A stretch of DNA of 64,000 bases from Octopus vulgaris (lineage: Eukaryota): contig CATOCA020000001.1 of assembly GCA_951406725.2 (NCBI GenBank), positions 6,262,001 through 6,326,000 on the forward strand, in the 5' to 3' direction. Both the position numbers and the translations under genes were made by a program. How positions within the stretch are numbered: position 1 is the first letter of the stretch; the number at the start of each line of letters is the position of its first letter. This document shows positions 1-64,000 of this stretch, one piece after another. Under the pieces are notes generated by a model. It was not told where the DNA came from, did no database searches, and saw only the letters and a program-made list of their open reading frames with translations.

Positions 1-242
1 ACTTTGTGCAAAACTACGATCAGGGCAAACAACAACGTCGACCACAACACCCTAAGTAAAACACAAAAAATCAAACAAACATATGTACCTAAGGTTGGCT
101 TCGTTCTCAGACTTTGTATCACCACACCAAACTCCGTAATTTTCTGCGTCAGTCTTTCTATCAGTACATGATACAACGCCATATCGTTAGCTGACGAGAG
201 GCATCTCTTAGGAGTAACGCTCAGATCGTTTTGGGGATCCAT
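1..242 (-). CDS. Candidate small hydrophobic protein, copy 1 (runs off window edge)
   Basis: Manual translation from ATG at 242: MDPQNDLSVTPKRCLSSANDMALYHVLIERLTQKITEFGVVIQSLRTKPTLGTYVCLIFCVLLRVLWSTLLFALIVVLHK, no stop before base 1; paralogous to the 4805-5110 ORF. Confidence 0.3.
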   Translation of the reverse strand, partial: MDPQNDLSVTPKRCLSSANDMALYHVLIERLTQKITEFGVVIQSLRTKPTLGTYVCLIFCVLLRVLWSTLLFALIVVLHK

Positions 243-376
243 GAAAATTCAGTGGGTGTTGCTTCAGTAAAACGCCTAGTAGATAAGAGTGATTCCTGGG
301 TTGCTGTCACACCTACATATGCCATGTACCATGTTTAATAATATATTCTTCTATACACACCTGTGTATTAGTGAAT

Positions 377-433
<57 letters not shown>

Positions 434-450
434 ATGTATTTATATGTATG

Positions 451-491
<41 letters not shown>

Positions 492-500
492 ATGTATATG

Positions 501-539
<39 letters not shown>

Positions 540-870
540 ATATATCTATATATATATATATAATGATATTATTGCTTCCAATAATATCAAGTCGCAAGCA
601 TGCGTAAAAACAATCCCATAAGGTAAAGCCTCATTAATTAATAATTAAAGGTCCTACAAGCAGCAACAGCACACTAAAAATAGCAGCACGAAGAGAGAGA
701 GAGAGAGAGGAAGAGAGAAAGACAAGGGGAGAAAAAGAGAGAGAAAAAGAAAGTGTGGAACAGAGAGAGAGGGAAAGAAAATGAAAGAAATAGAGAAAGA
801 GAGAGAGATAAATCGAAGAATAATTAGACAGATAAACAAATAGAAACTTCTATAAATAGATTGATAGATA

Positions 871-921
<51 letters not shown>

Positions 922-1166
922 ACACACTCATACACACACACATACATATATAAATGGTAAAAAAACGCAATAGAAGACAATGAAAGATTCGGACTGATAG
1001 ACGATAGAAAGGCGGACAGGAGAAACACCGATTAGAAGGACAGGCAAAAAAAGACGGCTCTTTCGTGGCTTTCTTTCCTCAGTCAAGTCCCAGAAGTCAC
1101 GACCATCTCGGGCAGTTACACTTGAGATGGGTCGATCTGGTTGCCCCCATAAAAGTCTCTCTCTCT

Positions 1167-1224
<58 letters not shown>

Positions 1225-1241
1225 ATCTGTGTGTGTGTGTG

Positions 1242-1274
<33 letters not shown>

Positions 1275-1497
1275 GTGTATCTGCGTGTATTCATTCGTCT
1301 TTTTTCCTCCTCTCACCAATAAGGGGTTCAACACCCGCCAACGACCTTCGCTGACCATTCCGTCTACTTCCTGCCCGAATTTTTGATGCAATAATCAACT
1401 TGCATTTGTCAAACGAGACATTTGCGTCGTTCAAAATCCGCTTCCCAAGTTTCTTAGCACTTGCAAACACTTACTAAATTACGTAGCTGCACCAAGT

Positions 1498-1507
1498 GGG
1501 AAATTCC
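1498..1507. promoter_or_regulatory. Candidate NF-kB (kB) site GGGAAATTCC
   Basis: Perfect GGGRNNYYCC match in a ~125-bp block almost identical between the two duplicates; function not shown. Confidence 0.3.
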
Positions 1508-1728
1508 GTTTTAACCAGGGAAATATGTACAATTGTTCCGAGTATAAATTATTTGATAAACAATCCACTTGACAAACAGTAGATAAGTAGACATTTAATA
1601 ATTTTTAATCGAGAATAAGTGGAATAAGAAGAAACAGGTGGAGCAGAGAGACGCCCAGGAGATCATATTATGTGAGACGAAAGAATTCAAATAATAATAA
1701 TAATAATAATAATGATAATAATAATAAT

Positions 1729-2190
1729 ATTGATATGACTGTCCCAATCGATATAAACGTATATGTGAAGACCTACCAAAAACTGAGCAAATATAAAGAT
1801 CTTGAAATAGAAATCAGCAAAATGTGGAAGCTGAAGACTAAAACAATACCTGTTGTCATAGGTGCCCTGGGAATGATAGCGAAAGGGGCTGACTGCTACC
1901 TAACTCAGATACCAGGAAACCACAAAATGGCAGAAATTCAAAAGATAGTGCTCATGGGAACTGCTCATATCCTACTCAAAATACTCTCTATGTAATCCCA
2001 AGGTTTAAAACAAACTTTTTATTTATTTATTTATTATTATTTTTTTATGTATTAGACATTCACTAGTACAACACCAAAAAAAAAAAAAAACCCAAATATA
2101 TGGCTCAGAACTTCCAACCTGTTGTCTCTTGAGGTCTCTGGGTGAGACTTGGAGCCAACTTGTACAGACATAAAGCAAAAGTCAAACATA

Positions 2191-2191
<1 letters not shown>
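1729..2191 (+). mobile_element. 5'-truncated R4/Dong-like non-LTR retrotransposon 3' end (restriction-like endonuclease C-terminus + 3' UTR)
   Basis: IDMTVPIDINVYVKTYQKLSKYKDLEIEISKMWKLKTKTIPVVIGALGMI...QKIVLMGTAHIL; flanked on both sides by (AAT)n. Confidence 0.8.
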
Positions 2192-2254
<63 letters not shown>

Positions 2255-2299
2255 CACAATCACAATAATAATAATAACAATAATAACAGTCGTTCCAAC

Positions 2300-2517
2300 T
2301 ATAGGCACAAGGCCTGAAATCTTTTTGGGAGTGAGTTAGTCGATTACATAGCCCCTAGTACAGAACTGGTATTTAATTTATAGACATCGAAATGATGAAA
2401 TGCGAAGTTGACCTCGGGGGAATTTGAACTCAGAAACTAATGATGGATGAAATACCACCAAGCATTTTGCCCGGCGTGCTAACGATTCTGCCAGCTCTCC
2501 GCTTTAATAATAATAAC

Positions 2518-2594
<77 letters not shown>

Positions 2595-2668
2595 CAATAA
2601 CAATAATAATAACAATAATAATGAAAATAATAATAATAATAATAATAATAAAATAATAATAATAATAA

Positions 2669-2699
<31 letters not shown>

Positions 2700-3410
2700 A
2701 ATAATGTCTACTTGAAGCACATGGACAAGTCCATTACATCGATCCCAGTGTGTAACTGGTACTGAATTTATCGTCACCGAAAGGATAAAAGGCAAAGTCA
2801 ACCTCGGCGGAATTTGAACTCAGAACGTAGTGAGAGGCGAAATATCAAATTCTTTACTACCCACAAGGGCAAATAAGGACAGACAAACGGATTGAGTCGA
2901 TTATATCAACCCCAGTGCGTAACTGGTACTTATTTAATCGACTCCGAAATGATGAAAGGCAAAGTCAACCTCGGCGGAATTAGAACTCAGAACGTAACCA
3001 CAGACGAAATCCTCCTAAGCGTTTCGCCTGACGTGCTAACGTTTCTGCCAGCTCACCGCCTTTTGGCAGACGAAATACTTCTAAGCGTTTCGCCCAGCGT
3101 ACCAATGATAACAACAACAACAACGACAACAACAATAATAATAAAGTGAATATCAAATATATATTGCGTGTGTTTTCATTGGCAACAGACGACCATCTCC
3201 AAATAGAAGAATTTCTGTTTTAACACCCAATTTCAAAAATGCATGAACGAAATAATATTAAATATTAAGTAGAAATATTCCGCCGAGGTTGTCTTTGCCT
3301 TTTATCCTTTCGGGGTCGATGAAATCAATATCAGTTAAGTACTGGGGTCGATGTAATCAACTTACTCCCTCTCCCGAAATTGCTGGTGTTGTGCCAAAAT
3401 TTGAAATCAA
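2300..3410. mobile_element. Cluster of tRNA-derived SINE copies (family 1), mostly minus strand, with (AAT)n
   Basis: Recurrent aaaggcaaagtcaacctcggcggaatttgaactcagaacg and gctaacgattctgccagct motifs (B-box-like gagttcaaattc on the other strand); further copies near 22380, 44800, 49650, 61750, 61915, 63180. Confidence 0.75.
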
Positions 3411-3559
3411 TGTGTAGGAGAAATAAAACAAAACACAGCATTACTCACTAATGGACACCATGTTAATGGTTTTAGCAAATTATAAAGTGAACGGCTTGGA
3501 GAGTGTCTCATCTTTTTGCGTGTTTCCTTGGATTGAATCTGTGTAGGGGGGCATGTTTA

Positions 3560-4290
3560 GGCGCGGCTGTGTGGTTAGACGCTTGCTTCCAAATCTGGTT
3601 TCGGGTTCATTTCCACTGCGTGGCACACTACGCACATGTCTTCTACTTTAACCATTGGACTCTCAAAATCTTCAGGAGTGGATTTGGTAGATGGACACTG
3701 AAAGAAGCCCATCGTGACTATTCTTTTACTTGTTTCACTCATTTGACTGCGGCCATGTTGGAGCTCCGCCTTCAGTCGTACAAATCGACCCTAGGACTTA
3801 ATCTTTGTAAGCCTAGTACTTATTCTATCAGTTTCTTTTCCAGAACCGCTAGGTTATAGGAACGTAAACACACCAACACCGGTTGTCAGGGGATGGTGGA
3901 GGGACAACTATAGACACACAAATACACACACACACATACGACGGGCTTATTTGAGTTTCCATCTATGAAATCCACTCACAATGTTTTGGTCGTCCCTAGG
4001 CTATAGCAGAAGACACTCAGTCAAGGTGTCACGCAACGGGACTGAACCTGGAACCATGTGTTTCTTAATCTACGGCAACTCCTATGCCAATATATGTCTG
4101 TCTGTATGTATATCAGTGTGTGTGTGTGTGTCTTTTTGTGTCCGTGTTTGTCCCATCGCTTGATGACCTGTGTTGGTGTGTTTACGCTCCGGTAACCTAG
4201 CGGTTCACCATAATACTCCGATAAAATAAGTTCCAGGCTTAAATAATTAAGTACAGAGGTCAATTAGTTCGACTCAAAACTTCTCAAACC
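3560..4290. mobile_element. tRNA-derived SINE copies (family 2), nested in both orientations
   Basis: ggctgtgtggt...ggttca...cactgcgtggcac head; gagtggatttggtaga..ga.actgaaagaagccc body; same family at 4675-4805, 9575, 11000, 12370, 13590, 14335, 58800-59185. Confidence 0.75.
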
Positions 4291-4804
4291 AGTGGCATCT
4301 TTATATATACACATAATCCTTTCCGAGCCATGTTCGTTGAAGCAATTGTTCGTTACACAAGTAATTGAAATACATACAAATAGAAGAAATCCGTTTCATG
4401 CCACTCCCCAAAGCCACATAAAAGTATATATTATACCTTAGCGTTCATACAAAAGAAAATCATGTAAAAGGTCGTATGTGGTGTGATTGCTCAGTTTGGT
4501 TTACTACTAAAACACCGGCTTGAACAGAAAAATGTGTAAAAATTGTGTAACAAAGGTGATATGAAGTGGTTGATCATTGAGCGGAGGGACATAAATTATA
4601 ACAGATAATGATCAAGAAAAATATTTAGCGTTAATCAAGGACATTTATTTTATAATTTATAATATAAGTATAGGTGCAGGAGTGGCTGTTTAGTAAGTAG
4701 CGTGCTTACCAATCACATGGTTCGGGGTTCAGTTCAAGTGCGTGGCACCTTGGGAAAATGTGTTCTACTATAGCCTCGGTGCGACCAAAGCCTTTTTGGT
4801 GGAT

Positions 4805-5110
4805 CTAGAAGACATGGTTGCTAATGTTGGAATAAACAAAAATTAAGTTGGTTATAGTTGGAATGCCCTTGTGCAAAATTACGAACAGTGCAAACAACAA
4901 CGTCGACCACAACACCCTAAGTAAAACACAAATAACAAACAAACAAAGATATGTACCTAATATTGGCCTCGTTCTCAGACTTTGTATCACCACATCAAAC
5001 TCCGCAATTTTCTGCGTCAGTCTTTCTATCATTACATGATACAACGCCATATCGTTAGCTGACAAGAGACATCTCTTAGGGGTAACGCTCAGATCGTTTT
5101 GGGTTTCCAT
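4805..5110 (-). CDS. Candidate small hydrophobic protein, copy 2 (101 aa)
   Basis: METQNDLSVTPKRC...LRTRPILGTYLCLFVICVLLRVLWSTLLFALFVILHK...; non-repetitive, paralog at 1-242 differs by an in-frame 3-nt indel; no family recognised. Confidence 0.35.
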   Translation of the reverse strand: METQNDLSVTPKRCLLSANDMALYHVMIERLTQKIAEFDVVIQSLRTRPILGTYLCLFVICVLLRVLWSTLLFALFVILHKGIPTITNLIFVYSNISNHVF

Positions 5111-6339
5111 GAAAATTCAGTGGGTGTTGCTTCAGGAAAATGCCTAGTAGATGAGAAGGATTTCTGGGATGCTGTCACGCCTACAGATGTCATGTACCAT
5201 GTTTAATAATATAATTGGTGTCCAAGGCGTATGACCACGCTGTTAATGGTGCTGCATTCGCGATAACGAGATCGCGGTTTCAATTCCCGGAGCGGGAGTT
5301 GTATTGCGTTCTTAAGCAAGACACCTCATCTCATATTACTTTGCGTCGTGCAGGAATGGTGAATTGGTGGAAAATGGATTTATTTTCCGGATATTAAAAT
5401 ACATCGAATCGCATACATCGACAGAAACTACTGACACCGCTGTTAAAAAATAAAACACACACATAACGGGTAATAACATATGTGTACTTCGGTCAGTACT
5501 CTTATCCGATACAAGCCGCAAATTGAGACAATAAACTTTCATGAGGTAATAGAATATTCAGATAAGTGGAGAAACCCTATTTAATTTCTGTAAAAAATTA
5601 AAATTGAAGTCATATTTGGAACCGGCATTATCGAGGAAAGTCAATCTTTGCTACTTTCCTGTTAAGATTTAAAATAAATATTTATACACATTCATATCTT
5701 CACTGGCGAAATTAAATTTAAGACCGATGATAATAGTCCTATATCTAAAAAATATTTTGTTACTAACACCATACCTATATTTTACACATTATGCAGAATT
5801 TATTTCTCTTTCGAATGATGCAGACAATAACTACTTTTATATAACTTGAAGAATGCATGAAAGTACTCGTTCAATCAGAGTGGATATTTGATATTCTATC
5901 GCTTCATTATGTTATCTTATCTTATCATATATTATTATAAGATTGTAAATAAATCATGAAAATCAAAGTTGGAATTTCTTTCAGTAATGTATTCTTCCAT
6001 ACACAATCATACACACCTGTGTATAAGTGATATATATATATATATATATATGTATATTATTGCTTATAATAATATCAAGTGGCAAGTATGCGTAGAAAAA
6101 TCCCATAAGGTAAAGCATCATTAATTAATAATTAAAGGTCCTACTAACATTAACAACACGAAGAGAGAGAGAGAGAATGAGAGAAAGAGAGAAGGAGAGA
6201 AAAAGAGTGAGAAAAAGAAAGTGTGGAACACAGAGAGAGAGAGAAAGAAAAAAGAAAGAAATAGAGAAAGAGAGAGATAAATCGAAGAATAATTAGACAG
6301 ATAAACAAATAGAAACATCTATAAATAGATTGACAGATA

Positions 6340-6393
<54 letters not shown>

Positions 6394-6605
6394 AATGGTA
6401 AAAAACGCAATAGAAGACAATAAAAGATTCGGACTGATAGACGATAGAAAGGCGGACAGGAAAAACACCGATTAGAAGGACAGGCAAAAAAAGACGGCTC
6501 ATTCGGGGCTTTCTTTCCTCAGTCAAGTCCCAGAAGTCACAACCATCTCGGGCAGTTAAACTTGTGATGGTTCGATCTGGTTGCCCCGAACTGAAAGTCT
6601 CTCTT

Positions 6606-6638
<33 letters not shown>

Positions 6639-6730
6639 CATATGTTATCATTACCTTTCTACGTGTATTTTATATTTTAATTCTGTAAATATATTTCTAA
6701 TATACTTATTTATACATATATATATACATA

Positions 6731-6771
<41 letters not shown>

Positions 6772-6863
6772 ACACACACACACACACACACACATATATG
6801 TGTGTGTTGTGTTTGTGCGTGTATTCATTCAAACAATTACTAAATTACGTAGCTGCACCAAGT

Positions 6864-6873
6864 GGGAAATTCC
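6864..6873. promoter_or_regulatory. Candidate NF-kB (kB) site GGGAAATTCC, duplicate copy
   Basis: Same motif and context as 1498-1507. Confidence 0.3.
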
Positions 6874-7049
6874 GTTTTAACCAGGGAAATATGTACAATT
6901 GTTCCGGGTATAAATTATTTGATAAACAATCCACTTGACAAACAGTAGATAAGTAGACATTATTTTAAATATAAAATAAGCGGGATAAGAAGAAATAGGC
7001 GTAGCAGAGAGTCGCTGAGGTGATAGTATATGAGACGAAAGAATTTAAA

Positions 7050-14489
<7,440 letters not shown>

Positions 14490-14490
<1 letters not shown>

Positions 14491-17400
14491 TATGGGTTCT
14501 GTTGTTTTTGGGTAATCCTGTATATGTTGGACTGAAAGCAGAGCTGAGGCGATTTTCTTCAAAGAATTGAATCTTTCAGGCAACGTCTCCCAGCGATTGA
14601 AGATGGCAACTGACTTCTCTAAGCTGCTTCTTTCAAGAGATTTTAGTAATTCCATAAATTTTTTCCCCATAATTCTGAAGTGGTTAATTCAATCATTTCC
14701 ACTTCAAAACTATCCTGTATATTTGTTTTTTAGCCAAAATGTGAGAGATTAAATGAGTTCGTTTTCAAATCCCTCAAAGTCGGGTTTGATGAGAAATGAA
14801 AATATAGGAACATCTGTTTCGAAATATTTATCTCACTTGGAAAATTCTTCTTTCAACGTTGCAATATATTTTTGAAGTTCGTTTTTATTAAATATTAAAT
14901 CGATTTGAATAAGCTTTTACATTTGGAAAGTATTTTTATGTATTGCTAAGTTTATCACGCAAAAAAATCTTATTTTAACAAAAATCCTTCCTAATATTCA
15001 AAAACATCAAGTATTGTTTGACCTCTCTCTTGTAAATGCAAATTTTAATCATTCAAGTGACTGTCAGTTAGAAGCATCAGTTTAAATAAACCGTCTTCGT
15101 TGTTCAATTCTGGCAACTGTTTCCTTTCAAGAAATATTCTTCTAAGCATGATACAAATCTGTTCAAAACATTACCCCGACAAAGCCAACGGACTGTAAGG
15201 ACCGTGCGATGCGAGTTGACAAGAATGGCTCTTTAGTACCACATCACACAGCCCTTACAATAAAGAGAAAATTGATAGTACCATCTATTTGCCAGATGGA
15301 TAAAGGAGACAACCGCGTAGAATGATTAAAAGAAGATTTATTGATATGTTAACAGATGTGTCTGTGTGTGCATCATGTATACTGAACGATAGACATGCCG
15401 TCATGAGAACAGAATGTATGCGTATGGGTTCATAGATGTAGGAGACAATTAGAGGTATATGTTGAACGTGATGTCGTGGCTGTGATGCTGCTGCCTGGGT
15501 AACTTGTACAGGAATTCATACTGGTTGTATATTTGTTGTTGACCCATGATGAAGTAATTCATGAACAGTGAAGTGTTGGAACCTGGGTGCATCGCTTGCA
15601 GAGCTGTGTACATAGAGAGATGATGTTGAAGACGTTAAGGACATGGTGATAGCGACGAAGATGGAGGTTGTTGGAATGCTGTTGGACAAAGTTGGTAAGT
15701 CTCTGGAACTGGCTGTGTCTTTGTGGTCAGAGGCTAGTCCTTAAAAGGTCTGGAACCAAAAGACGAAAGGAGAAAAGGGGGAGCGTTTATAAGGAGAAGT
15801 AGGCCAAAACGGGGTAGAGAACAGGCTGACTCCGACTGGTTATACGCGGCAGTTTGGCGCGACAAATTGCGCCAATACCAACTAATCAGAGTAGTGGACA
15901 GAACGGGATCCAAATAGCGGCAAAAGGCTAGCTGTTCCGTGCTACTCTCGAATGCACGTATATATAATAAATGGGAGAGAGGAATTTTAACCGAGTCTAC
16001 GCTGCAGGACTTTACTGTGAAGTGGGAAGTCTGCATATTCGCTGTCCAGTTCTTGCAGAAGAGACTTAAATTGTCTGTGAGTCAGTGAAGAGCAAGAAAC
16101 CATGAAGTTAACTATTTTAACAACAGTTTCCACGACAGAACTCAAGCTTTGTGACGAAAGTTTTGCAACTAAATTTTCCTGATGTACAATGCAATTAAAA
16201 CACATTACACTGCGTGAAATGTGATTTTCAAGACGCTTAATAAATCTTTTTTTCCTTTCCACCCACTGCACGTGCACCACCAGTAGTAATACAAAATATT
16301 TTATTTGTATTAATGGCTTGATTTTCGAAATAATTTAGAAATGCAGTCAGAATGTCCTGTCCTGTAGATGTATTGGTAAGAGGAATAATCAAACAACATG
16401 ATTCTTCGTAAATACGATCATTGTCCCAGTATCTTGCAACAATTGCTAGGTGCGCCATGTCATTCACTTGAGTACTTTCATCGATAGGGGTCACTGAATG
16501 CAGCAGCATTTTGTAATCTAACTTTCTGTGTTATAATTATGTTTTCAGCTATATCAGTTACACGTCTCTCAACTGATCATGCAGAAGTTGGTATTTCTTG
16601 AATTCGAGACAGTATTTATTCAGCGTTTGCTTAATCACTGAACAAAAGTTTTGCACTTCTCAGAAAATCTTTTTTGATAAATTCTCCGACTGTTAAAGGT
16701 TTACCTTTCTCAGCTCTACATTGAGCAATTGTGTAACTACATTATTTGGCTTCATTGTTGGTTCCAAGCATTTGAACAAAAACAGAAGTCCTTCATTTGT
16801 AACTAGAAATAGCCCTTTTTATGATTTGCCTTTTATCATCAGCGTTTTTAGACATAGTCTGGTGTCTAGTTTGATAGTGTCTTTGTACACTTGATGTACG
16901 ACATACGACAAATTCACAGCAGAACGCACACACAACTCGATTTTGTTGTACAAATCCATACTCAGTGCTCCAGAAATCTTGAAATGAACGAACGTCAAAT
17001 TTTGGTCCTTTGTTATTCAATTTGGGGCACTATATATTGATAAGTGATATGACAGGTGTATAAACCCTTAAATTAGGTTCTACAAATAAAAATAACTAAA
17101 TAAAATAATTAGAATAAAATAAATAGTAAAAAAGAATGAAATTAATTTAATGAATTAATTTTTGTAATAATAAAATAATTAGATTAAAATAAATGATATG
17201 AATAAACAAAAAAATATATACCCAAAAGATCAGACAACTTGACTCCCGAAGGAGAAATTGAAACCTAAGAAAATAACTATAATTTTTGACTTTTCATGTT
17301 TATTTCCTTTTGAAAACCCTACTCGTTACCGCTTTTTCTTCCCAAAATGTGAGAATAATTTTAAAAGCGTCTACTTATAGACGACCCGCAATGTAGCAGC

Positions 17401-17862
17401 CGATTTTAAAGAGTGTCTTTATTTAGACTGGCTGCTGTAAAGTGGTCAACCAAGTTTAACATAGTATGATCTGCACTGCTAAATATACAGCCGAGTTCGA
17501 AACAACAAGCGTTCGCACCTCTAGCTCCCGGCTTCAGTAATAAAGTCCATAGAAATGCTTTCAGCTCCAGCTTACAAACAAATTAATTGTGCTAACATTC
17601 ATAATTTCGTATCAAAATTGTGTTCAGTAGTACTATATTTTTAAGGAAATGTAATACTACCAAATACAACTAACTTCAGATAGTTTAGGCTAGAATAGAT
17701 GGATCGTAAAAAAGATATGTAAATTAATTATTATGATGTCGCTTCCTCAGAGTTAGTTATAAATAAAATTTTACTTTTATTTTTTGCCAAGTGGTGTGCA
17801 TGCCATTGTGAATTGTTCCGCGTGCTACACATGACACGCGTGCCACAGGTTACAGACGCCTC
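14490..17862 (-). mobile_element. Decayed hAT (Charlie/Buster/SPIN-like) DNA transposon
   Basis: Frameshifted transposase pieces: BED-like CAFC...RHYQTRH, IDESTQVNDMAHLAI, CIVHQENL, HRQFKSLLQELDSEYADFPLHSKVRWLCRG; Charlie-like terminus followed by gtctagac at 17863-17870; other end not found. Confidence 0.85.
15194..16006 (-). mobile_element. Solo LTR (813 bp) inserted into the hAT transposase
   Basis: TG...CA ends; 4-bp target duplication GGAC at 15190-15193 and 16007-16010; removal restores LHSKVRWLCRG; TATA-like and AATAAA signals on minus strand. Confidence 0.8.
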
Positions 17863-18099
17863 GTCTAGACACTCCAAGGAAAACCTCCAGACGTCTGAAG
17901 ATGTTCAGCTATCCGGAACGTGTCGAGGCATAAACAACCACCAGACTGAGGACACCTCCGTTACTACTGTTCACGACGTCCAGGACCACCAACTTACCTT
18001 CTGGGTCCAGGAAGATAATCTTTGTGTTGAGATCCAGGCGTCTCTGGGACAACACTGCCATTCCACCCCGCACCCCTCATTCCCGTTTGACATGGAAAT

Positions 18100-19240
18100 A
18101 AATATCAGGCTGAGTAAAAAGTAAGCAACGTTTTGAAACATGAAATTCATCACAATGTATTCCACCAATGCGGAAATTTTATTCATCAAAGTCTGTACCA
18201 TTAATATAAACACATTTTTGCCAATGAGTTACAAAGTTTGTTTATTCCGTTAACATAAAAATCTGGAGTTCTGGAGTTGATGGACTCTTTGAACGCGCTT
18301 TCAGCATCGGTTTGATTTTTCAACTCCTTCTCTCGAGGAAACTATAAAGATACTTGAAAAAGTGGTGGTCGTTGGGAGAAAGGTCTTGGGAATAGGCTGA
18401 GTAGGGAATATCTTCGTAGCCAGATTCCCTAAACCTCTGGGGCGTCATTAGTGAAACGTGTGGTCGAGTATTGTCATGAAGAATGATTGGCCCTCTTCTG
18501 TTGACCAGTCTGAGACAGAGGAGTAGCAATTTTTCGTTCATATTGGCAATTTCTTGGTAATATGTTTCTGCAGTAATGGATTTTCTGGGTTTTAATAAGT
18601 TATAGTGGATGAGTCCAACAGCACATCACTAAACAATCACCATAATCTCTTTTTTGAAGAGATCGAGTTTAGGGAAGCTTTTCGGTGCTTCATTTGGGTC
18701 CATCCACTGCGAAAAACATTTTCTATTATTATACAGAATCTACTTTTCATCGCAAATACGGTCAAGAATTGGATCGGTCTGGTTTCATCGAAGAAGCGAC
18801 GAGCACATTTCATAAGTTCACATTTTCTGATTTTCATTCAAATGGTGAGGTACTCATTTGTCGAGCTTTTCTGATTTTTCGATCGCATGCAAATGGTTTC
18901 AGGCATTTTCTGGCTGACTTGAAGTTCTTTTGCCAGTTCTCGAGTGGTTTTACGTGGGTCTTTCTCAATGACAATCTTCAGTTGACCGTCATACGATGAC
19001 AGACGGGCGTCCACTACGCTCAAGATCTTCAGGTTTCCACTGCTAAATCGTTTAAGCCATTTTCAAACTGACCACTCACTGGTCATTTCCTCACCAAACG
19101 TTTCGTTGACATCGTGAGCAGTTTCAGCTGCTTTACATCCTTTTTTGATGTTGAATAGCAAAATTGCTCGAATATCGCGCTTTGACAGTTGCATTTCAGA
19201 TGATTGCAACAACGGTGAAAAAATATCAATGTTAATTTAT
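18100..19240 (-). mobile_element. Decayed mariner (Tc1/mariner) transposon
   Basis: GPIILHDNTRPH and YSQDLSPNDHHFF (YSPDLAP-type) motifs; HTH DPRKTTRELAKEL; multiple frameshifts. Confidence 0.9.
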
Positions 19241-20378
19241 TGATGCATTTGGGAAAGTCTATGTCTGAATTGTCTGTGTGTTTGGTTCTGTTTCTTTTTC
19301 TTTTGTGTGTTCAGGCGACTACTTGCCATTTTGGTCTTTCGTCGTCCCTATCCGCGCAAGGTATGTCTGAGTGCTCCGAACAGGGGAGGGGCAAATCTTG
19401 TAGAGCTTTTTGGCGTTGTCCTATTCATAACGTTGTTGCTTTTTTGGTGGCGGGGACCGGGGTTGATGCTGTTGTTTTTGCTGCTGCCCGTGCTGCTGCG
19501 ATTAGTGTTGCTGCTACTGTTACTCTTGATTTTGTAGCCGCGATGGTCACCTGCCTCTGTTGGTGCTGTTGCTATTGTTGTTATTGTTGCTGTGGTGGTG
19601 GCGGTGGTGGTGGTGTTGATGATGTTGGCAAAATTGAGAGGCTCCTTTCTCTAATTTGTTGTGGGCAATAGAAGAATTTTAGATGATTTGTGTCCCCACA
19701 CAGATGATACCGAAACCATCAGCTTTCAAAGGCCACGTGGAGGTTGGTGCCACCGTGTGAATTTATGATATCTGGAATTGTGTCCAGATTTTGGCTGTCC
19801 ATTTTCACCCACAATTTTAGGCCTTGACCCGAATAGTTTTGTTAGTAAAGTTTCCGCATCTGTAAGATGCTCGTTTTGACCTATATGTCCAAGAGGACAT
19901 CTACCACCAAGAATCAGCTGTCTATTTCTGGTGGTGTGTCTTCTTTTTTAGGGTCAAAGTGGATTGATTCCTTGCCTTCTCTTCATTTTTCTGTTATGTT
20001 TTTGTTGGTGCTGATGGTTGTGATGCTGTTGTTGTTGTTGCTACTACTGCTGTCTTTGCTTTGTTTCTCAAAAATATTCAGAAGCGGAGGTGACAAAATG
20101 TCAAAACGGATGATGTAAGAACCTTTACTTGCCTCGATTTGGGAAGCCAGACTGAACTTTTTCTTTTTAAAATATAAATTTGTAGTTTTTAAAACTCAAA
20201 ATTCGCCTTTAAGGGGCGAATTCTGGCCACCGCAGCTAGCCCCGCTTACAGCGAGGTGGGTTCTGTGGTCAATAAAATTTTGAAAACAACATTGTAACAA
20301 CAAATTCTAAAGAAAACTTAGAGCTCCGAACAACTAGTCTCCAAAACCGACACAAATAATAATAATAACAATAAAGAA

Positions 20379-20560
20379 ATGGAGAAACTTTCAAAATACA
20401 AAGACCTGGAAATAGAGGTAACTCGAACGAGGAATCTAAAAACAGAAACAATTCCTATCATAGTAAGTGCATTAGGCATGATAAAAAATTATTCAGACAA
20501 ATACATAACAAAAACACCAGGATTTACAAACACATATAACATACAGAAAATTGCATTGTT
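20379..20560 (+). mobile_element. R4/Dong-like LINE endonuclease fragment
   Basis: EKLSKYKDLEIEVTRTRNLKTETIPIIVSALGMI...IQKIALL, homologous to 1729-1995; preceded by (AAT)n. Confidence 0.75.
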
Positions 20561-21729
20561 GAATTATTCTTTTAGATCAGTATTTCTCAACGAGGATATC
20601 AGAGGAGAGTTTCAGGGAGTCGCTGGCGATGTATCGTGATGATCAAAAATCCAACCTGCTAAAATTTGGTTAGTGATTCAAACTGCAGACTCAACGCAAA
20701 ATGGTCACATTTAATTCAAAGCGTTAAAAATGGTATGAAAACAATTGGTATGAGTTCACAAAGTCCAAACGATTAATAGGGAAAAACCCTCCAGGCTACA
20801 TCCCGAAAATTCATTTCTTTGCCGAATTTCTACAATGTTTACGGCGATTCGTCTTGCTTTTTTTATTTTTCATGCAATTTACGCATGCTTGCACGCGTGG
20901 TGAACACAGTTCACGTCAAACAGCTGACTGAGTAAAGTTCACTATTCAATGCATGGGAGAAGGCCTAAACAAACACATTATCGATTTTTGCACTTGCGAG
21001 ATGAATTTCGGAACAGAAATAGCGCAGTTCAATTTTCATTCGCCTAAACTTTAAGTGACCCATGTTTGGTGGTTCTACGATTTGTTGGCTAGGAGGAGAT
21101 GTGCCGGGAAGTAAAAGACACAGACACACACACAGATACACAGATAGACACACAAGTTGAGTTTTATATATATAGATTTACGTTCATGCTTTATTCTTGT
21201 TTTCAGTAAAAAAAAAGTAAGTAAAATGAAATCATGAAAGTGTATTTGAGGAAAAATGTGTATGAATGCTTCTAAAACTGGGGTACAGGAAAAATCCTTT
21301 GATACAATACAGTTGCTTGTGGGGTCCCATCGGATTTAACGACCCAACCGGGTTTACAACCACTGCGTATTTAGGGTCTACGAAACTCATGGTTCGCTAG
21401 TTTTGTATATATATATATTACACCCCCCTCCGAGTATGGTTACAGATGTGTGTAGGAGTGCGTTTGTGTTTGTGTGTGTGAGTTTGGTGTTTTCTTTGAT
21501 ATTATTACGCGTTAAAGCTATAATATTTTTATAAATTTCTTCACACTAATTTATCGAAATTTAATTTTTTAGCTTTAAATATCCAATCATGAAAACAAAA
21601 ATATATTTGTCATGTGGAACAGGGGTGAATTTTAGTTCCTTCAGAGAATCTGCAATTTGAAGTTAATAACATTGAAATCTCTGACATTTCCTATTTTCTT
21701 CTTTTACAGATAAATCTACGCCTGGCAAT

Positions 21730-21920
21730 ATGTTTCACCACGTAGTATCATATAGACGGTCTCTTGCGTTGATACTGTGTACGATATTGTTTTTGGAGAC
21801 TCAAGCTGATTCAGATATATGCAACACATGTACTTGCAATTCACTTACAACGAGAATAAATTGTGCACATCGCAATTTACCATCGATTCCACAACCAATT
21901 CCGACGAATGTTGAATATTT
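21730..21920 (+). CDS. Exon: signal peptide + LRRNT
   Basis: Acceptor ttttacag at 21709; [64 protein letters not shown]; phase-2 donor gtaagt at 21921. Confidence 0.92.
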
Positions 21921-24900
21921 GTAAGTATTTGACACTTTCTACGTATTTTCCACATCCAATATTTTAAATTCTCATTGATTATGTTCTCAGCTAATCGCTT
22001 ATGCTGTTTATCTCACAGCTTTAAGCACAATCTTATGTTAGAGTAAAACAAATCGATATGTTACCTGCTGTGAAGTCAAATAAACTGTTACTTACCATAT
22101 TGAATTTATAATATATAACATCGCATACACAGAGATTGGATATGACTAGTATCTGACTTTGATTTCATTTGTCTGAACTTATCAAATCTTACGGTATATT
22201 CAATGAACGGACAGTATAAAAACTTTAGTGCTAAGAAAACGTGTATTCCACATAGTTATATTATATCATTAATTAGTTGAATTGTTGCTTATTATTACAG
22301 TAATATGATATAATATCAGTTGATCGTGTCACAGAATAATTGTTAATTATTGTTTGTGTTAATTTTATAATAGAATATGCAGCGAGCTATCAGAATCGTT
22401 GTGCACGCCAGACAAAATGTTGAGCGGTATTTCGTTCGTCTTTACGTTTCGATTTTAAATTCTGTCGAGGTTGACTTTGTTTTTCATTCTTTTGGAGTCG
22501 GTAAAATAAATAGCAATTTATCTCTGAGATCAATGTAAAGGACTTGTCCCTTTCCCAAAATTTCAGGTTTGTTCCTATAGAAGAAATGATTATTTTTATA
22601 ATTAAAAATGAAACAGATGGATTAAACAGCAGATAATGACGAGATCCGCTTAAATTGCCAAATTCTTAAAATACCTAAGTGAAGAAATCAAAATAGTGTT
22701 ATTTTAACAAATTATGAGGAATTTATTTTTGATAGAATGTCATCAGTAAAATTTACCCTATCATGAACACAATAAACCTTATTACAAAATTATGCAAGCT
22801 TAATTGAAGTTTCGGCTGATTGATGTATCCCCGTTCACCTGAAATCTTACGCAATTTTTAAGTAAATTATTAAAATTTAACGTCTCAAGAAATGGAATAG
22901 AATAAAAAAGAGAAATTATTTGATACATGCAATCATAACAAATACTCTGTTGCAACACATTGCTCTTCCAGGTGATTATTTCCAGTTAATTGGCTTGCAT
23001 CATTGCATTAATCACCTTAAACTTTCAGTTTTAATCAAATATTCTAATACTAAAGTGGATCAATTCATTCGATCAGATCTATTTCTCAAAACATTTGGAA
23101 CGTTTTGACAAAATGAGAAATCCTAATGTAAAATAAAGAGAAAAGTGTCAATAATGGAATTCCTAAATCTCGTATAACTCAAGATGTTGAATAGTAAAGT
23201 TGAAGTTCTGTTTAATAAGTTAGATATTTTCATCGTTCATAACTTGAGCGAGGATTGGCACAAATCATTTGACCGTCTAGCAGAATACATTGCGTTCTGA
23301 CACACGGCAATCTGACTTCAAGTCCCGCCAAGGTCAACCTTGGGTCATTCATTTCGAGATCAATAAAGAACCATAACAGTTCAATGAACAAATGCAACTA
23401 TGAGGACCTCGAATAAGACACCTTGCAGTATATTGTCCAGTTGTTTGTGATCTGAGTTAAAATCCCACACTTTTTATTTTACCGATTTTGGAGAAAGGAT
23501 CAGACAAGTTTTATAACTCCTGCAAGATCTCCAATACTTGTGAGGCAGTATTAATATTCCGTTTGAGCTGTTGCAGGTCAACCTTTACAGGAATGATGAA
23601 CAGGGATGCTATTTAGGAGATGAAGGATTTAGCATAGGTGGTTAATAATGGGAACAAACTGAGGTTTAATACAGCAAGAGTAAGGAGCAAAGGACTAAAA
23701 AAGACGAAAAAACAAAGGCAATGTATGTTGTCACATCCCTTTTTTAAATAACACCCTTAGCCAGTTAAATCACCATGTAAGGTTGTTCTCCTTTGTAGTA
23801 CATAACTCAAAATTATATCAGGGTTTCCCCACTCTACCATCACCAATTCTATTAATAAATCCCTTTCTATTTCTGTTATGTTTTCCTTCCTAGTCTATTA
23901 TTTCAGTCTTGAAGTTTTGGGGGTTTATTTATTTTTGTGAAGAACTTTTATGCATCAATTATGCAAAGGAGAGGAGTTTACTTTTGCAAAGATAAATTAC
24001 TTTTGACAGCAAAGTGTAATAACAAATAGAATGCTCATTGAGACAGAAACAAGATATTTATAAATAAAGCTGACTTCTGAGATGATAAAAATATCTTCCA
24101 CTGAAAACTGATGTTGCAACGAAGGCTTTGTAAATCTAATTCAAATCACAAATATTTTGAACATCCATTCTTTTCTCATATTTTACATGCATGTGTGTTT
24201 TTCATTCATACTTTACGTGGTGACTTAAATCTGTTTTATATCTTATATAATAAAATATACGAAAATGCAAACAGAACCTTCGTGAAGACGAAAAGAAAGC
24301 CTTACAAACTGCAAATTGACAATTTAATCATCCTAAACGAAACCGATTGGGGAAGGGTGATAGCAGTCACGGACCAAGACTACTATAAAGATAAAATATT
24401 GGAAACAGACTAATCCTGCTACAAGGAAGAACCAAGACACGCGGAGAAAGTAATAATGAATACACCCAAAATTAAGATAAATGAATACCAACGTTCGTTC
24501 ACAGATAAAGAGAAAGATTATTTATGCAGCTCTGTAATGAAAGAGAGTAATTTCTATGGATCACCCAAGATCTGCGAATGCTCCAAAATGCAAGGATCAG
24601 CATATAAAAATACTAAGACCTACTGACATCAAATTGAGACCAACAGTTGCTGGACCTTGAGCCCCAACACAACAACTGAGCCATCTTTTGGATATACTCC
24701 TCAAACCGTTGTGCCCATTAATGCCCAGCTATACCCGAGACGATATGGATTTCATCAAACACATTCCACCCACTGTCCCAGAACGTACTATACTTAAAAG
24801 ATTTGACTAATCTTTGTACAAATACATCACACTTTGGGCCTGGGAGCAATCAAACACTGGGTAGAAAAACATAGCGGACGGATGGACGAACGCTTCAAAA

Positions 24901-25264
24901 CGCATTTCCAAAGACACACGCCGGGAACTAGAAGACAACACCTTTAGATTCGATAATAAACTGTATCGACAGATAAAAGGACACCACTACGGGGACGAGG
25001 TTCACACACATACTCGCACCCAGAGGTAGATATACATATGTGTGTATATTTCTGAGTGTATATGTGTGTATGTGCTTATATGTGCATACATGTGCGTGTA
25101 TGTGTGTGGATGTGTGTGTTGGTACATAGAGAGGCGAAGCGGATACTCGAGGTTGTGCAAGTCAAGTAGGAAATAAACATGAAACGGCTGCCACATTAAG
25201 ATATTCTTCTCCTCCTGCTTCTTCTTCTTCTCCTTCTGCTTCTTCTTCTTCTTCTGCTTCTTCT

Positions 25265-25296
<32 letters not shown>

Positions 25297-28200
25297 GTTA
25301 TATTTCTTCTTCTTTTTCTTCTTCGTTATCTTTCTTCTTTTTCTTCCTTTCATTCTGAAGTCAAAGTGTTTGATATCGTATCACAAATATTTTCCAAATA
25401 ATCTATTTTACTCTTTCTCTACTGCTATAGAGATCTGCGAGGGAACAAGATTTCAACCATCAAAGAAGGAGCATTCACGGGGCTTTCGAATTTAAAGACA
25501 TTGTAAGTTCGTTCAGTTTCTTGATACTATTTTCCGAAAGTAATAATTGATGCTGATATATAAGCTCACAAATGTATAAAATTTCAGACTGCGCCAAACA
25601 AAATCAATTCGAATTTGTAGAATGAACACGATTTAGGAATATACAAAGAGAATATAAGAGAGCGAGACAATGTGAAAGAAAGAGAGAGAATTTGAGAGAG
25701 AAAGTGAACTAATAGGAAAAATATAACGTGCCTTTATTGTAGTTGCTTTGTTTCAATTCGCATCTCAATAACTCATTTTTGTTCCCCAAAAGTTTTGTTA
25801 TTTATGCATTCTATCTGTAAACCTGAAATACTTACTGTACTTGTAAGCTGGAATATTTGCCTGATACAATTAAACTGCTGATATATTTCTTGTAAGCGTG
25901 TGTTTTCTAATATTCTTGTGATAATGAAGCGATATGAAATAAATAATCTCTCTCACCACATTTCCACAAGGGTGAGTGGGAATATGTGTGATGTGAGTGT
26001 GCATACCGCATTCCGTCGTTGATACTATGAATATAAGAATGCGTATGAGTGCATTTGAATATGTTGATTTCTGATTCCGTATATTCCCTGATTTTTCAGC
26101 CATGTCTTCTCGCCCAATATTTATCGATCTATCCTTGAATTATTTCCTGATATTTTAAGAACATTTTCAGTTTCATCTTGAACGCCATAATTTTCAACGT
26201 ATCTTCTTCGTCTTCTTCTTCTTCTTCTCCTCCCTCTTCTTCTTCTTCTTCTTCTTCTTCTTCTTCTCCTTCTTCTTCTTCTTCTTCCTCTACTTCTTCT
26301 TCTTCTTCTTCTCTTCCTCTTCCTCTCTCCTGCTGCTCCTTCTCCTCCTTCTTTTTCTTTCTTCTTCTTCTTCTTCTTCTTCTTCTTCTTCTTCTTCTTC
26401 TTCTTCTTCTTCTTCTTTCTTTTCTTTTCTTCTACTTCTACTCCTCCTTCTCCTTCTTCCTCTTCTAATTTCTTTCTTCTTCTTCTTCTTCATTTTCTTC
26501 TTTAAATTCTCTTCCTCCACCACTCGCCCCTCCTCCTCTTTTTCCTCTTGTAATTCTCCTCCTCCCTCCTCTCCTGCTCGTTCTTCATTTTCTTCTTCTT
26601 TTCTTCTTCTTCTTCTTCTCCTTCTTCGTCTTCTTCTTCTTCTTCTTCTTCTTCTTCTTCCTTCTCCTTATTCTTTTTCTTCTTCTATCGCTTCTACTTA
26701 TTTCTTCTTCTTCTTCTCCTACATCCTCTTCTTCTTTTCAACTTTTTCTCTACTCCTCCTCCTTCTCCTCCTCCTTCTTCTTCTTATTCTTCTTCTTTTT
26801 CTTCTACTCCTACTTTTCCCCTTCATTGCTTCCTCCTCCTTTTTCCTCTTCCTTCTTTCTACTTCTTTTTTTCATCTTCTTTCTTTCGTCCCAATCCTCT
26901 CCGCCCCTCCTCCTCTTTTTTTCTTGTAATTCTCCTCCTCCCCTCCTCTCCCGCTTCTTTTCTTCTTCTTCTGCGTCTCCTTCTAATTCTTCTTCTTCTT
27001 CTTTTCCTCCTCCTCCTTTTTCTTTTCTTCTTCTTTCATTCTTCTACTTCTTTTTTCTTCTCCTTATACTTCTTCTTCTTCTTCTACTACTACTTTCTAC
27101 TTCTTCATCTACTTCTCCTCCAACTCCTCTTCTTCTTATATTCTTCTTTTTGTTATTCTCATCCTCCTCCTCCTTCATCTTCTTCTTCTTTTTCATCTTC
27201 TCCTACTTATTCTTCCCCATTCATTCTCCTCCTCCTCCTTCTTCCTCCTCCTCCTCCTTCTTCTTCTTCTTTTACTCCTTTTCTCTTCTCTACTTCTTCT
27301 CTTTTACCATCCTTCTCCTCCTTCTTTCCTCCTCTTCCTTCTTCCTCTTCTTTTTCTTCTCTTCTCTTCTTCCTCTCTTCTTCTTCTTCTTCTTCTTCTT
27401 CTTCTTCTTCTTCTTCTTCTTCTTCTTCTTCTTTCCTTCTTCTTCTTCCTTTTCTTCTTCGTTATCTTTCTTCTTTTTCTTCCTTTCATTCTCAAGTCAC
27501 AGTGTTTGATGTTGTATCACAAATATTTTCCATATAATCTATTTTACTCTTTCTTTACTGCTATAGATATCTTGGTTACAACAACATTGCAACCATCAAA
27601 GAAGGAGCATTCACGGGGCTTTCAAATTTAAACATATTGTAAGTTCGTTCAGTTTCTTGATACTATTTTCCGAAAGTAATAATTGATGCTGATATATAAG
27701 CTCACAAATGTATAATATTTCAGACTGCATCGAAAAAATCAATTCAAATTTGTAGAATGAACACGATTTAGGAAGATACAAAGAGAGTATGAGAGATTGA
27801 GACAATGTGAAAGAAAGAGAGAGAATTTGAGAGAGAAAGTGAAATAATAGGAAAAATATAATGTTCCTTTATTGTAGTTGCTTTGTTTCAATTCGCATCT
27901 CAATAACTCATTTTTGTTCCCCAAATTTCAATGATTTTGATATGAATTTGTATTAGAAATGGTAACGTTTGTTAGTTTACATGTTTGCATCAAATATATT
28001 TTAGCTGAAGTATATGTGTATGTTCATATATAAGTGTAGTTCTGTGTGAAATGTGACTATATTTTTCCTTTATTTTATATTTTACATCCTCCTCCATTTC
28101 TTATTTCAATATTCTCCTTCGTGTTTCGATATTATCATTCAAATTCGAATTTTGTCATTCACTTCCCGTTATTTATGTAATAGAGCAACTGAAGTGGAAG

Positions 28201-31200
28201 CGGAAAATATATATTCGAATAATATAGTCACATACATTCTATCTGTAAACCTGAAATACTTACTGTACTTGTAAGCTGGAATATTTGGCCTGATACAATT
28301 AAACTGCTGATATATTTCTTGTAAGCGTGTGTTTTCTAATATTCTTGTGACAATGAAGCGATATGAAATAAATAATCTCTCTCACCATATTTCCACAAGG
28401 GTGAGTGGGAATATGTGTGATGTGAGTGTGCATACCGCATTCCGTCGTTGATACTATGAATATAAGAATGCGTATGAGTGCATTTGAATATGTTGATTTC
28501 TGATTCCGTATATTCCCTGATTTTTCAGCCATGTCTTCTCGCCCAAAATTTTCATTCTATCCTTGAATTATTTCCTGATATTTCGAAAATATTTTCAGTT
28601 TCATCTTGAACACCATGATTTTCAATGTGTCTTCTTCTTCTTCTTCTTCTTCTTCTTCTTCTTCTTCTTCTTCTTCTTCTTCTTCTTCTTCTTCTCCTTC
28701 TTCTTTTTGTTCTTTTTCTTATTCTACTTCTTCTCTGCCTTTTTCATCATCTTTTTGTCATTTCGTCTTCTGCCTCCTCCTTCTTCTTCTTCTTCTTCTT
28801 CTTCTTCTTCTTTTCCTTCTTCTTCTTCTTCTTCTTCTTTTTCTTTTCTTTCTTCCACTTCTACTTCATCTTCTTCTTCCTCTTCTCTTCTTTTCTTTTT
28901 CTTCTATTTCTCCTCCTTCTCCTGGTCCTCCTCCTCCTCCTCCTCCTCCTCCTCCTTCCTCTTCTAATATTTTTCTTATTATTATTCTTCATTTTCTTCT
29001 TTAAATTCTCTTCCCCCTCCACTCCGCCCCTCCTCCTCCTATTTCTTCTTGTAATTCTCTTCCTCCCCCTCCTCTCCTGCTCCTTTTTCTTCTTTCTTCT
29101 TTTTCTTCTTCGTCTTCTTCTTCTTCTTCCCCTTCTTCTTCTACTTCTACTCTCAACTTCTTCTTCTACCCTTCCTCCTCCTCCTCCTTCTTCTTCTTCT
29201 TATTCTTATTCTTTTTCTTCTACATCTACTTTTTCCCTATCATCCTCTTCCTCCTCCTTTTCCTCTTCTTCTTCTTCTTCTTTTTTTTCATCTTCTTTTT
29301 TCTACCCAATCCTCCGCTCCTCCTCCTTTTTTTCTTCTTGTATTCTCCTCCTCCTTCCACTCCTGCTCCTTTTCTTCTTCTTCTCTTCTTCTTCTAATTC
29401 TTCTTCTTCTTTTCCTCCTCCTCCTTCTTTTTCTTTTCTTCTTCTCATTCTTCTATTTCTTTTCTTCTTATATTCTTCTTCTTCTTTCTACTTCTCTACT
29501 TCTCCTCCTACCCCTCTTCTTCTTCTTATATTCTTCTTTTTGTTATTCTCATCCTCCTCCTCCTCCTCCTTCATCTTCTTCTTCTTTTTCATCTTCTCCT
29601 ACTTATTCTCCCCTTCTTCCTCCTCCTCCTCCTCCTCCTTCTTCTTCTTCTTCTTCTTCTTCTTCTTCTCTTCTTCTCCCTCTTCCTCCTCCTCTTCTCT
29701 TCTTAACTTCTGTTTTTGTTATTCTCTTTCTCCTTCTCCTCCTCCTCCTTCTTCTTCTTCTTCTTCTTAGTGCTTCTACTTCAACTTCTACGTCTTCTTC
29801 TTCTTCTTGTTCTTCCATTCCTTCTTCTCTTCAATTCTTCTTCTTCCCCTCCCCCCTCCTATCCTCCTTCTTTTTCTTCTTCTTCTTCTTCTCCTCCTTC
29901 TTCTTCTCCTTCTTCTTCTCCTTTCTTCTTTCTACTTCTCCTCCTCCTCTTCCTCGTCTTTCTTATTCTTATCTTCTTCTTGTTATTCTCTTCCTCCTCC
30001 TCCTCCCCCCTTCTTCTTCTTCTTTTACTTTATCTTCTACTCCTTCTTTCCTTTTATCAGCCTCCTCCTCCTTTTTCCTCCTATTCCTTCTTGCTCTTCT
30101 TTTTCTTCTACCTCTTCTCCTTTCTTCTTCTAATTCTTCTTCGCCTCCTCCTCTTCCTTCTTCTTCTTCCTTTTCTTCTTCGTTATCTTTCTTCTTTTCT
30201 TCCTTTCATTCTCAAGTCACAGTGTTTGATGTCGTATCACAAATATTTTCCATATAATCTATTTTACTCTTTCTTTACTGCTATAGAAATCTTTGGAAGG
30301 AACAACATTTCAACCATCAAAGAAGGTACATTCACGGGGCTTTCAAATTTTAAATATTGTAAGTTCGTTCAGTTTCTTGATACTATTTTCCGAAAGTAAT
30401 AATTGATGCTGATATATAAGCTCACAATTGTATAATATTTCAGACTGAACTAAACAAAATTAATTCAAATTTGTAGAATGAACACGATTTAGGAAGATAC
30501 AAAGAGAATATGAGAGAGCGAGACAATGTGAAAGAAAGAGAGAGAATTTGAGAGAGAAAGTGAAATAATAGGAAAAATATAATGTTCCTTTATTGTAGTT
30601 GCTTTGTTTCAATTCGCATCTCAATAACTCATTTTTGTTCCACAAATTTCAATGATTTTGATATGAATTTGTATTAGAAATGGTAACGTTTGTGAGTTTA
30701 CATGTTTGCATCAAATATTTTTAGCTGAAGTATATGTGTATGTTCATATATAAGTGTAGTTCTGTGTGAAATGTGACTATATTATTCCTTTATTTTATAT
30801 TTTGCATCCTCCTCCATTTCTTATTTCAATATTCTCCTTCGTGTTTCGATATTATCATTCAACTTCGAATTTTGTCATTCAGTTCACGTTATTTATGTAA
30901 TAGAGCAACTGAAGTGGAAGCGGAAAATATATATTCGAATAATATAGTCACATACATTCTATCTGTAAACCTGAAATACTTACTGTACTTGTAAGCTGGA
31001 ATATTTGGCCTGATACAATTAAACTGCTGATATATTTCTTGTAAGCGTGTGTTTTCTAATATTCTTGTGACAATGAAGCGATATGAAATAAATAATCTCT
31101 CTCACCATATTTCCACAAGGGTGAGTGGGAATATGTGTGATGTGAGTGTGCATACCGCATTCCGTCGTTGATACTATGAATATAAGAATGCGTATGAGTG

Positions 31201-34200
31201 CATTTGAATATGTTGAATTCTGATTCCGTATATTCCCTGATTTTTCAGCCATGTCTTCTCGCCCAAAATTTATCGATCTATCCTTGAATTATTTCCTGAT
31301 ATTTTGAGAACATTTTCAGTTTCATCGTCTTCAACGCCATGATTTTCAATGTGTTCTTCTTCTTCTTCTTCTTCTTCTTCTTCTTCTTCTTCTTCTTCTT
31401 CTTCTTCTTCTTCTTCTTCTTCTTCTTCATCTTCTACTTCTTCTTCTTCCTCGTCTTCTTCTACTTCCTCTTCTTCTTCTTCTTCTTCTTCGTCTTCTTC
31501 CTCGTCCGCCTCTCCTCCTGTTCCTCCTCCTCCTTCATTTTCTTCACTTCTTCTTCTTCTTTTTCTCCTTCTTTATCTTCTTCTTCTTGTTCTTCATTTC
31601 TTCTATTCTTCTTCTTCACCTCCTCCTCCTACTTTTCTTCTTCATTTTCTCTTCCTCCTCCTCTTCTCCCCGCCTGCTCCTTTTTCTTCTTGAAATTCTC
31701 ATCCCTCCCCTCCCACTTCCCATCCTGTTCCTTTTTCTTCTCCTTCTTTTTCTCCTCCTTCTTCTTCTACCTCTTCTTCTTATTATTATTCTTCTACATC
31801 TTCTTCTTCTCCTCGTCCTCCTACTTCTTCTTCTTCAACTTTCTACTTTTCATCTCTTCTCCTCCACATCCTTCTTCTTCTTCTTTTTCTCCTTCTTCGC
31901 CTTCATCGTCCTCCTCCTATTGCCTCCGCTTCCTTCATCTTCTTTTTCGTCTTCTTTTTCTTCTCCTTCTTTTCTTCTTCTTCTTCCTTTTCTCCTTCTC
32001 TTTCTTCTACTTCTTCTTCTTTTCTTCTTGTAATTCTTCCTCCCCCTCTCCCCCTCCTCATCTTCATTCTTTTTCATCTTCTTTTACGTCTTCTTCTTCT
32101 CCTCCTTCACCTCATCCACCTTCGTCTTCCTATTACCTTCTTTTTTTGTTATTCTCTTTCTCCTTCCCCTCCTCCTCCTTCTTCATCTCCGTCTTCTTTT
32201 TCCTGCTTCTCTTCTTCTTTTTCTACTTTTTCTTCTTTTTTCACTTCTTCTCCTTTTTCTTCTCCTTCTTTTTCTTCCTCTTCTTCTTCGTTTCCTCACC
32301 CTCCTCATTCTCTTTTTAATCTTCAACAACTTCTTCTACTCTACCCACTGCTCCTCCTCCTCCCATTTTCCTCCCCCTCCTACATCTCCTTGTCCTCCAA
32401 CGTCGTTATCCTACTTCTTCTACTCCTCCTCCTCTACCTCCTCCTTCTACATCTTCTCCCCCTCCTCTTTCTCCTTGTCATCTTCTTTTCCCCTTCCTCT
32501 CCTCTCCTTCTTCTTCTTCTTCTCATCAATCTCTTTCCTGCTCCTCTTCTTCTCGTATTATTTTCCTATAATTTTGTCCCTTTTCATAAAGAACAATATT
32601 GAATATGTTATCGCAATTCACACTATGTCAATCTAACCAATATTGTTTCCTGCTTCAGATCTCTTTCCAACAATAAAATTTCAAGGATTGAAAAAGAGAT
32701 GTTTCAAAGGCCTTCAAAACTTAGAGATATTGTAAGTTCTTTCAATGTTGTCGTTTATACTTTTCTTCTTATCCTTTCCCACTTCCCATCTCCCACTTCA
32801 CTCTTCTTTTCCTACTTCTCTATGCATTTCTTCGTTTGATATCTCTAACCGTTTTTGTAGAATTGGTCCTCCAACCACGACTCAGAAATCCTCTTCTAAC
32901 TTCCTTTCATCAATTCTTCTTTCTCATATCCGCCTTCTTCTTCTCCACGCTTGTCCCTTGTCCTGCAATTCTTTTTTCTTCCTCTTGATTTTGATAGCTT
33001 CTCTTTTTCCTCTCATTCTCCTTCTTGTTCCTTTCCTCTTCTCACTACTCCTAATTCTCCCTCCTCCTTGTCAGCCTCACCCTTCCTTCTTTTCATCTTT
33101 CACTTCTTCTCTTTTCTTTCATAGTGATCTTTATCTGTTTGATTTTTTCTTTTCTTCATCTTCTCCCTCCTCCTTCATCCTCGAGGACTCAACGCGTTCT
33201 TGCTTCTGGAAAGGTGTGAGCAACCTGGAAATCCATCTGGCAGACACCTTTTGCATATGCAAATGGTCATGAATGATATTTTCCACAGACCCGGTACTAA
33301 TCTTGACCTTATGGGCTATTTGGCGAATAGTTATGCGTTGACCTTCCAAAATGGCAGCCTCAACTTGACGGACAGGCGTCTCATCAACGGCAGAAGGGGG
33401 CGACCAGATCTGGGAGCTGTTTCCACAGAATCCGACTATGTTTGAATTCACAATGCCAGCGTTTTACAAGGTCATATGATGGGGCATCATCACCATAAGT
33501 TACTTTCATTTCATCAAAAGTCTCCTGTGGTGTGTGTCCTTTCAAATACAAAAACCAAATCACTGCTCGACACTCAACAGGCACCATGTCACACTTGACT
33601 GAGTTCAAACACCTGTAAATCAAAAACCACAATTTGTGCAGAGCTGAAATTCGCCACTTCATCTATAGAGGGATAGGTAAGTGTACATGCAAAATTTCAG
33701 CTAGATCAAACAAGGGCAAGTGGGTCAGGGGCATTACTTATTGAACGCCCCTCGTACTATGTCTTTAAATTTAATATCCCCTTATTTCCATGTTTTCTCA
33801 CTCTCTAATACTGTAAATCATATTCAGTTCTCATATTCGTGTTATATTTATTTGATTCAGTCTGAACATGTCAATGACTGTCAGCTGATAATTGTCTGCA
33901 TAAAAATGTTATTCCTGAAAATATATATGTGTATGTTCATATGTATGTATGTATCTGCACTATTAATACAAGTTTTAGCTACTATTTTCTTACACATTGT
34001 TCTCTTGATTCTGTGGTGCTGTCTGGTTATGTATCCACACTTCCACCGAAATATTTTTTGTTATTGTGGTTGTTGATGATGTAATTTTTCTCTTCTTCTC
34101 TTCTTCTTCTTCTTCTTCTTCTTCTTCTTCTTCTTCTTCTTCTTCTTCTTCTTCTTCTTCTCCTACTTCTCCTCCTCCTTCTTGTTCGTTATCTTTCTGC

Positions 34201-37200
34201 TTTAGTTAGTTAGTTAGTTAGTTAATTTGGCTCAAAAGCAAATAGCAAGGCCATGTAGGGGGACATGGAGTTAAATACAGGGTGGTGTTCATGTAAAGAG
34301 TTCAGGCCACTTGAGGTCCAGGGAGGCTTTGAACAAAGCGGTCGTCGGCATCTTTACCATCTCGTCTGGCAGTTTGTTCCACGGATCCGCAACCCGGACG
34401 GAGAAAGCTCCTCTCCTTCGATTGAGATGAAATCGTCGCAGGTAGAGCTTTTCGGAATGACCCCGCAGCCGACGCTCTGGAGCAGGAGTGAAGAACAGCT
34501 CTTTCGAGAGGTTACACTTTCCGCTTATGATGTTGTGGGTGAGAATGAGATCACTACGGCGGCGGCGTTTTCAAGAGAATAAAGGTCGAGCGTCTTCAGC
34601 CTTTCTTCGTCTTTCTTCCTCCATCTCCTCTTCTCTCTTTCTTCTTTTCTTTTCTTGTCACACTATTTCCATCTTTTTCTTCTTCTTCCTCCTCTCCTTC
34701 CGCGTCTTTGTTCGCTCCCTCCCTCCACCTCCTTCCTTTCCTTCTCTCTCCACGACCTTCTCTTGATGCTCTCACACTCCACTTTCCTTCCTTCTTCCAC
34801 TTCTTTTCTTCTCCTCTTCTTCCGCTCCCTTCTTTCGTCTTTTTCTTTCTTTTATCTCCCCCAAGCACTCCTTCACGCCACTCTTTCTTTTCTTCCTTTC
34901 TTCTACTCTTTTGATGTCTTCCTTTTTCCTTATCTTTTTACTCTTTCTTTCTCTTCTTCTCCCTTTCAACCATCTATATTCACTCTTTCTTTATTTTAAG
35001 TTCTTCTTTCTTCTATTTTCCGTATAATTTCTTCTATCTCCTTTATTTTTCTTCCTCCATCTTTTCTTGTTCTTTTCTTCCTTCTTTTTTTTGTTCTTTA
35101 TTGTAGTTGCTTTGTTCAATTCGCATCTCAATAACTCAGTTTTGTTCCCCAAATTTCAAAGGTTTTGATATGAATTTGTATTAGAAATGGTAACGTTTGT
35201 TAGTTTACATGTTTGCATCAAATATTTTTTTTAGCTGAAGTATATGTGTATGTTCATATATAAGTGTAGTTCTGTGTGAAATGTGACTATATCATTCCTT
35301 TATTTTATATTTTACATCCTCCTCCATTTCTTATTTCAATATTCTCCTTCGTGTTTCGATATTATCATTCAACTTCGAATTTTGTCATTCACTGCACGTT
35401 ATTTATGTAATAGAGCAACTGAAGTGGAAGCGGAAAATATATATTCGAATAATATAGTCACATACATTCTATCTGTAAACCTGAAATACTTACTGTACTT
35501 GTAAGCTGGAATATTTGGCCTGATACAATTAAACTGCTGATATATTTCTTGTAAGCGTGTGTTTTCTAATATTCTTGTGACAATGAATCGATATGAAATA
35601 AATAATCTCTCTCACCATATGTCCACAAGGGTGAGTGGGAATATGTGTGATGTGAGTGTGCATACCGCATTCCGTCGTTGATACTATGAATATAAGAATG
35701 CGTATGAGTGCATTTGAATATGTTGATTTCTGATTCCGTATATTCCCTGATTTTTCAGCCATGTCTCCTCGCCCAAAATTTTTCGTTCTCTCCTTGAATT
35801 ATTTCCTGATATTTTAAGAACATTTTCAGTTTCATCTTGAACGCCATAATTTTCAATGTATCTTCTTCGTCTTCTTCTTCTTCTCCTCACTCTTCTTCTT
35901 CTTCTTTTTCTTCTTCTTCTTCTTCTTCTTCTCCTTCTCCTTCTTCTTCTTCTTCTTCTACTTCTTCTTCTTCTTCTTCTTCCTCTCCTCCTGCTGCTCC
36001 TCCTTCTTTTTCTCCTCTTCTTTTTCTTCTTTTCCTTCTTCTTCTTCTTCTCTTCTTTTCCTTTTCTTCTATTTCTACTCCCCTACTCCTTCTTTCTCTT
36101 CTAATTTCTTTCTTCTTCTTATTCTTCATTTTCTTCTTTAAATTCTCTTGCTCCTCCTCCTCCTTTTTCTTCTTGTAATTCTCCTCCTCCCCTCCTCTCC
36201 TGCTCGTTTTTCTTCTTCTTCTTCTTCTTCTCCTTCGTCGTCTTCTTCTTCTTCTTCTTCTTCTTCTTCTTCTCCTTCTCCTTATTCTTTTTTTTCTTCT
36301 CTCGCTTCTACATATTTCTTCTTCTTCTTCTCCTACATCCTCTTCTACTTTCAATTTTTTCAACTTCTCCTCCTCCTCCTTTTTCTTCTTATTCTTCTTC
36401 TTTTTCTTCTACTCCTACTTTTCCCCTTCATTGCTTCCTCCTCCTTTTTCCTCTTCCTTCTTCTACTTCTTTTTTCCTCTCCTTTCTTTCTTCCCAATCC
36501 TCTCCGCCCCTCCTCCTCCTTTTTTTCTTGTAATTCCTCCTCCCCTTCCTCTCCCGCTTCTTTTTATTCTTCTTCTTCTGCGTCTTCTTCTAATTCTTCT
36601 TCTTCTTCTTTTCCTCCTTCTCCTTTTTCTTTTCTTCTTCTCATTTTTCTACTCTTTTTTTCTTCTTATACTTCTTCTTCTTCTTCTTCTACTACTTTCT
36701 ACTTCAACATCTACTTCTCCTCCTACTCCTCTTTCTTCTTCTTATATTCTTCTTTTTGTTATTCTCATCCTCCTCCTCCTTCTCTTCTTCTTCTTTTTCA
36801 TCTTCTCCTACTTCCCCATCATTCTCCTCCTCCTCCTTTTTCCTCCTCTTCCTTCTTCTTCTTCTTCTTTCTACTTCTTCATCTACTTGTCATCCTCCTC
36901 CTCCTCCTCCTTCTTCTTCTTTTACTTTTTCCGCTACTACTTCTTCCCTTTTACCATCCTCCTCCTACTTTTTCCTCCTATTCCTTCTTCCTCTTCTTTT
37001 TCTTCTCCTTCTTCTCCTTTCTTCTTCTACTAATTCTTCTTCTTTTTCTTCATCTTCGCCTCCTCCTCCTCCTCCTTCTTCTTCTTCCTTTTCTTCTTCG
37101 TTATCTTTCTGCCTTTTCTTCCTTTCATTCTGAAGTCACAGCGTTTGATGTCGTATCACAAATATTTTCAATATAATCTATTTTACTCTTTCTTTACTAC

Positions 37201-38335
37201 CACAGAGCTCTTTGGGGCAACAGCATTTCAAGCATCAATGAAGGTGCATTTACGGGGCTTTCGAATTTAAAAGAATTGTAAGTTCGTTCAGTTTCTTGAT
37301 ACTATTTTCCGAAAGTAATAATTGATGCTGATATATAAGCTCACAAATGTATAAAATTTCAGACTGAACTAAACAAAATTAATTCAAATTTGAGGATCGA
37401 ACACGATTTAGGAAGATACAAAGAGAATATGAGAGAGCGAGACAATGTGAAAGAAAGAGAGAGAATTTGAGGGAGAAAGTGAAATAATAGGAAAAATATA
37501 ATGTTCCTTTATTGTAGCTGCTTTGATTCACTTCGCATCTAAATAACTCATTTTTGTTCCCCAAATTTCAATGATTTTGATATGAATTTGTATTAGAAAT
37601 GGTAACGTTTGTGAGTTTACATGTTTGCATCAAATATTTTTAGCTGAAGTATATGTGTATGTTCATATATAAGTGTAGTTCTGTGTGAAATGTGACTATA
37701 TTATTCCTTTATTTTATATTTTGCATCCTCCTCCATTTCTTATTTCAGTATTCTCCTTCGTGTTTCGATATTATCATTCAACTTCGAATTTTGTCATTCA
37801 CTTCACGTTATTTATGTAATAGAGCAACTGAAGTGGAAACGGAAAATATATACTCGAATAATATAGTCACATACATTCTATCTGTAAACCTGAAATACTT
37901 ACTGTACTTGTAAGCTGGAATATTTGGCCTGATACAATTAAACTGCTGATATATTTCTTGTAAGCGTGTGTTTTCTAATATTCTTGTGACAATGAAGCGA
38001 TATGAAATAAATAATCTCTCTCACCATATTTCCATAAGGGTGAGTGGGAATATGTGTGATGTGAGTGTGCATACCGCATTCCGTCGTTGATACTATGAAT
38101 ATAAGAATGCGTATGAGTGCGTTTGAATATGTTGATTTCTGATTCCGTATATTCCCTGATTTTTCAGCCATGTTTCTCGCCCAAGATTTATCGATCTATC
38201 TCTTCATATTCTTCTCCTCTTCATTTCCACTTCATTTCTTCTTCTTCTTCCTTTTCTTCTTCTTCGTCTTCTTCTTCTTCTTCTTCTTCTACTTCCTCCA
38301 CCATTCCTCCTGCTCCTCCTCCTCGTCATTCTTTT

Positions 38336-38367
<32 letters not shown>

Positions 38368-41300
38368 TTCTCCTTCTTCCGCCATTCCTCCTGCTCCTCC
38401 TCCTCGTCCTTCTTTTTCTTCTTCTTCCTCTTCTTCTCCTTTTTCTACTTCTTCCTCTTCTTCTCTTTTTCTTCTTCCTCCACCATTCCTCCTGCTCCTC
38501 CTCCTCGTCTTCTTCTTCTTCTTCTTCTTCCTCCGCCATTCCTCCTCTCCTCCTCCTCGTCCTTCTTTTTCCTCTTCTTCTTTATCTTCTTCCTTCTTCT
38601 TCTTCTTCTTCTTCTTCTTCTTCCTCCACCATTCCTCCTGCTCCTCCTCCTCGTCCTTCTTCTTCTTCTTCTTCTTCCTCTTCCTCCACCATTCCTCATG
38701 CTCCTCCTCCTCGTCCTTCTTTTTCCTCTTCTTCTTTATCTTCTTCCTCTCCTTCTTCTTCTTCTTCTTTATCTTCTCCCTCTCCTTCTTCTTCTTGTTC
38801 TTCTTCTTCTTCTTCTTCTGCTTCTTCTTTTCTTCTATCTTTCTTGTTCCCTCCTCCCCCTACCCCTCCTTCTTTTCTACTTCTAATCTTTTCTCTTCTC
38901 CTTCTCCGTCTTATTCTTCATTTTCTTATTGTAATTCTCTTCCCCTCCTCCTCCTTTTTCTTCTTGTAATTCTCGCCCTACCCCTCCCCATCTCCCTCCT
39001 TTTTTCTTCTTCTTCTTCTTCATCTACTTTTTCTCCCTCTTCTTCTGCTCCTCCTCCTTCTTCTTCTACTTCTCCTTGTCTACCTCCTTTTTATTTATCT
39101 ACTTCTACTCCTTCTTCTTCTTCTTCTTCTTTTCCACCTCCTCCTCATCATCATCTTTCTTTTTCTTCTTCTCCTACTTCTTCTGCTCCTTCAACCTCCT
39201 CCTCCTCCTCCTCCCTTTTCCTCCTCTTCTTTCTTCTTCTTATTCATCTTTTTCCTTCTTCTTCTTTCTCTTCCTCTACCTATTCTTCTTCCTCTTCTTC
39301 TTGTACTTCTCATTTCTCTTCTCCTTCTTTTTCTTCCTCTTCTTCTTCTTCTACTTCTCCTCCCCGTCTTCCTCCTTCTTTTTCTTATTCTTCTCTTTCA
39401 TCTTTATTTTCTTTTCTTCTTCTTCTTCTTCTTCTTCTTCTTCTTCTACTTTGTACTACTTCATCTACTTCTCTCTCCCTCCTCTTTCTTCTTATCTTCT
39501 TTTTGTTATTCTCCTTCTCCTCCTCCACATCCTCCTTCTTCCACTTCTTTTACTTCTACTTCCCCTTCATACACCACCTCCTTTTGTCTCCTCTTCCTCC
39601 TTTTGTCTCCTCTTCTCCTTTGTCTCCTCTTCCTCCTTCTCCTTCTTCTTTTCTTCTTTTTCTTCGACGTCTTTTTCTTCCTATTCTTCTTCTTCTTCTT
39701 CTTCTACTTCTCCTACTTCTTCTTATCTTCTTTCTTCTTCTTCTTCTCTTCTTTCTTCTTCTTCTTCTTCTTCTTCTCCTTCTTTTCCTCTTTATTCTTC
39801 TTGTAATTCTTACTCTCCCACTCCCCCCTCATCCTCATCATTTTTCTTCTGCTTTTTCTTTACTTAATTCTACTTTCTACTTATTCATCTACTTCTCCTC
39901 CTCCTCCTCCTCCTTCTTCTTCTTCTTGTCTTCTTTCTTTTTATTCTCTTCCTTCTTCTCCTTTTCCACCTCCTTCTTCATTTCTTTCTTCTTTTTCATG
40001 CTTCTTCTTCCTCTACTTCTTCTTCTTGTTTCTCTTCTACTCCTCCTTCTTCTTCTTCTTTCTTCTTCCTCTTCTTCTTCTTTTTCTTCATCTTCTTCTT
40101 CATTTTCTTCTTTCTTCTTCTTCTTCTTCTTCTTCTTCGTCTCCTTCTTCTTCTTCTTCTTCTTCTACTTCTTCTTCTTCTCCTTCTTTTTCTCCTCCTC
40201 TACTTCCTCTTCTTGTTTCCTTCTTGTTCTTCTTCTTCTATTTCTTCTTCTTCTTCTTCTACTTCTTCTTTTCTTCATCTTCTTCTTCTTTTCTTCTTCT
40301 CTTTCTTGTTCTTCTTCTTCTACTTCTTTTTCCTCGTCTCCTTCTTCTTCTTCTACTTCTTCTTCTTCTACTTCTTCTTCTCCTCTCTCTTCTTCTCTTT
40401 CTTGTTCTTCTTCTTCATCTTCTTCTTATTTTCGTCTTCTTCTTCTTCTTCTTTTCTTCTTCTATTTCTTCTTCTTCTTCTTCTTTTTCTTCTTCTTCTT
40501 CTTCTTCTTCTTCTTCTATGTTAGCACTGAGGACATCCTCAATAAAATGAGTATTTTTGGTCACTCCAAGTTCTTCACATGTTGTGTAGTGGACACTAAG
40601 GACTTGATTCCCTCTACCCATCTATTGACATCGATTTTGCTGGAGTATAATGTAATGAGATTGTCTGTGAAATGTGAAGTGAGGTCAACACGCGTGATCC
40701 GTGTCTCGTTCTTAGACTATATATTCTACCCCACCAGATCACTGATTCTTAGACCACCCACCATCACTTCAGCAGTAAATAAATACACCACTGAGCGCTG
40801 GTGTGGCTTGATCCTACCCACCTAACTCCCTGAGAACAACAATTAGGAGAAAGGAATGATTGCACAGGCAGTAAGAGCTAGCGTAAGAACCACCTTGAAG
40901 AACCACAGACAAAAGTATAACTAGTTTAGTTTAGTTTAATTTTCTGTCTCAAAAAGCAAAAGCAAGACCATGTAGGGGGACAGGGCGTTATGTACAGGGA
41001 GGGTGGTCATACAAAGAGTTCAGGCTATTTCTGGTCAAGAGAGACTTTGAACCGAGCGGTCGTCGGCATCTTCACTATCTCGTCCGGCAGCTTATTCCAC
41101 GGATCCGCAACCCGGACGGAGAAAGCCCTCACCTTCGATTGAGATGAAATCGTCGTAGATAGAGCTTTTCGGAGTGACCCTGCAGCCGACGCTCTGGAGC
41201 AGGGGTGAAGAACAGCTCTTTCGAGAGTTTACACTTTCCGCTTATGATGTAGTGACCAAGAATGAGATCACCACGGCGTCATCGTTTTTCGAGAGAACAA

Positions 41301-42531
41301 AGGTCGTGCGTCTTCGGCCTTCCTTCATAAGACAAATGCTTGAAACTATACATGTAAGTTCAAGGTGCAGCCATTTGTGTCGGTGTATCTGGAGATATTG
41401 CCGGCCTCTTCATGACCTGGTGGATCAGAAAACCTAAGCAATTCTTGGCAAAACTGTCCACAACTCTTCTAATTTACTGTAGGTATATAGATGGCATTAA
41501 TATCACAGTTAAGACCAGCTCTAGTAACGGTAATGTGGAAACAGAGAGGAACATAATGGAGAGCATCCAGCAAGTAGCCAACTCTATCCACCAAACTATC
41601 AAGGTGACTACAGGTTATCCCACCCGGCACCCCAACATTTGACTCCCCGTCCTTGTTACTGAACTTCACTTAGAGACTGTGAACAACAGAGTGCAGCTCT
41701 TCCACTCCTATTACATGATTTAATTAGTAATTCAGCTCTCAACCGAATTAATTGCATCGTTTTGGCAATGATGATCGAGATGTAAGCTACATTTCGAGCT
41801 AAAATAATTGGAAATTGATTCTTTAAAATATTTATTTCAAAGTTTTCGAGGTAAAAAATGGCAGCGTAAGGCGAATAAGTGACTTTGAATCAAAATATCT
41901 CAGTTATTTCCAAAGGAAATGTGTAGATTAATAAAATTTAAAAGAATGTCTTCATGGGGAAGACTCTTTTAGTAAAAATCCCGTTATAAAAATCAACCAA
42001 GAAAAAAGCAGTGTGGCTTTTAGCGACGTAGAATTGGTAACAATTAAATCCACGTCGAAGTGTTCTAATGCTTCTGATATTTGTTTGCCAATGATTTCCA
42101 ATAAAGTTTGATGAGCTATCCTTGTTCTTCATTGCCTTCTGAAGTGTTCAAATTGTAAAGTCAATTTATAGGTACCCAGTATATATCTTCTACCAAAAGG
42201 TGACCATTGTTTTATGTACTTTGAATAGGATTCTGAAAGTTATGTACTAGCCTGATGATGGTCAATGTTATTGCAATAATTATTATTTTATTGTTTTGAA
42301 AACCTTTTTTATCATTACACTGCTACTGGAGTATGTACTTTTACTATTCCTTGTTTCAATAATCAGATTGCGGCCATGCTGGGGTACTACCTTCAAGCCT
42401 TTCCTCATCCTTACTACTGAATTTTTAAAATCTGGCACTTAATCAGTCGGATACCTTTTGCGGATCCACTGAGTTACGGGGAACGTAAACAAACCAATAT
42501 TGGTTATCAAGCGTTGGTGACAAGCACACGC

Positions 42532-42582
<51 letters not shown>

Positions 42583-43622
42583 TTATCGCCATACTAATAT
42601 GGCATTCTTATACAAATAAGAAAAAAGCTGACCGCTTATTAGCTCCATGAGGCCATCGCCTTAAGTTAGCTATTTGATACACAATCTGTATCCATATAAC
42701 CTTTGAACAAGGGAGGTCAGTCGCTCCACACTACTTGGCCGGCAGCTACAGACGCGTTTCGGGGTATTGCCCCTTTTCAATGCAGCGTAGCCAAACCAGT
42801 AGGTGTCGCTTCCGACAATCTCTGTTCAAAGGTTTTATTTACCTAGATTCGGTGGAATACATCCACTTGTTTTCAATAATAGAAATATTAAAATTACTAA
42901 GTCTCTCTAAAAGAGAACAACGGCAGCGTTCCCGGAAAATATTAGTTATCGCCATACTAATATGGCATTCTTATAAAAATAAGAATAAAGCTGTCCGCTT
43001 ATTAGCTCCATGAGGCCATCGCCTTAAGTTAGCTATTTGATACACAAACTGTATCCATATAACCTTCGAACAAGGGAGGTCAGTCGCTCCACACTACTTG
43101 GCCGGCAGCTACAGACGCGTTTCGGGGTATTGCCCCTTTTCAATGCAGCGTAGCCAAACCAGTAGGTGTCGCTTCCGACAATCTCTGTTCAAAGGTTTTA
43201 TTTACCTAGCTTCGGTGGAATACATCCACTTGTTTTCAATAATAGAAATATTAAAATTACTAAGTCTCTCTAAAAGAGAACAACGGCAGCGTTCCCGGAA
43301 AATATTAGTTATCGCCATACTAATATGGCATTCTTATAAAAATAAGAAAAAGCTGACCGCTTATTAGCTCCATGAGGCCATCGCCTTAAGTTAGCTATTT
43401 GATACACAAACTGTATCCATATAACCTTTGTTCAAAGGTTATATGGATACAGATTGTGTATCAAATAGCTAACTTAAGGCGATGGCCTCATGGAGCTAAT
43501 AAGCGGTCAGCTTTTTTCTTATTTTTATAAGAATGCCATATTAGTATGGCGATAACTAATATTTTCCGGGAACGCTGCCGTTGTTCTCTTTTAGAGAGAC
43601 TTAGTAATTTTAATATTTCTAT

Positions 43623-43654
<32 letters not shown>

Positions 43655-43655
43655 C

Positions 43656-43704
<49 letters not shown>

Positions 43705-45082
43705 ATATATGTATATATATATATATGTACATACGAAGGGAATCCACAAAGTTTCCTGCTGCAAATTCACTCACAACGCTTAGTTGACCCAAGGTTATAG
43801 TTAATGTTATTTGTCCAAGGTGCCACACAGTTGGACTAAAGAATCCATGGATGTGAGAAGTAATTTTCCTGCCACAGAACCATGTCTATATGGAGGATGA
43901 TATTTCTACCATGGATGAGAATGTTGACTAAAACCCATATTGTGCACATAAGAAAGTCTCCTTGTTATTTTGTTAGTTTTGTATTTTATTCCCTTCCATC
44001 TTTTGCTGTTTTGTTATCAGGTTTTCACTTAGGATAATTAAGTTAGATTGAAGGAACCTATTCTTGTTCAAACAACACTTCCCACAGAACTATAAAGAGG
44101 AATAAACAATTGTAGTGTGTAATATCAGCATTTACCCTGTTAGTGTTGACTGAAACGCAATTTAGTATTGAACAGGAAAAACATATTTATTTACTTTTTA
44201 CTTATTTTAAAGTGTGTAATATTTGTCTCTTTTTCAGATATTTGTTCAGCAACCCAATAGAAAAATATGAAGATGGCGCTTTCTTATTCCTTCCCAGCAT
44301 AGCTACAATGTAAGCAAACAAGTTCTTTTTGGTTATAAGAAAATAAAAATAATAAAATGAGGTCATGAAATTCTCAATTCCTCGTTAAATGTTGTTGGTA
44401 ATAAACAACAATGATTTGATTTAAATTTCAGTGGATCAACATGATTTCCGAGCACTGTGTTTTATTATCGAAAAGTTTATGTTCAAATATCAGAAGGTTG
44501 ATTTGATCTAGTTTACCCCATGTTTATAAAACACATAATTAACTGGAGTCGAGAGAGTGGCCTACATACAAACCTTCTTGCACACATATATAAATTTTCC
44601 TGTGTGTGTATGCGTATGTGCATATATAAGCATACACACACACATATATATATATTGTTATTACTTATTATATCCTTATGACAACGGAGTTATCAGAAGG
44701 AATAAGATCCACAAAAATTCCATTCAAATATTTCTGATGACTGCTGTATTTGCCTCTGTATTTCTACCACGAAACCATTTGGTATAATATTCTTTCTACG
44801 ATAAGCACAATGCCTGCAATTTTGTGGCTGGGGGTTTGTCGATTACATCCACCCTAGTGCTCGGCTGGTACTTAGTTCATTGACCCCAAGAAGGTGAAAG
44901 GCAAAATCCTCCTCGAAAATTTGAACTCAGAACATGAAAACAGAACACCCTGTAACTGTTGGGTCGATTAATACGCAGTATTACTGTATCGCAATATTTT
45001 GTGATTTGCCAATCTGACAGAAACGGGATGGTTCAATATGTATGATATCTCCATTCTTCTGTGTTAATATATATATATATAT

Positions 45083-45119
<37 letters not shown>

Positions 45120-46018
45120 TATATACACGTGTGTGTGGAGAGGTAAAGAAAGAGAGGGAAATTTAACACAATCCTATCCCTATTAAAGCTTAACCTCACT
45201 GCTTGGAATGGAGAACATTTTAAGGGAGATAAATAGTAGTAAAACTAACAACGTTCGCGCAGTATTAGAGGTAGGGGGGATAACAAGCAGATCTATTTCA
45301 AAATTGTGTTTATCAGAACATGATAGAATTGCATTACGATGTAGCAAAATTCCTAAAAGGTTCAGAATATTCTCTTCTGAAAATCATTTTCAATAAAGGA
45401 AGTGCCGAGGGAGAAAATATTTCCAATACCTACAATTTTAGATATATCTGCTATAATTTCCACTTATATTTAGAATGCTTATAAAGCTAAATCTCTCATG
45501 TCAAATATAACTGGTATTTTACTCAGCAATATTTCGCAGCTTCGCAATACCTATCAACTTTCGCCACAGCACTTATATGACAATACCGTTTGACAACAAT
45601 AGCTCGTATGTCACTTATATCTTGTAGCTGGTAATCTCTATATTGCAGGTTAGCTACATTTAGTAGATTTATCCATATCGTGTATGTCATCTCTTCAAAC
45701 ATATCATCAAAATCTATCATAGCATATCATCTATATCTACTATATCCTCTAAATCTAGTATGCCATTTATATATTGTATGTCATCTCTTTCTCTTCTGAC
45801 AGCTGTATATAATCTGTTTGCCCAATACATTTTACTATATCATGTTTGTCTTATAATTCAAAACTATATCTAGAATATCATTTAAAGATTCTCTAACCAC
45901 ATCCTACCTAATTTTATTTGGTATCTGTTATTTTCAATTATCATTTTCTCATTTCTCCTCTCTAATAAATCTACTGCAGTATGTAGTACAGAGTGGTGTG
46001 AATGGCTTACATTCATAC

Positions 46019-46064
<46 letters not shown>

Positions 46065-47101
46065 CTCTAACTTTACTTTCTACTACCATATTCATGCTTG
46101 AATGTGTATGAAGATGTCTATGATTGCATGTGAAGGGTCAAATGAGAAGGTTAAACCTTCTTTTATTCATTTTCCCTCTAATTTCTACTCAGGCATAAGA
46201 CAATTGAACTGAGAGGTTTTTGGCTTTAGCGATTACTTGAGGACCTCCTCATCAATGGATTATTTGGTTTTGGTCAATACACAGCGAATGAGACAGACCA
46301 ATGAGGCAGCGAGAGCCTGGTCTTATGCAACAATGATCAGGCTTTCAGTGGTACGCTTCAAATCACCTCGCTCAAGCCATGCCCACGATGCTGTATTATC
46401 CTTAACGTCCTATTTATTCCTTTCAAACTGTCTATGCATTCTCATTTAAAGAATGTATTCTTTTCTCTTCTCCTAAGCACTTTGGATAATCCTACTCTTC
46501 CGCCTCCTCCTCCTCCTCATCATCATCATTATCATCATCATTATCATCACCACCATCATCATCATAATCATCACCATCATAATCATCATCATCATCATTA
46601 TCATCACCATCATCACCATCATAATCATCATCATCATCATAATCATCACCATCATCATAATCATCACCATCATACATCATCATCATCATTATCATCACCA
46701 TAATCATCATCACCACCATCATCATCATAATCATCATCATAATCATCACCATCATAATCATCATCATCATCATTATCATCACCATCATCATCATAATCAT
46801 CATAATCATCATCATCATCATCATCATCATATGAAAACTCACAGCTTACTTTTCCGGGTTTGATGGAAAGTGTTACTTGTTTACTGTTTATACTTCAAGA
46901 ACGCTACGAAGAATTCTTGCGTTCCAAGCAATACTGATTTCTTTTAGGTGTTCTACCTTCACACTTGTACCAATTGTTTTCAGTCATGCTGGTAGTTGAG
47001 TGCTAATACTTCCAAATGTACCAACTACTACTGGTATCACCTCTACTCTCTTCATTGTCAACAAACTTCTATTTCTCACTTCAAATAGTCATGGTTGTTT
47101 A

Positions 47102-47149
<48 letters not shown>

Positions 47150-50100
47150 ATTATTATTATTATTATTATTATTGTTGTTGTTGTTTTTGTTGTTTGTTGT
47201 GTTTTTGTTGTTGTTGTTGCTGTTGTTCTTGCTGTTGCTCTTTTTAAAAACACTGAAAATATTGTATAATAGCCATCTCAATATGGCTAACCACTAACGG
47301 TGGGTGTTACTGTAGCTTGTAGCCCCAGGAGATCATCGTTTCCAGCTGGCTTTAGGCACACTATCTGTGCCCTTATGGTATTTGCAAAGGGAGGTCATCC
47401 CTCTCTCATAAGCCTAAGTGATACGCACGGACCGCAGTTTCGAGGTATTTGCCTCTTGTCAACGCACGGTAATCACCGGTTTACGATCGTAAACCGGTGA
47501 ATACCGTGCGTTGACGATGATCTCCTGGGGTTAAAAGCTATAGTAACACCCACCCTTAGTGGTTAGCCATATTGAGATGGCTATTATACTTTACGTTGTC
47601 GAGCCGTTACTGTTTACATCTCGTTCAGAGATTTATTATTGACTGAAAATATTCAAATTGATATATCAAAATTGAATATTAATTTTCCCCTTCTTAATTA
47701 GGAGTATTACTATACATGTCTTTACCGCTGAAGCTATAAAATGTACAACACTGTAATCTCTCAGTTTCTGCGCTGGTACGTCTCTAGTTTTAAAACCAGT
47801 TGCTACATAGAATAAACACGACCTTCTTAGCGCCAAAACCGCCCGTCTAAACGAGTTTTCTCAGACAGAGCGGCGCAAGATCCCTACCACCAAATTCCCG
47901 ACACTAAAATATCCCTAAACTACAATAAAATAGAATCGTTTCAAGTGGCTAGTAATCTTATTTAAAGGTACTTTATTATTCAATATCTAAGCTAAAAGAG
48001 AAAAGAACCTTAGTGCTTCCACTTTCTACTAGAAACCATTTCGCAATATTGATGTTATTAACAACACTTAAAAAGATGAATGCCATAGCGTTTAGAAACC
48101 TGCTCAAATTTTATAATCTTTGTTTCTTGTCAAATCACATAGGAATTTCTCTGTTGATCTGAAACGCATTCAGAGTTCTCTTTATTATTACAGTGACCTG
48201 GAAAACAATAACCTTATGAAGTGTGGATGTCACTTGCCAGCCTTCGTTAAGTATATTAAAGAAGTCTATAACAGAACTGTTGATGTCATTGGCACGTGTC
48301 AGGAAGGCTCAGGGAAACGAATACCTATACTGGATTATGTCAAAGTAAGTAAAATTCTCGTTTCGTTTTTTCTTTTATTATTAATACTAAGAAAATCCGG
48401 GTTATTCTCTGAAGCTTGCAATATCATGTCTTATGAAAGGGAAATTATAGATAAAGATATGAGGAATAAACGTTTTACCATTCGCACGCTTTACATTCAC
48501 ATCTTCGCTCTACCGAACTTATAGATTCAACTGTATCACACAAACCATCAACAGCACACACACACACACACATACACACACACACACACACACGGGCGCG
48601 CGCGCACACAGACATACACAAACATACATACGCAAACATTCACAACAGCGCACACATGAATGTACGCTCACATGTACACACACATATGCACACAGACATA
48701 CTCTCTAACCCTCTCTCTCACGTACACTCTCTCTCATAACTACATAAGTATAGAACAAAAACAAGTCATCGAAGCGGTCACGATTGACAACAAAATGTCG
48801 CTAACAACCATAACTGGTTGAGAGGTTAACCAAACGGTTAATCAAACATTCATTTAGTTAATTCGTTAACAAATTGTTAACAAAGTGACGAATAATGAAG
48901 TGAAATAGAACCAGTACGTGTGTTTTTTATTGGCTTAATGACCCTCCGAGATACAAAAAAAAATGTTCCAGTATTCGATCCCCAGAAGAGGACAACTTGG
49001 TAACAAAGCCAAACACACTATCTTCAGTTTGGGTTTCGTGCCCATTCTCATCTGTTGTCGTGAATATTGGCTAACGACTGAAAGAGTCTGATCTCAAACA
49101 GAAGCGGCCGAAATGGGATTCCTCCGAAAAAACTGGAGTAGTTTACTCGACACAGTGTGTACCTTGGAGATGAGGGAGTCTCTCCAGATCAGGTCGGTAC
49201 TTTTCCGTATTGTGCCACTACATTTCCGGTAATGCGGACATGCGATTAGGATGTCACATGACAAAATCGCAAGATCGATTCTTTAAAATGATGCAAAACA
49301 GCAGGGAATGTAGAGGTAGACCAAAAAGAGATGGCTAGAAAATATCCATAGCCTCATTTGGTCATGCTTGAGAATTCAATCAGTATGCGTATTGGCAGTT
49401 GCCTCTGATAGTACCCTATGCAGGAGGTACCTGAGGCACCAGATGTCCTCATGACCCTCCCAGGAATAATGAGCGTTGAAGATGGTAGATGGATGGATAT
49501 ACAGAGTGTCGGTATTAAATATAACGATTTTATGTCCCATTATATTAAGGAAAACGTAGGGTATTGGTAAGCAAAGGCGTTAGAGAGCATAAAGTTGTAG
49601 CTGAGAAAAAAGCTGATATGGCGGACTGAAAGCCATCTAAATATTCATGAAATTTGGTGGGGGGAGAGCCAGTCGATTGGATCGACCCCAGTACGCAACT
49701 GCTACCCCGAAAGGATAAAAGCAAAGTCGACCTCTGTGGAATTTGAACACAGAACGTGAAAAAACAGACGAAATACTGCTAAGCTTTGCGCCCGGTGTGT
49801 TAACGTTTCTGCCAGCTTGCCGCCTTGAAAGCCATCTAAATATTGGAAGAGAGAAACCTGTATTCATGATAATTCATGACGGTTATCACAATTCAGACAC
49901 CATCACTGTTGTTCAATGCTCTGGGAACACTGTAAAGTCAGCAAGACGTGACATGGACAGTTGCAGTAGAATCTATAGGATAAAACTCGAATACGAGAGA
50001 AAAGTTGCTTCAGAAGATCAAATACCAAGACAAGAAAGGGCAAAATGCAGGCAAAACATTCAGTAATGTAAATTGTCTGAAAAGGATGGCACACTTCATG

Positions 50101-53100
50101 AAGGTCAAATAATGTAGACGGTACAAGCAAAGGGTTGGTACACATGGGTTAAGTGAGAGACAGAAAATGGCTGACGAAAGAAGGAGAGAAGAGCAAAAGT
50201 GGTTTTATTCGAAGAAGAGTGAATACGAATGGAAAGGGAGAGAAGAAGGGTGCGGTATGTGTGCGTATAGGGGAGGTAAACTGTTAGTAGGAGCCAAGCA
50301 GTAGTGGGAGGAAAAGGAGGAGGAGGAGGGGGAGAGAGAGAAGTGAGTGGTTTAGAGATACAAAGCAAAACGTTGGGTGCAAAAGTGAATGTGTGAGGGC
50401 AGCACTTGTGAGTATGGGTATGTGTGTGTGAGTGTGTGTATGTGTTTGAAGAGTGAGTGTGCGGGAATATGTATGAGTCTATGTACGAGTGTGTATGCAT
50501 TTGTATGTGTGTGTCAAATGTAGAATATCCAATGGGACAAAGTTGTGTGTATGTGTGTGTGTGTGTGTGTGTGTGTTTGTCTTTGTGTGTAATAAAGTGT
50601 GCAGAGAGTAACTGTGCTACCGAAGTGAGATGTGTAGGTAGAAACTGTGGTCTAGCGTGTGAAGTGTGTATAAAGTGTAAATGTGGGCGGAGGGACAAAT
50701 AATGTGAGGATGTGGGTTGGTAAGAGTGATGCTGCGGAGGAGAGAGAGGAAGAAAACGAAGTAGAGAGGTAAAGTATATATTTAGCGCTTAGCCAGGAAG
50801 ACAGTCAATGCTCATGATCATTCAGAAGGCTGCTGTGATTGGTTGGGGGAAAGTAGGAAGATATCCTGAAACCAAAGACCAGCCTTGATTGTTTACAACA
50901 GAGAAGAATCCGGCATAAACAGCGAAGGTTCCAAATGACAGACTTAAATTGGGGTCCGATTAAGCACATCACTCGAGAAAATATATGTGTCAGTATGTAT
51001 ATGTATGTACATACGCACACATACATACATACATACATACATACATACATACATACATACATACATACATACGTACGTACATACATACATACATACATAC
51101 ATGCATACGTACATACATACATACATACATACATACATACGTACGTACATACATATATACATACATACATACATACATACATTCGTACATACATACATAC
51201 ATACATACATACGTACATACATACATACGTACATACATACATACTCATGGATGCTAGAAGCCCTTCAGCTTTCTAAATTTTCAGTGAGCCATAATCAAAG
51301 CCATAGCTGACCTGATTCCATTGTGGGCAACCATCATGAAATTAAACACAGAGTGATTATTATCACTGACAGAATACAATATCGCAAAGGTATATTCCAA
51401 GGGGACAACCTCGTGGTGATGTTGTTTATACTTTCTGTAAACCTCATGTCATTCATGTTAAGGATATCTCATTGGTTCAAAAGGAAACAGAAATTACAAA
51501 ATTGAACGCTGTTTCTTTGTGGATGACTTTAAAACTTTATGCAAAAAATACGGATGAGATGAAAAAGAGCTTTGACCCAAGTTACAACATTCTCAAAAAA
51601 TGTTGGGTTGGCGTTTGTTCAGGTTAAATGTTATATGATTGTGAACAGGAGGATAAATGTAAACCAGACTCGCAACATCACCATCAATGACCTGACTGTT
51701 TCCCCTATATCTGATGAGGAATGTTATAGATATCTAGGGGTGGATGAAAATATATCTCATAACAGCACCTGTAACAAAACAAGTACTATTTTACAGGTAC
51801 CATTAACTTACAGGTGTCATTAAAGTATAAACAAAGAACATTACAGCTGAATAAATAAAATTTTGAGCTCAGAAATCTATGCATTCAATAAAACATTGGC
51901 CCACAACGTGTGTTCTGTGCAAGTCCTCATATTAACATTTGGGCTGTTTTATTGGACACTTGATGAGATCCGAGCTATTTATGTGAAATCCCGGAAAATA
52001 CTGACAAGTACACATAATTTCCACATAAACGGTGAAGTAGACCCCCTCTCCTTAAAACGAAAACAAGGTGGCAGGGGCTTAACATCGATGCAAAATGTCT
52101 TTGAATGTCGTATCATATCCTTTCGGTAACATCTTATAACCACAAATGTCAAAGTGCATCCTTTGACCAAGTTTGCATAATTCATATGACTTGGAAGGCA
52201 GCTCCTTGAGCAACATTCCTTATCTGATAACAGAATACATGCTCAAAGATGTCGCACGACTCTACCGCAACGTATCATTAGATGAACGGATGAGTATCTA
52301 TGAACAGAAGACTATGCATGGATATGTTGGTAGAAAGTTCCGAGATGATTGCAATATTGATGTTGTTGAAATTCCAATGAAGGAGCCGTAGGTGTAGGAT
52401 AGAAACTCTCTCCTCTATTGCCAACAAATCTTGAAATAACAGTGAATAATGACATACATACATACATAATACATACATGTATTATTATGGCTGCCCCCTT
52501 GTTACCGAGTATGGCCATTGGACGAAGCTTAACTGTTACTGGTGCTGTGATCGAATGTGACTTTTTAGCCCAGCTAAATATCTACAATGTATTTTACAGG
52601 ATTGGCAACTAAATACATACATACATACATACATACATACATACATACATACATACATACATACATACATACATACATACATACATAATACTTACATACA
52701 TACATACATACATTCATACATGCATACATACATACATACATAATTGTGTGTATATTGGAAAAAGCACAATATTAGTGATCATAATTTTTATTGTTTATCC
52801 AAATATTGTTTTGCTCACTTCACATATTATGGCCTTCTTCACATACTATATGACATTGTAACATAACTTAAATGAGATTCTCAGGTTTCATTAGGGAGTT
52901 TCCACTGCATCAATGGTTGCAACTTACAAATTTAATCCCTTTATTTGACTTGTTCAACGATTTTCACGTGTTTGTTACATCAGAATACTAAAAGGACAAC
53001 AAGTGGCTTTCATGCTTCTCTCAGTTGAATTTGTGACATTATTGAAACGTTTCCGAATGAACATGAAAATAGGTTTATAGTCTTTGTTAATAATTTGCTT

Positions 53101-55988
53101 TATATGTCTAACATGTATTGATTTCAATACTAACACGCATACATTTGTTTTTACATCTGAAAGAAAATATTTCTTGTTATTGCTATGCATTGCATTATTT
53201 GGTTCATAAATACAGATATTTACTTGTATTCTGTAGATTACTCGTTATTTCAACGGAATTTACAGTGTCAAACATGTTCAGGAATTAAATGCAATAAATC
53301 GGAAGTGACAAGCTGTCCAGGAACAGAGGTAAACTGGAATATTACTTTCTTCCTTTTCGTTAAAATATATCCACAACCGTCACTCGAAAGCTATTAAGTC
53401 CACATAGATTGTACTATGCTTTCGCTAGTTTTTTTATGCGCCTGCGTAGACATACACACACCCTGTCGATCTTCTTATTCATGACTCAATGGGACGAGAA
53501 GGATGTGACGATTGAAGAGAGAAATAGATGAACATCACTAGGTTGGGACACATTTCACTTGATTAAACTGGGACAAAGTGAAATAAAGTGCCTTGTTCAA
53601 GGACGCAACGTTCTACCCTGTCCAGGAATCCCTATTCAAGAAACGAACACACGAACTTAAAGTGAGCTTTCTCCGACAAAACATGGCTGTCCTTAGAGTA
53701 GGATGTTTGAATGTATGTGGCCAGAAGTCAACTTGGGATCAAGATTCCTTGTCGAATGACCTCGGGCCACTAACCTTAGAGGGGATAACTGCATGTTGGA
53801 TGTGGCCCTACCATCTTGCAGAGATTAAAGGGAGCGGATTAAGGAAAAAGTTAAGAAGTAAATGACCGTCTCCTTCGTCTGTTGGCCATAGCAAAAGTGG
53901 TTGTTTGATAGACAAGATTATAAAATGTTCGAAACAGATTAAATCTGCCCTCACATCAAGAAGTACAATAAGCTTCACAGAACATAACGGATGGGGGTCA
54001 TATTATTTCAACAGGAATAGGTGAAAGCTATACGATTAAACGCAGCTAAAACACAAATTAAAATTGCCAGGCATATCTCTGAATACACAGTTGTACATTG
54101 GTGAAAGAAACACAAGAGAAACAATAAAAGACACCGGTAATGACACAGATCAATGCTTCACATTAACTGATCTACGAGAATATAGGAGAATAGAGCGTGA
54201 CATAAGAGCATGGCTGCAATCTGTTGCCTGTTTCATTGTCTGTTCTGATCTCAGACCTTTCGGTTTTCTTGAAGCTGAGTTAGCTTATGTAATGATTCAT
54301 TCATTTGCAATCACAGACTCCATTGGCTCTTTTGAAGACGCCAGCCTTCGGACACTATCATTGGTTATTTTTTCATGACATCCTCACTCAGTTTGGGAGA
54401 TCCAATTTTCTTTCTAAAACTTTTCCAACATTGGAAGAAACAAGTTTCAATTTCAAACTAAGGCAATGCAAATCTTATTTCTAACTTCAATATCTACATT
54501 TTCATTGCTTTTATTATTGTTAGGTGTTTGCGATTATTAATTGCGTTTTCGTGATGGATTCTTTTCTTTAAATGTTCTTCTCCATTTCTGATATTTTTCG
54601 CTTTCAGAATGTCCATTATTAAGTTAACAAGACCTTGGTTGTTTTCTCTCCAAATTTTATACTAATATACCGTATTTTCATATAAAATATACTTGCAAAA
54701 TAAAACGAAGTTTCTCTTGTGTTCGTTTTATGTATTTTCTGTTTTATTTGCTTGGACTGAGGAGTTCAATCTGACAATTATATTTCAGTATCATCTTTGG
54801 GTAAAGGCATATTAGTTTCTCTTGTTGGTGAGTTTTGTACGCATGATTTTCCGTAAATTTTATATGAAAAATTCCTCTTGAACATTCCTCCAGTAAGAAG
54901 AAATTTTAGAGAATTGATACATCTTTATTGGGATAATTTGACCTATTTTAAGTTGGGCGATGGGTGACAGTGCGATGCGGTTTTGATACAGACCGTGAGC
55001 CGATGGCCATATCTACTTGTGATCCGAGAGGTTTGGACACTGTAAGCATTTAAAACATGATTTTTGAATACTAAATAGCAATAAACTTTACGGAATTTTA
55101 CTTATGCTGTTAACTTTCAACAAATCGTCAACTCTTTTACGGTTTCATTTATTGCTTTTGGGTATTTTAAAGCAATGATTAAACTTACTTGCATGGTAAA
55201 CATCCCCAGTGGTGTTGTTTCTGTTGTTGTTGCTGTAATTAGCAGTAATCGTCCTAATAAATATTGTTGTTGTAGTGTATAATTTTCATATCTATTATTA
55301 CAGCCTGTATGCCGATTCGCAATATCAATGAACGGTGTTAAACTGAAGACTGAAAGGTCCTGCAGCACATACAGAAAATGTGTTGAAGCTATGAGAAACA
55401 ATACCCTTACATGCAATAAACGGACGAATGGCACGTCTTGTACTGGTTGTTGCGTCGGACACTTATGTAACAAGAATGATTTCATTGGTAAGTGTTATTT
55501 ATTGTCTAATATAACACTAACAAGTTTATTACAAATTGATAGTTAATAAGAACATTTTATAGTAATTAATATACGGGAAAATATTTTGATGTGTGTTTAC
55601 GTGTGTGTATATATATACTGTTTGCAATGCTCTCTCTCCCTCTCTCCCTCTCCCCCCTCTCTCTCTCTCTCTAACACACACACACAGATGGAATCAAACA
55701 CCACGACATGAAGGAAAAGAGTAAAAGAGAGCACTTTTGGCGAGTGAGCAAAATATTGGTTAGAAAGCTGAATGCCTGGAACATAATTTCGGCGATAAAC
55801 TCGCACGCAGTCGCAGTAGTTCGGAATGATGCTGGAAAACTGAAGTGGACAGAGGAGAAGCTAAAGGAGTTGGACAGGAAGTCAAGAAAGGTCCTATCGA
55901 TGTATGGAACCAATCATCCATGTGCAGGCATTGATAGCCGATACACGAAGAGAGCGACAGGAAGAAAGGGAATGATAAGTGTGTGTAT

Positions 55989-56034
<46 letters not shown>

Positions 56035-56303
56035 TTATTATTTGAGTGAATAAAATCCAAACTTACAAGGGAAAAATTAAATTTAGAAATACTAAATCAA
56101 ATTTCACACAATATAAGATATATATAAAAAAGTTAAAATAAAAAAAAAACAGCTTTTATCAATTCAAAATGAACAATTAAATTACACCATCTAGAAAATT
56201 ACATATAATAGAAATATAAAAAATAAATAACAATTAACTGTCAATGCTTAAGTAAATTGCAAATAATAATAATAATAAAAACGTATATAATAGGTAGAAT
56301 AAG

Positions 56304-56371
<68 letters not shown>

Positions 56372-56949
56372 TTTTAAGTGTATATGTGATTATGAATGTA
56401 TATTTTTATCTACGTATGTGGGTTTTATGTGCATCTATGACGTGTGTCTCATTTATAAACGCAGCGATTATTTTCTATATCAATCCATAGGATGGACCAA
56501 ATCCCTCGTAATTCGTTTGATTTTTAAAAAGTTCAACGAATATAAAATCCCCTGCTGAGAACATATCAAGAGCCGTGAGTAGATATCTGCCCTCTCTCTC
56601 TCTTTCTCCGTACACAGACGCGCGTGCGCGCACACATATGCACTGAACATGCGCACACATGCATACACATACACACTCTCACGCACACACACACACACAC
56701 ACACACATGCATATTTTATAGAAGAAATGTGAAACATCAAATAAATAGTGAGGTTTCATGAAATTCAGACAATCAACTCCATTTACTGATAGTAAACTAT
56801 TACATAAAACTTTCTTTTTTAACTTACTGAATTTTTGCTGGTCAATAAAAAGACTGTTCTATCCACTATTTTGTCTTTATATATTCCGTCTTATAATTTC
56901 CGATTCTGACAGTAAATAAAATCCTACTCAAATATTCACTAATCTTGTG

Positions 56950-57013
<64 letters not shown>

Positions 57014-57534
57014 AGAACATATGTAATCACACACTTCCTTTTGGTAATATTTTTCTTCTCAACATTTTCATTTTCCTTTCTGAAAAAGAGATATGCTCGG
57101 AACATTAAAAACCCTCTCATTTCCCCCACTTTACCGAGTGTCAAGCTAATATATTTATACATAATTATATTATCAAACGCAGGATAATGCTAATAGTATA
57201 GCATGAACAGGATAACGTATTCACCTGTTGCCGAAAACTCTGTCGGCGGCCAGATTACGCGTCTTATAAAGCTAGATGTATATAGCCTAACTTTGCAGAA
57301 GTATTTGTCGTTCGCGCAGTTTAGCTTAATGGTAAAGCACTTGAAGCGTAATCACAGGGGTGTGAGGTGTAGTCACATAGCTGGCTGACGACAGATTTAT
57401 CTGCAAATTATGGATATTTCATGCGGTTCACGTTATATCATTAGCATTATCCTGCGTTTCAGAATAAGATTATTTCTTTATTTTTCAATACATCTCAACG
57501 CTTTTAAATCAAACTCAGTTTCTTTCATTTAATG

Positions 57535-57586
<52 letters not shown>

Positions 57587-57867
57587 CGGCTTTTTCAGAT
57601 TGAGCATGACCTTTCAACCGTGACGGGAACATTTAGAGTTGAAGACTGTGGGTAAGCAAATGCTTCTAACACATTTATTCAAATTTATTTGCTTTTGTTC
57701 CAAACATTCGATTTTATCGCATGTATTATACGTCACAATAGTCAACAGTGTTGTACTTGTGACCCACAATATACTAATTCATACATTCAATGAAATGTTT
57801 AAGTGTTTTATCCATGTTTTATTATACAAAGGACAAACAAACCCATATAAAGATACAGAGAGAACTG

Positions 57868-57906
<39 letters not shown>

Positions 57907-57908
57907 GC

Positions 57909-57992
<84 letters not shown>

Positions 57993-58736
57993 ACATATAT
58001 ATATATACATACGCATTGAGTCGAAACAGGAGCAGCTGAAGAAGGGGAATGTTCCTTGTATTGTTTGTCTTGTACTCTGTTTTTTCGTTGTTGAAAAGAG
58101 TCCGTTTCCTTGTTTGATTTTATGTTTTCGTTTCTCGTTGTGTTCTACGCTTTTTTGTGGTGTCCTGTACTCATATATGTATGTATATATACATATAGAT
58201 GTAGGTATGTACATATATGTATGTATGTATGCATATGTTTTATTTATTAAATTGCTGTATATATATGTATATATATATACATACATATACATCACACATA
58301 TATATATACACACATATATATACACACATATATATGGGTGTGTATATATATAAATTGTGGTGGCTATCGGCAATTTGAAACCAACAAGGAAATAATTCAC
58401 AGTCACTAAGTGTGAAAAGAGTGCAGTGAGCACCAGCATTATTAGAAATATTAGTCATAGACTCCTTAGCCACAAAAAGACATATGGTCTGTTTGCATTG
58501 ACAGTGGGGAGAACATTCCCCACGGTAAGCCAGATGGATTAGATTAGCATGGTAATCTCTTATAGGAAGTTAATACTCATCAGCAATGCTCACTCCATTA
58601 CGGCTGGTGGAGGCTAACTCACGCCTCTCAGTATCTTTGAGAATGCCATAGGAATTTGGGACTGATTTCACAAAATGGCAATGTGAAGATTATAAAATAT
58701 TGAAGGTAGCTAACACACATTTTAAAACAAACCAGG

Positions 58737-58781
<45 letters not shown>

Positions 58782-59699
58782 ATCTTTCTCACTTTTTTCT
58801 CTCTTTTACTTGTTTCAGTCATTTGACTGCGGCCATGCTGGAGCACCACCTTTAATCGAGCAAATCGACTCCGGGACTTATTCTTTGTAAGCCCAGTACT
58901 TATTCTATCGGTCTCTTTTGCCGAACCGCTAAGTGACGGGGAGTAAACACACCAGCAATGCTTGGGAGACAAACACAGACACACAAACACACACATACAC
59001 ACACACACATATATATACATATATACGACAGGCTTCTTTCAGTTTCCGTCTAACAAATCCGCTCACAAGGCATTGGTCGGCCCGGAGCTATAGCAGAAGA
59101 CACTAGCCCAAGATGCCACGCAGTGGGACTGAACCCGGAACCATGTGGTTGGTTAGCAAGCTACTTACCACACAGCCACTCCTGTATATGTATAAATACA
59201 TATATAAAGTGTATTCAAAGATTTATGCAGGGAGTGAAGGCCTTCATGTGGATTTCTTAGTGGACGAATATATTCTTAAGACCAACTTTTAGTCACCCGC
59301 GAGTAGTTCGAGCCTCCTTCACTAATTCCGTTCTCAACCATACTGAATGCGGTTATTTTAGCTATGATGATTCAATCCTAAGCTATGTTTGAATATACTG
59401 ATAGAAAGCGATGTGAAAGACAGTGATGATGGTGGTGGAGGTGAACGTGATGAAAAGTATTGATGGTGATGGCGTCAGAAGTCTGGATGGCGTGTGTATT
59501 GCAGATATGGTGGCGATGGTGGTGGTACTGTTGTTTATCATGAAGCTTTGCAATAAGTTCCGAGTCGACAATGTATATCATTGCTTTGATGAAAATTGTT
59601 CATTGCTTGAGAAATATTCATGTTTCCTGAAACTTAATATGTACTCAATGCATGGTGTCATTGTTGGACCCAAGGATTAACAGGGCAGCTTTTAAACGA

Positions 59700-59747
<48 letters not shown>

Positions 59748-62700
59748 ATGTATGTATATTTCTAGCTAGCTAGCTAGCTACATACATACATACATACCGA
59801 CATACATGTATGTATTTATTTTTTATTTCAGCTCAAACAGAAATAAAATATTTGCTATTTACTGTACAGTATTTAGCGAAATGACTGAAAGTCAACTGTG
59901 GCACAATATCTCCGAAACTTTGAACAAATCCCAGGCATTTCTTAACTTAGGAGTTAAGAAAAGCCACATGAAATTTCTTGATGAAAGTAAGTATCGTGTT
60001 TCTTATTAATTTTATCATCATTACCGTCATAATTAGCTTCATCAATCACCAACCTCTTCGTCGTTGTCGTCATCATCAACCACAGTAGATGATACAAAGT
60101 ACACAGACTCTCTCCCCCTCTCTCTCTCTCACACACAGCTATTTATTTACATTTTCTCAACGCTTGGATAATTTAAAAAAAAAGCATTTTATTTTGCGCT
60201 TTTCCGTTTCTTGTCCCTACGGAACTGTTTGTCTTTGCTCAGTTTCTTTTTAATTATACCAATTAACCGAGGGCAAAAATGTTTTCTTCTAATTTTGTAT
60301 AGAAGTAGAAGATGCAGACTCTAATGGGCAGAAAAATTCAAACAATTCCAGTACTTGCTTTAATTCAAACAGGAAAACTATTTAGTGCTGCAAATAATTT
60401 TCCTCAGCGAAAATTCATTTCGTACGAATTGATCAAGTTAATTTTTACATTAGGATCGATAGATACACACACACAGCTCATACGATTTAAACAGTGTCTA
60501 AGGGATATAAGAGAGGAACAAATCATATCCCATTGCCGGAAAAGGATATATTTTCACTTCGTTTCCATTCATTTCATTTTACCATCGCCAAATCAATATA
60601 ACATCTACCCATTTCTAGCGTACATTAGGTTTTGCGCTTCCGGTCAGTATGTCTAAAGAGTGATCAATATATTGACGAAATTCAACACTAGAGGCCGCGA
60701 AACAGACTAGCATTCTGAGTAGTCATATCCCGTAACCAGTTATATATTGCTCGAGAAAATATAATATATATATATATACATATGCACACACCTCTATTTC
60801 TATTTTATTTATTGTTTTTTAAGAATATATAAGAAAATATATATATAAGAATATATATATATAATCTACAGGATCTCAAGTAGTTATGCAGTTTCAATCG
60901 GCTAAATTTAATTGAACAATACAAAAATTACATCAATTTAAATGCAATGCCATCTTCAGCTGCATAACTAATGAATTAGAATTTTAATAAGTAGGACAGT
61001 TTAATGTAATTTTTCTCAAATATTTGAACAGAGCAAGAATATGGAGAAAATCATATTGTCGCCATTTTAGTTAAGAATAGACTACACTTCCAAGAATTGC
61101 ATGGAGCCTGGTTGGGGTGGGGGTCCTTGTGTTGTAAGGGATTGTAATTCATTTCTAAATCATTTATCTCTTTACAAACTACTAAATGAAAAACTAGAAA
61201 TCTGTCTATTTTGAATAAATATATATGCTCTCCGTATATGTTTGCAACACTTCGTGTATCATTGTCCTCAAATCAGCCAGCAGGTGGTCCAAACAATATA
61301 TTTCCAACATTAACTGCTACTACTACTACTACTACTACTACTACTGGCTTCTCTTATATCCATGTTTTGGTTCTTTTTCAGTGGTTTGTGATGAAAGCAC
61401 AACATCAACTAACAATCGAGCTTTCTCTTGGCCAATGACAAAAATAGGAACTACTGCGGAGATCCCATGTAATGGAAATGTAGCCACCAGGCATTGGTTC
61501 GTTTGTATTGATTTATTTCTACTCAAAATTTGAAGCTTTCAGCGCCATCCTATTGTGAGAGAATGTTACTTGGTAGAGCAGATAACAGCTTTATAGATTA
61601 ACAAGATAGAATTAAACGTCCATCGGTTGCAATCTCTTGTCCCAGCATTTTTACACTTTATACATTATTTGATATAATTTAGCCTTGTCCTAACTATCTA
61701 GGTTTGCTTTGTCGCCAATATTATACAAAGCTTTCATTTCATTCGTTTTTATGTTCTCAGTTCAAATTCCCCTAAGGTCGACTTTGCCTTTAATTTTTTC
61801 GGGTCGATGAAATAAATACCAATTGAGCACTGGGGTTGGTGTAAACGACTTATCCCTTCCCCTGAAATTGCTGGCCTTGTGCCAAAATTTGAAACCAATA
61901 TTAGACAAGGCTTTATGGTGGAGAGCTAGCGGAATCGTTACCATGCCGGACAAAATGCTTAGCAGCATTTCTTCTGACTTTACATTCTGAGATCAAATGC
62001 CACCAGGGTCGACTTTGTCTTTTACCCTTACGGGATCGATAAAATAAGTACCACTGGGGTCTATGTAATCGAACTACCCCCGCCCAAAATAGCTGCCAAA
62101 ATTTGAAATCAGCATTATTCAAAGATTTAAAGATTCTTGTAAGTTCCAGAATTTCACAAAATAATTGTAGCAAAGAAAGTACATACCTAGATACAGCCAA
62201 TATAATCTATCAGTGATTCTGTTGGATTCAGGCTAATACTATTTATTCAATTTTATGATTACTGTAGAGCTATATATCTTGCTAGTACATGATGGTCATC
62301 CTGGGATTTCACTCATCACAGACTATGTAACACGGTCTCTCTTCTCTCATTTCTACCACGTCATTCCACAGGTTAAGCAACTAACTTGATCCTCCCAGAG
62401 GCTGAGCTTTATTAGTTTTAAGACAAGACCAACTGGTGGAATCACTCAAATCTGTGCATATGTAGGAAAATATACATAAATCCATTGCTGCCGCTGTTGC
62501 TACTGATGTCTATGGTGGCGAAATATTAGCAACTAATTCCCCCATTCAACTTGAACTAACAACTTGGCTCCTTAATGCTGCATCACTTACACCGTTCCAA
62601 CTAATCTTGTATTGAATAATCATAAAAACAAGAAATTATTGTAAATAAAAACAGATACAGGAATATTGTTTTTATATCTGAACTCTAGTTAGAAAATATT

Positions 62701-63071
62701 TGACATTAGTTTTGAGGATAGGGATCAGGAGTAAATAATAGATTTCTCCCCCAAATGCAAGACACCATTTATCCTTCTTTCACTAAATTATGAGTTCAAA
62801 TCACGACCAGTTCGAAGGTTTCTTATATTCCTCTGAGACTGATGAAATTCTCCTCAGAATAAATAAACTCGACTGACAATATTTAACATTTATTTTTTCA
62901 GTTCTTCCAGAACGATGGGGCATCCAAAAATGGCATCAAGTCAAAACTTGTCATCACAAAAGTGTTCACCGTTTACTGGTATCTGGCAAGAACCAGACAT
63001 GTCTCAATGTTGCAATGCAGAACAGACCACTCAAGGACTAAAGGATATCGAAAGCAAATGCATTGATGTTG
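21730..63071 (+). CDS. LRR- and Ly6-domain adhesion-GPCR-like receptor, N-terminal 15 coding exons (GAIN/7TM expected beyond window); 3 exons frameshifted as sequenced
   Basis: Exons joined by AG/GT sites with matching phases give SP-LRRNT-LRRx6-LRRCT-Ly6-like-unassigned segment-HRM. GPCR identity is inferred from the HRM; no 7TM is visible here. Confidence 0.75.
24330..25020 (+). mobile_element. Decayed Penelope-like reverse transcriptase fragment
   Basis: [56 protein letters not shown] motifs with stops and frameshifts. Confidence 0.7.
25431..25502 (+). CDS. LRR exon 1 (72 nt, phase 2-2)
   Basis: ctatag|...|gtaagt; [24 protein letters not shown]. Confidence 0.92.
27567..27638 (+). CDS. 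LRR exon 2 (72 nt, phase 2-2)
   Basis: ctatag|...|gtaagt; [24 protein letters not shown]. Confidence 0.92.
30287..30358 (+). CDS. LRR exon 3 (72 nt; +1 and -1 indels, in-frame TAA as sequenced)
   Basis: Same splice context as exons 1, 2 and 5; shifted frame reads [19 protein letters not shown]. Confidence 0.7.
32659..32731 (+). CDS. LRR exon 4 (73 nt as sequenced; one extra base)
   Basis: cttcag|...|gtaagt; removing one T from atgtttc gives [24 protein letters not shown]. Confidence 0.75.
33183..33756 (-). mobile_element. Mariner-like transposon 5' fragment
   Basis: Terminus ta-cgaggggcgttcaataagtaatgcc; [11 protein letters not shown]...[22 protein letters not shown]...KVSARW. Confidence 0.85.
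34201..34600 (-). mobile_element. CR1/L2-like LINE 3' end with (TAAC)n tail
   Basis: Minus strand reads [25 protein letters not shown]; related copy at 40921-41330. Confidence 0.75.
37206..37277 (+). CDS. LRR exon 5 (72 nt, phase 2-2)
   Basis: ccacag|...|gtaagt; [24 protein letters not shown]. Confidence 0.92.
40921..41330 (-). mobile_element. CR1/L2-like LINE 3' end with (TAAAC)n tail
   Basis: Clear homolog of 34201-34600. Confidence 0.75.
41430..41720 (+). mobile_element. Penelope-like RT C-terminal fragment
   Basis: [10 protein letters not shown]...[11 protein letters not shown] resembles the RYIDD...NSIHPxIKFT motifs. Confidence 0.5.
42745..42786 (-). ncRNA. Minimal type I hammerhead ribozyme (U3-A8 core variant), copy 1
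   Basis: GCUGCA UUGAAAA GGGG caaua CCCC GAAA CGCG UC UGUAGC: 6-bp stem I, 4-bp stem II, palindromic ACGCGU stem III, GUC cleavage triplet. Confidence 0.8.
43108..43149 (-). ncRNA. Minimal type I hammerhead ribozyme (U3-A8 core variant), copy 2
   Basis: Identical to 42745-42786, 363 bp away. Confidence 0.8.
44238..44309 (+). CDS. LRR exon 6 (72 nt, phase 2-2)
   Basis: ttttcag|...|gtaagc; [24 protein letters not shown]. Confidence 0.9.
46515..46830. repeat. (CAT)n-type microsatellite
   Basis: Imperfect CAT/CAC/AAT triplet array; source of the spurious poly-His, poly-Met and poly-Asp ORFs. Confidence 0.95.
46835..47095 (-). mobile_element. R4/Dong-like LINE 3' fragment
   Basis: Minus strand [18 protein letters not shown]...SVLLGT; lies between (ATT)n and (CAT)n arrays. 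Confidence 0.65.
47266..47587. repeat. ~320-bp element with ~73-bp inverted arms and an internal 58-bp palindrome
   Basis: 47266-47338 is the inverse of 47515-47587; palindrome 47458-47515 centred on cgatcg. Confidence 0.9.
47424..47468 (-). ncRNA. Minimal type I hammerhead ribozyme (U3-A8 core variant), second family
   Basis: CGUGCG UUGACAA GAGG caaaua CCUC GAAA CUGCG GUC CGUGCG: stem I with two G-U wobbles, 4-bp stem II, short stem III, GUC site. Confidence 0.7.
48194..48344 (+). CDS. Exon: last LRR strand + LRRCT cap
   Basis: ttacag|; [50 protein letters not shown]; donor gtaagt at 48345 (alternative gtaaaa at 48349). Confidence 0.85.
48990..49490 (+). mobile_element. RTE-clade LINE 3' fragment
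   Basis: [35 protein letters not shown]-like motifs with frameshifts. Confidence 0.6.
51245..52450 (+). mobile_element. Decayed R4/Dong-like reverse transcriptase fragment in (TACA)n
   Basis: [31 protein letters not shown] motifs; (TACA)n at 51010-51244, 52453-52477 and 52612-52740. Confidence 0.8.
53237..53328 (+). CDS. Exon: first part of Ly6/uPAR-like domain
   Basis: [30 protein letters not shown]|gtaaac; acceptor either ctgtag (start 53237, phase 1) or ttacag (start 53266, phase 0). Confidence 0.8.
55304..55487 (+). CDS. Exon: remainder of Ly6/uPAR (three-finger)-like domain
   Basis: ttacag|[61 protein letters not shown]|gtaagt; CCxxxxCN signature. Confidence 0.9.
55690..55980 (+). mobile_element. 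R4/Dong-like LINE fragment
   Basis: [20 protein letters not shown]...[22 protein letters not shown]; near copy at 63545-64000. Confidence 0.7.
56491..56574 (+). CDS. Exon (84 nt as sequenced; frameshift near aaaatcccc)
   Basis: ccatag|[27 protein letters not shown]|gtgagt; flanking phases (1 in, 0 out) require 83 or 86 nt. Confidence 0.65.
57168..57466. mobile_element. MITE-like element with ~85-bp imperfect inverted ends
   Basis: aaacgcaggataatgctaat... at left is the inverse of ...attagcattatcctgcgttt at right. Confidence 0.55.
57599..57651 (+). CDS. Exon (53 nt, phase 0-2)
   Basis: tttttcag|[18 protein letters not shown]|gtaagc. Confidence 0.75.
58800..59185 (-). mobile_element. Near full-length tRNA-derived SINE (family 2)
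   Basis: Head caggagtggctgtgtggtaagtagcttgc...ccgggttcagtccc on minus strand, internal (TG/TA)n, 3' body ending gtaaaagaga. Confidence 0.8.
59832..59986 (+). CDS. Exon (phase 2-1), unassigned or SEA-like extracellular segment
   Basis: tttcag|[51 protein letters not shown]|gtaagt. Confidence 0.8.
61382..61496 (+). CDS. Exon: hormone-receptor motif (HRM), first half
   Basis: ttttcag|[39 protein letters not shown]|gttcgt; C...WPxTxxGxxAxxPC...ATRxC pattern. Confidence 0.88.
62902..63071 (+). CDS. Exon: HRM second half and probable first GAIN helix
   Basis: ttttcag|[56 protein letters not shown]|gtgagt; GxWxxPDxSxC motif. Confidence 0.88.
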
Positions 63072-63492
63072 GTGAGTGAGCAAATGTTTTTGAATGACTT
63101 TTACAGTAGTAGAAGTAGCAGGATGAGAAGTAATTTTTGTGAGTGATTTTCTGTCTGTTTAACAATATTAATCCTTAAATTAGGCGGTAAGCTGGCAGAA
63201 TCGTTAGTAGTCGGGAGAAATGCTTTGCATTATTTCGTCCGTCTTTACGTTCTGAGTTCAAATTCCGCCGAGATTGACTTTGCTTTTCATAATTTCTGTG
63301 TCGATAAAATAAGCGCAAGTTGAGCTCTGGGTCAATGTAATCAACTTCACCCCTACACCGAATCTGCTGGTCACGTACCACTATTTGAAACCTGTATTGT
63401 TCCTTTGATTATGCCCTTTTATTTACACGATTTAGTTATTTCATGTTCATTTTATTCATCGTTTACAATGTTCTTTCTCCCACACTTTCTCG

Positions 63493-63533
<41 letters not shown>

Positions 63534-63544
63534 ACATACACACG

Positions 63545-64000
63545 GAATCAAACACCACGACACGAAGGAAAAGAGTAAAAGAGAGCACATTTGGCGAGTG
63601 AGCAAAATATGGGTTTGAAAGCTGAACGTCAGAAACATAATTTCGGCGATAAACTTGCACGCAGTCGCAATAGTTCGGTATGAAGCTGCAAAACTAAAGT
63701 GGACTGAGGAGAAGCTAAAGGAGATGGACAGGAAGTCAAGAAAGGTCCTAACGATGTATGGAGCCCATCATCCACGTGCAGACATTGATCGCCGATACAC
63801 GAAGAGAACGAATGGAGAAAGAAGACTGACAGTTGTGCGTATCGAACTCGAGGGCTTAATGTGATACCGAGCCCAAAGTAAGGAAACCTTGCTAGTGACA
63901 GTTAGGAATGAGGGAGTATTGAAAGCAGGAAAAACGAAGGAAGAAATTCAAAAAGAAATGAAAAGGAATGACGCAAGAAGGGAGTACATAATCAATTTCC
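63545..64000 (+). mobile_element. R4/Dong-like LINE fragment
   Basis: [47 protein letters not shown]. Confidence 0.75.

Follow-up and report, generated by a model that had tools for sequence, protein, structure and literature searches.

The stretch of Octopus vulgaris DNA analysed here, 64,000 nucleotides long and referred to as the window, carries on its forward strand a gene whose exons are collected in Table 1. The gene opens with a signal peptide/LRRNT exon that has 15 copies in the genome at 92% identity or more and, 3' of the window, runs on via a second SEA-like unit to a last exon at G000:C31:6335860-6335912. Pyrimidine tracts comparable to that found 5' of e2 lie ahead of other cassettes, at about 28630-30200, 31350-32560 and 35850-37120 (ends by eye). 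The names Ly6-like and SEA-like combine sub-threshold Pfam matches (for SEA, E 0.013 in an Argonauta relative) with the order of strands and helices in the model and with known motifs; the ESM Atlas gave no usable match for the Cys-rich/SEA region, and a PDB sequence search with the Cys-rich exon returned chance matches only. Self-BLAST of the window was dominated by simple repeats.

Table 1. Exons and one associated tract of the window gene, in window coordinates
Feature	Position	Strand	Remarks
Signal peptide and LRRNT cap exon	21710..21920	+	ATG at 21730; LRRNT E 0.043 (below cut-off)
LRR cassette exon e1, type A	25431..25502	+	intact; DLRGN...KT
Degenerate CTT/CCT pyrimidine tract 5' of e2	26200..27480	+	ends judged by eye
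LRR cassette exon e2, type A	27567..27638	+	intact; YLGYN...NI
LRR cassette exon e3, type A	30287..30358	+	frameshifted, with a stop, as assembled
LRR cassette exon e4, second type (type B, ISRIEKEMF)	32659..32731	+	73 nt; +1 in A run
LRR cassette exon e5, type A	37206..37277	+	intact; ALWGN...KE
Terminal LRR exon	44238..44309	+	one per gene where found
Connecting strand and LRRCT exon	48194..48344	+	private 7-bp deletion
Cys-rich domain exon 1	53237..53328	+	tentatively Ly6/three-finger-like
Cys-rich domain exon 2	55304..55487	+	tentatively Ly6/three-finger-like; Pfam UPAR_LY6_2 E 0.28 (below cut-off); beta-rich in model
SEA-like domain exon 1	56491..56574	+	+1 nt in C run; beta-alpha-beta-beta-alpha-beta order in model
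SEA-like domain exon 2	57599..57651	+	codes most of a 14-residue skin-mucus peptide
SEA-like domain exon 3	59832..59986	+	
Hormone-receptor motif (HRM) exon 1	61382..61496	+	Pfam HRM E 0.0062 (below cut-off)
HRM exon 2	62902..63071	+	

A sequence-only reading of this DNA had picked out four 72-nt exons of phase 2-2, and these were confirmed, as e1, e2, e3 and e5, to be segments bounded by AG and GT, together with the accompanying counts: e1 and e2 differ at 12 of 72 nt (2 in synonymous codons), e1 and e5 at 14 of 72, and the identical donor-side run common to all four is 69 nt. As a list of LRR exons it holds for the intact e1, e2 and e5 but not for the broken e3, and two more LRR exons of the same gene, e4 and the terminal one, had been overlooked.

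As assembled, four exons of the window gene are frame-broken (e3, e4, LRRCT and SEA-like exon 1), the stop in e3 being placed in the reading frame by compensating indels; translation would meet a stop at codon 134, or at codon 227 with e3 and e4 skipped. The assembly T at 30351 has a depth of 0 of 15198 in run X2 and about 2% in run X19, and the seven bases deleted from the LRRCT exon are present in 10 of 10 other copies displayed. The window copy is either a recent pseudogene or mis-assembled. In a comparison of private indels meant to separate these two, most of what was counted for the window copy came from misalignment where an intron is deleted in part.

The cassette family and its adhesion-GPCR relatives

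The likeness on the donor side of the cassettes far exceeds chance: a 25-nt motif from it occurs without mismatch 70 times in the genome, and its reversed control 0 times. In all, 181 LRR exon matches were extracted from 18 loci that hold 2-24 cassettes each, cassette number differing between paralogues. Each cassette measures about 2.8 kb and contributes one 24-residue LRR per phase 2-2 exon, and more than 100 distinct LRR cassettes make up the family. Each lies as an exon within a complete gene, has its splice sites intact and is joined to others by splicing; that such exons reach transcripts is supported for the family, whose exons occur spliced in RNA-type contigs (RNA status presumed, paralogues pooled). 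By our own filter 19 of the 181 matches are not intact, several through indels of 1-2 nt in base runs, and 24 of the 27 type-B matches are intact. Some arrays contain identical neighbouring exons. Two older paralogues, compared by eye as a control, keep the 72-nt exons and share the face motifs position by position.

Sequence homology indicates that the window gene is derived from the octopus LRR adhesion-GPCR expansion, group 3 of Ritschard et al. 2019 (PMC6408891). Its ectodomain exons are 92-99% identical to a 7TM-bearing locus at C31:2.87-2.95 Mb, its last exon is homologous to an exon behind a 7TM exon (in the same frame if TM7 splices directly), and paralogue P0013 has LRR, GPS and 7tm_2 matches above cut-off. 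The O. bimaculoides relatives A0A0L8FLR8, A0A0L8GYR2 and A0A0L8HDZ7 are listed members of group 3, and E values of 4e-115, 1e-83 and 7e-65 were obtained to cluster representatives whose clusters hold listed group 3 accessions; one group 3 relative carries a Death domain. The accessible text of PMC6408891 describes LRRs in 5 of 22 sequences with no selected sites found, expression of group 3 in the axial nerve cord, the suckers and the skin with a proposed neural role, testis enrichment for group 2 rather than group 3, and gill and skin expression in C. minor; that text contains no account of cassettes, hypervariable faces, conversion, or forms lacking GAIN and 7TM.

Unlike the adhesion GPCRs of group 3, the window gene has neither GPS nor 7TM: no GAIN/GPS exon was found between its SEA-like exons and last exon or in the 40 kb downstream, and no Secretin-type 7TM in the gene or the following 40 kb. 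Its earlier designation as a membrane receptor therefore falls, and no evidence obtained favours chemosensation, which had been suggested as one possible role. At least six other copies have also lost GAIN and 7TM, and splicing onto the old tail exon keeps the reading frame. Direct splicing to the last exon appears as a GT..AG joint (8447>9860) in contigs from three of four presumed RNA runs, representing three studies, and is absent from run X10; all paralogues are pooled in these contigs, and joints are not assignable to one gene. A TM segment is lacking in four of four GAIN-less models, and intact relatives of the window copy are predicted to be secreted recognition proteins. At the RNA joints, 5 of 11 distinct 5' patches are missing from the assembly; these could stem from copies collapsed in assembly, from the second haplotype or from a sister species.

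Two family peptides are recorded in a skin-mucus proteome (PMC10138644, Table S1), one of 11 residues with at least four spectra and the 14-residue peptide of Table 1 with at least one; none of six other family peptide motifs is among the skin-mucus matches listed there. Both mucus peptides are common to the membrane and secreted forms, and shedding at the GPS would explain them too. Database isoforms of O. sinensis differ by 24-residue steps (409, 385, 361 and 337 aa). Possible skipping of LRR exons within one gene is suggested by such database isoforms only, and paralogue reads that share exon ends can mimic it.

Variable codons and probable exchange between cassettes

The young set comprises 65 intact type-A exons, drawn from 12 genes. 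Across it, codons 1, 3 and 4 each specify 10 amino acids and codon 23 specifies 12; pN at these codons is 0.59, against pS of 0.17-0.25 and a pN of 0.04 in the 17 non-face codons. An a-priori xxLxLxx set gave omega of 9.3 versus 0.38 (LRT 38.8), with site omega of 10-18 at the four face codons, as estimated by our own implementation of an approximate model that treats cassettes as a sample; tree-based omega was left aside because recombination violates its assumptions. Of 300 neutral simulations run for each codon, none attained the counts seen in the data, even with theta set to 0.35. The proposal of positive selection on the LRR face is thereby upheld at codons 1, 3, 4 and 23, where omega is far above 1, but not at codons 6 and 22, which show no excess in the young set, nor across the whole exon, where dN/dS is 0.73. 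The four face codons show no C/T bias and contain no stop, Pro or Cys, and the third base of codon 1, a synonymous site, is T in 64 of 65 exons. Exons of type B, terminal exons and proteins of O. sinensis vary at the same codons, and two DNA runs carry three alternative bases at several face-codon positions. In 42 pairs of successive exons, codon 23 of the first showed no link with codons 1, 3 and 4 of the second.

In an AlphaFold model the four variable codons lie on the beta-strand and the turn, and the strands (E63-65, E87-89 and onward) correspond to codon 23, the split codon and codon 1. The modelled fold agrees with that of typical LRR ectodomains, VLRs among them (161 columns superposed on 4k5u at rmsd 1.2 A), the top matches being neuronal and matrix LRR proteins such as NGL, LRRTM and the Nogo receptor; a single-sequence AlphaFold model of P0010 (pLDDT 41, over-long strands) was not used. 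As modelled, the variation is concentrated on the predicted LRR binding face.

How this variation arose is not to be read from introns alone. They are indeed nearly identical, as had been noted (pi 0.05, exons being higher at 0.15), but the synonymous sites of the exons, too, have diverged 3-4 times more than the introns, at 0.15-0.19 against 0.01-0.05. Because synonymous exon divergence too exceeds that of introns, introns are not a fair clock, and the exon/intron contrast that had relied on them overstates selection. Eleven disjoint pairs at 1% intron divergence differ at 55% of face-codon nonsynonymous sites. Incompatibility within introns grows with distance (p 0.0005). The intron tree shows 40 changes of gene label, where the minimum is 11 and shuffling gives 47; exon states are spread over that tree almost at random, and 5' and 3' exon patches are unlinked. 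What an exon contains is largely independent of the genealogy of its introns, as gene conversion together with diversifying selection would give, and cassettes have likely been swapped between gene copies; simple duplication followed by point divergence, the driver originally envisaged, does not account for this uncoupling, and gene conversion is needed. Two other mechanisms were considered: mRNA-templated conversion was set aside in view of variable codons at exon ends and of introns that have themselves recombined, and deaminase-type hypermutation is not favoured by a germline substitution spectrum without C/T excess.

A proposed repertoire of recognition surfaces and its alternatives

We view these exons as the LRR cassettes of a gene family that arose recently in octopuses out of adhesion GPCRs and that likely constitutes a germline repertoire of variable-surface recognition proteins, both membrane-bound and predicted secreted, whose ligands would most likely be microbes or parasites at body surfaces; we assign this reading a probability of roughly 0.6. 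Unequal crossing-over would alter how many cassettes a locus holds, gene conversion over short tracts, acting on cassettes that belong to different genes, would homogenise introns and scaffold codons while reshuffling exon patches, and diversifying selection would maintain many alleles at the four face codons.

The same diversification might instead serve self ligands, as a protocadherin-like code for cell identity, wiring or self/non-self in arm, sucker and skin, with secreted forms acting as decoys or tags. Such a role is possible, though on balance unlikely. It would suit the nervous, sucker and skin expression of group 3 and the neural proposal of its authors in the text cited above (PMC6408891), the neuronal proteins among top fold matches, and patches that differ between animals. 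That fold likeness, however, is of the generic LRR scaffold, and presence in mucus, C. minor gill and skin expression, and the Death domain of one relative point to surfaces and defence. Constant reshuffling at an omega of 10-18 is more typically expected of an arms race between host and pathogen than of a self code. Fast-evolving binding faces are common in reproductive proteins as well, and a gamete- or mate-recognition family under sexual selection could be entertained on that ground; it is highly improbable given that testis enrichment belongs to a different group and that family peptides occur in skin mucus.

Another alternative is a membrane receptor diversified by recent cassette duplication and point mutation under positive selection, with introns as a neutral clock and exon skipping as the main combinatorial source. 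Omega above 1 at face codons, identical neighbouring exons and the stepwise O. sinensis isoforms speak for this account, although short-read isoform models can come from paralogue reads with shared exon ends. It is already contradicted on the clock, by synonymous exon divergence of 0.15 where introns differ by 0.01 and by exon states near-random on the intron tree, and on the receptor, by the missing 7TM; as a whole we judge it very unlikely. A neutral turnover of repeats, coupled with local hotspots of mutation or with errors in the assembly and involving no functional diversification, would accommodate the non-intact exon matches and the broken window copy, but is largely refuted by the selection tests, the DNA runs and codon composition: neighbouring synonymous sites are quiet, variable codons contain no stops, the same codons vary in other exon types and in O. 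sinensis, and two DNA runs show three alternative bases at several face positions. This explanation is scarcely credible.

Under the preferred reading of a germline recognition repertoire, the family offers a concrete candidate, with more than 100 LRR cassettes, a variable face defined by four residues, forms that keep a membrane part beside others that lack GAIN, and skin-mucus peptides, through which octopus recognition of microbes, or of self, becomes directly testable. The family further points to internal deletion as a way in which an adhesion GPCR may turn into a secreted binder.

Comparison with known systems

All of these ingredients have precedents in other lineages; no report of their combination within a GPCR family of animals turned up in the literature searched, most subscription papers lying outside its scope. 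The available part of a 2026 review of immune diversification (PMC13428168) gives FREPs for molluscs and names no such cephalopod system.

Brown-algal LRR-ROCO genes, as described in the accessible portions of Zambounis et al. 2012 (PMC3341825) and Teng et al. 2024 (PMC11378527), likewise place one LRR in each 72-nt exon, with exon shuffling and selected sites on the concave face, and alternative splicing is there proposed as a source of diversity. The octopus family shares with them one repeat per symmetric exon, varying repeat number and positive selection on the concave face. The algal proteins are, however, intracellular GTPases with phase 0 exons, whereas the octopus exons are phase 2-2 and belong to extracellular, GPCR-derived proteins with secreted forms and near-identical kilobase introns; a ROC-COR GTPase domain had no Pfam match in four of four octopus family proteins.

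The likeness to lamprey and hagfish VLRs, so far as the excerpted account in PMC3900441 goes, extends to the LRRNT, a variable count of 24-residue LRRs, the terminal LRR, connecting strand and LRRCT, as well as to a variable concave face and membrane and secreted forms. VLR cassettes are somatically assembled into an incomplete germline gene by deaminase-linked conversion; octopus genes, by contrast, each hold spliceable germline exons, with no incomplete gene and non-spliced donor cassettes. One might imagine an independently evolved VLR-like system, built from adhesion GPCRs, in which signalling membrane receptors and secreted forms share a convertible cassette pool inherited as a per-animal repertoire, to which cells add by cassette choice (exon skipping, possibly somatic conversion), yielding an antibody-like repertoire in mucus and tissues. 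This is speculative, and we regard it as rather unlikely.

A ciliate system (2019, PMC6564038), in the parts of that report at hand, has arrays of phase-2 one-repeat exons whose number varies per gene and which ectopic recombination has scrambled between paralogues; its exons differ in measuring 90 nt, and 'positive selection' does not occur as a phrase in the main text. Exon 5 of the red and green opsins is an example of a divergence peak under gene conversion, in that introns are homogenised and selection keeps differences in a short exon stretch (Fawcett and Innan 2011, PMC3924837, in the text available). The opsin case involves two genes and two fixed states, whereas the octopus family comprises more than 100 cassettes with 10-14 states per site.

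Exon architecture and state of the window gene

The four 72-nt, phase 2-2 exons proposed in the sequence-only reading are real, each bounded by AG and GT, and its counts proved exact: 12 of 72 differences (2 synonymous) in one exon pair, 14 of 72 in the other, and 69 identical bases after the donor. All four boundaries stand, whereas e3 is not intact, carrying a frameshift and a stop as assembled. Additional LRR exons comprise one of a second type (type B, the other internal exons being type A) and a terminal LRR. Exon mapping gave the order signal peptide, LRRNT, five LRR cassettes, terminal LRR, LRRCT, a Cys-rich domain (tentatively Ly6-like), SEA-like, HRM, a second SEA-like unit and a 53-nt last exon. 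Some paralogues, among them the O. sinensis models P0017 and P0018, have the Cys-rich Ly6-like unit in two or three tandem copies.

Features of the window (window positions) and of related loci in O. vulgaris assembly GCA_951406725.2 (C5, C29 and C31 are contigs; C31 contains the window, at 6262001-6326000)
Feature	Position	Description
LRR exon e1	window 25431	type A
LRR exon e2	window 27567	type A
LRR exon e3	window 30287	type A
LRR exon e4	window 32659-32731	type B, 73 nt
LRR exon e5	window 37206	type A
Terminal LRR	window 44238-44309	
Hairpin-like arrangement	window 42576-43625	e5-terminal LRR intron; 363-bp tandem duplication plus inverted copy, near-perfect
Decayed transposon-like fragments	window 18100-19200, 24300-25000, 55675-56028, 63540-64000	flank and introns of the gene
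Mirror-image array (L042-L043)	C5:141880858-141891853	portion of LRR array duplicated in inversion; three exons identical on both strands; degenerate exon fragments nearby
13-cassette array (L012-L013, L078-L080)	C31:4183001-4233000	
Two tandem family genes	C31:4981000-5068000	early ends (after SEA exon 2 and SEA exon 3 in fetched stretch); rich in 1-2 nt indels
Two near-identical SEA-like plus last exon copies	C31:5278279 and 5295361	behind a single LRR array
Second cluster	C29:13.4-18.8 Mb	11 older LRRNT-exon matches, ~70% identity; two sampled

By resemblance, the decayed fragments are tentatively called mariner-like, GIY-YIG/Penelope-like and LINE-like. Four exons of the window copy break the frame (e3, e4, LRRCT and SEA1), which ends at codon 134, or at 227 if e3 and e4 are skipped. 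Indels in base runs have the appearance of assembly errors, and for one assembled base of e3 there is no support in sequencing run X2; the 7-bp deletion in LRRCT, which 10 of 10 other copies shown do not have, more closely resembles a real lesion. The odds that this copy is a pseudogene or null allele are about even.

Family content and descent from an adhesion GPCR

The LRRNT exon has 33 matches in the genome, 15 at 92% identity or more and 18 at 68-78%. LRR exon matches in 18 fetched loci number 181 (139 type A, 27 type B, 15 terminal), 162 of which passed our own intactness filter. Internal cassettes range from 2 to 24 per locus in the stretches fetched, where some arrays are cut at the ends, with a median spacing of 2.8 kb; 110 distinct peptides are encoded by 123 intact type-A exons. 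Exons of 72 nt are also present in five older paralogues, implying that this layout is ancestral, and in the two with full arrays the face motifs appear alike, by eye, position by position. No LRRNT exon was found in the 80 kb fetched around the mirror-image array, nor any terminal LRR, LRRCT or downstream exon in the fetched stretch of the 13-cassette array, which database model P0002 ('MIB2-like') fuses to ankyrin repeats; the fusion may be genuine or may have arisen in annotation.

The window's first coding exon, used as a query, retrieved 22 proteins, all from O. vulgaris or O. sinensis where the species is named, several being annotated 'adhesion GPCR G6-like'. A complete GAIN-GPS-7TM was mapped at one family locus; none of these domains was found in the window gene or the following 40 kb. 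Its last exon has a homologue in the exon that follows TM7 of a 7TM paralogue; the two share a terminal ETNF, presumably a PDZ-type tail. A second SEA-like exon lies ~1.5 kb from this last exon at seven loci, two further such SEA-like and last-exon ends occur at 5.28 and 5.30 Mb, and a TM segment is absent from four of four GAIN-less database models. From these sequences we infer that an internal deletion converted a receptor to a secreted ectodomain. The window gene is not itself an adhesion GPCR, yet descends from one. Group 3 of Ritschard et al. 2019 (PMC6408891) includes three O. bimaculoides relatives. P0056 of that species (cluster of A0A0L8FLR8) combines LRR, GPS and 7TM with a Death domain on the cytoplasmic side, which may connect it to innate signalling.

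Variation of the four face codons

In an alignment-based model of paralogue P0014 (pLDDT 80 overall, ~90 in the LRRs), each strand comprises codon 23, the split codon and codon 1 of the 24-residue repeat, with codons 3-4 directly after it. The fold resembles typical LRR ectodomains, neuronal ones at the top and VLRs included; the same sheet is described as the variable, ligand-facing side of VLRs (PMC3900441).

Selection statistics derive from 65 intact type-A exons of 12 young genes, out of 101 intact type-A exons then collected, excluding broken exons, the more divergent loci of contig C30 and loci fetched later; the 101-exon set gave the same four variable sites plus codon 22. Ten amino acids occur at each of codons 1, 3 and 4 and twelve at codon 23, whereas most scaffold codons vary little or not at all. 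For the four codons, pairwise pN is 0.59 and pS 0.25; pS elsewhere is 0.17, pN across the 17 non-face codons is 0.04, and dN/dS of the whole exon is 0.73. Because the four codons were chosen after the data had been seen, the a-priori xxLxLxx set was tested too, using our own implementation of an allele-frequency codon model (which we take to be GenomegaMap-like) that ignores linkage: omega was 9.3 versus 0.38 (LRT 38.8), with site values of 10-18. The expectation of dN/dS above 1 at face positions was borne out by far at codons 1, 3, 4 and 23, but not at codons 6 and 22 in the young set. Neutral simulations attained the observed counts in 0 of 300 runs per codon, with theta up to 0.35, and in a model-free check three or more recurrent bases were seen at 7 of 10 face positions versus 1 of 9 fourfold sites (p 0.02). 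A mutation hotspot at these codons is unlikely, since 64 of 65 exons have the same base at the synonymous third position of codon 1, and stop, Pro and Cys are absent among 588 face residues. Tyr, Trp or Phe account for 19% of the latter.

The introns cannot serve as a neutral clock: 11 disjoint pairs at 1% intron divergence have exon pS of 0.15 and face pN of 0.55, close to random pairs. Within the exon, diversity is highest over the initial 24 nt (0.26); immediately beyond the exon it falls to 0.01-0.03. Intron sites show four-gamete incompatibility that increases with distance (p 0.0005), linkage is present among codons 1, 3 and 4 and absent between those and codon 23, and the intron tree requires 40 gene-label changes, where the minimum would be 11 and shuffled labels give 47. 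Such a pattern is described where selection acts against gene conversion (PMC3924837). Conversion in the germline would act among cassettes across loci, and unequal crossing-over would alter their number.

Expression and candidate function

With all paralogues pooled, contig cover in two presumed RNA runs is restricted to exon, with LRR-to-LRR joints among the listings, and the joint of the GAIN-less form occurs in three of four such runs, which represent three studies, with a depth of 70-330. Twelve listed joints yield 11 distinct 5' patches (the stretch with codons 1, 3 and 4). That 5 of the 11 are missing from the O. vulgaris assembly suggests repertoire differences between animals, although collapsed copies or a sister species could also account for them. 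Exon skipping may occur, as suggested by database isoforms of O. sinensis whose lengths differ by steps of 24 residues.

In the O. vulgaris skin-mucus proteome (PMC10138644, matches listed from Table S1), an 11-residue family peptide is represented by at least four spectra in four files and a 14-residue one by at least one spectrum; a further six motifs of the family are absent among the matches listed. The same matches include other octopus LRR proteins for which many isoforms are annotated (LOC115225305, LOC115230596), a relative matching P0073, and one peptide similar to the older C29 paralogues.

Immune-type recognition at body surfaces is our best reading of this system; its main rival is a self or wiring code. 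Literature searches found no paper on this LRR cassette system in octopus within the library covered. The window gene resembles VLRs in its ectodomain, yet is not one of them, and the nearest design is that of the brown-algal LRR-ROCO genes (PMC3341825, PMC11378527).
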